From sequence record NC_070993.1: a stretch of 64,000 nucleotides of DNA; one strand, given 5' to 3'. A program made the translations under genes and the position numbers. The notes under the pieces are model-generated. The model made no database searches. It was not told where the DNA came from and saw only the letters and a list, made by a program, of their open reading frames with translations. Position 1 is the stretch's first letter; every line of letters starts with the position of its first letter. This document shows positions 1 through 64,000 of the stretch, piece by piece. The stretch comes from Escherichia phage vB_EcoP_IMEP8.

Positions 1-1
1 A

Positions 2-679
2 TGGAAACCATTAGGTTGGGCACAAGGTGGTACAGGTTCAAGCACAGTTGAAGGGGCTAGAACAAACTTAGGGTTAGGAACAGATAGTATTCCTCAGTTT
101 AGTGGATTAAGAACAGAAACGTCCTCTTATACTGGAATCAGCATAAAGACTTCTGCTATTACAGAGTTAGGAGCCACTGCACTATTTGAAGTTACTCCTA
201 CTGGTGGGTTCTATCTTGCACGTCGTCCTTATTCTGGTTCTACTGGTGGTTATAATATTAACTTCCCGGTTTCTGGTGGTACTCTCGCTCTTGAGGGAAC
301 CTCTGATATCAACTACAAAAAAGATATTAAACCTTACGACGGTCAAATCTCTATTGACAACATTAAGAAAATGAACTTAGTCTCTTTTGTCTTCAAAGAT
401 GATGAAAAGGAAAGGGTTCGTAGAGGGGTTATTGCTCAGCAGATTGAAGAGATTGACCCTGAATATGTTAAGCACACTAAAGAGGTTTATGGTGAAGAGG
501 TTTTTGATGAAGATGGAAATAAGGTAGGGTATGAAGGGGAAAGGGAGCGTATTGTATTAGACTCAAATGCTCTTATGTTAGATATCCTTTGTGCTACCAA
601 AGTCTTGATTGAAGAGTCTGAGAAGAAAGATTTGAGAATCTCTCAACTGGAAGAGACCATTAAATCACTTACTAAATAA
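2..679 (+). CDS. tail fiber protein, C-terminal fragment with S74-type intramolecular chaperone domain (5' end lies outside window)
   Basis: Frame 2 is open from the first base to TAA at 677-679; C-terminus carries S-D-I-x-x-K...coiled-coil signature shared with the C-terminus of the next fiber gene. Confidence 0.7.
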   Translation, partial: WKPLGWAQGGTGSSTVEGARTNLGLGTDSIPQFSGLRTETSSYTGISIKTSAITELGATALFEVTPTGGFYLARRPYSGSTGGYNINFPVSGGTLALEGTSDINYKKDIKPYDGQISIDNIKKMNLVSFVFKDDEKERVRRGVIAQQIEEIDPEYVKHTKEVYGEEVFDEDGNKVGYEGERERIVLDSNALMLDILCATKVLIEESEKKDLRISQLEETIKSLTK

Positions 680-684
680 TCTAT

Positions 685-703
685 AACCCCTTCGGGGGTT
701 TTT
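685..703 (+). terminator. rho-independent terminator (AACCCCTTCGGGGGTT + T-run)
   Basis: GC hairpin with TTCG loop followed by TTT directly after stop codon. Confidence 0.6.
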
Positions 704-716
704 AGGAGGAATATAA

Positions 717-2930
717 ATGGCTAGAGAGTTAATGCCCAAATCGGGCATAATGATGCCTTATGTGGTTATCAACCGAGATGCAGCTGTAGTTGGCGTCTCA
801 ACTGTAGATGGTCAAGCAGGAGCTATAAACCTTACTGGGAAATATTTACAGAAGACTGATGCTGCTGATACCTATCAAACAAAAACAGACGGAGCCTCTA
901 AGACCTACGTCCTAGATTCAATTCAACCAATTATGGAAGGTGCTCTTTTTAAAGCAGACCCTTTCGTAGACAACAACGTACCTTTCAGATCTGCTGGGGC
1001 TAATGGTGTAGAATCTGTTGATATGATAAAAGTTACTCCAGAGAACACGATCAAGCTTGGAAGTTACGCTTCGTCCGTTCAAGGAGTAGAGATTCACTCC
1101 GCAGGTCGATTACAAGTTGTAGACCAGAGTGATGCTGGAGTAGAAACAAAGTATCCGGTCTACTCTAAACGATACCGTCCTGAGATTGAAGATTTGCCAT
1201 TTGCAGCAATAGGTACTTATGTTAAAGATTCTAAAGGTCGTACTATTGGAGTAAACCGCACAGGGATTAACTCTGATATCAAGCAATTTACTCAGAAGGT
1301 AACTTTCCAGCAACCCGTTACAGTAGCGGATGCTGTTGGGGATTATGATGCAGTAACTTTAAGACAGCTTCGTAACAGTGGTGGCGGTTCTGGTGGTCCA
1401 ACGATGAGTGGAATCTCTAATTTCAACATTGGTGATTTCAGACTAGTAGACAGTCGTGCTTTTATCCAAGCAAATGATGTAGTGGCTGATGGTCAACTAC
1501 TCAACAGAGCTGATTATCCTGAATTATGGGCATACGCTCAAATGCTTACCCCTATTTCAGATGCCGATTGGGTATCTACTCCAGAAAACAGGGGCAAATA
1601 TTCTTTAGGTGATGGAACAACAACTTTCCGTGTTCCTGACCGAAACGGTGTACAGAAGCAAGGTGTTGGTGGCTTTACTGGACCTAATTCCATTACAGCT
1701 CTTTATGCCAGAGGCGATGCTGGAGATTCTTCAATCAACGGTACTGTATCTCCTTCAGGTGTTCCAAACATCACAGGCTCTATTACTATTAATACAGATG
1801 GTAACACTTTGGGCTTAATTGGTGGTGCTACTGGAGCTTTTGCTGTTGGTGAGCAATCTGCTAAAGCTGTTGCTTCAAACTCTACAACTACAGGGGCTGC
1901 TAACAGAGCAAGAGTTGTTGATTTCAATGCTAGATTCCTAAGTGATATCTATGGAAGAACTACAACTGAAGTTAGAACTAACACTTTCTTCGGTGTATGG
2001 GTGATTCGTGCTAAGGGTGCATTCATTGCTGCTAACACTTCTTGGGCTGTGATAAATCAAGACACCACTCTTCCTGGTTCTGGTACAACTATAAACGGTG
2101 GTGAATTACGCTCTCAGTATCTAGTAGGCGGGGAGGCTGAAGCTCAAGTTTCTCTTCGAGCTAATGGTGAGGTTGGCGGTACTTACGTAGGGCGTATGAA
2201 CGTCTTTAATAAAACCAAGAATGTTACTCAGGTTTATGATTTTACCGATGGTGGAGCTTTCGTACTCCCAAGTGGTGGTTCTATTCGAAGCGGTAATATG
2301 AAGTTTGACTTCTCTAATAGCACAAACGAGATTTATGTATCCACAGGGAAACTTAGAATTTCAAGTACGGAACCCGGAACCCAGACTTTAGGTATGTCAG
2401 TAATATCTGGAACGAGCAGAGCTAAAGACCAAGCTTGGTTTGAACATTGGGGTAATAGCTTTGGTGGAGGTGCAGATAAAACTCGTGTAAGTGTTGTTGA
2501 GTTAAAGATTGGTAGTAGCTATGCTTCTTACTCCCAGCTCATGGCTGATGGAACCTATCAAACCCGTTTTGCTGGTTCTGTATATGCTACAGTAAACCCT
2601 TCTTCTGACATTCGAATTAAAGAGAACGTCCAGCGGATAGATAACCCTCTGGATAAGATGAAGCTGATTAAAGGCGTTTCTTGGAACCTCAAAACTACTG
2701 GCAACCCTGCTGGTTATGGTTTTGTTGCTCAGGATGTTGAAACTGTGTTCCCTGATGCAGTTAAGAATATTGGAGAGACGGAACTTGTTGATGGTACAGT
2801 TGTAGAAGACACTAAAGCAGTTGATACTTATGGTGTTGCTGCCGCTCTCCATCACGAAGCTATCCTCGAACTTATGAAACAGATCGAAGACCTTAAGAAA
2901 GAGGTAGCAGAACTGAAATCCGGTAAATAA
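717..2930 (+). CDS. tail fiber protein with tail-collar domain and C-terminal S74 intramolecular chaperone (737 aa)
   Basis: SD AGGAGGA upstream; collar-like motif NRADYPELWAYAQ...GDGTTTFRVPDRNG; C-terminal SDIRIKENV...coiled-coil chaperone signature. Confidence 0.8.
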   Translation: MARELMPKSGIMMPYVVINRDAAVVGVSTVDGQAGAINLTGKYLQKTDAADTYQTKTDGASKTYVLDSIQPIMEGALFKADPFVDNNVPFRSAGANGVESVDMIKVTPENTIKLGSYASSVQGVEIHSAGRLQVVDQSDAGVETKYPVYSKRYRPEIEDLPFAAIGTYVKDSKGRTIGVNRTGINSDIKQFTQKVTFQQPVTVADAVGDYDAVTLRQLRNSGGGSGGPTMSGISNFNIGDFRLVDSRAFIQANDVVADGQLLNRADYPELWAYAQMLTPISDADWVSTPENRGKYSLGDGTTTFRVPDRNGVQKQGVGGFTGPNSITALYARGDAGDSSINGTVSPSGVPNITGSITINTDGNTLGLIGGATGAFAVGEQSAKAVASNSTTTGAANRARVVDFNARFLSDIYGRTTTEVRTNTFFGVWVIRAKGAFIAANTSWAVINQDTTLPGSGTTINGGELRSQYLVGGEAEAQVSLRANGEVGGTYVGRMNVFNKTKNVTQVYDFTDGGAFVLPSGGSIRSGNMKFDFSNSTNEIYVSTGKLRISSTEPGTQTLGMSVISGTSRAKDQAWFEHWGNSFGGGADKTRVSVVELKIGSSYASYSQLMADGTYQTRFAGSVYATVNPSSDIRIKENVQRIDNPLDKMKLIKGVSWNLKTTGNPAGYGFVAQDVETVFPDAVKNIGETELVDGTVVEDTKAVDTYGVAAALHHEAILELMKQIEDLKKEVAELKSGK

Positions 2931-2936
2931 TCTATT

Positions 2937-2953
2937 GCCCCTTCGGGGGCTTT
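2937..2953 (+). terminator. rho-independent terminator (GCCCCTTCGGGGGC + TTT)
   Basis: Near-duplicate of hairpin at 685-703, same position relative to stop codon. Confidence 0.6.
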
Positions 2954-3023
2954 AGTAGTAACTAGAGCTAGTAGGTAATGAAACTAATATATCCCAAGAG
3001 GTTAATACATAGGAGATACGTAA

Positions 3024-3242
3024 ATGAAAATGATGAAACAAGCTGTTTACGGTTTAGTCTGTTTAGGTGCAGGGGTTGTGGTTTCTACAGCAGTTCCTGT
3101 TAACGCAGTCCATCCATTAGCTACAGCACCAGCTCCTGTTGAGAAGCTTAGTTCTCAATGCAAGCAGCGAACTATTCAAAATAACTTGGTTGTTATTTGT
3201 CCTGATGCAGAATCTAACGCTCTGAGAAAGATACTACCTTAA
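3024..3242 (+). CDS. small secreted/membrane protein with N-terminal signal peptide (72 aa); possible lysis accessory
   Basis: SD AGGAG; hydrophobic N-terminus VYGLVCLGAGVVVSTAVPVNA followed by likely signal peptidase site; sits directly upstream of lysozyme. Confidence 0.45.
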   Translation: MKMMKQAVYGLVCLGAGVVVSTAVPVNAVHPLATAPAPVEKLSSQCKQRTIQNNLVVICPDAESNALRKILP

Positions 3243-3271
3243 TTTAAAGGGATCACAAAAGGAGGTTAGAA

Positions 3272-3763
3272 ATGGATAACGTCGCATTGCCACCTGTACA
3301 TTTAAACTTAAGCCCAGCTGGAATGGAATTCATCATGAAGCATGAGGGTATGAGAACTAAGGCTTATAAAGATTCCGCAGGTATCTGGACTATATGTGTA
3401 GGGGCTACGCGCGATATGAATGGTTATCCGGTTAGGCAAGGATTAACATATTCTATAGAGGATTGTCTAGCTCTGCTAGATAGAGACACACAAGACTCTG
3501 TTCGTGCTACTCAGAAAAACATAAAGGTTCCTTTGCTCGTTCATGAGTTCGATGCACTCACCTCTTTCAACTTCAATGTTGGTAGTGGGGCACTGAGCAC
3601 ATCTAAGTTAAGGAAGGTTATCAATGGAGAAGTCAAAGGTGATGTATACTCAGAGTTTCTTCGTTGGGATAAAATTACGGTGAAGGGAGAGAAGCAGAGG
3701 AGTCAGGGTCTTCATAACAGAAGGGTTGCAGAAGCTGATCTTTATACCGAAGGTAAATATTAA
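3272..3763 (+). CDS. lysozyme, GH24 (T4 lysozyme/lambda R-like) muramidase
   Basis: Motif HEGMRTKAYKDSAGIWTICVGAT matches E-x8-D-x5-T catalytic triad of GH24 lysozymes; SD AAAGGAGG. Confidence 0.8.
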   Translation: MDNVALPPVHLNLSPAGMEFIMKHEGMRTKAYKDSAGIWTICVGATRDMNGYPVRQGLTYSIEDCLALLDRDTQDSVRATQKNIKVPLLVHEFDALTSFNFNVGSGALSTSKLRKVINGEVKGDVYSEFLRWDKITVKGEKQRSQGLHNRRVAEADLYTEGKY

Positions 3764-3775
3764 TGGAGGTGCCTT

Positions 3776-4579
3776 TTGGCTATCGAAACTAATGCGGTAG
3801 TAGTTACCGACTTGAATCCACTCTATCCTCGTGATAGGGATTACATTTACGAAGGGGCGGCTCAAATCCGCCTCATCAAACAAACACTACAAAACACATT
3901 CCCTAACGTCACTGAACCTGTTAATGTTGATTCTGATACTTTTAAGATTATATCAGAGAAGCTCAAGTTTACTGGTGATTCAATGGATGTTGGTGGGCTT
4001 ATGATTAAGAATGCTGCTCCGGGTACTGGTGATAAAGATGTTGTCACCAAAGGTCAGATGGAAGCATTCATGAAAAACTGGATGGAGAATAAGGTATTCC
4101 GTATTGGCTCTTATTACATCACTGAAGAAGATATTAATCCGGGTGATTCTATCTCTCTTGGGTTTGGCTCTTGGGCTAAAGTTACTGGTGTTATCATGGG
4201 TACTGGTGTAGTTAACCCTGATGGCTCTGTTCCTAACGCTCAGCGTGTTGAGTTCCAAGCAGGCGGTACAGGTGGTCGTGTATTTAATACTATCCGTACT
4301 GAGAACGTACCACTGATGACAATCAATGGTTCTAGTTTTAAGGTGTCAAGTAATACTCACTCACATAACATGATCTTTGGTCGTGGTGATGCAAGCGGAC
4401 ACAACAGCTCTCCAAACTGGTACAACCCAGGAACTGGATACAGTAAGAGAACTGAAGCAGACACTCACACCCACACCATTTCTGGTTCTGTTAGTTTTGG
4501 TCGTGATGATATTTCGCGTCAACCTATTAACACTTTGCCACCATTCAGAGCGGCTCACATTTGGAGACGTATTAGCTAA
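3776..4579 (+). CDS. tail fiber-like / receptor-binding tip protein (267 aa, TTG start)
   Basis: TTG start with GGAGG SD; HxH motifs (NTHSHNM, DTHTHTI) reminiscent of fiber tip domains; position in tail module. Confidence 0.5.
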   Translation: MAIETNAVVVTDLNPLYPRDRDYIYEGAAQIRLIKQTLQNTFPNVTEPVNVDSDTFKIISEKLKFTGDSMDVGGLMIKNAAPGTGDKDVVTKGQMEAFMKNWMENKVFRIGSYYITEEDINPGDSISLGFGSWAKVTGVIMGTGVVNPDGSVPNAQRVEFQAGGTGGRVFNTIRTENVPLMTINGSSFKVSSNTHSHNMIFGRGDASGHNSSPNWYNPGTGYSKRTEADTHTHTISGSVSFGRDDISRQPINTLPPFRAAHIWRRIS

Positions 4580-4588
4580 GGAGGAATT

Positions 4589-7588
4589 ATGGCGCTGTAT
4601 CCAATCAAGTCTTTAGGTGCTGTAGGCGTAATCGCTGATCAGGCTCCAACAGACTTAGCTCCTAATGCTTTCACTAATGCTATAAACGCTCGCTTTGTTG
4701 AGCAGAGGGTTTTTAAGACGGGGGGCAATGCCCCTCTTTCTTACGTAGATGAAGATAAAGATTTAACACCTCTGTCTTTTGTATCTATGCCTTTTGATTA
4801 CTATAGCGCAGGCAATAGCTTTCTTATTGTGGGAACTAATAAGAAGTTATATAAGCTGACAGATGAAAGCTTGACTGATATAAGCCGTAAGGTTGCTACA
4901 GTCACTAAGAGGGCTTCTGCCTCTATTAAGATTTATCCAGTTGTTTCTAGAATTGTTCCTAAAGAGACCACCATCTCTATGAACTTTAACCAGACTAAAG
5001 CTCTTGAAGTTTCGGTTCTTCCAGAGGATGCTAACAATGCCGAGTTAGTTTGGAGTTTGAGTAACTCTTCATACGGTCAGATAACAGTAGACCCAACAGA
5101 TTCTAAGAAGGCTTCTCTAAAATCTCTAAGTAAGGAAGGTAATCTAGTTGTTACTGTGAAGACTAAAGATGAAACAGTATCTGCTCAGATTGCTGTTAAT
5201 ATCATTGATGGTGATTCAGGTATCTTCTTAAGCCAAGACACAGTGACTGTTCGTAAAGGAAGTAACACTACGATCACAGCTGTTACTGGAAAAACGCCTG
5301 TAACGTGGTCTACTAACAACGGAGCCATTGTATCAGTTGTTCCTAACACAAATACCCTAACTGCTGTCATCACAGCTAATGGAGTAGGCACTGCAACTAT
5401 CACAGCAGATAACGGAACGAAGACTGCTACTTGTACTGTTAATGCAATACCTCAGATCGACAGTGTTTCTTTAAGTCAGACTGATGTAACTGTTAACAGA
5501 GGTACTCAGTATATTCTGACAGCTACAGTATCCCCAGCGAATGCCCCTAATAAGAATATCACTTGGACCTCTTCTAATCCGAATATTGCTACGGTGTCTG
5601 GTACAGGAACAGAAGCTACCATCACTGCAATCACGGCTGGATTTACAGAGATTACTGCTACCACCGAAGAAGGTAGTAGGACTGCTGTTTGTACTGTTCG
5701 TGTTGATCTTGCTAGTAGGATGTTAAGATCTTCCTTTATGGCAGCACCAGAACCAGAGCCAGTTTCTGAAGAAGTTGTAGTTCCTGAATCAGAGGATGTT
5801 GTTTATTTTGCAGCACCTACATCTGGAATTGATACAACAGGGATGGCTGAAGGTAATAATTTCTACGACTATTCTAACGTAGATGATATGGAAGGTTTTG
5901 CAAGAGCCTCTCTCTATTCTACTCCTCTTGACTCTGTAACGTTGGATGTTGTTAGCGCTTCTCTCGATGTTGGAGAAGAGATAGTTATAACAGCTACTGC
6001 TTCCCCTGAAGGAGAATATTCGTATCTTTGGTCTGTTGATAAAACTGGATATGTTTCTACTACATCAGTAACAGGGAGAACACTTAAACTTACCGCTCTT
6101 CGTAAAGGTGAGATTAACGTGACCTGTACAGTAAGTCAGATGACTCAGAGAGATTACGATGCATTTGATGACTATCCTTGGTATCATGCAGTAATTTCCA
6201 ACTGTGCAGTAGCAACCACCCACTATGAAACACCTCAGGTTAAAGAGTTTGAATCTGAATACTTTGTAGATCTTCCGGGATGGGGTGAACAGACAGTAGT
6301 GGATAATGATGGGAACCCTTCGGTTAAGAAATTCAACTGGAAGTGTGAGAGAGTAAGATCTTTCAACAACAGGTTGTTTGCTCTGAATATGCGGGAGTCC
6401 AATGCATCTGGTGTTACCACTAACTATCCGCTTCGTCTTCGTTGGTCTAACTTTGCTAACGAGAACAAAGCTCCTACGTTATGGGATGACTTCGCTTACG
6501 ATCGAGTTGTGTCTTCGGACTTGGCTTCTAACATCGTAGGTCAGACTCAAGCACTAGAAAATGGATATGCTGGTTACATTGACTTAGCAGACTCCAACGG
6601 AAGTTTGATTGATATCCTACCTCTTAAAGATTACTTGTTCGTTTATACAGAGTTTGAAACGTACATTGGTTCTCCAACTAATAACACATATCAACCTCTG
6701 ATGTTCAAGAAACTCTTTAACGATTCTGGCATCCTTGCCCCTGAGTGTGTGGTAGAGGTTGAAGGCAGTCACTTTGTTGTTACTCAGAATGACGTGATCT
6801 TACATAACGGTGCAACCAAGAAGTCAATCGCTTCTAACCGTGTTAAGAACATGCTGATTAACGAGATATGTTTAGTTAACCCTTTAGCAACTCGAGTGCA
6901 TTTGCATCAGGACAAGAAAGAAGTTTGGGTTCTTTATGTAGGTCCGGGAGAACCAAAAGAAAGCTTCGCTTGTACTAAAGCTGCTGTATGGAACTACGAG
7001 TTTGATACTTGGTCTTTCCGTACTATCCCATACGCTCAGTGTATTGGTTTGGTTGACCCTCCTGTACTTGAAAGAGGTCCGATTTGGGCTGACTTCCAAG
7101 AGATCACTTGGGATGACCCATCAATCAAAGAGCTTGTTTGGAGAAAGGATGCAACTAACTTCCGCCAGAGGGTTACGATAGTAGGTTCGTTCCTACGAGG
7201 TTTCTACCAAGTAGATGTTGGTGCTTTAGATTACTTCTATGATAGGCTTAATGATAAAGTTATAGAAAAACCGCTGGAGATGAGGTTAGAAAGAACTGGT
7301 ATTGATTTTGATAACATCACTAATGAATGGAATCAGAAGCATATCAATAGATTCAGACCTCAAACAACAGGCTCTGGTACGTATACTTTCGAGGCAGGTG
7401 GTAGTCAATTCTCAAACGAATATGGTCATCCACATACATCCAAGACTTATACGATTGGTGTTGATAGGCATGTCTCGGTGAGACTGAACCATCCATACCT
7501 TTTCTATAATGTTATAGATAATGATGTTAACAGTAATGCTGCTATCAATGGTTTAACGATAGAGTTTGCTGTTGGCGGGCGGAGATAA
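4589..7588 (+). CDS. large virion structural protein with bacterial Ig-like (Big_2-type) repeats (999 aa)
   Basis: Repeated T/V/S-rich Ig-like segments (e.g. NAELVWSLSNSSYGQITVDP..., TWSTNNGAIVSVVP..., TWTSSNPNIATVSG...). Confidence 0.6.
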   Translation: MALYPIKSLGAVGVIADQAPTDLAPNAFTNAINARFVEQRVFKTGGNAPLSYVDEDKDLTPLSFVSMPFDYYSAGNSFLIVGTNKKLYKLTDESLTDISRKVATVTKRASASIKIYPVVSRIVPKETTISMNFNQTKALEVSVLPEDANNAELVWSLSNSSYGQITVDPTDSKKASLKSLSKEGNLVVTVKTKDETVSAQIAVNIIDGDSGIFLSQDTVTVRKGSNTTITAVTGKTPVTWSTNNGAIVSVVPNTNTLTAVITANGVGTATITADNGTKTATCTVNAIPQIDSVSLSQTDVTVNRGTQYILTATVSPANAPNKNITWTSSNPNIATVSGTGTEATITAITAGFTEITATTEEGSRTAVCTVRVDLASRMLRSSFMAAPEPEPVSEEVVVPESEDVVYFAAPTSGIDTTGMAEGNNFYDYSNVDDMEGFARASLYSTPLDSVTLDVVSASLDVGEEIVITATASPEGEYSYLWSVDKTGYVSTTSVTGRTLKLTALRKGEINVTCTVSQMTQRDYDAFDDYPWYHAVISNCAVATTHYETPQVKEFESEYFVDLPGWGEQTVVDNDGNPSVKKFNWKCERVRSFNNRLFALNMRESNASGVTTNYPLRLRWSNFANENKAPTLWDDFAYDRVVSSDLASNIVGQTQALENGYAGYIDLADSNGSLIDILPLKDYLFVYTEFETYIGSPTNNTYQPLMFKKLFNDSGILAPECVVEVEGSHFVVTQNDVILHNGATKKSIASNRVKNMLINEICLVNPLATRVHLHQDKKEVWVLYVGPGEPKESFACTKAAVWNYEFDTWSFRTIPYAQCIGLVDPPVLERGPIWADFQEITWDDPSIKELVWRKDATNFRQRVTIVGSFLRGFYQVDVGALDYFYDRLNDKVIEKPLEMRLERTGIDFDNITNEWNQKHINRFRPQTTGSGTYTFEAGGSQFSNEYGHPHTSKTYTIGVDRHVSVRLNHPYLFYNVIDNDVNSNAAINGLTIEFAVGGRR

Positions 7589-7593
7589 CAACA

Positions 7594-7620
7594 AGGGGCT
7601 TCGTGCCCCTTTTATTGTTT
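7594..7620 (+). terminator. intra-operon rho-independent terminator/attenuator
   Basis: AGGGGCTTCGTGCCCCT hairpin followed by TTTATTGTTT between two late genes. Confidence 0.5.
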
Positions 7621-7631
7621 TGGAGGAACTT

Positions 7632-8645
7632 ATGGGTGCAGGTGGTTTTCGTAAGAACACTGGTCGCAATAACACCACACTCCCGTACAACGTTGGGTTT
7701 CTCAATAATGTACAGGACACAGAAACTTATAACGTAGCCGTGTATGATGAATTACAGAAAGTCAGCACAGCCACTAACCAAATGTTCCAAGCTATTGATG
7801 AGATTCACGATGAGATTGATGTTCGTATCAAAGCTCTAAATGCGATGAACTTACAATTTGATGAGCTTGAGAACAGGATTACTACAGAGATTGAAACAGC
7901 TATTGCAGACATTCAAACTCAAATGGGTAATTTATCCACTGATGATATTTGGGATAATTCAGTACAACCTCCGGTTAAACTGGAAAGCTCTATCTCTGGT
8001 ATTAAAACGAGTATTGAAGGTAATGATTTAAAGATTCAAACTGTGCAAGGGATTGTTAATGACCAAGGTGAAGAGATTGCTTTGGTTCAAACAGAGTTGA
8101 CTTCTCAAGGTCAGCAAATCTCTGACGTAGATGGTAGAGTTACCACCGTCCAAAACTCACTGTCTCAGTATATGAAGCTTACCTCCTATGAAGCTACATG
8201 GGGTGTAAACTCTTCAGTCAACGGTCAATATGCCGGAGTTAAATTAACTAACAACGGAACTAATAGTCAATTCCAAGTAACAGCTAACAAGTTCATCGTA
8301 GGTAACGGTACGACAGGGAATACCCCTTTTGTATTTGAGAACGGAAGAGCTAGAATGGAGTTCGCTGATATAAAGAACGTCAACATCACAACTGCCATGA
8401 TTGCTAATGCTAGGATTCAGTGGGCACAGATTGATAACGTTTCAGTGAGTAATGCTCAGATTCAAAACTTGGCAGCCAACAAAATTACAGCTGGGGCTAT
8501 GAGTGGTACGAACTGGAGACTTACTGTTGGTGGGGATTTCCAATTAGGTGCTGGTTCTGGTAGTAACCGGTTGTGGATGAATGGTAGCCGTATCGACTTC
8601 TATGATGCAAGTGGTACGCTTCGTATTAGAATAGGGACTTGGTAA
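7632..8645 (+). CDS. tail fiber/spike-like protein with N-terminal coiled coil (338 aa)
   Basis: SD GGAGGA before ATG 7632; heptad-like N-terminal region; C-terminal repeats NVSVSNAQIQNLAANKITAG typical of fiber/spike proteins. Confidence 0.5.
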   Translation: MGAGGFRKNTGRNNTTLPYNVGFLNNVQDTETYNVAVYDELQKVSTATNQMFQAIDEIHDEIDVRIKALNAMNLQFDELENRITTEIETAIADIQTQMGNLSTDDIWDNSVQPPVKLESSISGIKTSIEGNDLKIQTVQGIVNDQGEEIALVQTELTSQGQQISDVDGRVTTVQNSLSQYMKLTSYEATWGVNSSVNGQYAGVKLTNNGTNSQFQVTANKFIVGNGTTGNTPFVFENGRARMEFADIKNVNITTAMIANARIQWAQIDNVSVSNAQIQNLAANKITAGAMSGTNWRLTVGGDFQLGAGSGSNRLWMNGSRIDFYDASGTLRIRIGTW

Positions 8646-8646
8646 T

Positions 8647-9681
8647 ATGGCATATGGAATATGGACAACGCCAGTCGGACCGGGACCAGCTTCTCCGGCT
8701 GAGCTTTTTATCGACAGTGATACCACCTTCCCTCAATTTAAGAATAGGGTCAGTGGTAATTATAACTTTAATGGGGGCAGTAGAGATTTCCCTATTTCTG
8801 GATGGGATGGCTCAGGCCAAATCGTTGTAGTTCCAACCGGGTCTTTGTGTTGGCAATGGGAAGTCCCTCCTAACCTTGTCCCTGATGTGTATGTTGTAAA
8901 TAATATTAGTATTGTGAATAACTCAACTTTCAGAGTTAGCATAAATATGAATCCCGGAAGTAACCCATTGTTTGATGTAGCTTTTAATGTATATCAAATA
9001 TGGCCTAGGGCTAACAGAAACTACGGGATAACCTTTTCAAACACAGCTGATTACTTCTCTATATCAGATGCTGGAGTTGTTGGTCAATGTATTTGGGCTT
9101 GGGAAGGAAATATTAATGGCTCTATGCAAATACCAGCAATCAGTGGTTTTGATATGTCTAGAGCTTCAGTGTTTGCTAACTGGTCTGGAGGACAAGGTTT
9201 ACTCTATGATGCTGGGAGTCGTAATATCAGGGTTTACCAAAACAGAACCTACGATAACGGAAACAACAACCAAACAGGAACAATCAATAATGTGAAAGTT
9301 GCAGTGTTCTGTAATGGGGCTGGTGTTCCTACTCATAATGGTGGATTAAACATATATTCACCTAATGGTTCTCAGTGTGTATTTTCTACTTACAGAACAC
9401 CTTTTATGGTTGATCGTTTTATGGCTATGAGTGGAGGGAATACTGGACTTACATATCCTATGATACCTCTGACAAACGGAGCAGGTTCTATTAGAGGTCA
9501 GGCGGGAAGTTGGTATTTCCAACATGCTAGATCTCATACGATGAATGGCTCTTCTTTTGGTACAGGGTATGGTCGATATATGTTCCAGTGGGATAGAAAC
9601 TACGATATGGGTGGTGGTGGGGCTATCTCCCTTCAGGTTCCAGTCCTAGATGCTAGGAAAATTTTTAGAAGCATACAATAA
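8647..9681 (+). CDS. hypothetical virion protein (344 aa)
   Basis: Tightly packed in late operon; no recognisable catalytic motif. Confidence 0.45.
   Translation: MAYGIWTTPVGPGPASPAELFIDSDTTFPQFKNRVSGNYNFNGGSRDFPISGWDGSGQIVVVPTGSLCWQWEVPPNLVPDVYVVNNISIVNNSTFRVSINMNPGSNPLFDVAFNVYQIWPRANRNYGITFSNTADYFSISDAGVVGQCIWAWEGNINGSMQIPAISGFDMSRASVFANWSGGQGLLYDAGSRNIRVYQNRTYDNGNNNQTGTINNVKVAVFCNGAGVPTHNGGLNIYSPNGSQCVFSTYRTPFMVDRFMAMSGGNTGLTYPMIPLTNGAGSIRGQAGSWYFQHARSHTMNGSSFGTGYGRYMFQWDRNYDMGGGGAISLQVPVLDARKIFRSIQ
8985..8993 (+). promoter_or_regulatory. TAATGTATA motif copy (intragenic), candidate phage promoter element
   Basis: Exact 9-mer shared with four intergenic sites. Confidence 0.25.
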
Positions 9682-9690
9682 GGAGAACTT

Positions 9691-10473
9691 ATGGCAATTA
9701 GAATGGGTATAGAAGAACTAGACCCGATGGTTCAACAGGCTTCAAAGAAGTATGGTATACCAGCTGCTTTGATTCATGCTGTAATTCAAAGGGAGTCTAG
9801 TGGTCGTCCTAAGGTAGCTTCCGGAACTGGTCCTGTTGGTTTGATGCAGATCAGTAAAGGGTTAGCTAAAGATTATGGTTATAAACTAGAAGATAGGCTT
9901 GACCCAGCCAAGAATATCGACATGGGTGCTCGCTATATCAGAGACAATCTTAAAGCTTTTAATGGTGATGTTAAGAAAGCAATGGTTGGCTATTCAGAAG
10001 GTATTGGTGGAGCTAAGCAGATGTTCGCTGGTAAAAGAGGGTTTACCCCTCAGGCTCTTGACTCTATGAACAACAAACACTTCCTTCCTTTCTATGGTGA
10101 TGCAGCTTCTCAGATTGCTAATCCTATTGGGGCTTTACAAGCTGTTCAACCAGTCAACCAGTTTAGTCCTGACACTCTAGACAGAGAGAAGGCTGCACAA
10201 GCTCCAACTCAGGCAGAGATTGCTGCTTCTAAGACAGGAGCTTTAGGAGGTAATCCGGTAGAGTTTTACTCTGATGAAGTGCAGGAAGGGGAAGACCAGA
10301 AGCCTCAACAGAACTTTGGTAATGCAGTATTAGGAGTAGCTGCTATGCTTGCTGGTAAACCCCCTACTTCTCAAACAGTTCAGAGGGCAAGTGCACCACA
10401 TGCAGCAGGTTCTCAGTACAGTCCACAAACACAAGCAGTGCTCAGGCGTTTGGCTAGCATTGGTGTAAAGTAA
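9691..10473 (+). CDS. lytic transglycosylase (SLT domain) virion protein
   Basis: Motif IQRESSGRP...GLMQIS typical of SLT catalytic Glu-Ser region; SD AGGAG. Confidence 0.8.
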   Translation: MAIRMGIEELDPMVQQASKKYGIPAALIHAVIQRESSGRPKVASGTGPVGLMQISKGLAKDYGYKLEDRLDPAKNIDMGARYIRDNLKAFNGDVKKAMVGYSEGIGGAKQMFAGKRGFTPQALDSMNNKHFLPFYGDAASQIANPIGALQAVQPVNQFSPDTLDREKAAQAPTQAEIAASKTGALGGNPVEFYSDEVQEGEDQKPQQNFGNAVLGVAAMLAGKPPTSQTVQRASAPHAAGSQYSPQTQAVLRRLASIGVK

Positions 10474-10492
10474 TAATCTTTAAGGAGGACTT

Positions 10493-11545
10493 ATGTCTTT
10501 ATTTGGAAAATCAGCTTCTAGCAAAACCACAGTGGCTCCTTCCTCTCAGGTTGATGCCCTGCTGAAGCAGATTGTTGCTAATGCTCAGAATATGCAGAAC
10601 AACGATCCGGGATTCATCTCCCAACAGCTGGCTGGGTTTAATGGCAACCAACAGGGTGCTCTGAATAACTTAGCAGCTTCTACAACTCAGAAGCAATTGG
10701 CTGATATGTACACACCTCGTACACAGCAAGGACTGGACCAACTAAACGCTCTTGCTCAACAGTATCAGAATATTGTCAATGGTGGTGGTCTAACTGCTGA
10801 TGGTGTTAATAACTTTAGTAAAGGGTTGAATAACTCAGCTCTTGCTCAAGCTACTAGTAAGGCAGCTTCCAATGTATCTCTCGGAAATGGCTCCGACTCT
10901 GGCTCTCTTCGTAGAGCTGCTGCTCAAGGTGCTGCCCTGAACGGTGCTAATACAAACTTAGCTCGTACTATCAGTGGTAAGAACATGGGAATCAGTGCTC
11001 TTCAACAAGACCAAAACTTCCAGAGAGGCTTACTTGGTGCTCAGTCAGGGTTGGCTGGACAGAATCTCAATCTTGGTGCTCAGGGTGTTCAAGCAACTCA
11101 ACAAGCCATCCAGAATCAACTTATGGCTGGTAATCTACAACAGCAGCAAGCTCAGGCTCAAGCTGATATCAATTGGCAGAACGCTATTGGCTCTCAGCAG
11201 TATGGATGGAATCAGCTTAACAACCAACTTAATGTATTAAACAGTGTAAGTCCAATGGCTGGGTATACAATTAAGAATGCCGCTCCGGGTGTTAATGTAG
11301 GACAACAGATTCTTGGTGCTGGTATTACTGGATTAGGTATTGCAGGTCGTATGGGCGCTTTCTCTCCTAACCAACAGACTCAGAATGCTTGGAGTTCCTA
11401 TAACAACTCAGGTGGGCAATCTGGAATGGCTGGTCCTATGATTGGAGGTTCTAATCTTTCTCAACAGAAGGGTCAGTCTAACTGGTTATCCACAGCAGGT
11501 AGTAATATCTTAGGTGGTGTCTTAGGGGCATTTGGAGCAAACTAA
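10493..11545 (+). CDS. Q/N/G-rich internal virion protein (350 aa)
   Basis: Low-complexity Q/N/G/A-rich sequence, SD AAGGAGG, in virion module. Confidence 0.5.
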   Translation: MSLFGKSASSKTTVAPSSQVDALLKQIVANAQNMQNNDPGFISQQLAGFNGNQQGALNNLAASTTQKQLADMYTPRTQQGLDQLNALAQQYQNIVNGGGLTADGVNNFSKGLNNSALAQATSKAASNVSLGNGSDSGSLRRAAAQGAALNGANTNLARTISGKNMGISALQQDQNFQRGLLGAQSGLAGQNLNLGAQGVQATQQAIQNQLMAGNLQQQQAQAQADINWQNAIGSQQYGWNQLNNQLNVLNSVSPMAGYTIKNAAPGVNVGQQILGAGITGLGIAGRMGAFSPNQQTQNAWSSYNNSGGQSGMAGPMIGGSNLSQQKGQSNWLSTAGSNILGGVLGAFGAN

Positions 11546-11557
11546 AGGAGATTTGAT

Positions 11558-12526
11558 ATGGGACTTTTCGGAGGAGGGGGTAGTAAAACTACTTCCCAAA
11601 TGATTCGCCCTGAATACATTCAACAGTATATTGACCAACTTAATAAGCAGATTGGTAATACCAGTTCAGGGGATTATGTTTATCGAGATAATGTAGGGTT
11701 TAATAACAACCAAACAGAGGCACTTAACAATTTAGCACAATCTGGCGCTCTAGGCACTCTCTCACAGCAATACATGGATGCAGCAGGTCAAGGCTTGGGT
11801 TATCTAGATAATGCCTATAAAGGCTATCAGAGCCTCTCTGGGCAAGGTGGAATTACTGGAGAACAGATTGGTGCTCTCGCTGGTCAACTGTATGATGATG
11901 ACGCTGTGCAAGCAGCCATTACAGCTAATAACGAACAGGTTCAACAGAACTTAGCACGTAATGCTCTTCCTCAGTTAGCTCAACAGTTTGCTGGTCAACA
12001 AGGTTCAGGTGCTCGTATGGCTAAATCTTTTGCCCAAGGTGATGCTCTGAATCAGATGCAAGGTCAAGCAACAGATATCACCAACAGTGCCTATAACTCG
12101 GCTATTAGCCAAGCTGAAAGTATCCTCTCTGGTAATAGACAGAATCAGGCAGCTGCTCTCTCAGGTCTTTCTAATATTGGTTCTAACCTTTCTAACCTAG
12201 GTCAGCAGGGTGCTAATTTGTCTCAACAGCAAATGATGAATCAATGGAATGCAGGGTTGCAGCAACAACAGCAACAACAGAATGAATATGATAATGCCTA
12301 CCAGAATGCTCAGAACGCAGCTAATTGGGGATGGCAGGATATCAACAACCAACTCGGTGCAGCAGGTGTACTTAACGGTGCTCTCGGACAAACTACAACT
12401 ACAAAACAATCCGGTGGTAGTGGTGGCTTCTTAGGTGGGGCTATGAGTGGTGCAGCAGCAGGCTCTGCGTTTGGGCCTTGGGGTGCATTAGCTGGGGGTG
12501 TAATCGGTGGGTTGGCTAGTACTTAA
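11558..12526 (+). CDS. Q/N/G-rich internal virion protein (322 aa), paralogous in composition to preceding gene
   Basis: Similar composition and Gly-rich hydrophobic C-terminus; SD AAAGGAG. Confidence 0.5.
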   Translation: MGLFGGGGSKTTSQMIRPEYIQQYIDQLNKQIGNTSSGDYVYRDNVGFNNNQTEALNNLAQSGALGTLSQQYMDAAGQGLGYLDNAYKGYQSLSGQGGITGEQIGALAGQLYDDDAVQAAITANNEQVQQNLARNALPQLAQQFAGQQGSGARMAKSFAQGDALNQMQGQATDITNSAYNSAISQAESILSGNRQNQAAALSGLSNIGSNLSNLGQQGANLSQQQMMNQWNAGLQQQQQQQNEYDNAYQNAQNAANWGWQDINNQLGAAGVLNGALGQTTTTKQSGGSGGFLGGAMSGAAAGSAFGPWGALAGGVIGGLAST

Positions 12527-12539
12527 TTAGGAGACAAAT

Positions 12540-14195
12540 ATGCAACAGACAACTTACGCTCAGGTCAGAAGTCGTGACCCGAGAAATACTTTCTATGGTG
12601 TTAATCCGGGAGCGGCTTCGGCCTCTCCTTATATGGCTAGACCAACTCAGACAGCAGATATTTCTATGTATCAACGTCCTGCTATACCTTCATCTCTTGC
12701 AGGTCTTGTCTCTCAGGCAGAAGAAGATCAGAATGCTATGATTAATCCGGGATTCCAGCAACGTCTCATGGAACAGCAGAATCAAGGAACCCCTACCAGT
12801 CTTCAGGGTATTGATATTGGAGCACCAGCTCCTGTAGCGGCTAATCCTAACCTATCCACTGATCAAGGTTTACAGGATGCTGGGCTTATGCCTAGTGACC
12901 CTCTTCCGGTAACACCTCCTCCTAAACCACTAGAAGCTGGTCCTATGGAGTTTACTCCTTCTCAGGTGGAACAGGCACAAGGTGTGATTAACACTCTTGC
13001 TCAAGGACAAGACACGGGTGATGGGATGACTGCTGCTACTCGTGCTAAAGATCGGGAACGTGTTAACAATGATATCTTGCAAGTTGCGAAAGCTAAAGAC
13101 CCTTCAGAAGCTTGGAACAAACTACAGAAAGAGCCGTTCTATCAGAACTCTAGTTTCTACACAGGCTTGATGGGTGTAGGTCTTTCCATTATGTCAGGTA
13201 AGTCTCCTATCGAAGCTTTCCAGATTGGTCAGGGAATGGCTAATCAAGATGAGACTAAGAAGCAACTGGAAGCTAACCGTGATGCTCTGATTGAACAAGG
13301 ATTCTCTCAAGACTCAATTGCAGCTGCTATTGCTAATGGAGACCCATCCCTGCTTAAGATGAAAGCTGTAGACCCTGCTCAGAAAGAAGCGTTGTATGCT
13401 GCTCGTGAAGAACGACAGAATGCTGAATGGGATAGACGTCAACAGATTCAAGAGCAGACTATGCGTGAGCGTGCTGACGAAACTCGTCGTGCTGCTGAAG
13501 AAAGAGCTAATATGAACTTTGAACGTCAGAAAGAACTTATTGGCTATCGTGATCAAGTTAAAGCTGAACGTGCTGAACAAGCTGCTCAGAGTTTTAACTT
13601 CAACCCGAAAGAAGTTCGTCTTGCTCAGAACACAGCTGAAGGTACAGTTGCTAAGCAGTGGGCAGAGAAAGGTGGTCTGTTTAACCAGTCCAACAAAGAC
13701 TTGGATTTGGCTGACAAAGCGGTTAAAGATAAAGACTATCAGACAGCTCGTTCTGCTTACATGCAGGCTATTATGAACTCCGCAAGGGCTGAAATCGGTG
13801 CTACTCGTTCTCTTACCGAAGAAGACTTGGGGCACTTTGCAGAAGACCCGTCAATCTTCGTTCGTGTTGGCAACAAGTTTGCACTGAAATCTGGATGGCG
13901 TCCTACTGATTCTGCTCTTGCTTATGCTCGTAAGCAGGCTAACGTTGGTCACACCTCTGCAATGAAAGGTGTTGCTGATGCTAAGAGAGCTACGATTGAA
14001 GCTTATATTGGTTCTGGTATGGATAAGAAGAGGGCTACTGCATTGGTCAACCGTGCAATCCCTTCTGGTGGTTTCTATGATCCTCTAGGTGTTTTCTCTG
14101 AACAAGCGGAAGAAGCAGTTGGTGGTGCAGCAACCAATCCTAAGCTTAATGGTGCTTTATCAGCTGTCGAAGACACTAGCTGGTTCACTCAATAA
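12540..14195 (+). CDS. internal virion/ejection protein (551 aa)
   Basis: Position between internal proteins and giant gene; charged coiled-coil central region. Confidence 0.45.
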   Translation: MQQTTYAQVRSRDPRNTFYGVNPGAASASPYMARPTQTADISMYQRPAIPSSLAGLVSQAEEDQNAMINPGFQQRLMEQQNQGTPTSLQGIDIGAPAPVAANPNLSTDQGLQDAGLMPSDPLPVTPPPKPLEAGPMEFTPSQVEQAQGVINTLAQGQDTGDGMTAATRAKDRERVNNDILQVAKAKDPSEAWNKLQKEPFYQNSSFYTGLMGVGLSIMSGKSPIEAFQIGQGMANQDETKKQLEANRDALIEQGFSQDSIAAAIANGDPSLLKMKAVDPAQKEALYAAREERQNAEWDRRQQIQEQTMRERADETRRAAEERANMNFERQKELIGYRDQVKAERAEQAAQSFNFNPKEVRLAQNTAEGTVAKQWAEKGGLFNQSNKDLDLADKAVKDKDYQTARSAYMQAIMNSARAEIGATRSLTEEDLGHFAEDPSIFVRVGNKFALKSGWRPTDSALAYARKQANVGHTSAMKGVADAKRATIEAYIGSGMDKKRATALVNRAIPSGGFYDPLGVFSEQAEEAVGGAATNPKLNGALSAVEDTSWFTQ

Positions 14196-14215
14196 GACCT
14201 AAGTCCTGCCTTCTA

Positions 14216-14224
14216 TAATGTATA
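14216..14224 (+). promoter_or_regulatory. TAATGTATA motif, candidate phage-specific promoter upstream of 1473-aa gene
   Basis: Exact 9-mer, ~40 nt upstream of ATG 14263, intergenic. Confidence 0.4.
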
Positions 14225-14262
14225 TAGGGGGTAGGACATTTTTATTTATAAAAGGAGACGTT

Positions 14263-17200
14263 ATGGCTAACATTAAACCGTGGGAAGAAGCTTCCAAAGC
14301 TCCTGCGTATCTGAATGCCTCTCCGGAGCGACAAGCTCAAATGAGAGAACAATATAAGGCAGCAGGTGGCTCTATTCCTGAGGAACAACCAGTAGCACAA
14401 CCACAACAAGAAGAACGTGGTGCTATAGGCGAGTTTGCTCAAGGTGTGTCAAATGCTCTTCAATCTGGTGGTGCAAATATTGCAGCTAGTGCTGCTAAAG
14501 GTATTGGTGGTTTAGTTGAGATTGGTGAGAATCTAGCTGGAGCACAAACTAGTTACGGTAAGCGTATCCAAGAAAACTCTCAGAACCTTCTGAAAGAACG
14601 TATGGATAAGATTGAGGATGGGATTGGTAAAACTGTTGGTCAGTATGCTGGCGTTGCTGGTGACATTGGTATGACTGTTGCTAACCCATTGGCTGCTGCT
14701 GCTATCATCGCAGGTCGTGAGACAGGTCGTGCATATGCAGACCAAACCCCTGAAGAGGGAGAAGATAAGTCTATTCTAGATGCAGCCTTAGTTGGTGGTG
14801 CTAACTATGCGGCTCAGAGAATCCTTCCGGGTGCTGTTGGTACAGCTGAATCCACACTTGGACGTATTGGTCAGAACGTTGCTAGTAACGCAGTGGCTGG
14901 TGCTAAAGGTGGTGCTCTTGTAGGTGCTGCTGAAGCTCAGAACAAGCATGGCGATGACACAACCTTTGCTAATGTATTAGAGGGTGCTATCGAAGAAGGT
15001 GCTATGGGTGCTGCATTCGGTGGTGCAGTTGGTGGGGTTCATGGTTTGATTAGCCGTCCGGATTCTGCTGTCTTCAAGAATACTCCAGAGTATGCGAAGA
15101 CTGATATTGCTGCTGATGATGAACTGATTCGTAGTGCTAAGAATATTGATGAACTGAAAGAGGCTTATTCTAAAGCTGAAACTGCTAACGCTGCTTCTGC
15201 TCTGAATCTTCTGGATGAGAATGGATTCCGTATTACAGATGCTGTTGCTGTAGATTCTCCTGCTGCTCAGCGTATTCTTAATACCGACCAAGCTCGTGCT
15301 GAGAAAGCTGCTTCCGTTCAGAAAGAACATTCCAATATTCCGGGCCTTAATCCTTTAGCTTCTCCTGCTAAGACTCGTGGTAAAGCATTCGCTGATAACG
15401 AGCACAACCAGAAGCAGGCTGTTGCTATGAAGGATGCAATGGCTGACTACACCAAAGACAACACGAAAGCTCTTACAGATGTTCTAGATAACCTAGACCG
15501 TGAATTAACTTCTCTCCGAGCTTCTGGTGATTTTACTGGTAGTCCAATTGATATTAAGAATCGTACACAAGCTGACCGTGACTTCATTGATGCTTACAAG
15601 ACTTTCTACAACGAAGCAAATCGATTCAAAGCTCGTGAAGGTGAAGATTTTAATAACTTTGTAGAGAAAGCTACTGAACTACAAAAGATGGCTGATAATG
15701 TTTCTCCAGAGATGAAGAAAGCTATCGGTGGGTTGAAGAAACTGAAAGGTATGCCTGAAGGTTTTAATCCTATTCAAGATGCTTACACTCTGAACAATAC
15801 AGCTAAATTTATGAGCAACCAAGATCGTGGTTGGACTTCCCTGTCGGATGATGGATTCCGTGAAGCTTCTTCACCTAGTCTGGTAATGAACACTCTCGGT
15901 GCTGCTAAGTATGCTCTGAATCGCTTCTCTTCTCAGCGTGCTCGTTCTCAACGTGTTAAGCAACAAGAATCTAACAGTGAAGCTATCCGCTCTCTGGCTC
16001 GTGGTGATTTGGAAGTTGCTCGTGCTAAATCTACTGCTGATGAAGCTCGTGCTAAGATGGAAGAAGAACCAGTTGTTGATGACATTAAATTTAAGACGCA
16101 AAATGACGTGGAAACCGAACCGGTTCGGGAGCCTCCTTCTAGTACTGTGACGGAAGAAAATCTTCCTTCTTCTGCTCCTCAAGAAACTCCTCTTACAGCT
16201 CGTGATTTAGTTGCGCAAAGACGTGCTATCCGTCAGGCTGAACAGCGTCGCGCTGAAGAAGAGGCAGCTGCTGCTCAAGAAGCTCCGGTCGAACAAGCTC
16301 CACAGGCTGAACCTCTCCCTGCTCGTAATCCTTTAGAGGAGCGTCGTGCAATGGAACAGCAACGTGCTCAAGAAGAGGCCGCACAGGCTCCAGAACCCAC
16401 TTTAGAGGAACCAACAGTTAAAGCTGAGCCATTACCTGCCCGTGCTCCTAAAGCTCCTAAGGAAGCTGTACAGGACGTTAAACCGGCAAGTGGTGTAGAA
16501 CGTTTAGCTGCTATGTCTAGTGCTGCTCGTCAGGCTACCAAAGATCGTGCAGAACGCTTTGCTCGTTCTCTGTACTCTAAGGCTGCTAAAGCTAAAGCTA
16601 CTGCTGAAAACTTCTTGGCTTATAAAGGTGATCCTAAGGAATTGATGCGTCGTATTCGTCAGGAAGATAATGCTATCAACACTGAACGTCATGAAGAAAT
16701 GGCTCGTAATCAGCTAGCTTCTCAGCAAGGTATTGCTACTGCTAAGAACAACACTGTACGAACTAATTTTGCTGAATGGGTTAAAGAACGTGGTCTGCCA
16801 GAAGACATTGCTACTAAGGCATTACGTGCTGAAGAGAAAGGTTTAGGTGGGAACGTTACTAACTTGGATAGTCTGAAACGTCGTGCTGAAAGGTTGTATC
16901 AGAAGCAGCGTGAGGATGAATTTGATAGATTGTATCAACAAGCTCTAGAAGAGAACAAAGCTTTCGATAAGAAAGATGCTCCTAAACTGGTTGACCAGAA
17001 GAAAGAGCTTCAGTCTGAGATTGATACTTTGATTGATTCAGAACCTTTACGTCCTGCTCAGAAAGATGCTATGCGTAAGCTGATGAATGACTTTGTAGAT
17101 GGGAAGTTTAAATCTTCAGAGAAGGCTGGTAGGGAAGAGGCTTTGGAAGTTGGTCAGATGAAGGATATTTGGGATGGGTTTATTAACACCTATAACAGAG

Positions 17201-18684
17201 AAGTGAATGCCTTCAACAAAGCTAACAAGAACTCTCAATACGAAGCTGCTGCTAAACACTTGCAGGCTCGTGAAGAACGTCTTGCTACTCTGAGAAATAA
17301 AGCTCAGGCTCGTTCAGATGCTAAAGCTGCTGTTGAAAATGAACGTAAAACTCTAGAGGCTATTGCAGCTCAGAAGAGTGAGATTGAGAAGATGATGGAA
17401 GGTTTACCTAAACCTGTTCGTGAAGCTCAGGAATCTCGTACATTGAAACAGTTGGCTGCTCACCATGATAAGAACTCTCCAGTTCCTCCAGAGAAGTTCC
17501 GTAGTTACATTGAACGTATCCATAACGCCGAGTCAGATTACCTTGATCGTCAGCGTCGTTTAACTGATGCAGAGGAAGATGCTCGTCAGGCTAAGTGGAA
17601 TAAGATGTATGAGCAAGCGGAAGAGATGGACCGTAAATTTGATATAGACAAAAGAGTTAAACGCAGTGAAGAGCTTAAAGCGGCTCAGAAGCGTGAGAAT
17701 GATCTCATGGCAGTACAACGTCAACGTGACGACATTCATCGTCGCCTGATGCATACTTTGGAAGATAAAGGCATATCTAAAGAGGATGCTGAAGCATTTG
17801 CTGGTTCCTACATGGATAACCGTTATGCACTTCTTGATAAGCCTATGACTCCTACTGAACATCAGAATGCTCGTTCTCGTATCGAAGCTGATGTTGAGAA
17901 GTTTGCTAAGAAGTACGAATCAATGACCCCTATCGAGAAAGAGATTGTTAAGATTACTGGAGATACTGAAGGTAAGCTTGATAACTTGGATGCGGATACT
18001 AGGAAGGCTGTTGAGGAGGCTCAGAAGGTTGACTCTGATATTAAGAAACTGCAAGAGGAAGAGTTGGAGATGGAGAAGATTCGTTCTGCTCTGCCTGACG
18101 ATGAAAAATCTCAAGCAAATTCTGATATCTTGGAAAGTATTAAACAGCAGGAAGAAGTCTTTGCTGATAAAGTAGAGAAAGCTTTCTTGAGTGGGAAGAG
18201 CTTGGATGAGTTGGCTAGTGTGGCTGAAGTTTTAGACAGGGTTCATGGTGCAGACAAGGCTGGTAACAACCGTCGCTTTGTACGTGCATTGCAGACTGCT
18301 GCTGAAAACAAGAAGAAGTATGGTGATAATCCGGTAGCTTGGTTTAGTGCTGATGATTATTCTGCTATTGCTAAACTTGGTGCTTCTTCCGCAGGTGGTA
18401 ACAAATCTAGAGCACTGGAGAAAATCTTTGGTTCTACAGCTGAACAGGCTAAGAGTAAGTTGCTTGGCAGGGATGATGTAGCGAAGATGAGACGCGTGAT
18501 TGAAGAGAACCCTGATGTTAAGATTCCTTCTTACAAGACAACGAATCGTACTGAGTACTTGCAGTTCTTGGAGAAGTTTAATGACGAAGGGAAGCCGAAG
18601 ATTAAACGTGGCTCATTGTCAGAGAAGCTTGAACGCAGTAAGCGTCAATCGAGACTCCGTGTAAGAGTTCGACCTAAGGAGTGA
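14263..18684 (+). CDS. giant coiled-coil virion protein (1473 aa), possible internal ejection protein
   Basis: Start at ATG 14263 with AAAGGAG SD (ORF-track start 14218 lacks SD); Gly/Ala-rich N-terminus then long charged helical region with EEAAQAPE repeats. Confidence 0.6.
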   Translation: MANIKPWEEASKAPAYLNASPERQAQMREQYKAAGGSIPEEQPVAQPQQEERGAIGEFAQGVSNALQSGGANIAASAAKGIGGLVEIGENLAGAQTSYGKRIQENSQNLLKERMDKIEDGIGKTVGQYAGVAGDIGMTVANPLAAAAIIAGRETGRAYADQTPEEGEDKSILDAALVGGANYAAQRILPGAVGTAESTLGRIGQNVASNAVAGAKGGALVGAAEAQNKHGDDTTFANVLEGAIEEGAMGAAFGGAVGGVHGLISRPDSAVFKNTPEYAKTDIAADDELIRSAKNIDELKEAYSKAETANAASALNLLDENGFRITDAVAVDSPAAQRILNTDQARAEKAASVQKEHSNIPGLNPLASPAKTRGKAFADNEHNQKQAVAMKDAMADYTKDNTKALTDVLDNLDRELTSLRASGDFTGSPIDIKNRTQADRDFIDAYKTFYNEANRFKAREGEDFNNFVEKATELQKMADNVSPEMKKAIGGLKKLKGMPEGFNPIQDAYTLNNTAKFMSNQDRGWTSLSDDGFREASSPSLVMNTLGAAKYALNRFSSQRARSQRVKQQESNSEAIRSLARGDLEVARAKSTADEARAKMEEEPVVDDIKFKTQNDVETEPVREPPSSTVTEENLPSSAPQETPLTARDLVAQRRAIRQAEQRRAEEEAAAAQEAPVEQAPQAEPLPARNPLEERRAMEQQRAQEEAAQAPEPTLEEPTVKAEPLPARAPKAPKEAVQDVKPASGVERLAAMSSAARQATKDRAERFARSLYSKAAKAKATAENFLAYKGDPKELMRRIRQEDNAINTERHEEMARNQLASQQGIATAKNNTVRTNFAEWVKERGLPEDIATKALRAEEKGLGGNVTNLDSLKRRAERLYQKQREDEFDRLYQQALEENKAFDKKDAPKLVDQKKELQSEIDTLIDSEPLRPAQKDAMRKLMNDFVDGKFKSSEKAGREEALEVGQMKDIWDGFINTYNREVNAFNKANKNSQYEAAAKHLQAREERLATLRNKAQARSDAKAAVENERKTLEAIAAQKSEIEKMMEGLPKPVREAQESRTLKQLAAHHDKNSPVPPEKFRSYIERIHNAESDYLDRQRRLTDAEEDARQAKWNKMYEQAEEMDRKFDIDKRVKRSEELKAAQKRENDLMAVQRQRDDIHRRLMHTLEDKGISKEDAEAFAGSYMDNRYALLDKPMTPTEHQNARSRIEADVEKFAKKYESMTPIEKEIVKITGDTEGKLDNLDADTRKAVEEAQKVDSDIKKLQEEELEMEKIRSALPDDEKSQANSDILESIKQQEEVFADKVEKAFLSGKSLDELASVAEVLDRVHGADKAGNNRRFVRALQTAAENKKKYGDNPVAWFSADDYSAIAKLGASSAGGNKSRALEKIFGSTAEQAKSKLLGRDDVAKMRRVIEENPDVKIPSYKTTNRTEYLQFLEKFNDEGKPKIKRGSLSEKLERSKRQSRLRVRVRPKE

Positions 18685-18694
18685 TAAAAGAAAA

Positions 18695-18730
18695 GCCCTC
18701 AAGGAGAAATCCAAGAGGGCTTTATTATTT
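18695..18730. terminator. bidirectional terminator between convergent + and - gene blocks
   Basis: GCCCTC...GAGGGC hairpin flanked by A-run upstream and T-run downstream. Confidence 0.55.
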
Positions 18731-19094
18731 AACGTCCCCAATCTTTATTGGTAAACGTTTTCAATCTGTGACAGTTCGCACAAAGTGTTTGAAGGTTTTC
18801 TTCTCTGTTATCTTTGTGGTTACCGTTTATGTGATCTACATCTAATTGGCAAGTGTGCTTAGGGATGAAACCGCACATCTCGCACACTTCTTTCTTAAAG
18901 TCTACATATGGTGATTTGTATCTTCTAGTACGCTCTCTGTGTGCATCCATATTCTCATACTCTCTTTTATTACAAGGAGAGCACAATGGTGCAAACTTTC
19001 CACCACCCTTTGATTTCTGAGGGTTCTTGTTGCACAAAACACAAAGACCACGAACATTAGATGGCTCTGTTTTTCTAAACCTCCATGTTCCCAT
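18729..19094 (-). CDS. HNH endonuclease
   Basis: DVDHINGNHKDNREENLQTLCANCH motif plus CxxC pairs. Confidence 0.8.
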   Translation of the reverse strand: MGTWRFRKTEPSNVRGLCVLCNKNPQKSKGGGKFAPLCSPCNKREYENMDAHRERTRRYKSPYVDFKKEVCEMCGFIPKHTCQLDVDHINGNHKDNREENLQTLCANCHRLKTFTNKDWGR

Positions 19095-19534
19095 TAATCC
19101 TCCTTGGAAGGGGCTTTATTTATTTCTAGATTTTCTTGTAAGTGATAGTTCCTTCTTTAACAGCTTTATCATAAGCCGCTTTGAACTTTTTCATCATATC
19201 AATTTTGCTCTGTTTTATCTTTTCAAAATCCATCAAATTCATCCTCATACATCCCAATTCTCTTCAGAAATCTGGATGTTCATCTTAAAAGCATCCTGAG
19301 ATGCCTCCATAGAACCAATCTGATTTACTGCCAAGGATAACAACTTCTTCATTCATATACCCTCCTAGATTGTGTTTATAAAATTAGTAAGTTTCTCTTC
19401 GCTTTCATCAAAAGCTTTTCCAGCTGCTTCCATCTCCCAAGTCTCGGCATTGTCAATAAAGCTCTGAGCTTCTAATAGATCGTGGATTAAGTCGAAGAGT
19501 TTATTTTTATCTGCTTGTGTGATCATGTCAGTTC

Positions 19535-19792
19535 CTAGATTAAATCGTAATACTGAATAATGTCAGAGAGTTTGAACTCTCGAATCTCATCTTTCTCTAT
19601 ATCTATCGCTGTCATAATCCAACAAGGTTTGCCACCGTTATGAAAACGGGAGCTAGCAACGGAGGTTCGGAGTGGAATAACGGACCGGTCAGCAACCTCG
19701 CCTCTCCAATTGCGATAGCGAAAGCGAAGCACTTGTTGCGTAGATTTTTGATCATCACTCATTTCCTTTTTTGAATTGTTTTCTTGCATCAT
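19535..19792 (-). CDS. hypothetical protein (start uncertain)
   Basis: ORF overlaps upstream gene; internal Met start assumed. Confidence 0.35.
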   Translation of the reverse strand: MMQENNSKKEMSDDQKSTQQVLRFRYRNWRGEVADRSVIPLRTSVASSRFHNGGKPCWIMTAIDIEKDEIREFKLSDIIQYYDLI

Positions 19793-20207
19793 TCTCTTCT
19801 TTTGTTTTAATCTTATGACAAGGGTCTTTACATAGAACCTGAAAACCCTCTTTCTCACACAGAGCACGAGAGATGATTTCATCCCAAGTTGCTTCATGGT
19901 CAAGAGGAACTATAGGCTCTATGTGGTCAATAGCCATATCCTTTACAGGGTGGTCAGAACCACACATGGCACACTTAAAGTGCATTGCCAGTCTGCCTGT
20001 CTTTGGATTAATCTTCTGCTCTGTCTTGGCGTCTGCTAGTGCATCGAACATGGGCTTCCACTTTCTAGTCAGAGAACGAATCCCTGACTTGATGAAAGAA
20101 TTATAACGAGCTTCAGTCCACATGCCGGAGCATCTAGTTTTCTCAGACTTCGCCATAATCAGCTTCTTCCCATACGCGCTTACCCACTCGATGTGATACT
20201 TTTTCAC
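19755..20207 (-). CDS. HNH endonuclease (second copy; start may be internal at 20156)
   Basis: CAMCGSDHPVKDMAIDHIEP...LCKDPCH HNH motif. Confidence 0.7.
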   Translation of the reverse strand: MKKYHIEWVSAYGKKLIMAKSEKTRCSGMWTEARYNSFIKSGIRSLTRKWKPMFDALADAKTEQKINPKTGRLAMHFKCAMCGSDHPVKDMAIDHIEPIVPLDHEATWDEIISRALCEKEGFQVLCKDPCHKIKTKEENDARKQFKKGNE

Positions 20208-20335
20208 GCTTTTCTTTAATATAGCGACTTCCTAATTCATGGCTATACTTAATGCGCTGCTCCTTACGAGATTCACGATTGGAGGAGTTTTCATCATATG
20301 AACGATAATCAAATTTACCCATTATAATATCCTTA

Positions 20336-21154
20336 TTACCAAGATTTGTCTAACCATGTCCAGTCGAACAGGTCTTCCGGAGTCTGACCAACAAAGAGCA
20401 GCCGAGCATTCTCAAGCATCTTCTCTTCATCTTCAGTATCGAACTTCTTATAATACTCCATTCGTACTATATGATACATGGTCCATTTGTCTGTAACACC
20501 AGCCAACAACTTAGCTGCTGCTTTCTTCCCTACTCCTTGGCGTCGAAGCTGAAGCTTACCGCCCCACATAACTTCTTTACGTTCTCCACATCCGGGGATA
20601 TTATCTGTTCCATCTCCAATCAACATCTGATAGAAGAAGTTTTGCCATGAAACTAAATCAGATACATAGTGAGGAGGAACTTCTTTCTGCCTTTCTCCAC
20701 AAGCCCAACGGTAGTGCCATCCGGGAGTTATCAACAAATCTTTGTCTCTAGTACAGATGATAGTGTTCTTATCTCTACGTTGCCTTTCAGCTAGTGCATC
20801 ATCAGCCTCTCTCCCAAATACATCTATGTATTCATATTTACCTTTAATATAATCACCAACATTTTGCCAGTGAAAAGGTCTTTCTCCGGGAGGTCTATTT
20901 GCCTTGTAGTCTTGCTGCTTAGCAACATCGAAACGGAAGTTACCACCTTCGCTAAAGTAGAACACAACCTTACTGCAACCTGAGCGAGCAATGATAGTAT
21001 CTATCTTGTACTGAAGTCGTTCAATCATGAAATTGTAATCAACTGGAACACGTCCTGTGTCAAGGAAGGGATGCTCCTGAGTAAGAGCACCCACTTCGTA
21101 TCGAAGAACGTCAGCATCCACTATAGCTACTTCAGGGAGCTTAACGTCTTCCAT
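20336..21154 (-). CDS. 5'-3' exonuclease / flap endonuclease (FEN, PolA N-terminal-like)
   Basis: Motifs YKANR, GREADDALAE, TRDKDLL, GDGTDNIPG. Confidence 0.8.
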   Translation of the reverse strand: MEDVKLPEVAIVDADVLRYEVGALTQEHPFLDTGRVPVDYNFMIERLQYKIDTIIARSGCSKVVFYFSEGGNFRFDVAKQQDYKANRPPGERPFHWQNVGDYIKGKYEYIDVFGREADDALAERQRRDKNTIICTRDKDLLITPGWHYRWACGERQKEVPPHYVSDLVSWQNFFYQMLIGDGTDNIPGCGERKEVMWGGKLQLRRQGVGKKAAAKLLAGVTDKWTMYHIVRMEYYKKFDTEDEEKMLENARLLFVGQTPEDLFDWTWLDKSW

Positions 21155-21155
21155 A

Positions 21156-21682
21156 TTATTCTCCTAACAGCTTACGAATTTCATTGCGGAAGTTATCATA
21201 CTCTTCAGGGTATTCAAACCCACATTCGAGAAGAGCGTAGTGAACAACCTTCAATAAATCCTGAGTCTTATTCTTATCTTTGTGTCGATAAGCATATTTG
21301 ATCATGTTAGTTTGTTGAAAGTTCAACTGGGGGTTTGCATGGTAGAACTCAATAGGTTGAATGATTTTAGATTCAGGGTTATAGTGTGCACCACCAACCA
21401 TAGTGTCTAAAGCTGGACTTCTTTTGCTGGTTTGTTCAGTTGGAGACTTAAAGCTGACTACAGGGACAGAGGAATAAATTGGATACTCTTCACCTACTGG
21501 CGGCTTTACCATCAACTTTTTCATTGCATACTGAATTTCTGTATCAGCAGAACACGAAGAGATTTCTTCAATAGATTTACGATAACTGTCAAGAACTGCA
21601 CGTAGCATAGAGACTGTCCCGTTCTTCTCTTTTGATTTCTCTGCTAGTACAATAACTTCTGCTTTTTTGGATTCAAACTCTG

Positions 21683-21692
<10 letters not shown>
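21156..21692 (-). CDS. DUF3310-like phage protein
   Basis: C-terminal pattern HY...IEF...NF..TNMIKYAYRHKDK...DLLKVVHYAL. Confidence 0.55.
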
Positions 21693-22976
<1,284 letters not shown>

Positions 22977-23268
22977 AATGCATCTCTTTATAAATAGTTT
23001 CTGTGTTCTTCTTCCAGTTAGATAGACCGGTAAGAACTCTCTGAGCAACTCCATCAGCTGCTTTACTTCTTTCTATTTCTAACTCTTGTTGATGCTTTTC
23101 TTTATCTAGATTGTTACTATCTGTCCGATACTCATTAAACTTCATACCACCAAAGAATACAAGAGCTGAGAAGATAACAAATCCTAGATTATCACTTAAC
23201 GTGTTTTGCATGTTGTCTCCAACGAAAAAAGCCACCCGAAGGTGGCTAAGCTATAACAAGGAGAGTTA

Positions 23269-24015
23269 TTAGAATGGGCTAGAGTCGTCATCTTCATAAG
23301 TAGAAGCAGGTTCTTTATCAATCGTAGGGATTGAAGGAGTAGCTTCTTTCTGTTCTGTTTCAGAAGCACGAGTGATTTCACGACCAGCCAGAGGCATGTT
23401 CTTAGCGTCATTAGCTTGAGTAAGCAGGTTGCGCTGGAACGGGAACATCAGTTGATAGGATGCTACGTTCTCATCGGTTTCTGCATACGGTTCGAAGAAT
23501 ACCAGAGGACTGCGAGCTTCACCAACTGCTGCACGATATTTGGTTGGGATTGGAGAAATGGTTTTGATGGAGTTTTTAACTTCACCAGCTTTGTTAGTGT
23601 AAGAGTTAACCAGAATGTTAACAGGCTGACCTAACAGCACATCCTTAAACCAAGACAGATCACCTTTCAGTGCTTGAATGCTTGGGTCAATCATCTTGCA
23701 GAGATCAAGGATACCAGAGTTCTTAGCTCGTGGGTTTACATCATAACTCTTGAACTGGCAAGCCGGACGTGGTTCTAATGCCTTACCATCGGAATCTTTA
23801 CCAGTAGCATCAACACCAATCAGCTCGAAAGCCAAATCCATACGGAAAGCTGGATTCTTAGGAGTTACTGCTTTGGTCTTCGGGTCAACCCAAGGGTCAC
23901 GATTGTGAACACCCAAACCTACTACACGAACGATACGTGCTTCATATTCACCATCAGGGATAATGTCGTAGTTGGATTTACGGGAAGAAGTTGCGATAGT
24001 TGGAATCATAGACAT
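23269..24015 (-). CDS. candidate single-stranded DNA-binding protein
   Basis: Acidic C-terminal tail ending EDDDSSPF (SSB-like tail); located in replication block. Confidence 0.4.
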   Translation of the reverse strand: MSMIPTIATSSRKSNYDIIPDGEYEARIVRVVGLGVHNRDPWVDPKTKAVTPKNPAFRMDLAFELIGVDATGKDSDGKALEPRPACQFKSYDVNPRAKNSGILDLCKMIDPSIQALKGDLSWFKDVLLGQPVNILVNSYTNKAGEVKNSIKTISPIPTKYRAAVGEARSPLVFFEPYAETDENVASYQLMFPFQRNLLTQANDAKNMPLAGREITRASETEQKEATPSIPTIDKEPASTYEDDDSSPF

Positions 24016-24074
24016 ATTTTAATTTCCTTATTTAATTTGAAAGATTGTTGCTCTCTTTGAGCGGTTATGTATAG

Positions 24075-24083
24075 TATACATTA
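24075..24083 (-). promoter_or_regulatory. TAATGTATA motif (minus strand), candidate promoter for SSB-like gene
   Basis: Exact 9-mer ~65 nt upstream of ATG 24015. Confidence 0.4.
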
Positions 24084-24146
24084 CGCTTATACCGATAAGA
24101 GTACTATATAATATAAGTATCTTTGGTAGTAGATATAACACACTAG

Positions 24147-24155
24147 TAATGTATA
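24147..24155 (+). promoter_or_regulatory. TAATGTATA motif (plus strand), divergent from 24075-24083
   Basis: Exact 9-mer in AT-rich intergenic region. Confidence 0.3.
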
Positions 24156-24431
24156 TATTGTATAGCTGATAAAGTTATTGCAGGCTTGTACATTGGGCAA
24201 TTCACAGAATCCCTTGCAAGTACCGAAGGGCAGGAGCCACCTGCGAGATAAAAATAGAGAATTAAGGAATCCTTGATTTAGGTTGTAGGGACTCCTAGGG
24301 ACTTTGATTCTCTATTTAAAAGAATATTAATTACTTACTACCTAAATAATTAACTAACTTACTTAAACCAAATTCAAGAATAATAGATAAAAAGATTATT
24401 CCTAAGAAAGCTAAAAAGTAAAGTATATAAG

Positions 24432-24629
24432 TTACCATTCAAGTAAACCTTTAAAGTTAGACTGTTCTACTACCCTCTGATAACGAAGATTAGAATCAGC
24501 TTGTTTCTTTAACATCTCATTATATTGATCTCTGATAGAGTCTTTATAGACTACAGGTTCTTTAAATAATGAGATATTGTTCTTTTCTTCAGAGTTAGAT
24601 AGTACATCCATCACAAATGAAATCCCCAC
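24432..24629 (-). CDS. hypothetical protein (65 aa)
   Basis: ORF in tiled minus-strand block. Confidence 0.4.
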   Translation of the reverse strand: MGISFVMDVLSNSEEKNNISLFKEPVVYKDSIRDQYNEMLKKQADSNLRYQRVVEQSNFKGLLEW

Positions 24630-24789
24630 TAAGTGATTCTTGTAACAAGCGACTCTGTTCGTCAGAGACTAATTGATTCACCACTTTCTGTAGTTCTAAT
24701 AAATCATCAAAATCGATCATCATGCCTTCATCAAGTTTATCTGTATCAACCGACCAGAAGGGGTTATCTCCTAGTATTTTACTAATCAT
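24595..24789 (-). CDS. hypothetical protein (64 aa)
   Basis: ORF in tiled minus-strand block. Confidence 0.4.
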   Translation of the reverse strand: MISKILGDNPFWSVDTDKLDEGMMIDFDDLLELQKVVNQLVSDEQSRLLQESLSGDFICDGCTI

Positions 24790-24938
24790 TCTACATCTCC
24801 TTCTACTTCAGCGTACACCTTAACCTCACCTTTCAATACTTCCTGAGAAGCATTTGCACTTTCTTCAGAGTGATGTACAGCGGTGATCTCTTTCTTTCCA
24901 ATCTTATAGGTGTGAATCCAAATCATTTAATTTCCTTA

Positions 24939-25337
24939 TTAACGTATAACCAGAGGCTCTTCAGAGTACACAGGAGCGGCTATTTCTACGGGAGGTGCTG
25001 CCCTAAGGTCATTAAGTCTTACACCCTTCAGCATCCCATCTAGGTGGTCTTTCTTAGGGATTCCAACAGGGAAGTCGTCAATCCAGACATCTACAAAGAA
25101 ACCTAGCTGACGACATACATCATCCTTCTGAACACCATTACAAAAGATGATAGGAATCTGCAAACACTCTGCATCAATCTTAATGTCGTGATTATCGTAC
25201 CCATTAGGCTCTGCAAAGCGATAAGTTACAAAACGTACATCATAACCTTTGGCTTGCATTAATGCCACCACAGAGCGCCACAGCTTCTTATCTGAGGTGT
25301 AAGTATCATCGTAATCTAAACCAATATTCATATCCAA
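24939..25337 (-). CDS. HAD-like phosphatase / nucleotidase-like protein
   Basis: N-terminal GLDYDDT (DxDxT) and later VWIDDF motifs. Confidence 0.4.
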   Translation of the reverse strand: MDMNIGLDYDDTYTSDKKLWRSVVALMQAKGYDVRFVTYRFAEPNGYDNHDIKIDAECLQIPIIFCNGVQKDDVCRQLGFFVDVWIDDFPVGIPKKDHLDGMLKGVRLNDLRAAPPVEIAAPVYSEEPLVIR

Positions 25338-25569
25338 ATCCTTTAGACAAGAAAAGCCGCCCTAAGGCAGCTTCTTATTTAACTATTCACTTTAGCTTCA
25401 AGTGTTTCATTTTCAATACTCAAGTCAATCACTACGCCAGTAAGCTCAACGACTGCTTGGCGAAGGGCATCTTTACCCATAGAATGTACTTGAGATAAGA
25501 AGAAAGCTTTACCTTCTTCAGTGGATAGGGTTTCTTTTAATTCAGAAGCAGTCATTGATATTCCTTATT

Positions 25570-25761
25570 TTACATTGTATAAATTCGCATGATTGTACCA
25601 CCATCAGCCTCGATAGCAGAAACAACTTCATCTCGTTCTTCATCCGTGTACACTAATACGCTTTTAAACGAACCAGTCACATCTGTGTACAAAATATTGT
25701 ACTTGGGAGGTGGCTTACGGTAAATACCTTCCATCACTCTTTCTCCTCTCGTTCTTTCCAC
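25570..25761 (-). CDS. hypothetical protein (63 aa)
   Basis: ORF only. Confidence 0.35.
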   Translation of the reverse strand: MERTRGERVMEGIYRKPPPKYNILYTDVTGSFKSVLVYTDEERDEVVSAIEADGGTIMRIYTM

Positions 25762-25917
25762 AGTTCAGCAAGTTCTAAATAAAACTCAGCTTCATCAGGA
25801 CGTCCTTGTTCATTACAGATGGCGCTTTGACGATAACACCAATCCGATGGCATCTCTTCCACTTCAATCTCCTTGTTACGAACTAATCAATAAGAGTAGT
25901 TCATTCGTCTTATTTAT

Positions 25918-26112
25918 TCACTCTACCAATGCAGGTAATTCTATCCTTTTAACTGTGAATGTTTTGTTTGGAAACTTTCGAACTAACTCTGCTGCTTTGG
26001 TTATTGCTAAGTTCTCTGTCTCAAAGATACACAGTTGACCATTTAATGCTACGAGAGTGGAGCCACCGCTGAAGACGGCCCAAGATTCATAATAGCCTTT
26101 AATACTCATCAC
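25918..26112 (-). CDS. hypothetical protein (64 aa)
   Basis: ORF only. Confidence 0.35.
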   Translation of the reverse strand: MMSIKGYYESWAVFSGGSTLVALNGQLCIFETENLAITKAAELVRKFPNKTFTVKRIELPALVE

Positions 26113-26477
26113 TCAACCTCAATACTATATAGAGTTTTCAGTGTATTTTTAATCCAAGCCCGTCGTTTTGGATTCTTATGATGTACCCCATTGTCTCTAT
26201 CTCTAAAATATTGATCACATCCAAAGGGATATGTTGGGTCCAAGAATCCTTCTCGATTAAACATATTCTTCATGTCGTCAATATCTAAATGCTTTGTGAA
26301 ATAGTAATATCTCTTATAACAGAGGAAGTTGAAGCATAATCCGTGATCTTCACTAAACCATTTTGGATAAATTCCAGTCTTAGCTATTTCATAATATTGG
26401 AGGAGGAAATCCTCCATCCCCCTCTCTTTAGCTAAACATCTCAATGTTCTGTAGATGATATTGGTTTCTTTCATCAC
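26109..26477 (-). CDS. hypothetical protein (122 aa)
   Basis: ORF, 4-nt overlap with neighbour. Confidence 0.45.
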   Translation of the reverse strand: MMKETNIIYRTLRCLAKERGMEDFLLQYYEIAKTGIYPKWFSEDHGLCFNFLCYKRYYYFTKHLDIDDMKNMFNREGFLDPTYPFGCDQYFRDRDNGVHHKNPKRRAWIKNTLKTLYSIEVE

Positions 26478-26482
26478 TCACC

Positions 26483-28327
26483 TTAGTGTGTATGCATCCA
26501 GTTAAGTCCAATCTGACAATCAGATGCCAGAGGACATTCCATGTTCAAATACTCACCAGCTTTCTTAACACAAAGCTCAGTGTGTTCTTTGAGTTTCTGT
26601 ACATCATTACGGTTCACTGAGAACTGACCCTCGTCGTGCATGTCAATTACTTTAGCACAACGAACCCCATCTTTCTCAATCCACTTGTTAAGGAACATCA
26701 TAGCATATTTCATAACAACAGCACCAGCACATTGCAGGAGTGTGTTAAGTGCTTTATGAACCATAACTTTGCCAGTGGCATCTCGTCTCATTGTAATCTT
26801 ACGGCCATCAACGCCAATCAAGTATCCTTGAGCAGCTTTCTCTGTCATACGATCAATGAGGATTGCAATACATGGGTTCTCTGCTAAGAAACGTGCTCGC
26901 ATCACTGAACCTTCGTCAGCCCCACCACCTACAATTGAACCGAGCTTAGCATCACCAGCACCATAGTTGAATGCGTAGATAAACGTCTTAGCGTTGTCAC
27001 GAGTAGGAAGACCAGCAAGTTTCTGGTTGTGGGAGTGGATATCACCTTCAAGGAGAATATCACGATACATAATAGCAGAAGCTAAACCACGCTCTGCCAG
27101 AGCTTTCTTAGCTGGATTATTCTCTTCGATTGCTTCAGCAAGCATATCCCTACACTCTTTAATGAGGTAGTGTGCAAGCATACGCAACTCTAATCCAGAA
27201 CCATCATACCCTAAGAATACTTCTTTACCAGCGGGTATGTAATATTTGTAAGCACCTACAGGTTTATCTTTCTTCCCCGGCTTACCTTTCTCATAAATTA
27301 CGTTAGTACCTTTTCGTATATAACAACCATCAGGAACAACGTTAGTAATAATGAAAGGACGAGAGTGATCATCATCTGAGTTATAGTCAGACTCAAACAA
27401 ACCGCGACACTCATGACCAAACAAACCACGGGAGGGAATATTAACCACGATACGATGTTTGAATCGAAAAGTCGGCGTAGCGCAGCTGTTAGCTTCTGCC
27501 GAAAGTTTACCATCTTCGCGTTCCTTTGCTATGAGTCCACTGATAAGACCTAGCCTGTGAGCCGCTACAACGCGTCTCTTAAGCAAACTCCCGACACTCC
27601 CTAGCTCACCCCCTAACCCTTCTTCAAGAGTCTCCTCGAGGTTTGTAGGAGCTGTAGGCCACTTGTTTGAAGTAGCTAGTGCTATCTTAATCTCATCAAA
27701 AGTGATAGGCCTGCGTCGGTTAGGATTTAAACCTAAACCAAATACATAAGCCTTCATGTAGTTCTTAGTTTTAAACCTAAAATGCTTCTCTAAGAACTTC
27801 CTAATGTCAGCGTCAACCATCTCGGCTGTCTGTTTCTGTTTAGCATTACCTCGCATCCAAGCTGAATACCATGCTTGGTATGTTCCATACTTTCGCATAT
27901 CTTTCTTGATTTCAAAAGTATTCCAAGGTTTCTTTGATACGTTAAACTCTGGAGGAAGAAAACCCTCATCCATAAGGGCTTCTTTAACTCGTGCATCTTT
28001 CGATGGGTCAAAGTCTACGTATTCAACACAGGTGAATGCTCCACCAATGTCTTCTCTCTTAAGACCAACTCTATCGCAATAGACTTGAGGCCACTTCTGT
28101 AAAGCTCCAGACTTCTTAAATGGCTTCATATAAGTAGAGCCATCTAATCTCATCTTAGGTAAGAGAGGAATCAGTTCTTTGTCAATATTAACAATAATCT
28201 CTTTAAGGAGGTGAACATACCACCGAGCATTTCTTCGGTTGAAACTCACTCCGTGCTTCGCTTGCTTAGAGATTATATCAGCGACAGTCATCTCTGTCAA
28301 AAATGGGAGAGCGTCCGGGTTGCTCAC
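26483..28327 (-). CDS. DNA polymerase, family A polymerase domain (614 aa, no exonuclease domain)
   Basis: Motif A YDGSGLELRMLAHY, motif B RDNAKTFIYAFNYGAGDAKLG, motif C VIDMHDEGQF. Confidence 0.85.
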   Translation of the reverse strand: MSNPDALPFLTEMTVADIISKQAKHGVSFNRRNARWYVHLLKEIIVNIDKELIPLLPKMRLDGSTYMKPFKKSGALQKWPQVYCDRVGLKREDIGGAFTCVEYVDFDPSKDARVKEALMDEGFLPPEFNVSKKPWNTFEIKKDMRKYGTYQAWYSAWMRGNAKQKQTAEMVDADIRKFLEKHFRFKTKNYMKAYVFGLGLNPNRRRPITFDEIKIALATSNKWPTAPTNLEETLEEGLGGELGSVGSLLKRRVVAAHRLGLISGLIAKEREDGKLSAEANSCATPTFRFKHRIVVNIPSRGLFGHECRGLFESDYNSDDDHSRPFIITNVVPDGCYIRKGTNVIYEKGKPGKKDKPVGAYKYYIPAGKEVFLGYDGSGLELRMLAHYLIKECRDMLAEAIEENNPAKKALAERGLASAIMYRDILLEGDIHSHNQKLAGLPTRDNAKTFIYAFNYGAGDAKLGSIVGGGADEGSVMRARFLAENPCIAILIDRMTEKAAQGYLIGVDGRKITMRRDATGKVMVHKALNTLLQCAGAVVMKYAMMFLNKWIEKDGVRCAKVIDMHDEGQFSVNRNDVQKLKEHTELCVKKAGEYLNMECPLASDCQIGLNWMHTH

Positions 28328-28343
28328 TTTATACTCCTTTAAA

Positions 28344-28766
28344 TTATTGGTAAATCAAATCCGTAAATGCTTGATTATCTTCTACTACATTCAACATGGT
28401 AGCTTCATCGCTGTAAGCCCTAACCGTCCCGTTAACAACTGTCCAAGGAGGAGGTGGAGGTGGTGCATGGTTAGCCCTAGCTTCACGAGGTTGATCTCGT
28501 ACTAGATGAGCCACAACCCTTTGGTTGGCGACCTCTTCTCTTTCTCGGATAGCTCTCTGGATGTAAGCCAACTTCATACCCCAAGCTTCTTCAAACTCTT
28601 GAGGATGTTTGTCACTGATAACCACATACTGACGATCAGGGATACCAGATCGAATCTCTGACAATAGTTCATGGAACAAATCCAGCTCATGTTCAGTGAG
28701 ATTCATTTCGATATCATCCCACTTGAGAACTAGGAAACGGTTTTGATGTCTAGTCGGTAATGGCAT
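28344..28766 (-). CDS. hypothetical protein with poly-proline tract (140 aa)
   Basis: ORF; PPPPPPW stretch. Confidence 0.4.
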   Translation of the reverse strand: MPLPTRHQNRFLVLKWDDIEMNLTEHELDLFHELLSEIRSGIPDRQYVVISDKHPQEFEEAWGMKLAYIQRAIREREEVANQRVVAHLVRDQPREARANHAPPPPPPWTVVNGTVRAYSDEATMLNVVEDNQAFTDLIYQ

Positions 28767-28769
28767 AGC

Positions 28770-29054
28770 TTAACCTTTTGGGAATGGCATTAAAGATTCC
28801 ATAGCAGTCTTAGTTTCACTATTGATTCGTAGGTCTCGATAAGAGATAAACTTACCTTTGCTATCTCGTAACATTACATGAGTTCTAGCTGTTTTATGAG
28901 GAAGTAAAGTAATACTGGTTGGGATAGTATCAATCTCTACAGAGAAGTCATCAATAGTCTTACTATCCGCTAATAAGTAGGACCAAGTACGTGGTTTCTG
29001 CTCTGGGCGATTGGGGTATGTGTCTCGAATCTGAACCATAGCTAACTTATTCAT
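28770..29054 (-). CDS. small protein, member of tandem paralog pair (PFPKG C-terminus)
   Basis: Shares KTARTxV.LRxxxGKFISY...PFPKG with neighbour. Confidence 0.5.
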   Translation of the reverse strand: MNKLAMVQIRDTYPNRPEQKPRTWSYLLADSKTIDDFSVEIDTIPTSITLLPHKTARTHVMLRDSKGKFISYRDLRINSETKTAMESLMPFPKG

Positions 29055-29055
29055 A

Positions 29056-29307
29056 TTAAACTCCTTTAGGGAATGGGATGAGGTTTTCTACTGCAACACG
29101 GAATTCTTTCTCTACATCTTTATTCTTATAAGAAATGAACTTCCCGTCAGCTCCACGTAGGATTACGTTAGTACGAGCTGTTTTTGGGTTATGACTAATC
29201 TGGTTTGCAATAATATTAGCAATGCCGTGGTTATTGGTAAATTTCCATTTAACCATACGATTGTTAGACATTACATCAATGATATTTACAGATTTTACAA
29301 TAGACAT
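29056..29307 (-). CDS. small protein, member of tandem paralog pair (PFPKG C-terminus)
   Basis: Paralog of 28770-29054. Confidence 0.5.
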   Translation of the reverse strand: MSIVKSVNIIDVMSNNRMVKWKFTNNHGIANIIANQISHNPKTARTNVILRGADGKFISYKNKDVEKEFRVAVENLIPFPKGV

Positions 29308-29375
29308 ATTTATTACCTAAGAAGTTTAATTTGGTTTATATAAAAGAAAAGGCCACCCATTTGGGTAGCCTCATA

Positions 29376-29699
29376 TTACGATGAGCTTAAAGCTCCTTTT
29401 CGCTTAGCAGCACCAGCTGCTTTTCCAGCTCGATCACCACTTTTGCCGCCGTTTGAACGGTTTGAGCTGACTGATTCAACACGTAAGTTGCTTGACGCAT
29501 TAGAGCCTCCAGACTTGACAGCTCGTTTGTGTCCAACATCTTTACCTCTGACAGCAGCTTTTCCATCGCGCTTTTCAACGATGCGACGTGCACGGTGGCG
29601 CTGAGCATCTCCGCTCTTGCTCCCAACGCCTGTCTCACCACGGGCAATTGCGGTACGTCTTTCTTGTGCATAATCTCTCTTTCCTACATGATCTGCCAT
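29376..29699 (-). CDS. basic K/R/G/S-rich protein (107 aa); alternative-frame ORF 29387-29671 fully overlaps
   Basis: SD AAGGAG before ATG 29699; low-complexity basic sequence. Confidence 0.4.
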   Translation of the reverse strand: MADHVGKRDYAQERRTAIARGETGVGSKSGDAQRHRARRIVEKRDGKAAVRGKDVGHKRAVKSGGSNASSNLRVESVSSNRSNGGKSGDRAGKAAGAAKRKGALSSS

Positions 29700-29745
29700 T
29701 TAGAACTCCTTAATATATCAGTGTACACTAAGGAGTATACATTAT

Positions 29746-29754
29746 GGATGCTAT
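29746..29754 (-). promoter_or_regulatory. TAATGTATA motif (minus strand), candidate promoter
   Basis: Exact 9-mer ~46 nt upstream of ATG 29699. Confidence 0.4.
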
Positions 29755-30002
29755 TAAAACTCTGCTAAGTATTTAATATCAGAGGCATATACCTCATCAA
29801 AGGAAATAACTTCTCCATTGTAAAGAAGTTCTATTTTCAGTATACCAGAGCATTTAGTGTCTTTAGAATCAACCCTGATAGAGAGCTTATCAACTATCTG
29901 AGCTTTAATCTCTTCTATCACTAACTCTTGAGTGTTATTCACTCCACCCTCCCGGTGGTACAAAATCATCAGGAACATCAATGATAGTAGGTTCTCCATC
30001 AT
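29754..30002 (-). CDS. hypothetical protein (82 aa)
   Basis: ORF only. Confidence 0.35.
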   Translation of the reverse strand: MMENLLSLMFLMILYHREGGVNNTQELVIEEIKAQIVDKLSIRVDSKDTKCSGILKIELLYNGEVISFDEVYASDIKYLAEF

Positions 30003-30120
30003 TCATGCAGGTGTCTTCATTGAACTCTTCACACTCAAAGCACGCTCGTTCGATATTTTTGTAGAAGTCAATGGTTGCTGAACCATCACCACAATCTCGG
30101 ATAACTAGAGCTACTTTCAC
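29935..30120 (-). CDS. small Cys-rich protein (61 aa)
   Basis: ORF with CGDG...CFECEEF...C motifs. Confidence 0.35.
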   Translation of the reverse strand: MKVALVIRDCGDGSATIDFYKNIERACFECEEFNEDTCMNDGEPTIIDVPDDFVPPGGWSE

Positions 30121-30860
30121 TTCTCTTGTCCTTTTTCCATTGCTTTAACAATAGCTTTACAGAAACCAGAACGAACAATGTCATCTGATTCGCCATCTAC
30201 TATCTCAGCGAACTCATACAGATCATGTTCATCAATAAAGTTAGTAGCCCAAGTAAGACCACTCTCACGACCACGCATATCATGCTGGTTAGTATCACCC
30301 ATGCAGAACAGCTGAGAGGTCTCTCCCAATCGAGTCATGATTGAGAAGGCTTCATCTTTAGTGGTGTTCTGGAACTCATCTACGATAACAATAGCATCGT
30401 TGAAAGAACGACCACGGAGATACTCCAGAGGTACGAACTCAATATTACTGTTACCGAGCTGGCATTCATAGAACCCTTTACCATATCGCTGAGTAATAAC
30501 ATCAATGATAGGCATCAGGTAAGGTTCAAACTTCTCACGCATCCCTCCCGGAAGTAACCCAAGAGAGTTTCCCATACCAACTGAAGGTCGACTCAGAATG
30601 ATCTTCTGAATCTTACCACTCTTCAGTGCATCAATAACCGTGGAAGTGATTACAAAGGTCTTACCACAGCCCGCAGGAGCGTCTGTGAACACAACTTGTT
30701 TAGTCTTGATAGCATTGAGCAGTTCAGACTGGAACTGGTTCTGAGGGACTACAGGTTTTGCTAAAACCACCTCTTCAAACTCTCGCTTACCCTTACGAGT
30801 GACAAGTGCTTCCCTACGAAGGTCTTTCCGTGATTCTTTCCGTGATTGACGACGACTCAT
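30117..30860 (-). CDS. phoH: PhoH-like ATPase
   Basis: Walker A DAPAGCGKTF and PhoH-type motifs through Walker B VIVDEFQN. Confidence 0.85.
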   Translation of the reverse strand: MSRRQSRKESRKDLRREALVTRKGKREFEEVVLAKPVVPQNQFQSELLNAIKTKQVVFTDAPAGCGKTFVITSTVIDALKSGKIQKIILSRPSVGMGNSLGLLPGGMREKFEPYLMPIIDVITQRYGKGFYECQLGNSNIEFVPLEYLRGRSFNDAIVIVDEFQNTTKDEAFSIMTRLGETSQLFCMGDTNQHDMRGRESGLTWATNFIDEHDLYEFAEIVDGESDDIVRSGFCKAIVKAMEKGQEK

Positions 30861-31042
30861 TTACGCTCTCCAATTTCTTCGTAATGACATTCAGTAGTTA
30901 AACAATCTTTACAGATTGCTGTATAAACCCTGACGTTAGTAAATCGTTTGTTCTTCCCTTTGGTTGGAGAGCCTTTAGCAAGCTCTCTGATAACCTTGTT
31001 ACTTAAGTGAAGGTTTGTCCCTTCACATCTAGAGCACTTCAT
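30857..31042 (-). CDS. small Zn-ribbon protein (61 aa)
   Basis: CSRCEG...CKDCLTTEC. Confidence 0.4.
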   Translation of the reverse strand: MKCSRCEGTNLHLSNKVIRELAKGSPTKGKNKRFTNVRVYTAICKDCLTTECHYEEIGERK

Positions 31043-31281
31043 GATTTAAAAGGGTCATAATCTAGAGAATCCCACCCATAGTCTGAACCATTGAGGTACT
31101 CACGTTTTAATCCAAAGTTTTCGTAATAGGGTTCACTAGGAATAGTGCTCCCTTTGGTTACATCCTTAACTTGACTGGAGGAGAAAAGATGAATCCCTTC
31201 AGTAGTTCTAGCAGAAGATTTCTCTCCTTTCTTAACCACTTTCCCCTTTTTAGCCCACTCTTTAAATGTTCTATATTGCAT
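31039..31281 (-). CDS. hypothetical protein (80 aa)
   Basis: ORF only. Confidence 0.4.
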   Translation of the reverse strand: MQYRTFKEWAKKGKVVKKGEKSSARTTEGIHLFSSSQVKDVTKGSTIPSEPYYENFGLKREYLNGSDYGWDSLDYDPFKS

Positions 31282-31290
31282 TAAATCTCC

Positions 31291-31491
31291 TTACCACAAT
31301 GTCCATTCAGTAAGAGACCACAGAGAGTCGCCTATGTTGGCATTGTCCTTCATGATGAGGTCTTTGATTTTATCAACATCAGTTAAGTGAGTCACATTCA
31401 AAATATCCTCAACATCTGGGGCATATTTAAATATGGCAACAATACTGTTGTGATCTTCAGCATATCTTTCTAGAACATAAACTACACTCAC
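31291..31491 (-). CDS. hypothetical protein (66 aa)
   Basis: ORF only. Confidence 0.4.
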   Translation of the reverse strand: MSVVYVLERYAEDHNSIVAIFKYAPDVEDILNVTHLTDVDKIKDLIMKDNANIGDSLWSLTEWTLW

Positions 31492-40883: not shown

Positions 40884-42086
40884 TTAGTAGTTTACAACAG
40901 TGCCATCATTCAGGGTAAGACTGTTAATCTGCAACACACGACCTAACTGACGATCACTAATTGGTGCGTTCCATCCAGAGCGGTAGAAGTTACGACCGCA
41001 GAAGAAAACAATTACATTGCTTGCTACAGTCGAACCGTTTTCAGGATGCTTGATGTTAGCGATGTAATAACCACGACGCAGATTACGACGGGTAATAGGT
41101 GTGATTTCTAATCCTTGTTCTTCAACCTGCATTGTTTCAGGAACAGGTTCCGATGATTCTTCAACAACCGGCTCAGGGCTTTCCGCTGATAATGCGTAAT
41201 CCTCATCACCTGCTGGTGAAAATGTTTCTTCTACTTCTTCCACAGGAAGTTCGTATGCAACACGATAGTCAGGCTCAACACCAGAGAAGCTCTTAACAAA
41301 CTCAACAATGTTGTGAGTGTAAGTTTCCAGAGTTGTACCAGTCAGTCCCGGAGCAGTGTTAACTTCCAGAACCCAAGCATTAGTATTTTTACTAATCAGA
41401 TCAACAGCCCCGAAGTTCAAACCCAGAGCAGATACAGCTTTGTGAGCTTGAATCAGAACTTGATCAGGAGGTGCATCTTGGAAGTTTGAGGAATAAACCC
41501 AACCAGTGTGATGATTACGAATATCTTCACGATAGGTTGACAGATCGCGGTAACCGTTACGACGAATTTTCTTCTGAACGTAAGTGATAACGCCTTCGAA
41601 CACATGAACACGCCACTCACGACGTGGGCCTTGAATACCTTTGGTATATAGAGGGGCATCCGCAACACCTTCTGTCGGAAGACGAACAGTGATTCCCTCA
41701 CCAGAGTGACCAGTTAATGTTGCACGTTCGTAAACAATTTCGTTCTGGTTCCAGTTCTGAGCCACTTCACGATCGAAGGTGTATTCAACAGTTTTGACTT
41801 CAGCTAAACGCAGTGCGTTAAATGCTGCAACTTTGTTAGCTGCTCGGTTCAAGGCAACCACAGAGTTCAACACAGTTGCGCCACCAAAGAAAGAATCGTT
41901 GTATCGACGGTTTCCGTAGTTGACAACAATATCACCAACCCGAGAACGATAACGAGAACCCTCTGATACCAGAGACATTACGTTAGCATTTAAGCGGAGT
42001 TCCTGAATCTTAGTGTTGATAGCAGAAGTAAGTTCACGAACTGAATCAGAAGGGCCATAAGGAAGAACACGGATACGAGTAGTCAT
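40884..42086 (-). CDS. ATP-grasp ligase (RimK/glutathione-synthetase-like) with acidic linker and C-terminal extension
   Basis: Motif LGLNFGAVDLISKNTNAWVLEVNTAPGL matches ATP-grasp C-terminal signature. Confidence 0.7.
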   Translation of the reverse strand: MTTRIRVLPYGPSDSVRELTSAINTKIQELRLNANVMSLVSEGSRYRSRVGDIVVNYGNRRYNDSFFGGATVLNSVVALNRAANKVAAFNALRLAEVKTVEYTFDREVAQNWNQNEIVYERATLTGHSGEGITVRLPTEGVADAPLYTKGIQGPRREWRVHVFEGVITYVQKKIRRNGYRDLSTYREDIRNHHTGWVYSSNFQDAPPDQVLIQAHKAVSALGLNFGAVDLISKNTNAWVLEVNTAPGLTGTTLETYTHNIVEFVKSFSGVEPDYRVAYELPVEEVEETFSPAGDEDYALSAESPEPVVEESSEPVPETMQVEEQGLEITPITRRNLRRGYYIANIKHPENGSTVASNVIVFFCGRNFYRSGWNAPISDRQLGRVLQINSLTLNDGTVVNY

Positions 42087-42088
42087 TG

Positions 42089-42313
42089 TTAGATACCTTT
42101 AAGTTTAAGAATTTCGTTACGAGTTTTTTGAATCTGAGCTTCAATTTCGAAGTAGTCATTGAACGCATCGTTCTCTACTTCATCGGATGGTGCATCAATC
42201 AGACCGAAAGCAAACGGATACAGCTTTCGCTGCTCCGTTACTAATTCGATATGAACTCCTATGTAATACTGTAGGAGAGTAATCTTCGGTTTCTTAGGAA
42301 CCAGATTTGACAT
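42089..42313 (-). CDS. hypothetical protein (74 aa)
   Basis: ORF only. Confidence 0.4.
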   Translation of the reverse strand: MSNLVPKKPKITLLQYYIGVHIELVTEQRKLYPFAFGLIDAPSDEVENDAFNDYFEIEAQIQKTRNEILKLKGI

Positions 42314-42527
42314 GAGGTTCTACCTTAATGCCTTTGATTTTTACATAATCAGCAAGTACGTTATTGATCACCGTTGGGAAAGGAACCTCAACCTGTGTTT
42401 CAAGTACTTGACCAATACCAGCTTGCATCCACTTCTGGATTGCACGAAGGTTATCACATCCTGTGCTCGTCATCGGGATACGTCGAGTAGTTACAACGTT
42501 ATCCAGCATCATCTTACGAATTTCCAT
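42294..42527 (-). CDS. hypothetical protein (77 aa)
   Basis: ORF only. Confidence 0.4.
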   Translation of the reverse strand: MEIRKMMLDNVVTTRRIPMTSTGCDNLRAIQKWMQAGIGQVLETQVEVPFPTVINNVLADYVKIKGIKVEPHVKSGS

Positions 42528-42529
42528 AC

Positions 42530-44560
42530 TTAACCTCTATTCAATGAACATTTAGGAGAATTACAATAAACTTGATTCATAGAACCAAGCGTACAACTTT
42601 CAGCATCGCGCCACGGAATCTGCTTAAAACACTCTGAACAGTAGCCGAGGGTTGACCACATTGCTTTGGTGAAGTCAGTGCTTCGGTTTCCGTCGAAGCT
42701 GACGACAGTTTTGCGGAGAGCTGTTCGTGATTCAGGAAACACACCTGCTTTCTCAGCAGGTTCCTCCTTTTTTGGCTTAGTTGAGATTGCAAAAATACTG
42801 TTGCTACGTTTCTCAACATAAGCATCAACAACATCCTCCAGAGTGATGCCTGTCTGTTTCGCTGAGGAAGGTAATATAGTCATACGACCAATCATTTCTT
42901 CAGTTACACGTAAAGCAAACTCAGGACGACGGGCGTTTGTTGTATCTGTTGCTTTAATCCATACATAACCATCTTTGATCGTAGCATTAGATACTTTCTT
43001 CTTTACTTCTACAGCGCAGACTTTACAGATATCTTCACCACGAAGACGACTAAGTTCATCATCGAACTCATTCTCTGTTTTAACTTCACCGCAGATTTCA
43101 CAAACACCAATAGGAGTTTCCTCCTCTTCTTCCTCTTTAGGTTTAGTCAAACCTTCCAGACATTCAGGATGCCAGTAGCACTGATATGCGAAGACTGCTT
43201 TAGGTGCATCCTTCCAATCAATGTGCTTGTCACAACCACCACAATCACCATGAGAATGAGCTTCCCAGAATTTACGAGTGATAGTAACGCCATTCTTGTT
43301 GACGAAACTATCATTCATATCAAAAGGGATATCATCATCGAAGTCAGCAGTAGTTGACTCAGGCTCCTTTTTCTCCAGAGATGGGTCAACAAAACGACCT
43401 GCTGTGATCACTAAACGGACCATAGCATTGACTTCGGAGATGCAGGATACTGTCCCACGGTAAACAATTTTAGGGTCTTTCAGTGCATCCTGATAAGCCT
43501 TAATGTCTACATTATGAACATCACCTTCGATATACTCTTGAGACTTCTCATCGTAGATATAACCGATCATCTTACCACGAGAAGGAACAGCACCAGCAGT
43601 TGCATAAGGAACAAACTCATGCGGAGTGATTTCCACAGTCATATCGCGGCGAATATCAATGTTTCGATCGCTTGCGATTTTGTTTTGACTTACCACTGCG
43701 TTTCTTCGACGAACGTCTGCCGCTGTCACTCCCGGCTTCGTGTCGTAAGGATTGCTTGTATTGCTTTTTGAGGAACTTTGATAGTTGCTTTGGCTGTAGT
43801 TGTTCGAGTAGTAATTGCCCCAACGATTGATTACCGTAAAAACCGGAAGCTCGTGGGCGACCTCTTCAACCAGAGTCATGCTGTTGTTTGACATATCAAA
43901 GATATACTCTGTACCAACTTTACATTCAAAATGCTCGTCAATACGATTCTTGTGAGATCTAGAACGCTTCAGAATCCACATCAACATATCTTCTTCAGAA
44001 GCACCAAACCAATCTCTATTACAGCGTGCGAGATGGAAAGGACGCTCTTCATTACGGATGATATGAAGACGGTTATCAGAAGCATCATGCCAGATTAAGG
44101 TGAAAGCACCATCCAGCTTTTGAATAGTCTCTGCTGCACCAATAGTGTTAATAGAGTGGCAGATGTTCTCACTGTCTACCTCGAAGTTTTTGCTGTCAGG
44201 TAACAGGTCTTGGTCCATCAAGGTTCCGTTATGAACCAGAGTGATGTTACCATGTTGGAAAGGATGGGCGTTCTTGGCGTTAACTGCACCTTTCGTTGCA
44301 TGACGGCTGTGACCAACAATCCATGAAGGTGCTACAGTGTAAGCTGTTTCACCAGTGGTGTGTTTCTTGTACTCATCTTGTAGGATGAATGCGAAAGAAG
44401 GAAGAGCTTCTTTATAAGTGAAGACTTCCTTAGTGCTTTTACGCTGACCAAAGATACCGGAGGAATGTTGTCCTCGGAATACTCCAGCATAAAAGAGTTG
44501 GTTGAATACGTCTAAATCAGTGCTTGACAGATTACCGCCAGCTAATACGATGCCACAAAT
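42530..44560 (-). CDS. class-II glutamine amidotransferase / Ntn-hydrolase domain protein with C-terminal Zn-ribbon region; apparent ATT start
   Basis: In-frame extension upstream of ORF-track start encodes CGIVLAGG...FRGQHSSGIFG...GHSRHATKG; Cys codon lies two codons after an in-frame TAG; SD AGGTGGA precedes ATT; C-terminal CxxC pairs. Confidence 0.65.
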   Translation of the reverse strand: MCGIVLAGGNLSSTDLDVFNQLFYAGVFRGQHSSGIFGQRKSTKEVFTYKEALPSFAFILQDEYKKHTTGETAYTVAPSWIVGHSRHATKGAVNAKNAHPFQHGNITLVHNGTLMDQDLLPDSKNFEVDSENICHSINTIGAAETIQKLDGAFTLIWHDASDNRLHIIRNEERPFHLARCNRDWFGASEEDMLMWILKRSRSHKNRIDEHFECKVGTEYIFDMSNNSMTLVEEVAHELPVFTVINRWGNYYSNNYSQSNYQSSSKSNTSNPYDTKPGVTAADVRRRNAVVSQNKIASDRNIDIRRDMTVEITPHEFVPYATAGAVPSRGKMIGYIYDEKSQEYIEGDVHNVDIKAYQDALKDPKIVYRGTVSCISEVNAMVRLVITAGRFVDPSLEKKEPESTTADFDDDIPFDMNDSFVNKNGVTITRKFWEAHSHGDCGGCDKHIDWKDAPKAVFAYQCYWHPECLEGLTKPKEEEEEETPIGVCEICGEVKTENEFDDELSRLRGEDICKVCAVEVKKKVSNATIKDGYVWIKATDTTNARRPEFALRVTEEMIGRMTILPSSAKQTGITLEDVVDAYVEKRSNSIFAISTKPKKEEPAEKAGVFPESRTALRKTVVSFDGNRSTDFTKAMWSTLGYCSECFKQIPWRDAESCTLGSMNQVYCNSPKCSLNRG

Positions 44561-44639
44561 TTTCTAATCCACCTGAAGGGTAAACCCTTTCATCTAATTA
44601 ACCTTTAAATTGTGCCCCTTTACCAGAGGCACCCATTGA

Positions 44640-45743
44640 TTACAGCGCTTGCTCTAACTGATTTTCCAAATGATCTGGAATGTATCCTGTGATGTTGTTA
44701 TCACTGTGACCTGACTCACGAAGTAAGTCAAAAATAGCACGGATACGTTGTTCTGGAGCGTGTCTTACTTGAGATAGGTCAGTTGTACGAAGCATAACCA
44801 GAATCTCTTGGTACAAGTTGTTAGCGTTCCCTCGGACATAACCAAGGAATCCGTAGAAGTCTGACATAAGACGTAAGTCAACAAGAACCTCTCCGTTGGA
44901 GTTGGTTCGACGTAAACGAATACGACCAGACTGTTCTACTTCATGAGAACGACAATACAAAACATCACGGGCCATACAATACCCGGAATGCAAATCCGAT
45001 TCATCCAGATTGTAATCCAGAGGAAGGTAAGGAAGCATTGGGGCAAATCGTACAGTATTTAAGTGCTCGATAAACTGATCATTGCTCATATCTGCGTTAT
45101 CTAGAGCCAGCTTCTTCAACATCAAGAAGCGGTTAACCAGATTGAGAAGTTGACCACGTTTCCACTTAGGCTCACTGATACGGAACTCAATTGAACCGTA
45201 TTGGGCAAGTGGCAGAAGGTTCAGGGATGTATACTTATCCCATGAGCGAACCAGACGATTGAAGAACTCTTCATCGTCGTAGTTAAATGCGTCAGAGGCA
45301 TTCATTACCTGTGCTTGTACCACTGCAAAAGCAGGGCAGAAGTTGCTACGGTAACGATGGTAGCCTGAACACTTGAACAACATCTTTTCATAGAAGGTCC
45401 AAGCGAGAATGGTTTTCTTGAGGATATTACTATCAGCATCCCTCATATCCATATGAACGTGAGTAGAGCAACGCCAAGTCCCCTCGGCGTGCGATTCAGC
45501 TACTGCTTCACTCAGGTTGTTGATAGCGTCTAACAACTCCTGTCCGTTGTAAGGCCGTGAACATACCATTTCACAACCATTACGCAGGGAACCATCCTCT
45601 GTACAATCCCACATATCTGCTTCGATATGGTCGGAACCTTCGAGTTCAAGTTCAATACCGACACCGCACTGAAGTGCAATTGAACTGTGCGCCTCAGTTA
45701 AACGACCTTCTCGATATCCAAAAGTTTGCGCTACAGTTGTCAT
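44640..45743 (-). CDS. hypothetical enzyme, possibly amidoligase (glutamine-synthetase-like) family
   Basis: Acidic GVGIELELEGS and STHVHMD motifs plus gene context; weak. Confidence 0.35.
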   Translation of the reverse strand: MTTVAQTFGYREGRLTEAHSSIALQCGVGIELELEGSDHIEADMWDCTEDGSLRNGCEMVCSRPYNGQELLDAINNLSEAVAESHAEGTWRCSTHVHMDMRDADSNILKKTILAWTFYEKMLFKCSGYHRYRSNFCPAFAVVQAQVMNASDAFNYDDEEFFNRLVRSWDKYTSLNLLPLAQYGSIEFRISEPKWKRGQLLNLVNRFLMLKKLALDNADMSNDQFIEHLNTVRFAPMLPYLPLDYNLDESDLHSGYCMARDVLYCRSHEVEQSGRIRLRRTNSNGEVLVDLRLMSDFYGFLGYVRGNANNLYQEILVMLRTTDLSQVRHAPEQRIRAIFDLLRESGHSDNNITGYIPDHLENQLEQAL

Positions 45744-46357
45744 AACGAATCCACCAACGTAATATTATAATTGCTAAGGTTTTCAGAAATGTGATGAAAG
45801 TGTTCCAGAAGTCGCATCGGTTGCTGACCGTAAGAATCACGAGGTGCTTCCAGATCTACTTGTCCTACCAGTGCACCTTTATAATGCACCTTACCATCTG
45901 TAGGATTGATGTAAATATAACGAGTAACCAATCCATCAAATTCAGGATTGAACAGACTGTAAACCATTTCACCAGAGATAGAACGACCAATCCCCGGAGC
46001 GTTTCGAATCTTGTTACCCATCAAACCCTTCGCTCTCTGGCGAACAGGGTTGATATGAGTCCAGCTTACAGTGTTACCATTATGGAACAGATAACCAACA
46101 TCAGGTGATTCAAGAATCAAGGTTGGGTCGAACACCGGAATATTCATCGTAGTGTTTCGGAGATTCCCATGCTCGTTCTTGTACCACTGCTCTACAACAA
46201 AATACAGAGCCTGTTCTGCTTCGTGTGAGAAGTCATCGCTGCGGAAGTTACCGCTCTGCTCAACACCAATCACAAAACACGGAAGGTTGATATTGCCTGC
46301 TCGTTTAGCAATCCATGTACCATTATAGTAATGAGAAAAATCAGCTACTAAGCTCAC
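45740..46357 (-). CDS. hypothetical protein (205 aa)
   Basis: ORF, 4-nt overlap with neighbour. Confidence 0.45.
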   Translation of the reverse strand: MSLVADFSHYYNGTWIAKRAGNINLPCFVIGVEQSGNFRSDDFSHEAEQALYFVVEQWYKNEHGNLRNTTMNIPVFDPTLILESPDVGYLFHNGNTVSWTHINPVRQRAKGLMGNKIRNAPGIGRSISGEMVYSLFNPEFDGLVTRYIYINPTDGKVHYKGALVGQVDLEAPRDSYGQQPMRLLEHFHHISENLSNYNITLVDSL

Positions 46358-46366
46358 GATAACCTC

Positions 46367-47173
46367 TTATGCTACCTGAAGGAGTTTGATCTGCTGGTCA
46401 GCTTCTTTAACGTTGTTTCCGTTAATGATTTCATGAAGCTTCTCAATCGGAAGGCGAGAGTGCAACGCCATCAGAGTGGACATATCACACTGCTGAACAA
46501 CCTTGTCAACCTGATCGTAAACAAACTTACGGTTTTCACGATCACTAATCCAGAAGTTAGACAGCGAACGGTATTCGATACCATAGTCTTTATAACGGAT
46601 TGCAGATGCTTTACCGTAGAGTTCTTTACGGCGAGTATCTTTGTCCATAATTACTGCTGGGAGGGATAGGAAGTAGTCACACAGCACACCAAGCATCATC
46701 TGAGTTTGCAGAGTGATATCCAAAGCACCAACTACGCCAAGATGTACGTGACCACCGGCAGTACGAAGCCCCTTGTTCTGAGAAGTTGGGGATGGGTTTT
46801 TCTGACCAGTGAAAGCGTTGAAGTCAGGAGTGCATCCAAAGATGAACGCTGATTCATTAAAGGTCTTCATCTCTTCTTCGGTGAAGATGTGAGAGCTGAC
46901 ACCCGGAGCTGTTTCCATGTCCAGTTTGTTCAGGACGCTGTTGGTGAGATCAATACCACGTTGCATGTTGTCGTTAAACGCTTCAAAGCCGCTCTGTGGG
47001 TCAATATCAAACTCAGCCAGTACGTTGTCCTCTTGAAGACGAACATCCTTAGCCAGAGTGATCTTGTCGTCCTTAGAACAGCCTAATAGACCAGCTACAG
47101 AGGTGATGATACCGTTGCTAGTACGAACGAACATTTCAGGGTCAGAGCCGATAAGGAATTTGCGCTTAGTCAT
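46367..47173 (-). CDS. hypothetical protein (268 aa), possible amidoligase-like paralog
   Basis: FLIGSDPEMF and GGHVHLG motifs; weak. Confidence 0.35.
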   Translation of the reverse strand: MTKRKFLIGSDPEMFVRTSNGIITSVAGLLGCSKDDKITLAKDVRLQEDNVLAEFDIDPQSGFEAFNDNMQRGIDLTNSVLNKLDMETAPGVSSHIFTEEEMKTFNESAFIFGCTPDFNAFTGQKNPSPTSQNKGLRTAGGHVHLGVVGALDITLQTQMMLGVLCDYFLSLPAVIMDKDTRRKELYGKASAIRYKDYGIEYRSLSNFWISDRENRKFVYDQVDKVVQQCDMSTLMALHSRLPIEKLHEIINGNNVKEADQQIKLLQVA

Positions 47174-48137
47174 TGTAATACTCCACTAGTTCAGAAAAGA
47201 GAGATGAGATTGTGTTACCAACTTCTTCAGGAGTAAGACCGGAGTCTGCTCCAGTTCTTTGAATCAGTCGGGCTGTAAAGTTTTGTACTGTAATGTTTCC
47301 CAACTTGTCGTCTATTGCTTCACGTTTGTGACCATAACAGTTGGACCAGAGTCTTAACCACTCTGACATTGTTTCATACTCGTCCGGGTCTTGATCTTTA
47401 GCACGAGCAAATCTTCGTAAGGCATCTTGGTTATGGTTACGAACATAACCATTCTCGTTGTCGCCAACACCGAAGGGGTTTTGAACCCATACTTGTTTCG
47501 TGTATTCATCAGAGTCAACAACCAAAGGAAGGAATGCTGCTGCTGACATATTGTTATTAACAACAATAGAGGTGCTCTCACTACTCCCATTGGCTCTTCC
47601 TCGTTGAGACCATCCACCGAAGAAGTCACGACCCAACCCAGCTAACACTAGAGCGATTCCGATGCGTTTACGCTTCAGCCACTCTTCCCTGTCTTCAATT
47701 CCTTCTGCTAGGAAATCCATTCCACGATATTGCCCTTCCAGAATACTACGAAAGAGCATAAGTCCTGTGAAGATTTGATCTGCTGGATGCTCACGGAGGT
47801 TGACAGCTACACTATTCGCTGAAGTGATTGTAAATACGTCACGATAGCAAGACATGGAGTTCATAATGTCCGCTGTTTCAACCAAGTTCTTTTCAATATC
47901 AGATGCAACATGACCATGAAAAGAGTGAGTCCAGTAATTCAACATCTCCAGTTGCAAGTTGATGTCACGGTTGAAGCGTCTATAACGCCCCTCTTCCGTG
48001 ATAACTTCGCCATCAATATCATTTACGCATTGGCCTTGCATATAGTTGTGGATACCGAAGCACCCACGACCTAAGAACTTCTGTTCCCCTAAGTCTTGTT
48101 GAAGGTTTAGAGGTACGATCGTTGTGGAGATTGACAT
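47166..48137 (-). CDS. hypothetical protein (323 aa)
   Basis: ORF only. Confidence 0.45.
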   Translation of the reverse strand: MSISTTIVPLNLQQDLGEQKFLGRGCFGIHNYMQGQCVNDIDGEVITEEGRYRRFNRDINLQLEMLNYWTHSFHGHVASDIEKNLVETADIMNSMSCYRDVFTITSANSVAVNLREHPADQIFTGLMLFRSILEGQYRGMDFLAEGIEDREEWLKRKRIGIALVLAGLGRDFFGGWSQRGRANGSSESTSIVVNNNMSAAAFLPLVVDSDEYTKQVWVQNPFGVGDNENGYVRNHNQDALRRFARAKDQDPDEYETMSEWLRLWSNCYGHKREAIDDKLGNITVQNFTARLIQRTGADSGLTPEEVGNTISSLFSELVEYYND

Positions 48138-48147
48138 AACTAACCTT

Positions 48148-49344
48148 TTATTTTCCTAAAAATAATCCGCTCATAACACCATCCCACTCAGAGGAAGGAA
48201 TCACTGAATACTCCGAACTTTGGTCCAGAGTCCCACTACTAAATCGCTGAACAATGTTGTAGATATTGAACAGGTCTTTAGCCTCGGCACGAATGCCGTA
48301 GATTAGCCTGTTAGCTGTTTTCTCATTTTTAGACACGCGACGGGTAAAGTTAACCAAAAGGTTGTCACCTTTAAGTATCTCTGACCCATCTTTTACTAGA
48401 TCGGGGTGCATCACTGGCAAGAACATTGAGTTGTTAACTCGCAATTCTGCTGTTTCATCATTCTCATAATGAATCCACTTAAAGTCTTCATCACGGAAGT
48501 GACCACATCCATCTCTGTACGACTGCTGACGCCAAGGCACTTGAAATGCTTCAGCATATTTATCAGCCATGCCGACTGTAAACAGCGACGCTGGGAAGAT
48601 ACAAGCATCCCAATCGTTACCAACCAGAGTTGCTTTCGTTTCCCCCAAGAGATTGGTGTAAGTACTAACCATTCGGGAATAAACGTAAGCCTGAAGGATT
48701 GTCCACCCCTCAACCAACCATTTATGAAGGAAGATTTCAACCTGACTCTCTTCATCTTCGCAATAGAAGGTTCGATCTAACATCAAATAGAACAGACAAC
48801 GATCAGCAGGAACATTCTCAGTTGCTACACCCATAAAACCTTTTTCGTGCCAGCGTAAACAGGAGGGACGATCTTTGTCCACAAATGCTTCCATAGCTTC
48901 CAGTACAGCACGAGGTGTGGTTCGATGCTCAGGGTTTTTGTCGTTCCAACGTTCGATGTTATTTTTAAGCTCGCCTTCGTAATCAATAGCACCCCAACCT
49001 AAAGCTGCGGATACAGGTTTTTCATCACGCCAACGTCTAAAACCTAACATCTTCATGTGAGTTCCGGAGTTCCAGATATGCTTGATTTTACACATATCCA
49101 TCTCTCGGCTTAACAGGAACTCTTCCCCATCAGCACTACGAACGTTAGCTTCTTCATGCCACACTCGAACGTGCATATTCCACCCATGAGTTGCCTCATA
49201 CATGTTCGGGTCGAAGTAGTCATCATATTCGTCATCGTCTTCATCAACGCCACCGTTATAGTTGCGAAGCTGAAGGAACCCATAACAAGGAGGGTGGACC
49301 GTTAAAACATTACCTTCAGTATCTTCTAATGTTACTGGAAACAT
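48148..49344 (-). CDS. hypothetical protein (398 aa)
   Basis: ORF only. Confidence 0.45.
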   Translation of the reverse strand: MFPVTLEDTEGNVLTVHPPCYGFLQLRNYNGGVDEDDDEYDDYFDPNMYEATHGWNMHVRVWHEEANVRSADGEEFLLSREMDMCKIKHIWNSGTHMKMLGFRRWRDEKPVSAALGWGAIDYEGELKNNIERWNDKNPEHRTTPRAVLEAMEAFVDKDRPSCLRWHEKGFMGVATENVPADRCLFYLMLDRTFYCEDEESQVEIFLHKWLVEGWTILQAYVYSRMVSTYTNLLGETKATLVGNDWDACIFPASLFTVGMADKYAEAFQVPWRQQSYRDGCGHFRDEDFKWIHYENDETAELRVNNSMFLPVMHPDLVKDGSEILKGDNLLVNFTRRVSKNEKTANRLIYGIRAEAKDLFNIYNIVQRFSSGTLDQSSEYSVIPSSEWDGVMSGLFLGK

Positions 49345-49355
49345 TATACCAACCT

Positions 49356-49718
49356 CTATTGGTTTTTAATCAACTCAATCGACTTACGGATATAAAGAAT
49401 ATCTCGGAAGTTTCGGTAGTTGTTCATAAATTGGTGCTTCTGGAAAGTAGCTTCTTCCAGAGCTTTCTTTGCTTCTGCGTAGTTTTTACGGGCAAGATGT
49501 ACAACCCGCTCTGGTAACACATTTGCACGACGGATGAGATACTTGTGAGCTTTCATGTTGCTTTGCTCACGAGAAATCTTACCTTTAGCAACTTTGATAC
49601 CATTTGCAATCCAAGCAAGTTCTTGCTCAAGCTCATCGTTGGACATTCCACCGAGATTTGATGCAACCTTGTTCAGAGTTTCAATATTAACGTTGCCCTT
49701 GATGGGACGTGTATTCAT
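49356..49718 (-). CDS. hypothetical protein (120 aa)
   Basis: ORF with upstream GGAG. Confidence 0.45.
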   Translation of the reverse strand: MNTRPIKGNVNIETLNKVASNLGGMSNDELEQELAWIANGIKVAKGKISREQSNMKAHKYLIRRANVLPERVVHLARKNYAEAKKALEEATFQKHQFMNNYRNFRDILYIRKSIELIKNQ

Positions 49719-50102
49719 ACTTACTCCTGTTGTTTACACTCGTCAATAACCCACTGATAAGTGGATTGCCCAGAAAAGAAACACTGAATAAATCCAGATG
49801 TTCTCTGCGTTACCAGTGCTAGTGCACAAATCACTACCGCCGCTGCTAGCAGTTTTAAATCTAATTTAGACATATTTCCTCTCATTGAATTTAAAAAAAG
49901 ACTCTCCGAAAAGAGCCAAGCTTTAAATCCAAAAAAAAGATATTACCCAATATCTGTGGATAACCTGCTCTTAAAATATCTATCCGACGGATGTTTGAGG
50001 AACACTCCTCGCCCTAGCATCGGCCCCATACGGGAAATATATTAAGATTAGGTTAGTTGAGTTAGAATAACTCACATAGCCCTCCGAAGAAGGCTATAGG
50101 TG

Positions 50103-50570
50103 TCACTCTACCTTAACTGAAGGACAGTATTTCTCTTTCTTGCTGCGATACATCACAACAATCCAATTTGAATCACGACGCTCCTTCTTGAGCCGCTTCT
50201 TCTCAGCACGGAGTTCATATGTACTGTTTCGCCTGTCTCGGAGTTTGTCACGCGCCTTAGTTAAAAGCCACGTTGTACCAATCACGAAACCTACTAGACT
50301 TCCAGCAGCACCTAAACCAACCATGGGAGCAGCAAACCAAGTCCACCATACAAACGTACCTGCCGTATCGTGCCCCATTAGTGAGCCTCCGATAAGACAT
50401 AACGCTACATATAACATAGCAGAGAGCGCTATCAGTACGGCAAAGTTTTGAACTGTTCGCCAGAAGTATTCACAGAAGTTGGTCATGTTGTCCCAATGAT
50501 AATAGGGTAGGCTTGACATGGCTTTGTTGAATTTGTGCAACCAGCCGTTCTTGTTAATCTTGATCATCAC
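50103..50570 (-). CDS. membrane protein (at least 2 TM helices, basic C-terminus)
   Basis: Hydrophobic segments FAVLIALSAMLYVALCLIGG and FAAPMVGLGAAGSLVGFVIG. Confidence 0.5.
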   Translation of the reverse strand: MMIKINKNGWLHKFNKAMSSLPYYHWDNMTNFCEYFWRTVQNFAVLIALSAMLYVALCLIGGSLMGHDTAGTFVWWTWFAAPMVGLGAAGSLVGFVIGTTWLLTKARDKLRDRRNSTYELRAEKKRLKKERRDSNWIVVMYRSKKEKYCPSVKVE

Positions 50571-50800
50571 TCACCTTTCTTGGCACGATCTTTGGCAGTT
50601 TTACCAGTGCGGATGCGATGGGAAACGTTAACCAGAGTGCCACCATCAACTACGGTAACGCTCTTATTTTTAGCCAGATCGAACACAGTCTTCTCTGTGC
50701 CACCCAAGCGAATTTGCTTAGGTTCACTGAAGGTTTGGGTTGATTTGGATTGGAACTGGAACGGTTGACGGATTGCATCGATTGCGCTTACTTTAGACAT
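50567..50800 (-). CDS. hypothetical small protein (77 aa)
   Basis: ORF only. Confidence 0.4.
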   Translation of the reverse strand: MSKVSAIDAIRQPFQFQSKSTQTFSEPKQIRLGGTEKTVFDLAKNKSVTVVDGGTLVNVSHRIRTGKTAKDRAKKGE

Positions 50801-51031
50801 AGGGGAAATTCCTTAAAAAGTTATGGCTGCGTAGAGGGAATTCCCTACGCAAATTGGGCCGCCCACAGAGAGGCGTCATAGTACTAAAAGGAGGAGAGAA
50901 GAGGGCTTATTTAGCTACCTTTTTCTGTCCGTTTACGAACCAGATAATTGAACCATCAGGCTGTCGTTGACCGAAGCCTTTCTGATTAATCATATCGTCA
51001 TAAGAATATGCTTTACGTCTCATTTATTTTC

Positions 51032-51274
51032 CTATGGAGTTAAGATAATTTCAGCCTTACTAAACTTCTCACCAACTTCAAGAGTATCAGCAACAGGACG
51101 GGGCACACCTGTACCCAAACAAACAGCCCTTCGATACCCTCCAGTCACAGGCATCATCAAATAGATGATCTGATTATCATCTTCTTTTAAAGTGAAGATA
51201 TCAGAGATCGATAGATCTTTAACAAAGAGTTTCTTTTCTTCTTCATGATGAACTTTGATATGTATTGTGCTCAT
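51032..51274 (-). CDS. small early protein, paralog family A member
   Basis: Shared L..L..GD.F...(hydrophobic)...L..G pattern with 6 other approx 80-aa ORFs. Confidence 0.5.
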   Translation of the reverse strand: MSTIHIKVHHEEEKKLFVKDLSISDIFTLKEDDNQIIYLMMPVTGGYRRAVCLGTGVPRPVADTLEVGEKFSKAEIILTP

Positions 51275-51276
51275 AC

Positions 51277-51522
51277 CTACTCCTGAACCACTGACATACG
51301 AATCATTTCTACCTGATCATCAAGACCTTTAACAGATAATACACCTGTGAAAAGGTTTACCACAGGAACCCAACCACTGGCTATACGGATGTTACCAGAA
51401 GCATTTTCAACCCTCATGTAATACTGAGGAGAGGCGCTTCCGTTCTGAACCATAAAAGGGTTTCCGGGAATGATTGTTTCCAATCGTACCGTATTATCCT
51501 TTTTCTTTGGGATGATTTTCAT
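51277..51522 (-). CDS. small early protein, paralog family A member
   Basis: As above. Confidence 0.5.
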   Translation of the reverse strand: MKIIPKKKDNTVRLETIIPGNPFMVQNGSASPQYYMRVENASGNIRIASGWVPVVNLFTGVLSVKGLDDQVEMIRMSVVQE

Positions 51523-51761
51523 TAGACATTACTCACTAAAAGTTCGGCTGATACAGGGACAACTTGGCACGTAGAATCTGGTGCTGTTACAAGTCCGTCA
51601 TGTAGACGAAGGGCTAGAGTACGTCCACTATTTACGGATACATTGGGTGTGCCGTGAACAAAACCTTTAACATAAAGTGTATCACTATCTGGATGCTTAA
51701 ACACGGCCCCATTTTCTAAGGACTCAAGTGGGACACGATCCACTCTCTTTGTAATTTTCAT
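51522..51761 (-). CDS. small early protein, paralog family A member
   Basis: As above. Confidence 0.5.
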   Translation of the reverse strand: MKITKRVDRVPLESLENGAVFKHPDSDTLYVKGFVHGTPNVSVNSGRTLALRLHDGLVTAPDSTCQVVPVSAELLVSNV

Positions 51762-52012
51762 TTAGAACCCTTAATAACGTTGGCTTCGACTTTAACAGGG
51801 ATAACAGTAATACCATCAACCGGACCACTCAGATTACCATCTTCCAGCCTGACACACACGACTCGATCTCGTGCAACTTCTACCCAATTAGTAGATGCCG
51901 CAGTACAAACCATATGGATTGGACCATTCTCTTCCAGCCGGAAGGTATCGCCCTTCTTCAGAGTGCGGAGCTTTGCTGTCTTGATGGTTTTGTTCAACTC
52001 GTTAACTTTCAT
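51758..52012 (-). CDS. small early protein, paralog family A member
   Basis: As above. Confidence 0.5.
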   Translation of the reverse strand: MKVNELNKTIKTAKLRTLKKGDTFRLEENGPIHMVCTAASTNWVEVARDRVVCVRLEDGNLSGPVDGITVIPVKVEANVIKGSK

Positions 52013-52020
52013 ATTGATTC

Positions 52021-52332
52021 CTATTTAAGTTTGAGGCTAATATTCAGGTGCATACATGCCCTGTTCTGTACAGCAGCATAACTTCTACCGAGCATGTCAG
52101 CCATTCTCTGAATAGACATGAACCCAGCATTACGGATAAGGAACTGGTCTTCTTCTTTAGACCACTTAACTCGGATTACAGCTCTAGAGATACCAAACTT
52201 AGTGCAAGCCGTATTAACTGCATTCTCCGTTACATTCATAATCTGAGCAACCTCTTGAACAGAGTACTCTTTGATTAGTCTCCGAAGATTTTCAATCTGC
52301 ATCGGAGTCCATATAGTTCTTCGAGCTTTCAT
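52021..52332 (-). CDS. DNA-binding protein with two tandem HTH-like repeats
   Basis: Internal repeat WTPMQIENLRRL...VQEVAQIMNVTENAV / WSKEEDQFLIRN...SIQRMADMLGRSYAAV. Confidence 0.5.
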   Translation of the reverse strand: MKARRTIWTPMQIENLRRLIKEYSVQEVAQIMNVTENAVNTACTKFGISRAVIRVKWSKEEDQFLIRNAGFMSIQRMADMLGRSYAAVQNRACMHLNISLKLK

Positions 52333-52826
52333 ACATCCTCCAATTAAACATTTATATAAGACTTTCTTAGATAAAGATTCAATAAAATAGGGGGAGGGGA
52401 CGAATCCTCCCTTATCCTATTAATTAATATTGCATGTAAGATCTAACAGTCGGTTGCCTTTGTAGGAATAAGCGTTATGCTCACCCAGCACTAAACTCCC
52501 GCCCCCTTAGTGGGCTGGGTTATTAAAGGGTAACGCCCTTATGGGCTAGTTACGTGAATGTTAGTTTGATAGGAGATCTGAAGTCCTATCTCAAAGGACT
52601 CTCGTAAGAATCCTTCACGATAAGCTCTTAATACACCAAGCCATGTAAGAGAAACACTCTCTTAGTTAACTCTGCTTTAGCTCTGTAATAAGCCTTAGAA
52701 CCTAACAGGCGGCGTTTAACAAAGAACTTAATGTCATTGCTAACATCTTGTATTAAACGTTCCTGTACAGCTTCTGAGGAGCTATTAATCGAATCAATTA
52801 ACACCTTTGTAGATGTGTAATTCATA

Positions 52827-53126
52827 TCACCACTCCTTACCGGTTGTAGTCGTAGAGCCACCACACCACAACGCTGTATCAATCACAACATTATCTGGCG
52901 TAGACTTCTCTTCGTTGATAGAAGGGTTAGCATTAGAGCAGGTTGCTCCGTTCCAGCGCATATCAATCTCACCAGAAGGAACCTTCTCGCCCTTATGCCA
53001 GCGAGACACACAAATACCATCCACTGCTACTGCACACCATCCATCAGGACGGCTCTGTACGCAGCCTGTAAGGGCCACACAGACGATGAAAATACATGTT
53101 AAGGATATTACACCACCCCAACTCAT
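52827..53126 (-). CDS. Cys-rich lipoprotein (candidate superinfection-exclusion or envelope-targeting protein)
   Basis: Signal peptide with lipobox ALTGC; several Cys in mature part. Confidence 0.5.
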   Translation of the reverse strand: MSWGGVISLTCIFIVCVALTGCVQSRPDGWCAVAVDGICVSRWHKGEKVPSGEIDMRWNGATCSNANPSINEEKSTPDNVVIDTALWCGGSTTTTGKEW

Positions 53127-53402
53127 AACTATCTCCTATTTGATTTGGCGCACCGTGTAGGATTCCAACCTACAACCCATTTCTTAGAAGGAAATTGCTC
53201 TCTGCAATTGAGCTAACGGCGCAGAATCATTTAGATCATATCTCGCTTGGTGATATGACCACATGTTTTACATCGAAGTATATAACGAGTTCCTGTGTCT
53301 TCTATTTTACCGAACTCATCATACACATTTAAACGAATCTCTTTGATTGTCTCCCACTTGTGAATATGGAAGAGGTATTTAAACCACTTGAACATATCAA
53401 CC

Positions 53403-53654
53403 TCAAGCACAAGCAGGGAGTGTGATGATTTTATGCTTACCGTCAAACTCGCTAAATAAACCCAAGAATGTAGGACTGTAAGTACCAGTACAAACAAACT
53501 CATCAAACAATGCGTTATAGCTAGGCTTAATCTTCCAAGCCCATACATAACCCATCTTGTCAATTGCAATGTAACGAGTGTTCAGAGGAACAGTCATCAT
53601 CACATCATCAACTTCGATCACTTTAGTAATTGGTGCAGCTTGGAAGTTTTTCAT
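53403..53654 (-). CDS. hypothetical protein (83 aa)
   Basis: ORF only. Confidence 0.4.
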   Translation of the reverse strand: MKNFQAAPITKVIEVDDVMMTVPLNTRYIAIDKMGYVWAWKIKPSYNALFDEFVCTGTYSPTFLGLFSEFDGKHKIITLPACA

Positions 53655-53866
53655 ACTTTACCTTTGATGAAAATGTCATTACCACAGACACAGCATGAAC
53701 GAACAACAGTAGCGCCACGCTGAACGATACGAACCTCTTCCTTAACCAGATTAACACGAGCACCACAGCAAGGAGAGTTAACATAAGAGTAACCAGCTTG
53801 TGTATTCTTGATTGTTTGCTTAGACATTTGAGCTTCCTATTGTTGGTTTAAGTAAGAGATATATCT

Positions 53867-54067
53867 CTATTTCAAGATTGACTTAATAATTTTAGACATG
53901 ACCCGATTAATAAACTTATTAGCAAACCTACTTCCTAGATTATCTAGAGGCCCTCTAGCCTTTCTCGCTGGAGTAGACAGCTTCTTATGTGTGGCAGCTT
54001 CACGGTCAGCAATTTGTGCTTCCAGTAGCTTAATCTTGAGTTCTTCTTCTCTTTCCTTGAAAGTCAT
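53867..54067 (-). CDS. hypothetical basic protein (66 aa)
   Basis: ORF only. Confidence 0.4.
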   Translation of the reverse strand: MTFKEREEELKIKLLEAQIADREAATHKKLSTPARKARGPLDNLGSRFANKFINRVMSKIIKSILK

Positions 54068-54516
54068 AAGGCCCCCATATAGATAAAAGTTCCCCCTACT
54101 AAGTCTATAACCTTAGTCAATAGGGACACTACACCTAGGATACCTAACACCCATAGTGTAATCTTAGCCAATACCCCGTGACTGCCTTTACGGATACATC
54201 CAGAATTGACTACGAATGCAACAACACCACCGATAGAACCTGCTGTGGTGTACCAGTTATTTGGTTTATGACCATATAGTTGTTCAAGTTTCTTCTGGAA
54301 CTTGAAAGTAGTCACGATTAGGATAACTTGTAAGCCAAATGCAGCCCATACAGTCAGTAGGTATTGTTTAAACCCATCAAGTGATTGAATCCCATCAACA
54401 TCAATCCTGTCAACATAAACATTAACCCCTATAAGGACTAAGAATAAGAAGATGATAGGTAAGAAAGATTCTTTAAAATAATCATCGCCAGCTACAAAAT
54501 CATTTTTAGTTTCCAT
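54064..54516 (-). CDS. integral membrane protein (about 4 TM helices)
   Basis: Four hydrophobic segments. Confidence 0.5.
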   Translation of the reverse strand: METKNDFVAGDDYFKESFLPIIFLFLVLIGVNVYVDRIDVDGIQSLDGFKQYLLTVWAAFGLQVILIVTTFKFQKKLEQLYGHKPNNWYTTAGSIGGVVAFVVNSGCIRKGSHGVLAKITLWVLGILGVVSLLTKVIDLVGGTFIYMGAL

Positions 54517-54599
54517 GATATGCCTCTATTTAATAAAGTAATTAAAGGTGATTTACCTAAAACAACAAAGGCCACCCGATTGGGCAGCCTTTCTTTTAT

Positions 54600-54800
54600 T
54601 CAAAGAGTATGTATTTGCAGCTCTCGAAGTTTCATAGCCACATAAGAGTCAGAAGAAATAAGCCACTTATGAAAGACTACCTTAGCACCAGTTCGAGAAC
54701 AACCTAACTCTTGTGCAAGCTTACTGAACACATCCCCGTCTTCTGCAAAGAAGAAAGGAGCACAACGACAGATCGCTTTTTGTTCTTTGTTAGTTACCAT
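54600..54800 (-). CDS. hypothetical protein (internal start MVTNKEQK)
   Basis: ORF; start adjusted because a 46-aa upstream ORF overlaps the ORF-track start. Confidence 0.35.
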   Translation of the reverse strand: MVTNKEQKAICRCAPFFFAEDGDVFSKLAQELGCSRTGAKVVFHKWLISSDSYVAMKLRELQIHTL

Positions 54801-55228
54801 ATGTCCAATTGCCTTGCTTGTTACGGATGGCTGACATTGCATGAACCCAGAAGCCTTCCAGTTTCAGAGCACCGTTAGCTACTGCATCCATACGTTCAGG
54901 GCGGTTCATACGTTTGGTTGATACTTTCATACCTATCTCTCTTTGTTAGTGGAGGCATTATTGCCAGTTGATATAGCGGATGACTCTTACAATAGAGCCA
55001 CCTACTCTACAAACTGGTGAAGACTCCCTACCCCTAGGAAGTCTCCTGAATCCCAAACCAATATGTACCCCTACATATCAGAAAGTCTTTCGAAAATTAA
55101 CAGGTTTTAGTCTAACACCGGATGTTCGAGCAAGCTCTCCCTAGCGGTGTGGCATATGCCTGATTAATAAGTTAATGAGGAACACCCTCACATAGCCCTC
55201 TGATAAACACAAGGGCTATAAGCCGGTG

Positions 55229-55447
55229 TTACTTTTGAGATAAACACAGATCAGGACGTGGCATAACAGTAGTTGATAGGCCGAAGACTTCAACAGAACC
55301 GCTGTTCAGGTTAGCGGCTTTACGCAGACCATCAGGAGTTTTATCTTCTAGCATCAGCCAGAAACGTTTATCGTAAGAGAAAACATCACCACCCTTAACA
55401 TCTTCTGCATTTGCATATTTAGGATAATCAACTACTTTAATTTCCAC
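55229..55447 (-). CDS. small early protein, paralog family A member
   Basis: Shared pattern. Confidence 0.45.
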   Translation of the reverse strand: MEIKVVDYPKYANAEDVKGGDVFSYDKRFWLMLEDKTPDGLRKAANLNSGSVEVFGLSTTVMPRPDLCLSQK

Positions 55448-55451
55448 TTAA

Positions 55452-55778
55452 TTACTCCTTACTTTCTTTAGTAATTGCATTTAACATAAGGTTCATTTTG
55501 TATACCCCTTTCTGAATCAAAGGCAAGAACTCATCCCCTAAGTCAGAAGACAGTAAACTCAAACTTCCAGTCTTGATGCCACGACATGCTGACTCTACCT
55601 CATCCGGCAACAATGCCATATTAAACCACGGAGATTTAATTTCTACTGTAAATCCGGGATTGTATCGGCTCTCACTATGACCGAACTCTAGATATGTAAC
55701 ACCAGAACAATGTTTCATTTGAGCACGAATTGTTACGGTTGGTTTGCACATCACAAAAGAAGAAACAGACATATTCAC
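55452..55778 (-). CDS. hypothetical protein (108 aa)
   Basis: ORF only. Confidence 0.4.
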   Translation of the reverse strand: MNMSVSSFVMCKPTVTIRAQMKHCSGVTYLEFGHSESRYNPGFTVEIKSPWFNMALLPDEVESACRGIKTGSLSLLSSDLGDEFLPLIQKGVYKMNLMLNAITKESKE

Positions 55779-56026
55779 TTCCGATTGGTAATTACTGCAT
55801 CATGGATAACTGAAACAGGTAAGTTTGAATCTAGCTTCATTACTTGATTGGTGCTTAAACTAAGAACTACACAACCATTCCGAAGATCAGTCTCTGACAC
55901 ATGTGGTGTATATAACTGAACGATCATATAATAATCAATACATGTTGCCTTAACTTGGAACACATCACCAAGTTTCAAATCACCCACACGCAACTCTTTA
56001 GCTTTCATCTCAAGATCAATCTTCAT
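55775..56026 (-). CDS. small early protein, paralog family A member
   Basis: Shared pattern. Confidence 0.5.
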   Translation of the reverse strand: MKIDLEMKAKELRVGDLKLGDVFQVKATCIDYYMIVQLYTPHVSETDLRNGCVVLSLSTNQVMKLDSNLPVSVIHDAVITNRK

Positions 56027-56273
56027 CTTTAGCCTCTATGTTGGTTATGTGGAGATCACTGCGTACTTGGCAGATCTCATCTCGGTTGATACCGGTCAGT
56101 GTTCCGGATACCACATTAACACATTTAACATGATAGTCAGATGTTGAATCTGTTCTGATATAAAGAATGCCTCGGAAAGAAAACAAAACTCCAGGCTTCA
56201 TGTTAGTTAAGCGAATCGTTGTATGATCGTGCTTAATATTAACTTTCACTGTTAATCTCCTGCTGCTTAGCAA
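56016..56273 (-). CDS. small early protein, paralog family A member
   Basis: Shared pattern. Confidence 0.5.
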   Translation of the reverse strand: MLSSRRLTVKVNIKHDHTTIRLTNMKPGVLFSFRGILYIRTDSTSDYHVKCVNVVSGTLTGINRDEICQVRSDLHITNIEAKDED

Positions 56274-56535
56274 TAGCTACTCGCAAGTCTTCATTAGCAC
56301 GAGCAAGGCGCAATACTTCATGGTTGAGATTCTGAAGACGCTTATTTCTGTCCTCTACTTGCATAATAAGATCGTTGAGTGTTGCTTTAACTTTCTCATT
56401 ATACATCTCATCTACTCGGACTAGAGATTTATACATTCTCTCCCAGCTTGCTGCTTTGTTTCTGAGAACAATAAATCCTATAACGCTGATAGTTAAACAG
56501 CTTACAAAAAGGAATTTATATACTTCTAAAGTCAT
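56239..56535 (-). CDS. membrane-anchored coiled-coil protein (98 aa)
   Basis: N-terminal TM FLFVSCLTISVIGFIVL then helical charged region. Confidence 0.45.
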   Translation of the reverse strand: MTLEVYKFLFVSCLTISVIGFIVLRNKAASWERMYKSLVRVDEMYNEKVKATLNDLIMQVEDRNKRLQNLNHEVLRLARANEDLRVAIAKQQEINSES

Positions 56536-56734
56536 ACTATTTACCCTTTATCAGAGATTAAAAGTAATATTATTTAAGTAAGTTATATTTAGTAAACTTA
56601 TTTTCTAAGAAATTTTCAAAGGGTCTATATACAGAGCATTACCCATAGTCCCAGAATACTACCATCTTTTTCAATAAATTTACTAAGTGGTTGGTTTATA
56701 AAGGAATTTAGTTTGTCAAATCTGGCACTAGTAA

Positions 56735-57124
56735 TTATTCCCTAGAGCTATTATCGAACACTAAATCACCACAATACATAGGATTGGCATACCATTTTGG
56801 CACCCCCTCGCTCTTACTCTGAAAGTAAGTCCCACTGTACAGCGGAACATAATTCTTCTTAAGGGCACGTTTAGCAAGTCGCTCGCTTTCTCCAATGGCT
56901 TGCTTAGTCATCGGATTCTTATCACGAATCAGCTTTACATAACGTTTATAAGGTTTCTCCTGTTTTAATAGTACCGGAATCCACTCAAACTGGTTCTTTT
57001 GTCTTATCACCTGTTCAGCGGTCAGTTTTCGTTGAGCCATTCTATTTATTACGGTATCCGCAACCATAGCTTTACATGCGGTTGGCTGATTCCCTGCCTC
57101 ATAATAAATAGTCAATGTCAACAT
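56735..57124 (-). CDS. SleB/CwlJ-like cell wall hydrolase domain protein (Hydrolase_2-like)
   Basis: LTIYYEAGNQPTACKAMVADTVINRM resembles conserved YGEARGE...VA.VILNRV core. Confidence 0.45.
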   Translation of the reverse strand: MLTLTIYYEAGNQPTACKAMVADTVINRMAQRKLTAEQVIRQKNQFEWIPVLLKQEKPYKRYVKLIRDKNPMTKQAIGESERLAKRALKKNYVPLYSGTYFQSKSEGVPKWYANPMYCGDLVFDNSSRE

Positions 57125-57310
57125 TAGCTGGGCCGTTGTTATCAGAACTTGCTACCTCCTCTCATGATAAAATACCTTTCATTTATGCCTTACTCGAAGC
57201 CCTCCTTGTGGCTTTTAGTATGGATTGCTTAGCCTTAGTCTTAACTTCTTCTGTCATTCCATCAAAAACACCGAGCTTAGTTAGCTCCTTACTAGGAGGC
57301 TTATAGGAAG

Positions 57311-57354
57311 GGTTTAAAGCATTAGATAAATTATGACCATAGGCATGACCACGG
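57311..57354. repeat. 44-bp direct repeat, copy A (41-42/44 identical to 63415-63458)
   Basis: GGTTTAAAGCATTAGATAAATTATGACCATAGGCATGACCACGG. Confidence 0.85.
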
Positions 57355-57378
57355 CACAATAAAGAAGAAAGATTAAGC

Positions 57379-57744
57379 CTATGGATTTACACATTGACCG
57401 TTACCGGATGCGATTTCATTCATTGACTCATCAAACAAGGTTAGGGATGAGCGCATCAAGTGATCGACCGTGATTTGTTTACCAGTGGATTCGTTTACCA
57501 GTAGAATCATTTTACTATCCGATTGCACATGATCGAAATCATTTATATGTAAAATAATAACCTTAGGTGACTTTTTACCAGTCGAATAGTTTTCTATCAA
57601 ATAGGTGCACTGTAAACCTTCCACCGTATCAGGGGAAAATGTTGCAGCCTTAACGCTACCCATAGCCGACAATAAGACACCTAACAGAAGAATGACCAGA
57701 AAGAAGCCTACAACCATCTTAACGATGAATTTAATAATACCCAT
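57379..57744 (-). CDS. secreted/membrane-anchored protein (121 aa)
   Basis: Hydrophobic N-terminus VVGFFLVILLLGVLLSAMGSVKA. Confidence 0.45.
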   Translation of the reverse strand: MGIIKFIVKMVVGFFLVILLLGVLLSAMGSVKAATFSPDTVEGLQCTYLIENYSTGKKSPKVIILHINDFDHVQSDSKMILLVNESTGKQITVDHLMRSSLTLFDESMNEIASGNGQCVNP

Positions 57745-57943
57745 GATAATTAACCTTTAGTAATTAGTTTAAGAATATCGAAAGCGGCAACAATCAATAA
57801 ATAGTTTAAAGAAATGAAGCCAATGACAAACAAAAACAGAAACAACGCAACCGGACCTCAAAGGATGTAAGAATAAAGCATATCAGCGACGAATAACGCC
57901 ACTGTAACAACGAACAAGCAACGCCAAAAATAATCACGAATCA

Positions 57944-58210
57944 TTAGTTGCCTTTACCTTTAAATAGCGCTACCCTAAGCAATTCGACTTCTTCTAGCGA
58001 CAACAAAATCCCACGTTGCGCCAAATACTGACCAGCTAGTAACGAATCCATGATCAAAGCAACGGCGGGAAAACTCACCGTCTTAATGCTATCGCCGACA
58101 ATAAACAAGATTAAGCATTTGTCAGAATCGTCAGTATATGAGAAATCGATCTCACCATAATTGTGAGTCAGAATAGTAAAGCTGTATTCTTTAGCCATTT
58201 TTGTCACCAT
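57944..58210 (-). CDS. hypothetical protein (88 aa)
   Basis: ORF only. Confidence 0.4.
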   Translation of the reverse strand: MVTKMAKEYSFTILTHNYGEIDFSYTDDSDKCLILFIVGDSIKTVSFPAVALIMDSLLAGQYLAQRGILLSLEEVELLRVALFKGKGN

Positions 58211-58451
58211 TCAGCCCATGATTGAGCAGGTTAGCCAGCGATAATCCACCGTCAAAATAAACAGAACGAAAATCATCGCGGGTAATTTCAAGGCCAGCAA
58301 ACTTCAACCAATTTTTAGCTGACTGGAAATCCATTTTGCAAAAAGTGATAATAGGCACTGTAAGCTGACCATCCAGTGTGTTAAACATAATTTCTGAACG
58401 ACCAACAAAACAAGAAAAACCGTTTGATAATTTAATTTCTTTGATAGCCAT
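58191..58451 (-). CDS. hypothetical protein (86 aa)
   Basis: ORF only. Confidence 0.4.
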   Translation of the reverse strand: MAIKEIKLSNGFSCFVGRSEIMFNTLDGQLTVPIITFCKMDFQSAKNWLKFAGLEITRDDFRSVYFDGGLSLANLLNHGLNGDKNG

Positions 58452-58476
58452 TTTTACACTCCTGAAAATTGGTTAT

Positions 58477-58968
58477 TTACTTACTGGCCTTGATGCAGTT
58501 GGCTAGATTGACGTGAACGGTATAAACAGCATTATCAGCATTATTATAAACCGTGGTGGCAATCATCGACTGATTAACCGGGCCATAACTCACTAGATTG
58601 GTGACAGCTTTAACGTCTTTGTAACGTTGTACAGTGCCATACGTCACCATATCCGCATCGTTATCAGTACGCTTGAGAACTAGATCACTGTTAGGCTGAT
58701 TGTCTAGTGTCTTAGACTGAAAGAGAACGCCTTCATTAGTTACGTTGCTAAATTTCATTTTTAACACAATGGCACTTCCATCACTATCCGCACCATTGCA
58801 AATCATCCAACCTTTATTGATGGAACTAACAAAGATGTCAGCGGCATCAGTTGTAGGAGTAGGGCCAGCGATAGCCTTATCAGAAAGAGATGTAACCAGT
58901 GCACTAACACCGATCGCGGCGACTAGTGCATAACTTGCCAGATTAATCATCTGCATCGGTTTAGTCAT
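58477..58968 (-). CDS. secreted protein with signal peptide (163 aa)
   Basis: Signal peptide LASYALVAAIGVSALVTSLSDKAIA; SD AAGGAG. Confidence 0.5.
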   Translation of the reverse strand: MTKPMQMINLASYALVAAIGVSALVTSLSDKAIAGPTPTTDAADIFVSSINKGWMICNGADSDGSAIVLKMKFSNVTNEGVLFQSKTLDNQPNSDLVLKRTDNDADMVTYGTVQRYKDVKAVTNLVSYGPVNQSMIATTVYNNADNAVYTVHVNLANCIKASK

Positions 58969-59183
58969 TTTGCTACTCCTTAGATAGAATCAATTAACTA
59001 TTGCCACTATATAATAAAAGGAAAGAGCGACAACCATTTATTTTTAGCTTTCTTATAACTCACTGAATCTTAAAGAAATTTAATTTACTAAACCTTCTCA
59101 TTCAGGGCATAGCTTACTACTTATATAATACAAAGACGGTATTCAAGGTTACTACTCATACTTATACCTCCTGTTTTACGGGC

Positions 59184-59211
59184 ATAAAAAAGCCCCAGCC
59201 GTAGCCGGGGC
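59184..59211 (-). terminator. rho-independent terminator (minus strand)
   Basis: GCCCCGGCTACGGCTGGGGC hairpin followed by T-run on minus strand. Confidence 0.5.
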
Positions 59212-59273
59212 AAACCTGAAAGCAACACATGACCGTTGCTATAAATACACTCGCAAATGTACTTACAGCAACG

Positions 59274-59296
59274 CAAAAAGCCGCTCAAAGGCGGCT
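59274..59296 (-). terminator. rho-independent terminator (minus strand)
   Basis: AGCCGC-loop-GCGGCT hairpin followed by T-run on minus strand. Confidence 0.5.
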
Positions 59297-59522
59297 ATGC
59301 GGAAGCTTCAAATGGGGAGAGGGCACGACGTGACAGAAAGAGCGTCATAGTACTAAAAAGAGAGGCTATTGGAGAGGTTACTTATTGCCTTCTTTAATGC
59401 CTTGTTTTCTTGTTTAACCAAATCGTTTTCTTCTTGCAAGGATGCTACCAGATGAACCAGAACATCAACTACTGCATCACCTTGCCGCATCTCTCTGACT
59501 TTATTTAGAATCTCTGAATGAT

Positions 59523-59969
59523 TCATTTTACCCTCGCCTCTTTGATGGGGTCAATGTATTTCTCAACGCCCCACTTGTGTTTACTGTCTGCGTAGAAAAC
59601 ATCAGGCGCACACTGGCTAGTCTTGGGAAACGCTTGAGGGTCTTTCGTGCTACCCTTAAACTTCTGTTTACCACGGGTGCGACCATTACAGAATATTTCT
59701 AACCTCTTCTCCTCTTCTGTTTTAGCTCCCCCGCTCTTTAACAAAGAACGTTTATGATCGGCTAACAATAACGCATCAGCACGATGGACGCGATGGCCTA
59801 CACGTTTTGCCACACTAGAAGGAACATGAGATTCAGCCTCAGCCTTTGCAGCACGACGTTTTAAACTGCGCTTACTGACGTGATTGGTTGCCTTTGGCTT
59901 CTCTTTCTCCAGTTCAGAGATAGAAAAACAACGCCCGCCTTTCATGCTGATTTTAGATTTAGCCATTAT
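59523..59969 (-). CDS. basic protein (about 148 aa, internal start MAKSKIS)
   Basis: ORF; K/R-rich. Confidence 0.4.
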   Translation of the reverse strand: MMAKSKISMKGGRCFSISELEKEKPKATNHVSKRSLKRRAAKAEAESHVPSSVAKRVGHRVHRADALLLADHKRSLLKSGGAKTEEEKRLEIFCNGRTRGKQKFKGSTKDPQAFPKTSQCAPDVFYADSKHKWGVEKYIDPIKEARVK

Positions 59970-60242
59970 CTTATTCCTTTTTAGTGATAAATTATATCGG
60001 GCAAGCCCATCAAGGTGACGGGCTTGAACAAATAACTTAATCAAGTAAACTGAATGACTTCCAACTGCGTAGAAGGATTGTACCATCATCCATAGTCACG
60101 CATAACTTTAACAGCCTCTTGCTAGTGCTGCTCACCGTTGTAATTTGTCCGGTTGTACATTTACCTTTATTGCTGTAAAGATATATAACACGACGGCCTA
60201 ACAAACGAGATGGCGCTTTCTTAAACTCTGAAATATTAGTGA

Positions 60243-60467
60243 TCATAATGCTTGATACCTTTGGATATGTTCAATACGGGTAGATTGAGCAAATGACGCT
60301 TTAACCGCCATCTTTCTAACTTCTTCCTTACGTTGGTTAGTGTGTACAGTATCCCAATGCTTGTTATCACGTTGGCGCTGTAATATCTTACTACATTTGC
60401 GATGGTTTCCCGTGCTGCGATGTTTCTCACAAATAGGACACTTGCCAAAATTATTACCGAATATCAT
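60243..60467 (-). CDS. small zinc-finger-like protein (74 aa)
   Basis: CPICEKH...H...C motif; alternative frame ORF 60236-60448 overlaps. Confidence 0.35.
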   Translation of the reverse strand: MIFGNNFGKCPICEKHRSTGNHRKCSKILQRQRDNKHWDTVHTNQRKEEVRKMAVKASFAQSTRIEHIQRYQAL

Positions 60468-60727
60468 TTTCTCAATCCCATCTTTCTTAAGACACGGCCT
60501 AGCGTTGTTTCTTGCGTGATAATATAGCTGATCGCTTCACGTTCCAACGTTTCAATTTTCATTGGTGACGGATACCATTCACCAGTAAGCACGCATTTAC
60601 ACTCAACGCCATACTTTTTAGATAGGCGGTAATGTTGACCGTTGACAAGATTCCTATAAATCGTGGTATGCGTAACTAACATGATCGTCACCTTTGATTG
60701 TATTCTTTGATTAATGCACTGAATCAA
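60464..60727 (-). CDS. hypothetical protein (87 aa)
   Basis: ORF only. Confidence 0.4.
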   Translation of the reverse strand: MIQCINQRIQSKVTIMLVTHTTIYRNLVNGQHYRLSKKYGVECKCVLTGEWYPSPMKIETLEREAISYIITQETTLGRVLRKMGLRK

Positions 60728-60793
60728 TACACTGATAAAAGAAAAGGCGCTACCCGTTAAGATAGCGCCTTATGTTTATTTGAATTATCTTAC

Positions 60794-61702
60794 TTATGCT
60801 GCCTGACGTGCCGCCATAATCTCAGCCGCTTTACGCAATACTTCCTCTTCTTCTGCTTTCGCAGCTTGCTCGGTACGGGTAGCAACCGTTGAAGAGATAC
60901 GACCGCGCAGACTTTCTAACTTCTCCTGAATAGCCGAAATAGTCTTTTCCATTTCATCAGCGTATGAATCGAGTGATTCCAGCTCCTTGCTTGATGCGTT
61001 CATCAGATAATCGTCAGAGATCGCTACCGTTGATGCCGTTACTTTCTTGATGAGTGAATCAAAGGACTTTTTAACTTTCCCCACGTCTTCACTTAAGGCA
61101 ATAGTGTTGTCACTGGTAGCGCCATTGCGCTCATCAGCCAACAATTTGACTTCAATACGGATTGCATTCAAGCGTTCAACCAAAGCGTAAATATCCTGAT
61201 TAAAATCTTCCTTGTTTTTCGCCGGAATTTGCAGATGGGCAGCCACGTTGTCATTGCAACCTTTGAAGAAGTTCGGATTATCCACTTCAATTTCACGACC
61301 TAATGCAAAGTTTTCGAAAGCATTTGACCAGCGAGCGCGATTTTGTTCCATTTTGGCCTTAATTTGCGCTTCTTTCGCATCTTCTTTCGCTTTCGCTTCA
61401 CCTTCCAGATTAATCCACTTTTTACGCCCATTTGCCGCATCGGTGTTAAACTTGATCGGAGTCAGGAAAGTAATTGCAGTGGCAATTACATCCATATCGC
61501 GGAAACGTTCGGTTAACAGAAAATCAACTGCCGACTGCAATACGTCCAGCTTTTTACCGTTACTGCGGAAGTGCTGCAAGTGCCCTAACAGAAAATTAGA
61601 AACATCTTGTTTAATCGCCGCGTTATTACTGCGAATGTTGTTAGCCAGTGCGTTAAAACCAGATTCTTTTACCAGATTGAAAATTTTAGCCATGATATTC
61701 AC
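60794..61702 (-). CDS. first gene of minus-strand early block, helical protein of unknown function (302 aa)
   Basis: SD AAAGGTGAA before ATG 61702; preceded by 2.3 kb non-coding region. Confidence 0.55.
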   Translation of the reverse strand: MNIMAKIFNLVKESGFNALANNIRSNNAAIKQDVSNFLLGHLQHFRSNGKKLDVLQSAVDFLLTERFRDMDVIATAITFLTPIKFNTDAANGRKKWINLEGEAKAKEDAKEAQIKAKMEQNRARWSNAFENFALGREIEVDNPNFFKGCNDNVAAHLQIPAKNKEDFNQDIYALVERLNAIRIEVKLLADERNGATSDNTIALSEDVGKVKKSFDSLIKKVTASTVAISDDYLMNASSKELESLDSYADEMEKTISAIQEKLESLRGRISSTVATRTEQAAKAEEEEVLRKAAEIMAARQAA

Positions 61703-62514
61703 CTTTCAATTGTAAGGGCACTATTGCCCCCGCTCGCTATGAGCCTTTTAAGCCATTATTGACTTATCAATATCCACTCAATGTTAAGTAAATATTGATA
61801 AGCGGAGCGGTCTTATCAGGAGTTAACCTTGCCGCTCCCTTATCCGTGGTGTTTCAACTGGTATCTTTAATTAGTCGCTATAAACAGAGCCGACCTGATA
61901 GCGATGATTAATCACCACAATAAGGCAGTGCGTCCGATTCTATTTAATTACATTGCTGTAACCATCGGCAATACCGTCCACTTTGCTTTCGCTCCCGCCT
62001 ATCCTTTTATATCAGCTCTTTATCGCTAGTCATCGCCCACTATGGGATACTATTGCGAAAAAGTCACTAACCGCCTAGTATTCCGGCGTTTTATATCTTT
62101 CGGCAAGTTTACTACATAAACCGACTATGTACTTTCATCATAAGACGAATCTCAAGCCGTTCGCATCGTAAACGTTCACACTAAACCTTATTGTTAAATA
62201 GCAATTTGCTACCCTTTAACCATCCCCCGCCGCCCTCAATTGGGCGTTAATTCGTCGGACTTGTCTGCCCTGATTAGTTTCTTTCACTGTAGCACCGTGT
62301 TAGCGATGGCCGCCGCTACCCTTAACCGTGGGCGATTAGCTTAAACCGTTGCGTGTACTCAATGAATCCGCTTATCAGTGGCGACTTTTCCAGTTAAGGG
62401 ATTGTAAAGCTGTTTGCCCTGATGTTTTAGGGAGCCTTACGCCGTTTTATCTGGTATGCTTTCCGATGGTTATTATCTTCCAGCATATTTAACCGATATA
62501 TGGGGACGTTTAAA

Positions 62515-63275
62515 TTATTAAAGAGCGGTAAATCTGTCAGCGTGCTTTCTCACGCTACGCAACTGTAAGCCGTTGTTTCGCTTTTCACTTAAGCGGTGAT
62601 TTGCCTAGTGAGTGCTCATTATGGACCATGATGTTTTTGCTGTCAATCACTTTTTTAATCTTTTTCGTCGTTCCCGCTATTGGGAGGATATATCAACCAG
62701 CTTTATTTGATTGAAGATTAAGCGATGAGGCTTAAACTTATGATCCATATTGTTAAAGAGCGGTGCTTCTTATTGCTTCCGTTAACGTTGTTTTGTTAAC
62801 TTGTGGTTAGTATGGACTACCTTAACCACGTTTGCAACCTTTTTTATCATCTTCTTTTATTTTCTATCCCTCTTTCTCGCTTGAATCTATGCGAAAGGGC
62901 AAGATGATAAATTTTTAAAGAGCGAGCGGCTCCCATAACACCGCTTGATAATCAGTTAACCTACGATTATTCAGGGGCATGGTATCCGTCTGCCTACGTC
63001 TGACTTGCTTCACTCACTAGGGAGTTACTTGAGCGGTCATCTTGTCTTTCTAAGCTCATTATAGTTCAGGCTTTCCGGTTGTCAATACTCTTTTTAAGAA
63101 TATTTTCACTTTCTAGCCTGATTTTTAAAGAGCGGGGCAATTTCTTGCCTTGTATGTTTTACATCGTACCCGATAGAAATCAGTATACGCGAGCTTTCAG
63201 GAAGTGCAATAGGGTAAAGCAAAATATTTTAAACTTTTTCACTATAGGAAGGTAAAAGAGCGGGCGCACGTGATA
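62515..63275. repeat. iteron-like array: five dispersed copies of TTTAAAGAGCGG-type motif
   Basis: Copies near 62519, 62764, 62925, 63134, 63256 in ORF-free region. Confidence 0.6.
63068..63095 (-). promoter_or_regulatory. near-consensus sigma70-type promoter on minus strand (TTGACA-N16-TATAAT)
   Basis: Plus-strand TGTCAA at 63090-63095 and ATTATA at 63068-63073 give consensus -35 and -10 hexamers directed leftward. Confidence 0.5.
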
Positions 63276-63373
63276 CATCATAGAAAACGGCTTGTAAAGC
63301 GATATTTAGCGGCCTAAAACGCACTATAGCGAGCTAAAAGGGAGTAAGGAATACAATCACCTTAGAAAAGAAA

Positions 63374-63401
63374 AAAGCCTCATGGCGAGGCTTGTGGGGG
63401 G
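63374..63401 (-). terminator. rho-independent terminator (minus strand)
   Basis: GCCTC-ATGGC-GAGGC hairpin followed by T-run on minus strand. Confidence 0.45.
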
Positions 63402-63414
63402 GGGGGTTTAAAGC

Positions 63415-63458
63415 ATTAGGTACATTATGACCATAGGCATGACCACGGGTAAACTATT
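63415..63458. repeat. 44-bp direct repeat, copy B, immediately preceded by G11 homopolymer
   Basis: GGTTTAAAGCATTAGGTACATTATGACCATAGGCATGACCACGG. Confidence 0.85.
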
Positions 63459-64000
63459 TCTACTATATAGGACGGGGAACACACAACCGCATAACAGACC
63501 ACGGGGAAACATAGCAAGATAATGCGGTAATAATATTCCACTTAAATAATTAGTTAACTATTAATAGCATTACTCAAACATCAAAAACCGTTCGTACTAC
63601 GTACTCACGCACGCTGAAAAAGAAAAGAATAAACATCAATTATTAAAAGAAATATAATCATCCACTTAATTAATACATACATCATTATTGCACTCATAAT
63701 CATTACTATTGAAACTATTTACATTCAAACTATGGGGAGCTGCGACTGTTACATGACGGTATTATATCGCCTTAAACTAATCGTTATACAGACCTTTATA
63801 CAGTGCTAGCCTTTCTCTCACTCTTTAAAGGGGAACTAAATAAACGGGTGGGTAATGAATAGGATGGTATACACGGGGAAAGAATAACGGGGAGTAAGCA
63901 CGGGGAAACGCTGGAACGTGGAAGGAGGTGTAAAGGCATTGCCAATAACCCTTTTTTAAATGAGGACTCCCCCCTTTTAGGAATTCGTCGCGGAGCGCCT

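Follow-up and report, generated by a model that had tools for sequence, protein, structure and literature searches.

The homolog of phiEco32 gp83 in the window, the 64,000-nt stretch of Escherichia phage vB_EcoP_IMEP8 (NC_070993.1) that was analysed, most probably starts at an AUU codon read by initiator tRNA within a conserved initiation cassette, its catalytic cysteine being exposed by removal of the methionine; we put the probability of this reading at about 85%. The window is that of a phiEco32-like coliphage (Kuravirus isolate), and the gene is located in a phiEco32-type cluster of amidoligase, COOH-NH2 ligase and ATP-grasp genes. The features of the locus are as follows:

42530–44560, minus strand: full-length coding sequence of a phiEco32 gp83-like class-II glutamine amidotransferase, 676 codons plus stop, with a putative ATT start (from translation and dN/dS; the equivalent 2031 nt are annotated in phi32_83).
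43775–44557, minus strand: N-terminal Ntn (class-II) glutaminase domain, approximately residues 2–262 (Pfam GATase_6/7/4; PDB profile match to GlmS residues 1–261).
44219–44221, minus strand: TTG at codon 114, the first canonical in-frame start, used in mechanical ORF calling and in many public annotations.
44555–44557, minus strand: TGT codon of the catalytic N-terminal nucleophile Cys, aligned with Cys1 of E. coli GlmS and PurF and invariant in the family alignment.
44558–44560, minus strand: putative ATT (AUU) initiation codon, the only plausible start, with ATG at the same position in outgroup L010 and ATT or ATC in 26 other lineages.
44561–44567, minus strand: A-rich 7-nt spacer TTAGAAA, which holds the in-frame TAG at 44566–44564 and is the same in at least 10 diverged lineages of the family.
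44568–44574, minus strand: Shine–Dalgarno (SD) sequence AGGTGGA (AGGAGGA in most other ATT lineages), from the sequence and SD–antiSD duplex energies.
44574–44592, minus strand: stem-loop abutting the SD, with core AAGGG-TTTA-CCCTT at 44589–44576, predicted by folding.
44564–44593, minus strand: in-frame 9-codon mini-ORF (MKGFTLQVD, then stop), read from the sequence, which covers both hairpin and SD and has its UAG stop 3 nt before the AUU.
44612–44632, minus strand: intercistronic 8-bp stem-loop just beyond the upstream amidoligase gene's stop codon, from folding and covariation.

The window protein matches Pfam GATase_6 (E=1e-14) as well as GATase_7 and GATase_4, and its profile match to GlmS and PurF begins at their Cys1. 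With the class-II (Ntn) domains of these enzymes it shares the N-terminal Cys nucleophile, the R-G...H-N-G...D constellation and a fold-level sequence match. Residues R28, H109-N110-G111 and D128-S129, invariant in a 30-sequence alignment, are all present, and the glutamine-binding and oxyanion set (Arg26, Asn98-Gly99 and Asp123 in GlmS numbering) is conserved. MCG forms the N-terminus of most homologs (98/120). Where GlmS and PurF have a sugar-isomerase or PRTase domain, the window protein instead carries three CxxC...CxxC pairs in its C-terminal 400 residues, a region for which no Pfam match was found.

Read on the minus strand, AGGTGGA (44574–44568) is followed by TTAGAAA (44567–44561), ATT (44560–44558) and TGT (44557–44555), the Cys codon standing directly after the ATT and continuing as GGC ATC GTA to encode CGIV. 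No ATG, GTG or TTG occurs between the TAG at 44566–44564 and the Cys codon, and the leader motif occurs once in the window. The original prediction had described a class-II amidotransferase whose catalytic Cys would be residue 1 after Met removal; before it, in the same frame, stood ATT, AAA and TAG with no canonical start, and an SD sequence lay 7 nt upstream of the ATT. The minus-strand reading agrees with this arrangement, including the 7-nt spacer; the enzyme class is confirmed by GATase_6/7 and the profile match from Cys1, and the alignment of the Cys with Cys1 of GlmS and PurF points to the predicted N-terminal residue. It was likewise correct that the ORF track lacks the first 113 codons: the mechanical ORF list begins the gene at TTG 44221 (563 aa), and so the open frame reaches 113 codons further upstream.

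The AUU start itself is already known as an annotation. The coding sequence is annotated from the same ATT in the 2008 GenBank record of phiEco32 (phi32_83, ABY52884), in SU10 and in the BASEL phages, and these orthologs have the same gene and leader as the window, with no biological difference. The gene is truncated in SU7, EK010, ECBP2, KBNP1711 and most recent submissions. Most public annotations of the gene, and gene callers in general, remove its catalytic N-terminus and give a complete enzyme the appearance of a fragment. The SU10 proteomics paper reports 9 peptides and lists a mass of 63.8 kDa, which is that of the truncated 562-aa model from the ATG at codon 115, and these data therefore do not bear on where translation begins. 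In the literature searched, this start codon is nowhere discussed. The phiEco32 annotation from ATT had been overlooked in the original prediction, as had the in-frame mini-ORF and the SD-abutting stem-loop.

The 61-nt leader was found in 97 of 97 related phage records. Identity is ≥99% in 67 records, 98.4% with one synonymous change in the Suseptimavirus-type records listed and 96% in two Aeromonas phages. The start context in homologous phages, which had been proposed as a check on the AUU start, is therefore shared by all 97 relatives, and this rules out a sequencing error as the source of the ATT. Over codons 2–114, dN/dS is ~0.09 with saturated synonymous sites (pS 0.66–0.77), whereas the other two frames give ratios >1.5, and ~50 nt of the leader are invariant across the same evolutionary distance that saturates synonymous sites. 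The nearest outgroup, L010 (68% amino acid identity), has ATG TGT exactly where the window has ATT TGT. Because leader conservation, purifying selection, the Cys1 alignment and the outgroup ATG all converge on the same codon, AUU initiation is well supported, and on these comparative grounds, together with the recurrence of ATT and ATC before the Cys described below, the predicted AUU start is almost certainly correct.

The same measurements bear on the proposal that the glutaminase domain is an untranslated remnant and that the protein begins at the TTG or ATG of codons 114/115. Gene callers and many GenBank records do begin the gene there, and the 63.8 kDa listed for SU10 agrees with such a start. 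However, strong purifying selection acts on codons 2–114, and does so in the Cys frame alone; every catalytic residue is preserved, no SD precedes codon 114/115 and a start at that point would split the glutaminase fold. We regard this proposal as extremely improbable, and a pseudogene or remnant N-terminal domain was rejected on the dN/dS of ~0.09 and the intact catalytic residues.

The AUU start of the window gene has counterparts throughout the phage amidotransferase family, in which ~15% of lineages have an ATT or ATC start. In an unbiased set of 80 viral loci, the Cys is preceded by ATG at 67, by ATT at 10 and by ATC at 3, and at none by GTG or TTG (0/80). All seven N-terminally truncated gene calls inspected in the protein database proved to be ATT or ATC (7/7), and a canonical in-frame alternative is absent in 18 of 20 ATT/ATC lineages. 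The SD–antiSD duplex energy is −9.1 kcal/mol in the ATT/ATC class versus −6.4 kcal/mol in the ATG class, a comparison biased by the retrieval of 11 of the 20 ATT/ATC leaders with a motif partly made up of SD sequence. When ATG follows, the same SD and spacer form a very common generic phage ribosome-binding site (RBS), so the spacer itself is probably just part of a good RBS; TTAGAAA was rejected as a special spacer signal for this reason, and convergence towards an optimal sequence, as opposed to a specific signal, may partly explain why the SD–spacer sequence recurs.

Each of the 20 ATT/ATC leaders (20/20) contains a comparable hairpin, unrelated in sequence, which has a stem of 5–8 bp and ends 13–16 nt before the start. 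Mean leader minimum free energy (MFE) is −6.1 kcal/mol for ATT/ATC versus −1.6 kcal/mol for ATG (p=3e-9), although the lineages in the comparison of the two classes are not phylogenetically independent. Against dinucleotide shuffles, the hairpin is significant in the ATT/ATC leaders (combined p 1e-9), and no such signal was found in 55 ATG leaders. The hairpin is absent in the close ATG relatives L010, L134 and L123 and is present in 13 of 102 ATG genes with identical SD and spacer. What is new here, beyond the annotated start, is that the ~15% of lineages with ATT or ATC nearly always combine it with a strong SD and a hairpin, and that the hairpin is absent in ATG lineages.

The combination also occurs outside the family. 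The leader of L157, which encodes an unrelated virion-type protein, contains a hairpin, AGGAGGATTAGAAA and ATT; homologs of L157 that are 96% identical start at ATG behind a plain leader, with no hairpin. Judged by this leader, the hairpin–SD–AUU cassette would start at least one unrelated phage gene. We tentatively suggest, at somewhat below even odds, that the stem-loop is a licensing element for AUU/AUC initiation and marks a distinct class of phage initiation region, one that is moved or re-created as a unit, serves unrelated genes (amidotransferases and virion proteins) and can be tuned by IF3 or by physiology.

Predicted accessibility of the SD and start, measured as unpaired probabilities and opening energies, is alike in ATT/ATC and ATG leaders, and hence the simplest role for the hairpin, that of keeping the SD accessible, is unsupported. 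The MFE fold of the window leader also contains an alternative helix that sequesters the SD; it was discarded, as both substitutions in Aeromonas phage BUCT695 break it without compensation. A known structured RNA family was excluded too, since the leader gave only chance-level Rfam matches (E≥1, far below gathering scores).

Known phage translational operators are built as a hairpin beside an RBS (PMC3014915), and a phage or host protein might bind both elements and repress or activate translation, with the AUU heightening the response. The ~50-nt leader of the phiEco32 group, loop included, is invariant at every nucleotide despite saturated synonymous divergence, as such binding would predict. 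However, stems and loops have no shared sequence across lineages, which argues against a common sequence-specific binder, and no candidate RNA-binding regulator and no Rfam family match were found, so that we consider an operator unlikely. The T4 gp43, gp32 and RegA targets likewise place a stem-loop immediately 5′ of, or overlapping, the RBS of an early gene. Unlike those operators, the type seen in the window has no loop or stem sequence conserved across lineages, and it is associated with which start codon is used rather than with a particular regulator.

In the initiation cassette that we favor, a stem-loop ending ~14 nt upstream would be followed by a strong SD, an A-rich spacer of 6–8 nt, AUU or AUC and the Cys codon. 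Initiation at the near-cognate AUU should be intrinsically inefficient and open to proofreading by IF3, for which the strong and optimally spaced SD would compensate. Reporters in E. coli show AUU to be 6–8-fold weaker than AUG (PMC3592434), and AUU mRNAs are poor competitors in a context-dependent manner (PMC5499595). Given these known properties of AUU and AUC codons, the IF3-sensitive or low-level expression suggested in the original prediction is plausible for the gp83 homolog. The hairpin would act as an obligatory companion of the AUU; it might stack on the SD–antiSD helix and thereby stabilise it, or might protect a ribosome-poor, AU-rich initiation region from RNases. Methionine removal from the AUU-initiated protein would then expose the Cys as catalytic N-terminal nucleophile, and the expected product is roughly 76 kDa with the N-terminal peptide CGIVLAGGNLSSTDLDVFNQLFYAGVFR, its Cys free or modified.

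In the phiEco32 group, termination–reinitiation coupling may be added to this scheme through translation of the mini-ORF, whose UAG stop lies 3 nt before the AUU. Such coupling could also be the main route: translation of the mini-ORF from the ATG at 44593 would melt the hairpin, and the ribosome would stop at the UAG and restart 3 nt on, making use of the AUU dependent on the mini-ORF. An SD-like AAAGG of its own lies 8 nt upstream of the mini-ORF, which is in frame, invariant in three coliphage genera (Kuravirus, Suseptimavirus and Nieuwekanaalvirus) and near-invariant in BUCT695, the flanks of which are unalignable. The mini-ORF stop, 3 nt and AUU reproduce the UAA-GGU-AUU geometry of infC at the thrS–infC junction, and the same UAG terminates a long upstream gene in L025 and L046. 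However, the arrangement does not hold throughout: no ORF ends at this position in L030 or L050, the upstream gene of L018 ends within the hairpin, later examples lack an in-frame stop at the UAG position and the mini-ORF of BUCT695 has no obvious SD. Conservation of the mini-ORF was not found in other ATT lineages. As the main route, termination–reinitiation therefore seems doubtful to us, though less so than an operator, and universal coupling to an upstream ORF is unsupported because lineages differ in the ORF that ends at the stop position.

The mini-ORF is also in frame with the Cys codon, and a start at ATG 44593 followed by readthrough of the UAG would give a 12-residue propeptide, autocatalytic removal of which would expose the Cys as in Bacillus subtilis PurF. 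Some Ntn amidotransferases are known to carry propeptides. Structures 1ao0 and 1gph of PurF begin at the mature Cys, and one relative (P0005) can be read as MTKI-Cys from a GTG. Conversely, a suppressor tRNA is absent from the window, which encodes only tRNA-Arg(UCU); an upstream canonical start in frame is missing altogether from most ATT/ATC lineages; readthrough in L025 and L046 would join a whole upstream protein to the enzyme; and L010 has ATG directly before the Cys. We judge the propeptide route highly improbable and rejected it on the missing suppressor tRNA and the failure of other lineages to keep the arrangement, while low-level UAG readthrough products from the in-frame ATG may occur.

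Direct initiation at the AUU, the reading that we prefer, can be set beside cellular examples. Natural AUU starts are extremely rare, and E. coli has two textbook cases, both regulatory. The window gene shares with infC and pcnB a near-cognate AUU start conserved by selection, for which discrimination by IF3 is expected, and with infC a stop 3 nt upstream (UAG AAA AUU in the window, UAA GGU AUU in infC). Unlike infC and pcnB, it has no evident link to IF3 autoregulation and a much stronger SD; in addition, its type has a seemingly obligatory SD-abutting hairpin, recurs in many phage lineages and accepts AUC. The phage gene family thereby provides dozens of independent AUU/AUC starts with matched ATG relatives and a consistent structural hallmark, a comparative set for asking how ribosomes accept near-cognate starts and what an SD-adjacent hairpin contributes.

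Other explanations were sought at the upstream junction. Frameshifting from the amidoligase gene was rejected, as that gene lies in a different frame and stops 80 nt away, and no slippery site fits the Cys frame. A promoter as the cause of the conserved block was rejected as well, the minus strand having no sigma-70-like site, and the SU10 promoter and terminator table lists nothing at the amidoligase–amidotransferase junction. The intercistronic stem-loop at 44612–44632 is labelled a terminator in some public records, and its stem covaries between genera (GTGCC/GGCAC versus GCGC/GCGC).

The minus strand of the window reads ATG AAA GGG TTT ACC CTT CAG GTG GAT TAG AAA ATT TGT GGC ATC GTA across the start region, and translation from the TGT gives CGIVLAGGN...RGQHSSG. 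The original prediction, that the amidotransferase gene begins at an ATT between a stop codon and the catalytic Cys codon, was correct in its coordinates and statements:

44574-44568, minus strand: Shine-Dalgarno (SD) sequence AGGTGGA, 7 nt 5' of the ATT
44566-44564, minus strand: in-frame TAG, followed by AAA
44560-44558, minus strand: ATT, proposed start codon
44557-44555, minus strand: TGT, catalytic Cys codon

The ORF track was indeed 113 codons short, since the mechanical list starts the gene at TTG 44221 (563 aa) and the frame is open further up. No other real gene in the window has a long open frame preceding its first canonical start.

At 97% identity, the region matches phiEco32-like coliphages (genus Kuravirus), and the gene is a homolog of phiEco32 gp83, labelled "glutamine amidotransferase", lying among Amidoligase_2, COOH-NH2 ligase and ATP-grasp genes in a phiEco32-type cluster. 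Pfam places GATase_6/7 at residues 76-193, the family profile aligns with Escherichia coli GlmS and PurF starting at their Cys1, and the family shows no variation at the catalytic Arg, His-Asn-Gly and Asp-Ser positions. The C-terminal ~400 residues had no Pfam match. Three CxxC...CxxC pairs in the C-terminal third (window 42530-43400, minus strand; CGGC...CYWHPEC, CEIC...CKVC and CSEC...CNSPKC) suggest zinc-ribbon modules, and CxxC...CxxC closes the family consensus as well.

The start context was checked in homologous phages, and the 61-nt leader was common to all related records (97/97), 67 of them at ≥99% identity and two Aeromonas phages at 96%; the Suseptimavirus-type records listed have 98.4%, with one synonymous change, in a Gly codon. 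Because many laboratories and sequencing platforms produced these records, sequencing error is ruled out as the source of the ATT. Comparing Kuravirus with Suseptimavirus/Nieuwekanaalvirus over the first 113 codons gives pS = 0.66–0.77 and pN = 0.13–0.16, for a dN/dS of ~0.09 in the Cys frame and ratios >1.5 in the other two, which identifies this segment as protein-coding. Such constraint on the N-terminal part, together with the intact catalytic residues, contradicts a downstream start that would leave the N-terminal domain as a remnant.

Among database homologs, 98/120 have MCG as their N-terminus. In P0001, the nearest outgroup at 68% identity, the sequence is aaaggaaaagata ATG TGT GGA, placing an ATG exactly at the window's ATT. 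As an unbiased set for counting start codons, we used 80 viral loci (L071-L150) gathered with a protein profile.

Codon immediately before Cys in the 80 viral loci
ATG: 67/80 (64 directly and 3 after alignment-offset correction)
ATT: 10/80
ATC: 3/80
GTG or TTG: 0/80

With ATT/ATC in 13/80 loci versus none for GTG/TTG, the usual ranking of non-ATG starts is reversed. In the protein database, all seven N-terminally truncated gene calls inspected were non-ATG (six ATT, one ATC), and from these two independent samples the ATT/ATC class makes up ~15% of lineages. A neighbour-joining tree intersperses these lineages among ATG lineages, and in 18 of the 20 distinct ATT/ATC leaders the stretch from the upstream stop to Cys offers no canonical start in frame. 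Readthrough of the UAG, yielding a PurF-like propeptide, is disfavoured because an in-frame upstream start is missing in most lineages, the outgroup ATG directly precedes Cys, and the window encodes no suppressor tRNA, its sole tRNA being tRNA-Arg(UCU). AUU initiation is the main interpretation and is computationally well supported, by the ATT leader common to all 97 related records, the coding constraint and the positionally equivalent outgroup ATG.

The ATT/ATC codons belong to a recurrent cassette of stem-loop, strong SD, A-rich spacer and start. An exact 18-mer, GGATTAGAAAATTTGTGG, precedes Cys in at least ten lineages with <40% protein identity among them, and other lineages have the related leaders AGGAG-ATGAGAAA-AT[T/C], GGAGGATAGTCCC-ATT and AAGGAACTATT-ATC. 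A stem-loop was present in 20/20 ATT/ATC leaders analysed (stem 5–8 bp, loop mostly 3–5 nt); its sequence differs from lineage to lineage, and its 3' end falls 13–16 nt 5' of the start codon, right against the SD. Mean minimum free energy (MFE) of the segment from -42 to -13 was -6.1 kcal/mol in ATT/ATC leaders versus -1.6 in the ATG set of 55 (p = 3e-9 by Mann-Whitney test), and against their own dinucleotide shuffles the combined p was 1e-9 for ATT/ATC segments and ~1 for ATG segments. The same hairpin occurred in 5/6 further ATT/ATC leaders and was absent from close ATG relatives of ATT lineages (L010, the locus of P0001, and L134 and L123). Loci L025 and L041 have identical protein N-termini and an identical SD and spacer (AGGAGGATTAGAAAATT), with wholly different upstream genes and a different hairpin sequence in each; judged from this pair, the hairpin is retained even where upstream context was replaced. 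SD-antiSD energy was -9.1 kcal/mol in the ATT/ATC class versus -6.4 in the ATG class, a difference partly built in for motif-fetched loci, and ATT/ATC spacers were more A-rich. The 18-mer also lies within a conserved non-coding element, cgataggcgcgtcaatgacgGGATTAGAAAATTTGTGGcacat, that no ORF follows, at loci from a few related metagenome samples (L019, L021, L028, L029, L033, L034, L038, L039, L053, L058 and L061).

At >120 viral loci, an SD and spacer identical to those of the cassette stand before an ATG, heading many unrelated genes (46 distinct N-termini); the pair is therefore a generic strong phage ribosome-binding site (RBS). With a threshold of -4 kcal/mol or better, an adjacent hairpin was found in 13/102 of these ATG leaders versus 18/20 ATT/ATC leaders, so the hairpin tracks the start codon and not the RBS sequence. 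We also scored the same leader followed by near-cognate codons for sites that begin a long ORF with no canonical start nearby.

Distinct sites with the leader and a near-cognate codon
ATT: 17 sites, 4 beginning such an ORF
ATA: 30 sites, 0
ATC: 12 sites, 0

One such ATT site, L157, carries a hairpin of 11 bp. Homologs with 96% identity to it begin MSKPKAPPPPDY at that position from an ordinary ATG; their SD is weak, the upstream gene overlaps and the hairpin is missing. The near-identical relatives L359 and L360 have a plain, hairpin-free ATG leader. The cassette therefore extends beyond amidotransferases, to at least one unrelated gene whose ATG relatives lack the hairpin. Mostly hairpin-adjacent AGGAGGATTAGAAA-ATT sequences precede non-amidotransferase genes at L157/L168, L165, L166, L161 and L171, including virion-type proteins and a tail-fibre-like N-terminus.

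The cassette architecture is tightly tied to ATT/ATC. AUU and AUC are near-cognate codons decoded by initiator tRNA, and IF3 discriminates against both. They are several-fold weaker than AUG (6–8 fold in PMC3592434), and their use depends on context, temperature and ppGpp (PMC5499595). The weak codon would be compensated by the strong, optimally spaced SD and A-rich spacer, yielding a start site of high ribosome affinity at which commitment is limited by proofreading. Because its position next to the SD is fixed, the hairpin may stack on and stabilize the SD-antiSD helix or, as a barrier, may keep 5'-end-dependent RNase from attacking an AU-rich initiation region that is poorly occupied. Predicted accessibilities did not support a role in keeping the SD open.

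For the phiEco32 group, the AUU start is already in the type genome's annotation: GenBank records of phiEco32 (phi32_83, 2008), SU10 and BASEL Bas87-94 start at exactly the ATT. What is added here is its membership in the recurrent cassette. Annotation is inconsistent among public records of related phages (L004-L007): in SU7, EK010 and ECBP2 the gene begins 10 codons further down, at an internal ATG, losing Cys1, and KBNP1711 and most recent records start still further downstream or leave the leader region unannotated. The SU10 proteomics paper detected the amidotransferase by nine peptides and gives it as 63.8 kDa, which is what the truncated 562-aa model weighs (full length, 76.2 kDa), and is therefore silent on the N-terminus. 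We found no discussion of the ATT start codon in the literature searched.

Further elements lie in and next to the phiEco32-group leader:

44564-44593, minus strand: in-frame 9-codon mini-ORF, MKGFTLQVD*, its UAG ending 3 nt before the AUU
44568-44587, minus strand: alternative helix in the MFE fold, GGUUUACC with GGUGGAUU
44612-44632, minus strand: 8-bp stem-loop straight after the amidoligase stop codon, without a U-tract

The arrangement of stop, 3 nt and AUU is the thrS-infC geometry, and the mini-ORF has its own SD-like AAAGG and ATTAG spacer, mirroring the main start region (GGTTAATTAGATG versus GGTGGATTAGAAAATT). The ~50-nt non-coding leader has zero substitutions between Kuravirus and Suseptimavirus/Nieuwekanaalvirus; the whole 50–55 nt block including the mini-ORF is invariant across three coliphage genera and has two differences in Aeromonas phage BUCT695, where the flanks are unalignable. 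This extra constraint suggests termination-reinitiation coupling or a group-specific binding factor; coupling to an upstream ORF is not general across ATT/ATC lineages. The alternative helix would sequester the SD but is probably not the structure that functions, since both BUCT695 substitutions disrupt it and neither is compensated. The leader had no Rfam match, and no promoter was predicted there or mapped there in SU10. The stem at 44612-44632, named a terminator in some GenBank records, covaries between genera (GTGCC/GGCAC versus GCGC/GCGC). Finally, motif TTTAAAKGTWAAT (≤1 mismatch) occurs four times versus 1.06 expected, always on the early/middle-gene strand (20836-20848, 44597-44609, 57952-57964 and 63717-63729, minus); a similar motif, TTTAAATGTAAA, lies 5' of the amidotransferase gene in several related phages (L076 and L078-L081), and the two may represent a promoter-like or regulatory element.

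Follow-up and report, generated by a model that had tools for sequence, protein, structure and literature searches.

Seven divergent paralogs in the predicted early region of a phiEco32-like phage belong to a widespread superfamily of small phage proteins with a predicted SH3-like fold

Introduction

It is chiefly among the small early ORFans of phages that host-takeover and counter-defence functions still await discovery. The window analyzed here, which is the whole 64,000-nucleotide stretch of DNA from Escherichia phage vB_EcoP_IMEP8 (NC_070993.1), contains ORFs of about 80 codons that the initial annotation had grouped by eye into a family of at least seven paralogous early proteins, with a possible function in host takeover or counter-defence. 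The locus poses the question of whether these ORFs are genes, whether their faint resemblance is real, and what such a set of related proteins could do.

Results

Gene content and predicted early expression

By the taxonomy of its relatives, the phage is a Kuravirus (phiEco32-like). An N4-like affiliation was ruled out, as tblastn with N4 gp1-gp29 was empty and the relatives classify as Kuravirus. All seven ORFs were found on the minus strand at the expected coordinates, except for the start of the seventh. The features of the region are:

51032..51274, minus strand, paralog 1: 80 aa; phrog_12612 (E 3.8e-39); phiEco32 gp95 type
51277..51522, minus strand, paralog 2: 81 aa; phrog_7431 (E 2.4e-31); gp96 type
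51522..51761, minus strand, paralog 3: 79 aa; phrog_7832 (E 6.6e-17); gp97 type
51758..52012, minus strand, paralog 4: 84 aa; phrog_7832/8365; structure-modelled member
52021..52332, minus strand, D5-like transcriptional regulator gene (phi32_99 homologue); phrog_323 (E 2.4e-28)
55229..55447, minus strand, paralog 5: 72 aa, GTG start; phrog_6570 (E 9.8e-32); gp113 type
55452..55778, minus strand, ORF between paralogs 5 and 6; phrog_3566 ("unknown function", E 7e-9)
55775..56026, minus strand, paralog 6: 83 aa; phrog_9955 (E 1.8e-42); gp114 type
56016..56249, minus strand, paralog 7: 77 aa from the probable start GTG 56249; phrog_16423; gp115 type
62618..63085, minus strand, two consensus sigma70-type promoters, predicted to head the leftward early transcription unit holding both clusters

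The genes of the four-gene block are spaced by +2, -1, and -4 nt, which bears out the tandem arrangement with 0-4 nt spacing described before; the start of paralog 3 and the stop of paralog 4 share 4 nt. A gap of 8 nt separates paralog 4 from the D5-like regulator gene, which is not in the family and lies directly upstream of the block, at the same place in Bas90, phiEco32, and SU10. The ORF between paralogs 5 and 6 gave no match with the family HMM and is also outside the family. For paralog 7, translation most likely starts at GTG 56249 and not at TTG 56273, which is probably 24 nt too far upstream: the GTG is preceded by an AGGAG Shine-Dalgarno sequence 8-12 nt upstream and yields the "MKV" N-terminus of the family, and in the long form it is residues 9-85 that align with positions 1-78 of the PHROG profile.

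The seven ORFs are real genes under purifying selection, with dN/dS values of 0.07-0.32 (paralog 1, 0.18-0.20; paralog 2, 0.19; paralog 3, 0.24; paralog 5, 0.07; paralog 6, 0.10-0.13; paralog 7, about 0.3), Shine-Dalgarno sites (GGAG for paralog 1, AAGGAG for paralog 5), and translational coupling. Their pI values range from 5.2 to 9.3.

The sigma70 promoter layout and homologous early blocks of other phages predict that the seven genes belong to the early class, in agreement with the initial annotation. They lie downstream of a promoter at 63085-63058 (TTGACA-16-TATAAT, 12/12 consensus match) and another at 62646-62618 (TTGACA-17-CATAAT, 11/12), a placement that agrees with the early promoters of phiEco32 and SU10 (PMC4281155). 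The phage-sigma (gp36) promoter motif TAATGTATA is confined to 8985-29744 of the window, with zero occurrences across 30-64 kb. In phiEco32 and SU10, the homologous blocks fall into the early class (PMC8948821, PMC4281155). ORF65, the homologue in PaP3, was early by microarray and expressed despite chloramphenicol (PMC4707531). No family member was among the six early proteins found by SU10 proteomics, for which the sample was a PEG-concentrated lysate.

Homology of the seven proteins

In Smith-Waterman comparisons with 300 shuffles, a single pair was strong (51522/51758, z 10.8), eight further pairs reached z 3-4.5, and the remaining pairs were at noise. The similarity seen by eye is therefore mostly below pairwise significance, most pairs being no better than shuffled controls. 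Comparison between orthologue profiles, however, joined all seven. The hhalign alignments were full-length and collinear, with P values of 3e-8 (56016/55229; 3.3e-8 for paralog 5 against the 56016 group), 1.4e-5 (paralog 6 against the 51522 group), 2.4e-5, 2.8e-5 (paralog 2 against the 51522 group), and 4.8e-5. Paralog 1, the weakest and most divergent of the seven, was joined through its orthologue profile (n=12), which matched the rest of the family with E 1.6e-6 and a probability of 90%.

A broad HMM, for which 128 distant representatives were combined with 51758 as the sole paralog of the window, matched all seven from model position 1 to about position 74, with E values from 1e-4 (paralog 1) to 2e-17 (paralog 2, 2.6e-16; paralog 3, 9e-14; paralog 7, 1.6e-13), and no other ORF of the window at E<0.05. 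Each paralog is a full-length member of its own PHROG (E about 1e-17 to 1e-42), and 113, 109, 102, 101, 58, 42, and 27 of the 129 distant representatives match the PHROGs holding the seven. Cross-matches were also seen with paralog 2 (to phrog_8365, 6e-4) and paralog 6 (to PHROGs 8365, 12612, 7431, 16423, and 7832). Judged by these profiles, the seven ORFs are true paralogs whose homology is mostly visible at the profile level only. The proposed family thus held up in profile-profile comparison and with the broad HMM, and "at least seven" became exactly seven detectable members in the window.

That the resemblance is due to chance or composition, or that the ORFs are not genes, would fit the pairwise alignments, which mostly match shuffled controls, and the low-confidence AF2 model that the shallow alignment of 51032 gave (see below). 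The profile statistics and the selection analysis already refute it, and we regard it as extremely improbable, given P values down to 3e-8, an independent HMM that within the window picks out only the seven, transitive PHROG links via 129 distant sequences, the dN/dS values, and 617 database clusters matched end to end.

Conserved motif and predicted fold

The motif noted by eye was roughly right, with the consensus L15..L18..G21-D-x-F24, Y33-M34, and V54-x-L56-x-(T/D)58-G59. The core motif of the family comprises an M-K-[IV] start, L15, L18, G21, F24, Y33-[MI]34, V54-x-L56-x-[TD]58-G59, and V70. Paralog 1 departs most from it, with D instead of G before I-F and the N-terminus MSTIHIK. Among 283 sequences, the conserved positions were hydrophobic core residues plus G21 (277/283; F24, 275/283) and G59, with no conserved polar cluster, and positions 36-50 were hypervariable and indel-rich. 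Within orthologue groups, core positions were 3-5 times less variable than the remainder. As a conserved core and a variable surface are usual for any small folded protein, this pattern is not diagnostic of binding.

Structure prediction indicates that the family fold is a five-strand SH3-like (Tudor/KOW-type) beta-barrel. The model of paralog 4 showed this barrel with a pLDDT of 88.4, whereas the separate model of paralog 1, for which its ten orthologues alone were used, had a pLDDT of 44.8, too low for a judgement of its fold. The five other paralogs probably adopt the same barrel, as suggested by their alignment to the modelled member. The best structural neighbours were RNA-binding translation-factor domains; Foldseek against the PDB gave nothing at E 1e-3 or better, and the family profile gave nothing below E 0.03 against PDB sequences. 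EF-P domain I, the eIF5A N-domain, the L2 C-domain, SMN/TDRD Tudor, and PSIP1 PWWP share 7-19% identity with the family and no sequence similarity. Unlike those barrels, the family proteins are stand-alone and phage-specific and have an extra N-terminal strand (MK[IV]...) that pairs with the C-terminal strand in the model. An aromatic cage of the Tudor/PWWP type was not found, F24 and Y33 being the only conserved aromatics and alternating with core positions, and Pfam Tudor and PWWP gave no match.

A superfamily with exchangeable members

The superfamily comprises about 617 clusters at 50% identity and includes PHROGs 7832, 7431, 6570, 9955, 16423, and 12612, with 8365, 10911, and 34455 as further relatives; distant sequences match several of them simultaneously. 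The PHROGs database holds these as separate families, each labelled "unknown function", whereas here they form one superfamily with a common predicted fold. By HMM, N4 gp21 (E 1e-16), PaP3 ORF65 (5e-10), LUZ24 gp7 (5e-15), and gp110/112/131/133 of Salmonella phage 7-11 (4e-14 to 2e-4) belong to the same superfamily. These relatives also match in predicted structure (BFVD Foldseek E 2-3e-4, TM 0.65-0.73) and are of similar size and stand-alone like the window paralogs. Going beyond the scope of the initial annotation, the family is by these matches not Kuravirus-specific but widespread in phages; T7 had no member among 269 ORFs. With N4 gp21, tblastn found only N4 and near-identical relatives, all annotated as hypothetical; gp21 lies in the region classed as middle. 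No paper turned up under the locus tags that the members carry in phiEco32.

Several candidates were rejected. Matches of 988, 504, and 1475 aa were spurious, being NHL, Ig-like, or other beta-rich repeat proteins. Among small N4 early proteins, including the clamp-loader inhibitor gp8, there was no member, as the HMM matches gp21 alone. The 82-aa phi32_gp79 resembles the family in size, phage group, and non-structural nature and, as a known regulator that binds RNA polymerase, would be the natural precedent for function, but its sequence is unlike the family and it had no family-HMM match among 1023 ORFs; it is a middle gene (PMC8948821).

Four Kuraviruses carry 7, 10, 9, and 9 copies, with differing subtypes absent or replaced. 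Tandem arrays of 16 (L015), 10 (L014), and 4 genes (L013) occur in unrelated phage contigs, with a median identity between array copies of 26-30%, and PaP3, LUZ24, and N4 have a single copy. Paralog 3 is 65% identical to its Bas90 counterpart and paralog 7 is 68% identical to its relatives. The neighbouring paralogs 2 and 1 are 98% and just 54% identical in amino acids to the same relative, Bas90 (54% also to phiEco32), with saturated dS and dN/dS of about 0.2, which indicates allele swapping. By these sequence comparisons, the family genes behave as accessory units and appear to be independently exchangeable.

Two full-length family domains are fused in at least ten independent lineages, with additional two-domain fusions within the L014 and L015 arrays, and -4 overlaps recur between genes of the L014 array. 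One protein (P0243) combines two family domains with about 230 C-terminal residues that had no Pfam or PHROG match and therefore give no functional clue.

Discussion

Based only on fold, conservation pattern, and genomic behaviour, our leading but tentative reading, which we hold with a little less than even confidence, is that the paralogs are diversified non-enzymatic modules that bind host or defence factors. Host RNA polymerase would transcribe the seven genes early from the sigma70 promoters. The barrel would serve as a non-enzymatic scaffold, and its variable loops and surfaces, notably the indel-rich beta3-beta4 loop, would bind other macromolecules. Acting independently of the others, each paralog would bind and modulate a component of its own in the host or in host defence early in infection, and this would more likely leave the host alive. 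Duplication, divergence, and the exchange of single alleles by recombination would have shaped the repertoire. The two-domain fusions and 4-nt overlaps could instead mean that paralogs cooperate.

Searches for defence and anti-defence families gave 0 matches with PADLOC, an empty Pfam result, and NCBIfam noise only, and paralog 4 (51758-52012) had 0 tblastn matches in plasmids. A precedent by analogy only is Nip of the SPbeta-like phage phi3T, an early protein with predicted SH3-like domains that inhibits the TIR NADase SpbK by binding to it (PMC11984713) and shows that such a fold can serve counter-defence. It differs from the family in being a 279-aa Bacillus phage protein with two SH3-like domains and an HU-like dimerisation domain. 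The family genes resemble anti-defence and anti-CRISPR gene clusters and poxvirus-style "genomic accordions" in being small, predicted to be early, accessory, rapidly exchanged, and clustered, and the divergence of copies after amplification would be in keeping with an arms race. Known anti-defence clusters, however, are mixtures of unrelated folds, whereas all copies of the family arrays would share one scaffold, and these arrays are ancient (26-30% identity) and not recent amplifications. A bolder version, which we think doubtful, is that a single small SH3-like scaffold, multiplied into arrays of 4-16 diverged copies, forms a repertoire in which each member is a dedicated inhibitor or decoy for a different protein of host immunity or host factor, and single cassettes are swapped among phages by recombination.

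It is likewise unlikely, though worth weighing, that the paralogs assemble mutually into homo- or hetero-oligomers such as dimers or rings, the array encoding one multi-subunit assembly. Oligomerisation is common among small barrels of the SH3-like and Sm-like kinds, and both the two-domain fusions and the translational coupling in the window and in L014 are in line with this. The loss, gain, or replacement of single subtypes among close relatives and the sufficiency of one copy in PaP3, LUZ24, and N4 speak against it. Arrays of anything from 1 to 16 genes exclude a fixed hetero-oligomer, though not homodimers.

Rather less likely still, the proteins could be nucleic-acid or ribosome binders of the L2, EF-P, eIF5A, or KOW type that tune host or phage translation or transcription. 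The closest structural neighbours are of this kind, but searches for KOW, EFP_N, eIF-5a, and Ribosomal_L2_C revealed neither a profile match nor conserved basic loop residues.

We consider it improbable that the paralogs are host-shutoff proteins, each inhibiting an essential host process in the manner of toxic early ORFans, as many small early phage proteins do (PMC4635203). The predicted early expression within the host-takeover region would fit, but the genes are dispensable and variable among near-identical phages, and the sole family member ever assayed, LUZ24 gp7 from the early region, did not inhibit the growth of P. aeruginosa when expressed, whereas four unrelated neighbours did (PMC4635203). 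The lack of toxicity speaks against a host-killing takeover, not against counter-defence or modulation.

Whatever the function of the modules, the present analysis merges at least seven "unknown" PHROGs into a single superfamily. With about 600 clusters, it has no Pfam entry or solved structure, and a fold is now assigned to it by prediction. Its habit of keeping 7-16 old, diverged copies in tandem is unusual, as genome space is scarce, and points to a lasting selective pressure to diversify a single scaffold. Tractable members exist in Bas90 (BASEL collection, growing on E. coli K-12), phiEco32, N4 (gp21), and LUZ24 (gp7), so that deletion and interaction experiments are feasible. Should the family proteins turn out to bind RNA or to form a structural oligomer, the result would be an ordinary family annotation. 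The repertoire, if it exists, would be a counter-defence toolkit of homologous proteins built on one scaffold, unlike the known sets of anti-defence proteins, which are mixtures of unrelated ones, and if the targets are defence systems, the paralogs would provide a panel of related inhibitors for studying the evolution of specificity.

Seven divergent ORFs form one family

An expanded family of at least seven small early paralogs had been proposed in the initial annotation from a pattern seen by eye. All seven ORFs exist in the window, and each is named here by its first coordinate.

Paralogs and the adjoining gene
51032-51274 (-), paralog, four-gene block
51277-51522 (-), paralog, four-gene block
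51522-51761 (-), paralog, four-gene block
51758-52012 (-), paralog, four-gene block
52021-52332 (-), D5-like regulator gene adjoining the block, not a family member
55229-55447 (-), paralog, second cluster
55775-56026 (-), paralog, second cluster
56016-56249 (-), paralog, second cluster

The similarity seen by eye was mostly not significant in pairwise comparison: with Smith-Waterman scores against 300 shuffles, 51522/51758 was the sole clearly significant pair (z 10.8), eight more pairs reached z 3-4.5, and the remaining pairs were noise. Profile methods were therefore required to judge the pattern, and with these the homology was upheld. The PHROG groups of the ORFs (12612, 7431, 7832 twice, 6570, 9955, and 16423) gave full-length collinear cross-hits among one another. 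When 120 database homologues were sorted into orthologue groups and compared by hhalign, 56016 matched 55229 at P 3.3e-8 and further links had P 1.4e-5, 2.4e-5, 2.8e-5, and 4.8e-5, together joining six members. For 51032, a two-sequence profile was weak, but one made from twelve orthologues matched the other members at E 1.6e-6 (90% probability). A broad HMM, built from 128 distant representatives and 51758 alone, recovered all seven paralogs (E 1e-4 to 2e-17); as no other ORF in the window matched it at E<0.05, seven is the full count here rather than a minimum. The seven PHROG groups were matched simultaneously by 113, 109, 102, 101, 58, 42, and 27 of the 129 distant sequences. Paralogy is thus supported by PHROG cross-hits, hhalign, and the broad HMM, and chance similarity of the seven ORFs is excluded.

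All seven ORFs showed dN/dS values of 0.07-0.32 relative to their Bas90 and phiEco32 orthologues, and each is preceded by a Shine-Dalgarno motif. The close tandem spacing described for the four-gene block holds, with junctions of +2, -1, and -4 nt. The seventh gene, originally drawn as 56016-56273, is present, but judged from its sequence it most likely starts at GTG 56249 and not at TTG 56273, because of an AGGAG Shine-Dalgarno motif, an MKV N-terminus, and the PHROG register.

Other features between and beside the clusters
52827-53126 (-), phi32_106-type putative lipoprotein with a lipobox-like LTGC motif, beside the tRNA gene
53146-53222 (-), tRNA-Arg(TCT), between the two clusters
56239-56535 (-), 98-aa ORF named 'DNA helicase' in PHROG 12154 and several GenBank records (phi32_116)

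The helicase label looks like a propagated annotation error, since 98 aa is far too small for a helicase.

The paralogs lie in the probable early arm of a phiEco32-like phage

About 107 E. coli and Shigella podophage genomes matched 50900-56600 in megablast (89-95% identity, 65-77% query coverage), and the relatives NJ01, phiEco32, SU10, KBNP1711, and Bas90 are classified as Kuravirus, Gordonclarkvirinae. An N4-like phage was ruled out, as N4 gp1-gp29 had no tblastn match in the window and no ORF for a giant virion RNAP was found.

The paralogs are located in the leftward-transcribed right arm, which in phiEco32 and SU10 is of the early class and is driven by sigma70 promoters of the host type close to the right end; the middle and late classes of these phages depend on the phage sigma factor gp36 with the motif tAATGTAtA (PMC8948821; PMC4281155). 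The gp36 promoter element TAATGTATA occurs in five exact copies in the window (0.6 expected), confined to 8985-29744, a placement in line with the late (+) and middle (-) promoters expected in a phiEco32-like phage. Two consensus sigma70 promoters (62618-63085) lie upstream of all paralogs in a non-coding spacer of ~2 kb to the right of ORF 60794-61702; they are the counterparts of the early promoters mapped in phiEco32 and SU10.

Promoter elements
8985 (+), TAATGTATA
14216 (+), TAATGTATA
24075 (-), TAATGTATA
24147 (+), TAATGTATA
29736 (-), TAATGTATA
62646 (-), sigma70 promoter TTGACA-17-CATAAT, 11/12
63085 (-), sigma70 promoter TTGACA-16-TATAAT, perfect, 12/12

Direct expression data come from relatives only. 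PaP3 ORF65 (43460-43699 in that genome) is a family member (E 5e-10, broad HMM), and PaP3 ORF57-71, including ORF65, peak 5-10 min post infection and are expressed in chloramphenicol (PMC4707531). The proposed early status is hence supported by the upstream sigma70 promoters, the early-class arm of phiEco32 and SU10, and PaP3 ORF65 expression. Lysate proteomics of SU10 detected six early proteins and no family member, an absence that is uninformative in this type of sample. According to the PaP3 transcriptome paper, the mRNAs of ORF65 and host rpoS show a strong negative correlation at 5 min post infection, which is a correlation only; the paper speculated on RpoS inhibition.

Farther along the same leftward transcription unit, beyond the paralog clusters, 40884-49344 (-) carries an amidoligase/GlmS-like amidotransferase/RimK-like S6 glutaminyl transferase cassette that is common to phiEco32, PaP3, LUZ24, and 7-11.

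Fold and conservation

An AlphaFold2 model of 51758 from a 126-sequence family alignment (pLDDT 88.4, pTM 0.76) predicts five strands and no notable helix; the model of 51032, from a shallow alignment, was unusable (pLDDT 44.8). Foldseek with the 51758 model against the full PDB gave no match at E 1e-3 or better, the best structural neighbours being EF-P, eIF5A, Tudor, and PWWP at TM ~0.5, and the family profile matched no PDB sequence. From these results, the predicted fold class is clear, and the family has no specific relative among solved proteins. Matches among predicted viral structures were small uncharacterised proteins such as N4 gp21 and PaP3 ORF65, with others in phages of Erwinia, Serratia, Dickeya, Proteus, Vibrio, Klebsiella, Yersinia, and Salmonella.

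An alignment of 283 sequences is informative at M1, K2, I/V3, L15, L18, G21, F24, Y33, M/I34, V54, L56, T/D58, G59, L61, V70, V73, and V/L77. These conserved positions make up the hydrophobic core and a pair of glycine turns. Inside the orthologue groups, the core is 3-5 times less variable than the remainder, and the beta3-beta4 region (positions 36-50 of the alignment) is variable and rich in indels. The pI of the seven paralogs ranges from 5.2 to 9.3. Neither conservation nor pI hinted at an active site, at a nucleic-acid-binding surface uniform across the family, or at DNA mimicry.

The sole conserved charged residue is the lysine at residue 2 (M-K-[IV]; 243/274 family sequences, e.g. 52007-52009 in the window). 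Its cause may be structural, or translational via an AAA second codon.

Copy number, exchange, and arrays

The window has seven copies, Bas90 ten, and phiEco32 and SU10 nine each, with different subtypes missing or replaced; Salmonella phage 7-11 has about four, and a single copy is present in PaP3, in LUZ24, and in the first 14 kb of N4. Members of the gp104 and gp109 types are found in phiEco32, Bas90, and SU10 and not in the window, where the interval from the D5-like regulator gene to the tRNA gene is ~800 nt (52333-53145) versus ~1550 nt in Bas90 (10452-12004). Divergence from Bas90 is patchy: 51277 and 55775 have 98% identity to it, and their neighbours 51032, 51522, and 56016 have 54%, 65%, and 68%; in these neighbours dS is saturated and dN/dS is ~0.2-0.3. 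This indicates that whole alleles were probably exchanged rather than evolved in place.

Three unrelated metagenomic phage contigs carry tandem arrays, some far larger than that of the window, that include internal two-domain fusions.

Arrays in metagenomic contigs
L013, 7698-10228, 58% GC contig, 4 genes
L014, 6269-9003, 21-kb contig, 50% GC, 10 consecutive genes with 4-nt overlaps
L015, 6838-12819, 61-kb contig, 32% GC, two samples, 16 genes with 17 domains within 6 kb

The median identity among copies inside an array is only 26-30%. Fusion of two full family domains into one protein occurred in at least ten lineages. A NADAR-domain gene lies ~400 nt downstream of the L013 array.

Proposed function

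Functional data for the family are limited to LUZ24 gp7, which is clearly a member (E 5e-15, HMM). When 13 early proteins, gp7 among them, were expressed in P. aeruginosa, growth was inhibited only by gp4, gp6, gp9, and gp11 (PMC4635203). One family member is therefore non-toxic to its host.

The seven ORFs are shown to be homologous coding genes in early position with a predicted fold class, and the family to behave as accessory and to form arrays. On this basis we tentatively favour the view that the proteins would be scaffolds without enzymatic activity that bind other macromolecules through their variable surfaces, each paralog acting independently of the others on its own host or defence component. 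As the genes are dispensable and the one assayed member is non-toxic, modulation or counter-defence would be more likely than killing of the host. Counter-defence by an SH3-like binder is plausible by analogy only, on the example of Nip, a protein of phage phi3T with SH3-like domains that blocks a TIR NADase by binding it (PMC11984713).

The main rival, assembly of the paralogs with each other, agrees with the two-domain fusions and translational coupling, but is unlikely given that repertoires are variable and some are single-copy. An RNA- or ribosome-binding role, to which only the generic structural neighbours point, appears somewhat less probable still. Classical toxic shutoff is very improbable in view of the non-toxic LUZ24 gp7.

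A widespread family without annotation

Searched exhaustively with HMMER, 1.84 billion representatives yielded 617 clusters with E 1e-3 or better; almost all are proteins of 67-88 aa matching end to end. Pfam has no family for the 129 sampled members or the seven paralogs, NCBIfam and PADLOC are empty for the family, every PHROG of the family is labelled 'unknown function', and no mention of the phiEco32 members was found in the literature. T7 has no family member, and tblastn of 51758-52012 against plasmids gave no match. The family HMM also ruled out phi32_gp79, the small RNAP regulator known from these phages, as a member. The family is thus unannotated yet widespread, has a common predicted fold, and belongs with the small early accessory proteins of phages; what sets it apart is its long arrays, in which the copies are old and diverged.

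What the first reader, a model, noticed from the sequence alone, without database searches (positions are those of the whole stretch)
57311..63458. 44-bp near-identical direct repeats bracket a 6.1-kb early-gene segment
GGTTTAAAGCATTAG(A/G)TA(A/C)ATTATGACCATAGGCATGACCACGG occurs at 57311-57354 and 63415-63458 (2 mismatches) while the flanking sequence is unrelated. Copy B is immediately preceded by a G11 homopolymer and a minus-strand terminator hairpin. The repeats bracket a block of small secreted/basic protein genes plus the long non-coding region. They could be duplicated strong promoters, recombination sites that allow excision or exchange of the block, or boundaries of a laterally acquired module. 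The element also contains a degenerate TAATGTA core on the minus strand.
Basis: seen in the sequence. Interest (0 to 1): 0.6.

Follow-up and report, generated by a model that had tools for sequence, protein, structure and literature searches.

The report
Leftover repeat from a relocated phage operon
The two 45-bp repeats are the conserved tail of a small early operon of a phiEco32-like coliphage: one copy moved with the operon to a new site 6 kb away and the other stayed behind when the original operon was deleted, so this is an ordinary rearrangement scar, not a pair of promoters or an active recombination system.

Summary
The repeat is real: 45 nt at 57310-57354 and 63404-63448, 2 mismatches, with no other copy in the window.

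The window is the right 64 kb of a Kuravirus (phiEco32/SU10-like) genome. All 84 phage records that match this element ('X') hold it once. Where the locus was read (12 canonical genomes), X lies between the last gene of the right-most early operon ('Q') and that operon's intrinsic terminator.

In the window the whole Q operon has been relocated. Its own promoter, X and three quarters of the terminator now sit in a 21-nt cargo slot between the block-P terminator and the cell-wall hydrolase gene, flanked by an 8-nt AGGAGGTA repeat. At the original site Q was deleted between CCGT microhomologies, leaving X and an intact but orphan terminator.

EcoN5, Bas92 and Bas94 share the identical insertion but have different remnants at the old site. 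An independent SRA contig (L020) has both copies with the same junction as the window.

Promoter and site-specific recombination readings are not supported. A possible RNA hairpin in X is compatible with the sequences but unproven. Interest is low to moderate: a new example of a known kind of phage mosaicism.

The parts
57310..57354 (-). Copy A of element X: the tail of the relocated Q operon, 24 nt after the stop codon of the 121-aa gene
   Evidence: Identical sequence at the same place in EcoN5, Bas92, Bas94 and L020.
57330..57360 (-). Candidate RNA hairpin 1 (AUUGUGCCGUGG / loop UCAUGC / CUAUGGuCAUAAU), specific to the minus-strand transcript because it needs G.U pairs; complete at copy A
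   Evidence: 96% of cells paired across 12 sequences, but no compensatory changes.
57287..57309 (-). Truncated copy of the early terminator carried along with copy A (5' arm, loop CTAGT, first bases of the 3' arm); homology with the Paul/SGF2-type terminator stops at ...AAGG
57161..57286 (-). 126-nt filler of unknown origin between the truncated terminator and the insertion boundary. It is overlapped by a 58-aa TTG ORF (57183-57359) with no ribosome-binding site and no family match.
   Evidence: Found only in EcoN5, Bas92 and Bas94 among 50,697 phage records. ORF.
57153..57160 (-). AGGAGGTA, downstream flank of the inserted Q segment (the single copy at the empty site in canonical genomes)
57379..58968 (-). 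Q-operon genes in their new position: 163 aa (58477-58968), 86 aa (58191-58451), 88 aa (57944-58210), 121 aa (57379-57744)
   Evidence: They align to the right-most operon of Paul, SU10 and phiEco32.
59006..59033 (-). Q operon's own sigma70-like promoter (TTGTCG-16-TATAGT), positional homolog of the SU10 promoter upstream of CDS125; it moved with the operon
59165..59172 (-). AGGAGGTA, upstream flank of the inserted Q segment
59192..59211 (-). Intrinsic terminator at the end of block P; the cargo slot begins just downstream of it
59212..61762 (-). Block P: early genes in their usual order, including the 302-aa gene at 60794-61702
61763..63364 (-). 1.6-kb non-coding spacer with consensus sigma70 early promoters (63085-63058 at 12/12; 62646-62618 at 11/12)
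63365..63393 (-). Intact early terminator (AAGCCUC-GCCAU-GAGGCUU plus U-run), now orphaned because the operon it used to end has gone
   Evidence: Same element is published as the SU10 terminator at 74441. Alignments.
63396..63406 (+). G11 (minus-strand C11) run replacing the usual CCTTCCTRT tract; specific to this genome
   Evidence: L020 reads AAAACCTTCCTGAAAG at this place.
63404..63448 (-). Copy B of X: the remnant left at the original locus after Q was deleted; it lacks the 5' lower-stem arm of hairpin 1
63441..63454 (-). Deletion junction GTTTAC|CCGTGGTC, a hybrid of a right-terminal iteron and the start of X (CCGT microhomology)
   Evidence: The identical junction is present in L020.
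63472..63909 (-). Array of right-terminal CCCCGT / GTTTCCCCGTGGTC iterons that supplied the microhomology for the deletion

Best explanation
X is the conserved 3' untranslated tail of the right-most early operon (Q) of Kuraviruses. In the usual genome it lies between the stop codon of the last Q gene (phiEco32 gp125, 121 aa) and the operon's intrinsic terminator.

In an ancestor of this phage a roughly 2.0-kb segment was copied by illegitimate recombination. The segment held the Q promoter, the Q genes, X and the first three quarters of the terminator. It landed in a 21-nt cargo slot between the block-P terminator and the hydrolase gene, and it is flanked by the 8-nt Shine-Dalgarno-like sequence AGGAGGTA. 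The source could have been the same genome or a co-infecting relative.

The now redundant Q at the original right-end site was later deleted. The deletion ran between a terminal CCCGT iteron and the CCGT at the start of X, leaving X and the intact terminator as an orphan. The two 45-bp repeats are therefore paralogous remnants: one copy is attached to the relocated operon and one is a fossil at the old locus. They bracket Q + P + spacer only as a by-product.

Shown: the two arrangements, the single-copy state in relatives, the exact junctions, the independent remnants in sister genomes, and the independent assembly. Inferred: the order of events (copy first, then delete), the direction (canonical arrangement ancestral), and the recombination mechanism.
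For: Genome identity. The window is a Kuravirus, and window position 64000 lies within about 17 nt of the genome's right end.

Block swap. Against Paul, SU10, 4E8 and phiEco32 the order hydrolase | P | X | Q | end has become hydrolase | X + Q | P | X | end. The breakpoints are 57160/57287, 59124/59160 and 63448/63472.

Copy number. X occurs once per record in all 84 matching phage records (84 places in 84 records). In every canonical genome examined it lies directly before the published SU10 terminator.

Copy A side. Its homology with the canonical locus continues into the terminator and stops in the 3' arm.

Insertion site. The empty site reads ...AAAACAGGAGGTA|GCAAGTTCTG... in SU10, Bas93, LAMP and L021. 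The filled site has AGGAGGTA on both sides. Unrelated cargos occupy the same slot in phiEco32, L018 and L019.

Shared insertion, different remnants. The identical insertion junctions occur in EcoN5, Bas92 and Bas94. At the old site Bas92 keeps only the 3' two thirds of X, joined to iteron 1. EcoN5 has no X there. Bas94 keeps a LAMP-type two-gene Q'.

Junction B. It reads GTTTAC|CCGTGGTC, and CCGTGGTC occurs in a terminal iteron.

Independent assembly. L020, a different strain about 90-93% identical, has both copies and the same B junction.

No homogenisation. A and B differ by 2 nt, and each differs from the SU10 copy by 3 nt. Copy A carries a Paul/SGF2-type terminator loop (CTAGT) while copy B carries the NJ01/172-1 type (GCCAT).
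Against: The order of events and the donor are inferred, not observed.

A predicted second repeat at the upstream end of the relocated segment was not found (local alignment score 18 against a shuffle mean of 16).

The origins of the 126-nt filler after copy A and of the first ~35 nt of the insert are unknown.

X's invariant 25-nt core suggests it has a function of its own, and that function was not identified. Retention of copy B could therefore be more than a passive leftover.
Confidence: 0.85

Rival explanations
1. X is a promoter, either host sigma70-type or phage gp36-type (TAATGTATA, start site 6-8 nt downstream), duplicated so that it drives leftward transcription at two places.
For: Copy B contains TAATGTA on the coding (minus) strand. 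This is 7 of 9 against the gp36 consensus, as good as the weakest published SU10 late promoter. SU10's own X reads TAATGTAT. A CATAAT -10-like hexamer is present. The B junction happens to create a TTTACC-18-CATAAT match at 9 of 12.
Against: In every canonical genome examined X is at the 3' end of an operon, and its motif lies about 30 nt upstream of an intrinsic terminator. The key G varies: G in SU10 and window B; T in window A, Paul, 4E8 and MN05; C in phiEco32, 172-1 and NJ01. phiEco32, the phage in which gp36 promoters were mapped, has TAATCTA. Copy A reads TAATTTA. TAATGTA occurs 13 times in the window against 10.6 expected by chance. The sigma70 scan found no excess of promoter-like sites (20 against 18.3). 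X is single-copy in 84 records.
Confidence: 0.06
2. The repeats are recognition sites of an active site-specific or transposition-like system that excises, inverts or exchanges the bracketed 6.1-kb block.
For: A block has clearly moved in this lineage. The moved Q segment is flanked by an 8-nt direct repeat that resembles a target-site duplication.
Against: No recombinase or transposase family was found in the Q-block genes or the 302-aa gene, the bracket ORFs that were scanned. The 45-bp repeats flank Q + P + spacer, not the segment that moved. Sister genomes show three other states at the old site: two different deletion end points (Bas92, EcoN5) and a retained LAMP-type Q' (Bas94), as expected of sporadic illegitimate recombination. 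AGGAGGTA is a ribosome-binding sequence that also ends unrelated cargos in the same slot. No database genome lacks the bracket. Such a deletion would remove all the early promoters in the spacer.
Confidence: 0.04
3. X is an independently functional RNA or DNA element (an RNA-stabilising or processing hairpin in the 3' UTR, or a protein-binding site related to the terminal iterons), and selection keeps both copies.
For: A 25-nt core (CCGTrGTCATGCCTATGGTCATAAT) is invariant or nearly so in more than 20 genomes. It is retained even where the adjacent 121-aa gene is deleted, as in MN05 and PE006. The hairpin is strand-specific and 96% of cells pair. The G/A and U/C changes keep or improve pairing. 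The SU10 segment folds with z = -2.9. X starts with the iteron word CCGTGGTC.
Against: No pair changes on both sides, and the shuffle controls are not exceeded. SGF2 breaks two lower-stem pairs. Copy B has lost the 5' arm of the lower stem, and the window segments fold no better than shuffles (z = -0.2 and -0.4). There is no Rfam match. EcoN5 has lost the old-site copy altogether. This rival concerns X's native role and is compatible with the rearrangement explanation for why there are two copies.
Confidence: 0.25
4. The two-copy arrangement is an assembly artefact.
For: The homopolymer G11 next to copy B is an error-prone context. The exact genome is not in the phage collection.
Against: Insertion junctions 1 and 2 are identical in EcoN5, Bas92 and Bas94 (three further deposited genomes). 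Junction 3 with both copies is present in the independent SRA-derived contig L020, a different strain.
Confidence: 0.02

Closest known systems
Early-operon terminator region of phiEco32/SU10 (terminator downstream of SU10 CDS121, listed at 74441 in S2 Table of PMC4281155)
   Same: Copy B plus the hairpin at 63375-63393 is the ortholog of this published terminator region. In the usual genomes X is the sequence immediately 5' of it.
   Different: In the window the operon that this terminator used to end is no longer upstream of it. A second, truncated copy travels with the relocated operon. X itself has not been described as a feature in the papers I could read.
PeSL regulatory cassettes of T4-type phages (Arbiol et al. 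2010, PMC2839356; Comeau et al. 2014, PMC4122927)
   Same: Short conserved regulatory sequences (promoter/terminator) at gene-block boundaries serve as the places where blocks of small non-essential early genes are inserted, deleted and shuffled.
   Different: PeSLs are multi-copy composite promoter-plus-stem-loop motifs that recombine by homology and form mini-circles. X is single-copy per genome in 84 records. The junctions here rest on 4-8 nt microhomologies (CCGT, AGGAGGTA), and no circles were shown.
Moron/cargo insertion slots and mosaicism by illegitimate recombination at gene boundaries in tailed phages (my own knowledge of the Hendrix/Hatfull mosaicism model)
   Same: A short slot between a terminator and the next gene's ribosome-binding site holds unrelated cargos in different relatives (adhesin, HTH protein, 136-aa protein, or the Q operon). 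Each cargo brings its own promoter or terminator pieces.
   Different: Here the cargo is not foreign DNA. It is the phage's own right-most early operon, followed by loss of the original copy, so the net result is a transposition within the genome.
gp36-dependent middle/late promoters of phiEco32-like phages (consensus tAATGTATAtA; PMC4281155, PMC12276001)
   Same: Copy B and SU10's X contain TAATGTA(T) on the transcribed strand.
   Different: The core is not conserved (TAATTTA, TAATCTA in relatives and in copy A). The element lies at an operon's 3' end just before a terminator, not upstream of middle or late genes.

Membership tests
gp36-dependent promoter (phiEco32 type) | TAATGTATA-like element (AATGTA centred at -11.5) conserved at the site | tested here: not met
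   Copy B reads TAATGTAcc and copy A TAATTTAtc. Relatives read TAATGTAT (SU10), TAATCTAT (phiEco32, 172-1, NJ01) and TAATTTAT (Paul, 4E8). The 7-mer is not enriched in the window (13 against 10.6 expected).
gp36-dependent promoter (phiEco32 type) | Located upstream of middle or late genes that it drives | tested here: not met
   In the canonical genomes examined and at copy B the intrinsic terminator begins about 10-13 nt after X ends, about 30-35 nt after the motif.
gp36-dependent promoter (phiEco32 type) | Transcript 5' end 6-8 nt downstream, dependent on gp36 holoenzyme | not testable with these tools
   Needs primer extension, dRNA-seq or in vitro transcription.
sigma70 early promoter | -35 and -10 hexamers with 16-18 nt spacing, conserved at the site | tested here: not met
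   Only copy B scores (TTTACC-18-CATAAT, 9 of 12), and its -35 is created by the deletion junction. Copy A and the canonical loci have TTGTGC or worse. Promoter-like sites in the region equal the chance level (20 against 18.3).
Intrinsic (rho-independent) terminator | GC-rich hairpin followed by a U-run on the transcribed strand | tested here: met
   Next to copy B: AAGCCTCGCCATGAGGCTT followed by TTTTTCTTTTC, orthologous to the published SU10 terminator. Next to copy A the hairpin is truncated in its 3' arm and has no U-run. X itself is not the terminator.
PeSL-like mobile regulatory cassette | Many copies per genome of a composite promoter plus stem-loop motif in hyperplastic regions | tested here: not met
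   X: 84 places in 84 records and two copies in the window.
PeSL-like mobile regulatory cassette | Indels and replacements between close relatives are bounded by the motif | tested here: inconclusive
   Q-operon gain and loss events end in or next to X and the terminator. However, the junctions are microhomologies, not homologous exchange between motif copies.
Site-specific recombination or transposable cassette | A recombinase or transposase encoded in or beside the element | tested here: not met
   No such family among the Q-block proteins, the 302-aa protein or the hydrolase, the ORFs that were scanned in PHROGs and Pfam. The small block-P genes were not scanned.
Site-specific recombination or transposable cassette | The same end points whenever the element moves or is lost | tested here: not met
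   The insertion junctions are identical (one event), but the losses at the old site have three different end points in window/L020, Bas92 and EcoN5.
Direct terminal repeat (DTR) of Kuravirus genomes | A repeat of about 190-206 bp at the two physical ends of the genome | tested here: not met
   Copy B lies 552 nt inside the right end. The DTR of 4E8 maps to roughly the last 200 nt of the window. Copy A is 6.6 kb inside.

The most novel reading that the evidence does not exclude
X and the right-terminal GTTTCCCCGTGGTC iterons are binding sites for one phage protein (packaging, replication or end protection). In the usual genome they bracket the first-entering Q operon and make it a naturally excisable, relocatable cassette. 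Alternatively, copy B (TAATGTA + about 25 nt + terminator) is a small gene for a ~47-nt gp36-dependent RNA. Either would make the duplication functional rather than a scar.
Probability: 0.06. Interest if true: 0.55.

Novelty: new member of a known kind. Interest (0 to 1): 0.27.

Why it matters
It explains a conspicuous repeat without invoking new biology, and it stops it being annotated as a promoter pair or an attachment site.

It also documents, with base-level junctions, how a lytic phage rewires its earliest transcription unit. A stand-alone, terminator-ended operon at the genome end that presumably enters the cell first becomes an internal operon. That operon has lost its terminator and now probably reads on into the hydrolase gene.

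The series of related genomes gives a small natural example of gene relocation by copy-then-delete, with repeated independent loss of the redundant copy: canonical, Bas94 with both sites occupied, Bas92 with a partial remnant, window/L020 with a full remnant, and EcoN5 with none.

For phage engineering, it identifies a tolerated 21-nt cargo slot and shows that the position of the Q operon is flexible.

Tried and rejected
- **Second repeat pair.** I looked for one at the upstream end of the relocated block, as expected if the copied segment exceeded the deleted one at both ends. It was not significant.
- **58-aa ORF over copy A** (annotated as a 65-aa CDS in EcoN5, Bas92 and Bas94). It has a TTG start with no ribosome-binding site and no PHROG or Pfam match. 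The frame is not kept in relatives (stop in 172-1, frameshifting indel in NJ01). I treat it as non-coding.
- **Known RNA families.** The only hit was a sub-threshold MicX match over the block-P terminator (24 bits against 75).
- **Covariation test of the X hairpin.** Compatible with the sequences but uninformative, with no double-sided changes.
- **Origin of the 126-nt filler.** It matches only the three swapped relatives.
- **Exact-protein look-up of the 121-aa protein.** Not on record.
- **IMG/VR scan for junction 3.** No hit.
- **IMG/VR scan for the 121-aa gene.** Only 4 loci, mostly duplicates of GenBank phages.
- **Base composition inside versus outside the bracket.** No difference.
- **Literature on Bas92/Bas94 or this rearrangement.** Nothing found.

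Full report
**1. Observation**

The repeat exists. The repeat finder reports a 45-nt pair at 57310-57354 and 63404-63448 with 96% identity (2 mismatches) and 6094 nt spacing. Copy A's coordinates are correct. Copy B's are about 10 nt too high.

The G11 run lies at 63396-63406 and overlaps the first bases of copy B. The minus-strand terminator lies at 63393-63375, followed by a T-run. TAATGTA is present only in copy B; copy A reads TAATTTA.

**2. Genome context**

The region matches 98 Kuravirus records (phiEco32, SU10, Paul, 172-1 and others) at roughly 80-92% identity. The last bases of the window align to the last bases of SU10, and the annotated terminal repeat of 4E8 maps to about the last 200 nt. 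The window therefore ends at the genome's right end.

Genes in this region run leftward on the minus strand and are the early genes. According to the SU10 paper:

- One sigma70 promoter lies upstream of CDS125.
- A terminator lies downstream of CDS121.
- Three strong sigma70 promoters lie in the long spacer between CDS120 and CDS121.
- gp36-dependent middle and late promoters share tAATGTATAtA.

(PMC4281155; PMC12276001.)

**3. Key result: two blocks are swapped**

The window was aligned to Paul, SU10, 4E8 and phiEco32.

- Canonical order: hydrolase | block P (small genes, ~300-aa gene, spacer with promoters, terminator) | block Q (121-aa gene ... 163/290-aa gene, own promoter) | right end.
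- Window order: hydrolase | Q | P | right end.

The breakpoints are 57160/57287, 59124/59160 and 63448/63472. The canonical sequence at the P|Q boundary aligns to both window copies of the repeat. I call the repeated element X.

**4. X in other genomes**

- X is single-copy everywhere else. A search with copy B found 84 records and 84 places.
- In each canonical genome I read, X begins 24 nt after the stop codon of the 121-aa gene. Those genomes were Paul, SU10, 4E8, phiEco32, NJ01, KBNP1711, 172-1, SGF2 and eight metagenome or SRA contigs.
- X ends about 10 nt before the hairpin listed as the SU10 terminator at 74441.
- MN05 and PE006 have lost most of the 121-aa gene but keep X.

X is therefore the tail of the Q operon, not a dispersed promoter.

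**5. Junction anatomy**

*Copy A side.* Homology with the canonical locus continues past X, through CCTTCCTATAAGCCTC and the loop CTAGT, to ...AAGG. It breaks inside the 3' arm of a Paul/SGF2-type terminator. A 126-nt stretch follows (57161-57286) that occurs only in EcoN5, Bas92 and Bas94 among 50,697 phage records.

*Insertion site.* In SU10, Bas93, LAMP and several contigs the empty site reads terminator-ATGCCCGTAAAACAGGAGGTA|GCAAGTTCTG...hydrolase. In the window the ~2.0-kb Q segment sits at the bar, with AGGAGGTA on both sides at 59165-59172 and 57153-57160.

The same 21-nt slot carries unrelated cargo in other genomes, each ending in ...AGGAGGTA|GCAAG:

| Genome | Cargo | Length |
|---|---|---|
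| phiEco32 | adhesin gp118-119 | 789 nt |
| L018 | HTH gene | 428 nt |
| L019 | 136-aa gene | 505 nt |

*What moved.* The Q segment brought its own sigma70-like promoter (59033-59006), the positional homolog of the SU10 promoter upstream of CDS125.

*Copy B side.* The right end carries iterated CCCCGT / GTTTCCCCGTGGTC motifs. Five of the nine CCCCGT hits in the window lie within 63472-63905, all on the minus strand. CCGTGGTC has 4 hits against 0.64 expected, three of them in X(A), X(B) and an iteron. The junction reads GTTTAC|CCGTGGTCATGCC. This is a deletion between a terminal iteron (canonical CTACCCGTAG) and the GCCGTGG at the start of X.

**6. Sister genomes**

EcoN5, Bas92 and Bas94 share the identical insertion junctions, which points to one event. 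They differ at the old site:

| Genome | State at the original right-end site |
|---|---|
| Bas92 | iteron 1 joined to the 3' two thirds of X (...TGCGGT\|CATAATCTATC...) |
| EcoN5 | no X |
| Bas94 | a LAMP-type two-gene Q' |
| Bas93, LAMP | the two-gene Q'; no insertion at the new site |

An independent SRA-derived contig, L020, is 90-93% identical to the window. It has the swapped order and both X copies, with exactly the window's B junction. It has no poly-C run and lacks the block-P terminator and the Q promoter.

The two-copy state is therefore real and inherited. The redundant right-end operon was lost more than once.

**7. No sign of homogenisation or foreign origin**

- A and B differ by 2 nt, and each differs from SU10's X by 3 nt.
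- Their terminator loops belong to different allele types: CTAGT at copy A and GCCAT at copy B.
- GC content is 41.0% inside the bracket, against 40.7% in the 7 kb upstream and 42.0% overall.

**8. Does X do something itself?**

- The 25-nt core CCGTrGTCATGCCTATGGTCATAAT is almost invariant.
- In the minus-strand RNA, together with the upstream AUUGUG, it can form a 12-bp hairpin with three G.U pairs, just before the terminator hairpin. The fold is therefore strand-specific.
- The SU10 segment folds better than shuffles (z = -2.9) and phiEco32 weakly so (z = -1.7). The window segments do not (z = -0.2 and -0.4).
- Across 12 distinct sequences 96% of cells pair. One-sided changes (G/A opposite U, U to C opposite G) keep pairing. 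No pair changes on both sides, the shuffle control is not exceeded, and SGF2 breaks two pairs.
- Copy B has lost the 5' arm of the lower stem.
- There is no Rfam match.
- The ORF annotated over copy A in relatives has no ribosome-binding site, no family match and no conserved frame.

X's native role stays open. An RNA hairpin in the 3' UTR is my best guess.

**9. Mechanism and consequences**

Shown: the two arrangements, the junction sequences, the copy numbers and the variant series.

Inferred: a copy of promoter-Q-X-partial terminator entered the cargo slot by illegitimate recombination at short Shine-Dalgarno-like and GAGG/AAGG homologies. The copy came either from the same genome or from a co-infecting relative. 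The original Q was then removed by microhomology-mediated deletion between an iteron and X.

The canonical order is taken as ancestral for four reasons:

- It is the large majority.
- Its terminator is whole, while copy A's is truncated.
- The slot is empty or holds other cargo elsewhere.
- The old-site remnants differ between sister genomes.

Consequences (inferred):

- Q is no longer the first, terminator-bounded unit next to the genome end.
- Q now lies behind block P and probably reads on into the hydrolase gene.
- The terminator at 63365-63393 is an orphan.
- Recombination between the two 45-bp copies would delete 6.1 kb, including every early promoter in the spacer. No such genome was seen.

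**10. Comparison with known systems**

The closest functional analogue is PeSL-mediated shuffling in T4-type phages (PMC2839356, PMC4122927). X fails the defining multi-copy criterion for that family. The promoter, att-site/transposon and terminal-repeat memberships were each tested and not met; details are in the membership table. The overall pattern fits the general model of phage mosaicism by illegitimate recombination at gene boundaries and moron slots (my own knowledge).

**11. Verdict**

I found no description of this rearrangement in the searchable literature, so it is a new example of a known kind. Interest is low to moderate.

Noticed in passing
window 63441-63909 (minus strand): Array of iterated motifs next to the right genome end. 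GTTTCCCCGTGGTC lies at 63497-63510, a hybrid copy at 63441-63454, and GTTTCCCCGTGCTT at 63896-63909. Five of the window's nine CCCCGT hits fall in 63472-63905, all on the minus strand. The array is conserved in relatives (alignment A2). Function unknown; possibly packaging, replication or end recognition.
   Followed up: partly
window 57153-57172 / 59165-59191; L009, L018, L019: The 21-nt gap between the block-P terminator and the hydrolase leader is a cargo slot. phiEco32 carries adhesin gp118-119 there, L018 an HTH-domain gene and L019 a 136-aa gene. Every cargo ends with ...AGGAGGTA|GCAAGTTCTG.
   Followed up: partly
window 61763-63364: The 1.6-kb non-coding spacer holds repeated TTAAAGAGCG-containing modules (62511, 62746, 62908, 63117). 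It also holds two near-consensus sigma70 promoters on the minus strand (63085-63058 at 12/12; 62646-62618 at 11/12), matching the three spacer promoters reported for SU10.
   Followed up: partly
window 63396-63406: The G11 (C11 on the coding strand) run is specific to this genome. L020 and canonical relatives have a C/T-rich tract (AAAACCTTCCTGAAAG or TCCTTCCTGT) here. It is either a slippage-prone expansion or a homopolymer sequencing artefact.
   Followed up: partly
L020 6389 (equivalent to window 59255-58985): The independent swapped-order contig lacks about 270 nt that contain the block-P terminator and the Q promoter. This fuses Q directly to the P operon, a further streamlining step.
   Followed up: no
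L015 (MN05) and L016 (PE006), about 3050-3290: The 121-aa gene is internally deleted or replaced in these canonical genomes, yet X and the terminator are retained unchanged.
   Followed up: no
window 57379-57744, 58191-58451; GenBank/PHROG labels: A 121-aa protein with an N-terminal hydrophobic segment is labelled 'terminase' (phrog_13168). An 86-aa protein is labelled 'polymerase', and a 98-aa protein 'DNA helicase' in several records. These look like propagated misannotations of small early proteins.
   Followed up: no
window 58477-58968: The first Q gene exists in two forms among relatives: 163 aa (as here) and 290 aa. The 163-aa form matches residues 130-290 of the long family (phrog_36409).
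   Followed up: no
window 59184-59313 (minus strand): Sub-threshold Rfam hit to MicX (24 bits against a gathering score of 75) over the block-P terminator region; most likely chance.
   Followed up: no

Follow-up and report, generated by a model that had tools for sequence, protein, structure and literature searches.

Promoter-linked rrn-type boxA elements ahead of a large conserved structured leader RNA at the right end of a Kuravirus genome

At the right end of a Kuravirus genome lies a non-coding control region that is probably laid out like a miniature rRNA operon. Tandem sigma70 promoters are accompanied by perfect rrn-type boxA elements, and these lead into a structured, untranslated RNA of 0.9 kb that precedes the first early gene. 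The window, i.e. the whole stretch of 64,000 nucleotides that was analyzed (NC_070993.1, Escherichia phage vB_EcoP_IMEP8), matches 97 phage records in a similarity search and is a Kuravirus (phiEco32-like) genome. As noted originally, there is no ORF of at least 60 aa in 61703-64000; the longest has 58 aa on the plus strand, at 63079-63255, and the longest on the minus strand 49 aa. Going by annotation in relatives, the adjacent gene actually starts with an ATG at 61693 (AAAGGTGAATATCATG), and the non-coding stretch therefore spans 61694-64000. An ORF-free gap of ∼1.95 kb is found at the same place in phiEco32, and in automatic annotation these 2 kb are left empty or else populated with spurious small ORFs. 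The region had also been described as CG-rich, which is true of the CpG dinucleotide (observed/expected ratios of 1.15 in the region, 1.28 in the leader, and 0.69 elsewhere) but not of G+C content (0.41 here versus 0.42 elsewhere).

Of the roles initially suggested, that of a terminal-repeat region is supported for the last 193 bp only. In phiEco32, bases 1-193 are identical to the last 193 bases (100%), and a terminal repeat of this length has been published for phiEco32 and SU10 (PMC4281155). Positions 63808-63983 of the window match phiEco32 1-176 (89.9%), and likewise the phiEco32 right terminus until 17 nt before its end, which identifies 63808-64000 (no strand) as a direct terminal repeat by homology. 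On this comparison, the end of the window would be the exact right physical end of the genome. The left end is not contained in the window, the first 3 kb of which show no match to the phiEco32 left end. Dispersed (C)ACGGGGAA repeats were found by sequence scan on the plus strand at 63444-63908. In agreement with the original prediction, CACGGGGAA is present in three exact copies, all that the window contains, and two copies with one mismatch, every one within 63444-63907 on the plus strand. The ACGGGGAA copies at 63444, 63471, and 63500 lie ∼300-360 bp inside the terminal repeat boundary, and those at 63872 and 63899 are within the repeat, 27 bp apart. Copies occupy the same places in phiEco32, SU10, EcoN5, MN05, O18-011, 172-1, and N1203 and, among the relatives compared, are absent in SU7, NC-B, PAS59, and LAMP. 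These repeats are candidate terminus or packaging-related sites. Further inward, a 45-bp direct repeat has a copy at 63404-63448 (minus strand) and a partner at 57310-57354 (95.6% identity); the former marks the junction (63448/63472 relative to phiEco32) where phiEco32 genes 125-128 are missing. A terminator scan identified an intrinsic terminator at 63375-63406 on the minus strand, composed of AAGCCTCGCCATGAGGCTT and a T-run and preceded by a C11 tract. The latter is the G11 tract of the plus strand, which is genuine, although it lies at 63396-63406 rather than 63406-63416. This terminator is homologous to one annotated downstream of CDS121 in SU10 and is a relic of a small right-end operon deleted in IMEP8.

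The region contains an early promoter array, as had been proposed, consisting of two near-consensus sigma70 promoters and two weaker candidates, all directed toward the early genes. Promoter PB (TTGACA-16-TATAAT), identified by scanning, matches the consensus at 12/12 positions and is preceded by an A/T-rich UP-like stretch; it had been noticed before, but it runs from 63085 to 63058 on the minus strand and not from 63068 to 63095. PD (TTGACA-17-CATAAT; 62618-62646, minus strand), also found by the scan, matches at 11/12 positions, has an UP-like AAAAAGATTAAAAAAG stretch, and its core is unchanged in 22/22 sequences from three genera. The remaining two are weak matches in IMEP8. Candidate PA (TTGCAC-16-TATACT; 63182-63209, minus strand) has a weak −35 element and was read by eye, being below the scan threshold, whereas candidate PC (TTGCAA-17-CATACT; 62809-62837, minus strand) corresponds to TTGACA-16-TAAGCT or TAGAAT in relatives. 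Near-consensus sites thus lie upstream of the phi32_124 homologue and point leftward, as in the early sigma70 arrays of the phiEco32 group, and sigma70 promoters in this spacer, three of them according to the SU10 paper, have been described for SU10 and phiEco32 (PMC4281155). The promoter array is therefore already published, whereas the boxA elements and the structured RNA described below appear to be unreported: the primary phiEco32 papers aside, we found no report of boxA or of an ncRNA in phiEco32 or Kuravirus in the literature.

The repeat originally singled out in this region, TTTAAAGAGCGG, had not been recognized as boxA. Its reverse complement, GCTCTTTAANA, matches the rrn boxA of E. 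coli, the NusB/NusE site, perfectly. The 12-nt pattern GCTCTTTAANAA occurs five times in 64 kb, when 0.07 occurrences are expected, with four copies in the region, all on the minus strand. The exact 12-mer TTTAAAGAGCGG itself occurs only once, and three more copies differ by one base. Four of the five dispersed copies initially proposed are thus genuine and non-random, but the fifth (CGCTCTTTTAC on the minus strand, 63253-63262) is degenerate, reading CGCTCTTTTA(C) and departing from the consensus GYTCTTTAANA at positions 8-9. Several of the coordinates first given were off by 10-12 nt, and in plus-strand numbering the repeats are at 62515-62526, 62750-62761, 62912-62923, and 63122-63133. All four fit the gamma-proteobacterial boxA consensus GYTCTTTAANA (PMC5725501). 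In order of transcription, all on the minus strand, these are boxA-1 (GCTCTTTAAAA; 63123-63133), a perfect match to this consensus; boxA-2 (62913-62923), in which, just as in the rrnB leader, ATTTATCA comes after GCTCTTTAAAA; boxA-3 (GCTCTTTAACA; 62751-62761), identical to the rrn boxA core; and boxA-4 (GCTCTTTAATA; 62516-62526), which is invariant in the alignment and sits at the 5′ edge of the structured leader. Direct comparison of boxA-2 with the MG1655 rrnB leader illustrates the resemblance (CGCTCTTTAAAAATTTATCATC in the window, TGCTCTTTAACAATTTATCAGAC in MG1655). A sigma70 promoter-like site on the same strand precedes each boxA by ∼40-130 nt, two of these four promoters being weak.

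This arrangement is conserved. Perfect boxA copies, three to five per genome, are present in 21/21 relatives from three genera, always on the early-transcribed strand and inside the promoter array, and they are unchanged in alignments. Promoter/boxA units are nevertheless shuffled, duplicated, or replaced among relatives in a cassette-like manner. In phiEco32 and seven other relatives, unrelated sequence replaces the boxA-2 element, so not every unit is obligatory. Two hairpins accompany the boxA elements. A boxB-like hairpin (AGCGUG-AGAAAG-CACGCU; 62539-62556, minus strand), located 12 nt upstream of boxA-4, resembles rrnB boxB GCCGCUGAGAAAAAGCGAAGCGGC and shows compensatory changes in 3/6 pairs. 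A conserved 69-nt hairpin (62843-62911, minus strand) immediately follows boxA-2; its 19 pairs are 98-100% paired, with one compensatory pair (AU/GC 14:6). No boxC-like GU-rich element was found after any boxA copy. A 66-nt boxA-2 segment, too short a query for BLAST, gave no match in E. coli genomes. Readings of the motif as ToxI-like or as a processing site were discarded, as were an anti-SD mimic and an analogue of phi29 pRNA, either since the motif is boxA or because no feature supports them.

Downstream of the promoter array, a structured untranslated leader RNA of 916 nt (61697-62612, minus strand) extends from approximately the PD start site to the Shine-Dalgarno (SD) sequence of the first early gene, the phi32_124 homologue (phrog_13018; 60794-61693, minus strand), hereafter gp124. 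The leader is present at full length in 96/96 records with 74-97% identity, and in these phage records it is conserved as well as the neighboring genes or better. In SU7, for example, it is 85.5% identical, versus 74.7 and 69.1% for the flanking genes, and distant relatives likewise favor the leader. As assessed by RNAalifold, it folds into 233 pairs in which 99.0% of cells are paired, with double changes in 77 pairs and 342 cells. By comparison, slid controls have 8-10 pairs and 13-31 cells with double changes, and the observed values are reached in 0/500 shuffles. The fold has an MFE z-score of −5.95, and 98.3-99.6% of its pairs are retained in seven held-out metagenomic relatives. G-U cells number 527 and A-C cells 24, and pairing is 99.0% on the minus strand versus 89.2% on the opposite strand; the G-U pairs therefore assign the structured RNA to the minus strand. 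No conserved ORF is found in the leader. By covariation, strand specificity, and its non-coding nature, the leader is a conserved structured RNA.

The RNAalifold fold consists of domain 1 (∼62508-62221), domain 2 (∼62194-61917), and a series of 3′ hairpins (61916-61715), all on the minus strand. The 3′ hairpins contain the 11-bp inverted repeat noted at the outset, which is real but located at 61763-61773/61792-61802 instead of 61775-61814, and which is one helix of the ∼230-pair fold rather than an isolated feature. Similarly, the "set" of non-coding RNAs once envisaged corresponds to a single large leader RNA with covariation support, together with conserved short hairpins in the stretches separating the promoters. 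A possible leader-trailer closure (62533-62523 with 61707-61697, minus strand) is predicted; it has no covariation support because the columns are invariant, and in the single-sequence MFE structure boxA-4 pairs instead with an invariant GAGCGG at ∼61730. Neither a cmscan of 60500-64000 against Rfam (both strands, E ≤ 1), which includes GOLLD, ROOL, OLE, HEARO, rRNA, and r-protein leaders, nor an ARAGORN search of the region for tRNA and tmRNA gave any match.

We also searched for the leader RNA and gp124 elsewhere. Scanning viral contigs for the invariant motifs yielded 18 stretches, of which only five, all known phages, were real, and scanning metagenome contigs yielded 47, comprising seven close Kuravirus relatives and otherwise chance matches. 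Of two patterns applied to genome contigs, one produced no matches and the other 29 chance matches. The one nhmmer hit there, in a Methylobacter MAG (L116; E = 0.0013), was rejected as a seeded chance match that is antisense to an integrase-like ORF. In these searches, the leader RNA is confined to E. coli/Shigella Gordonclarkvirinae. As for gp124, it has only sub-threshold, coiled-coil-type matches in Pfam and belongs to a PHROGs family of unknown function. A protein query of IMG/VR returned only five close relatives, and by tblastn gp124 is confined to the same 96 records as the leader, with which it always co-occurs. The right end of Salmonella phage 7-11 has no boxA and no similarity by nhmmer, and its gp151 is not detectably related to gp124.

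These findings are probably best explained by an rrn-like module, in which Nus antitermination serves both a large structured phage RNA and a long early transcript. After infection, host sigma70 RNA polymerase would initiate at the tandem strong UP-like promoters and run leftward. The nascent RNA would expose an rrn-type boxA (GCUCUUUAANA) ∼40-130 nt after each start, with the boxB-like hairpin preceding the last copy. We infer that boxA binds host NusB-NusE(S10) and in this way nucleates a Nus-factor antitermination complex of the kind known from rrn operons and CRISPR arrays. The modified polymerase would be Rho-resistant, and probably faster, and could pass through the 0.9-kb structured untranslated leader and the long early operon without premature termination. 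By tethering the 5′ end, the complex may also act as a chaperone and assist the long-range helices of the leader. There are precedents for parts of this scheme, as boxA alone is enough for formation of the rrnTAC (PMC10250234), and boxA shields long untranslated CRISPR transcripts from Rho (PMC7665894). Recent work, as relayed in PMC5725501, makes the case that rRNA is intrinsically Rho-resistant, with Nus factors chiefly aiding folding, so that an "anti-Rho" effect may be only a secondary element of the model.

It is possible, although we hold this view tentatively, that the leader is chiefly a trans-acting stable ncRNA processed from the early transcript, which the promoters and boxA elements serve to make and fold. 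It could be released near the leader-trailer helix, e.g. by RNase III or RNase E, like pre-16S rRNA, and then act as a sponge, scaffold, or anti-defense decoy on host or phage factors. Such a role is compatible with the rrn-like module, which it extends. The RNA has the size, multi-domain fold, invariant loops, and long-range helices that typify functional ncRNAs as opposed to simple UTRs; it is better conserved than the adjoining genes, is located behind rrn-like signals, and has ends able to pair. On the other hand, its 3′ end has neither a terminator nor an obvious processing site, the searches above found no functionally telling homologue outside Gordonclarkvirinae, and it adjoins the gp124 SD, which makes a purely cis role equally possible. 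The stronger proposal is somewhat unlikely, namely that this ornate, previously unrecognized ∼0.9-kb RNA of Gordonclarkvirinae acts as a stable early RNA after being made and folded like host rRNA, from rrn-like promoters, by a Nus-factor complex nucleated at boxA, and with a helix of leader-trailer type closing its ends; such an RNA might titrate, for example, host ribosome-biogenesis, RNA-decay, or defense factors.

A somewhat unlikely alternative is that the structure is a cis-acting 5′ UTR through which gp124 and the early operon are controlled at the level of translation or stability. The SD might, for instance, be sequestered via the boxA-4 flank, or the 5′ end shielded from RNases. In that case, boxA could be repressive, as in the suhB leader, where Nus/boxA-dependent SD occlusion is documented (PMC5725501). 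The predicted helix 62533-62523/61707-61697 does cover AAAGGUGAAU, the gp124 SD, and the RNA and gp124 always occur together. However, covariation lends no support to this helix, 230 pairs in several closed domains far exceed the needs of known translational operators, and the boxA copies are at least 870 nt from the SD, whereas the suhB mechanism was found with boxA near the start codon.

It is highly improbable that the repeats are DNA-level sites (origin iterons, sites for DNA-binding proteins, or recombination hot spots) and that the structure represents ssDNA hairpins serving replication or packaging. The region adjoins the genome terminus, promoter/boxA units are exchanged cassette-like between relatives, and ssDNA hairpins also tolerate G-T wobble. 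Nevertheless, all copies have a single orientation and irregular spacing (∼210, 162, and 235 bp), each is preceded by a promoter, and the match to rrn boxA is perfect, including the flank, which argues against the iterons that had been put forward. Moreover, the structure shows strand specificity and follows strong promoters directly, and we identified neither an initiator gene nor an AT-rich unwinding element. Finally, dense coding for small proteins below ORF thresholds is scarcely credible, because although ORFs of 30-60 aa are annotated in some records (e.g. PHANOTATE calls in N1203) and a 23-codon GTG ORF is found in 18/22 leaders, the latter is broken in four, no ORF is common to all relatives, the minus strand has no ORF of at least 25 aa across 61703-62846, and substitutions track base-pairing and not codon structure.

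If correct, the rrn-like module suggests how, in phiEco32-like phages, host polymerase crosses a long untranslated stretch and a ∼30-kb leftward transcription unit. The antitermination strategy of the related phage 7-11 "remains to be defined" according to its authors (PMC8948821); as 7-11 has no boxA, an answer based on boxA would apply to the Kuravirus group. It would also add a virulent phage, with boxA in multicopy form, to the settings of stand-alone rrn-type boxA, which so far are rRNA, suhB, and CRISPR arrays. Were the RNA a stable one made in the rrn manner, it would define a new class of phage ncRNA, and this would be the first takeover of the rrn antitermination/chaperone machinery by a virulent phage without an N-like protein. 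A large structured RNA that is absent from Rfam and shows unusually clean covariation is a good candidate for structure determination, and it belongs to a phage group in active use for therapy and in a model set (ES17, BASEL Bas86-94).

Several known systems share features with this region. T7 A1-A2-A3, at the leading genome end, are likewise clustered strong promoters for host RNAP, in a non-coding stretch by a podovirus terminal repeat and directed toward the early genes, and T7 also has short repeats close to its terminal repeat, but its non-coding stretch is <1 kb. T7 is not known to have a boxA array or a large structured leader. GOLLD, ROOL, and OLE (PMC12286853) are similarly several hundred nt long and multi-domain, with many covarying helices and an association with phages. 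They have no sequence or structure match to the leader (Rfam cmscan, E ≤ 1), which is an mRNA 5′ leader and not a free-standing gene beside tRNAs. GOLLD and ROOL are known to assemble into oligomeric cages. In lambda nutL/nutR, boxA also comes soon after the early promoter of a phage transcript and serves to modify host polymerase. The lambda boxA (CGCUCUUA) is a weaker NusB/E site, behind which comes a 15-nt boxB hairpin that protein N binds, whereas the elements described here are of the full rrn type, have no lambda-like boxB downstream, and belong to a virulent phage. They do not constitute lambda-type nut sites, the hairpin after boxA-2 being 69 nt long and unlike boxB, and the other copies being followed by A/T-rich sequence; judging from annotation, no relative has an N-like gene.

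Closer parallels are found on the bacterial chromosome. The boxA of CRISPR arrays (PMC7665894) is a stand-alone rrn-type element ahead of a long untranslated transcript that counters Rho termination, and that of the suhB leader (PMC5725501) is a stand-alone element near the SD that regulates translation, with the consensus GYTCTTTAANA in common. Here, by contrast, boxA is phage-borne, multiplied, and joined to a large conserved RNA fold. Compared with E. coli rrn, in which each leader has one boxA in the order boxB-boxA-boxC, the phage has four boxA, one per promoter, and no boxC. Its RNA is not rRNA (no Rfam match) and is directly followed by protein-coding early genes, its closing helix, compared with the leader-trailer helix around 16S rRNA, is short and without covariation support, and recruitment of Nus factors is putative. 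Features in common with rrn are strong sigma70 promoters in tandem that have A/T-rich sequence upstream (P1/P2 with UP elements in rrn), boxA identical to the rrn core (GCUCUUUAACA, 62761-62751) and, for boxA-2, also the ATTTATCA flank, a GAGAAAG-loop hairpin before boxA-4 in the rrn order of boxB then boxA, and then a long untranslated structured RNA, both ends of which are able to pair.

The right end of the window contains no ORF of at least 60 aa between 61694 and 64000, in line with the original prediction for 61703 onwards. All the genes to the left of this control region are on the - strand. The first early gene, encoding gp124 (the phi32_124 homologue; 60794-61693, -), truly begins with the ATG of AAAGGTGAATATCATG. 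Using megablast, 97 phage records match 61703-64000, all from Escherichia/Shigella phiEco32-like podophages (subfamily Gordonclarkvirinae); gp124, a protein of no known function, occurs only in these phages. phiEco32 also has this ORF-free gap (72787-74730), beyond which lie four small genes (125-128). The features listed in the original prediction all exist, but several of their coordinates were off by 10-12 nt; the G11 tract, for example, lies at 63396-63406. The description of the region as CG-rich is true of the CpG dinucleotide (observed/expected ratio 1.15 to 1.28; elsewhere, 0.69) and untrue of the G+C content.

The 0.9-kb leader (61697..62612, -), i.e. the untranslated RNA that precedes gp124, is a large structured RNA. 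Its 61703-62520 portion is full-length in 96/96 records, with 74-97% identity and almost no indels, and is almost always unannotated. In distant relatives, it is conserved above the flanking genes: identity in SU7 and IME267 is 85-86% over the leader, vs 75% in gp124 and 69-75% in the genes that come after it. No conserved ORF runs across the leader alignment (22 sequences, 62612-61695, - strand). As assessed by RNAalifold, this alignment yields a consensus of 233 pairs in 38 helices, with a standard pair formed in 99.0% of cells. Both sides change in 77 pairs (342 cells), vs 8-10 pairs (13-31 cells) when the partners are slid by 1-3 columns, and none of 500 column shuffles reached the observed covariation values. 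Because G-U cells greatly exceed A-C cells (527 vs 24), the folded RNA is of the same sense as the early transcript; folding the opposite strand gave 89.2% pairing. The single-sequence MFE z-score is -5.95, and seven held-out metagenomic relatives (5-6% divergent) retain 98.3-99.6% of the pairs. The structured leader shows no CpG depletion (61694-62612; observed/expected 1.28), unlike the remainder of the genome (0.69).

The fold comprises Domain 1 (about 62508-62221, -), whose closing helix shows covariation, Domain 2 (about 62194-61917, -), which is closed by helices 17 and 18, and a 3' hairpin series (-) extending down to the Shine-Dalgarno (SD) sequence. The 11-bp inverted repeat noted originally is real, once moved to 61763-61802, and corresponds to helix 35, with five compensatory pairs. 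A further predicted helix would pair the flank of the last boxA copy (62533-62523) with the SD region (61707-61697). Its columns are all invariant, and it is only a suggestion, attractive because of its likeness to the leader-trailer helix of rRNA; it could also gate gp124 translation. Within the leader, GGUUAA(A)GGGUAGC is invariant and occurs twice, and a boxA-like GCUAUUUAACAAUAAGG is invariant and base-paired in the consensus fold but departs from boxA at the critical C4; these motifs are at about 62320-62305, 62221-62208, and 62205-62189 (-).

Upstream of the leader, the - strand carries an array of sigma70 promoters. The predicted consensus promoter is real, its true site being 63085..63058 (-); this promoter, PB, matches at 12/12 positions (TTGACA-16-TATAAT). 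PD (-), from which the leader would start, matches at 11/12 (TTGACA-17-CATAAT) and is unchanged in 22 sequences from three genera. Both are preceded by A/T-rich UP-like sequences. The array also includes two weaker candidates, PA and PC (-); PC is better in relatives (TTGACA-16-TAGAAT or TTGACA-16-TAAGCT). Short conserved hairpins with little covariation lie between promoters, e.g. at 62911-62843. Three sigma70 promoters have been reported in this spacer for SU10 (PMC4281155).

The dispersed repeat of the original prediction is non-random, GCTCTTTAANAA occurring five times in the window vs 0.07 expected, although the exact 12-mer quoted is present only once. On the - strand it reads (C)CGCTCTTTAA(A/C/T)AAT, which by sequence is a boxA, as seen in direct comparison with the MG1655 rrnB leader (...GCGGCACTGCTCTTTAACAATTTATCAGAC...). 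Four copies (-), boxA-1 (63133, GCTCTTTAAAA), boxA-2 (62923, GCTCTTTAAAA then ATTTATCA), boxA-3 (62761, GCTCTTTAACA), and boxA-4 (62526, GCTCTTTAATA), all perfectly match GYTCTTTAANA, the consensus from gamma-proteobacterial NusB/NusE sites (PMC5725501); a fifth, degenerate boxA-like copy is at 63262. Each copy is downstream of one promoter, at a distance of 40-130 nt. All 21 relatives have 3-5 perfect copies, which without exception lie within the array and on the early strand. A hairpin (AGCGUG-AGAAAG-CACGCU) with three compensatory pairs precedes boxA-4 and resembles the rrnB boxB GCCGCUGAGAAAAAGCGAAGCGGC, the rrn order being kept. A perfect antisense consensus (GCTCTTTAACA) lies at 59733-59743 (+), inside a - strand early gene, and the equivalent place is occupied in EcoN5, O18-011, 172-1, and N1203; it may be a coding-sequence coincidence or a signal on an antisense transcript.

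Promoter/boxA units behave as shuffled modules. MN05, ECBP2, KBNP1711, SGF2, and TH42 have a ∼130-nt cassette after PC (columns about 180-430 of the promoter-array alignment), which brings along hairpins and a boxA of its own (AAACGCTCTTTAACAAT). Unrelated sequence takes the place of the boxA-2 unit in phiEco32 and seven other relatives.

The last 500 nt of phiEco32 align with 63472-63983, up to 17 nt from the phiEco32 end, and phiEco32 bases 1-176, identical to its right terminus, align with 63808-63983. Therefore, the right end of the window is also the physical right end of the genome. The phiEco32 terminal repeat is 193 bp (PMC4281155), and its aligned counterpart here would be 63808-64000. 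Like the promoter array, the terminal repeat is published, known biology. Two copies of ACGGGGAA lie inside it and three more 300-360 bp further in; they are kept in Kuravirus proper, not in more distant genera. This end of the genome is a gene-turnover hot spot. The small genes phi32_125-128 are lost in this phage, as in EcoN5, with the junction at 63448/63472 (phiEco32 sequence 4707-7043), and their terminator is retained despite the loss; MN05, PE006, and O18-011 have different small genes. A 45-bp direct repeat, whose copies (57310-57354 and 63404-63448) are 6.1 kb apart and 95.6% identical, may function as a promoter or in recombination. It contains CATAAT on the - strand; its right-hand copy, which sits exactly on the junction that marks the absence of genes 125-128, also carries TAATGTACC, matching 7/9 positions of the phiEco32 gp36-sigma promoter motif tAATGTAtA. 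A C11 tract followed by an intrinsic terminator (63393-63375, -) has a counterpart annotated in SU10 after CDS121. tRNA-Arg(TCT), at 53146-53222 (-), is the only tRNA known in this group of phages.

The region contains no tRNA and, at E ≤ 1, nothing that matches Rfam. Motif-seeded scans, run on viral, metagenomic, and genomic collections, found close relatives only; their single weak extra match, inside an integrase gene, was due to chance. The searchable literature, which did not extend to the two primary phiEco32 papers, makes no mention of boxA, Nus factors, or structured/non-coding RNA in phiEco32-like phages. The boxA array is a known element in a new setting, and the leader RNA is a new family, with no description found in that literature. 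The folded RNA may be processed out of the transcript to act in trans as a stable RNA, may control translation/stability in cis, or may do both, with appreciable upside if it is a free-standing functional molecule.

In other systems, boxA is necessary and sufficient for formation of the rrn antitermination complex (NusA, NusB, NusE, NusG, SuhB, and S4) (PMC10250234), and stand-alone boxA shields long untranslated CRISPR transcripts from Rho (PMC7665894). By analogy, we infer Nus-factor binding and antitermination in the phage. Host RNA polymerase would initiate at the tandem promoters, and nascent boxA would recruit NusB/NusE and then the remaining Nus factors. The modified complex would resist Rho along the long untranslated RNA and beyond, would probably elongate faster and, by keeping the 5' end tethered, may chaperone long-range folding. 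More speculatively, fast, non-backtracking transcription of the structured leader might, as in T7, help to draw the genome into the cell. In Salmonella phage 7-11, a comparable ORF-free leader (about 1.05 kb) separates the first early gene, gp151, from the right end; it has no boxA consensus and no detectable similarity to the Kuravirus leader, and this G+C-rich stretch (4865-5917 of the compared sequence) might be an analogous structured leader. The mechanism proposed for the phage follows the same logic as that of rrn operons.
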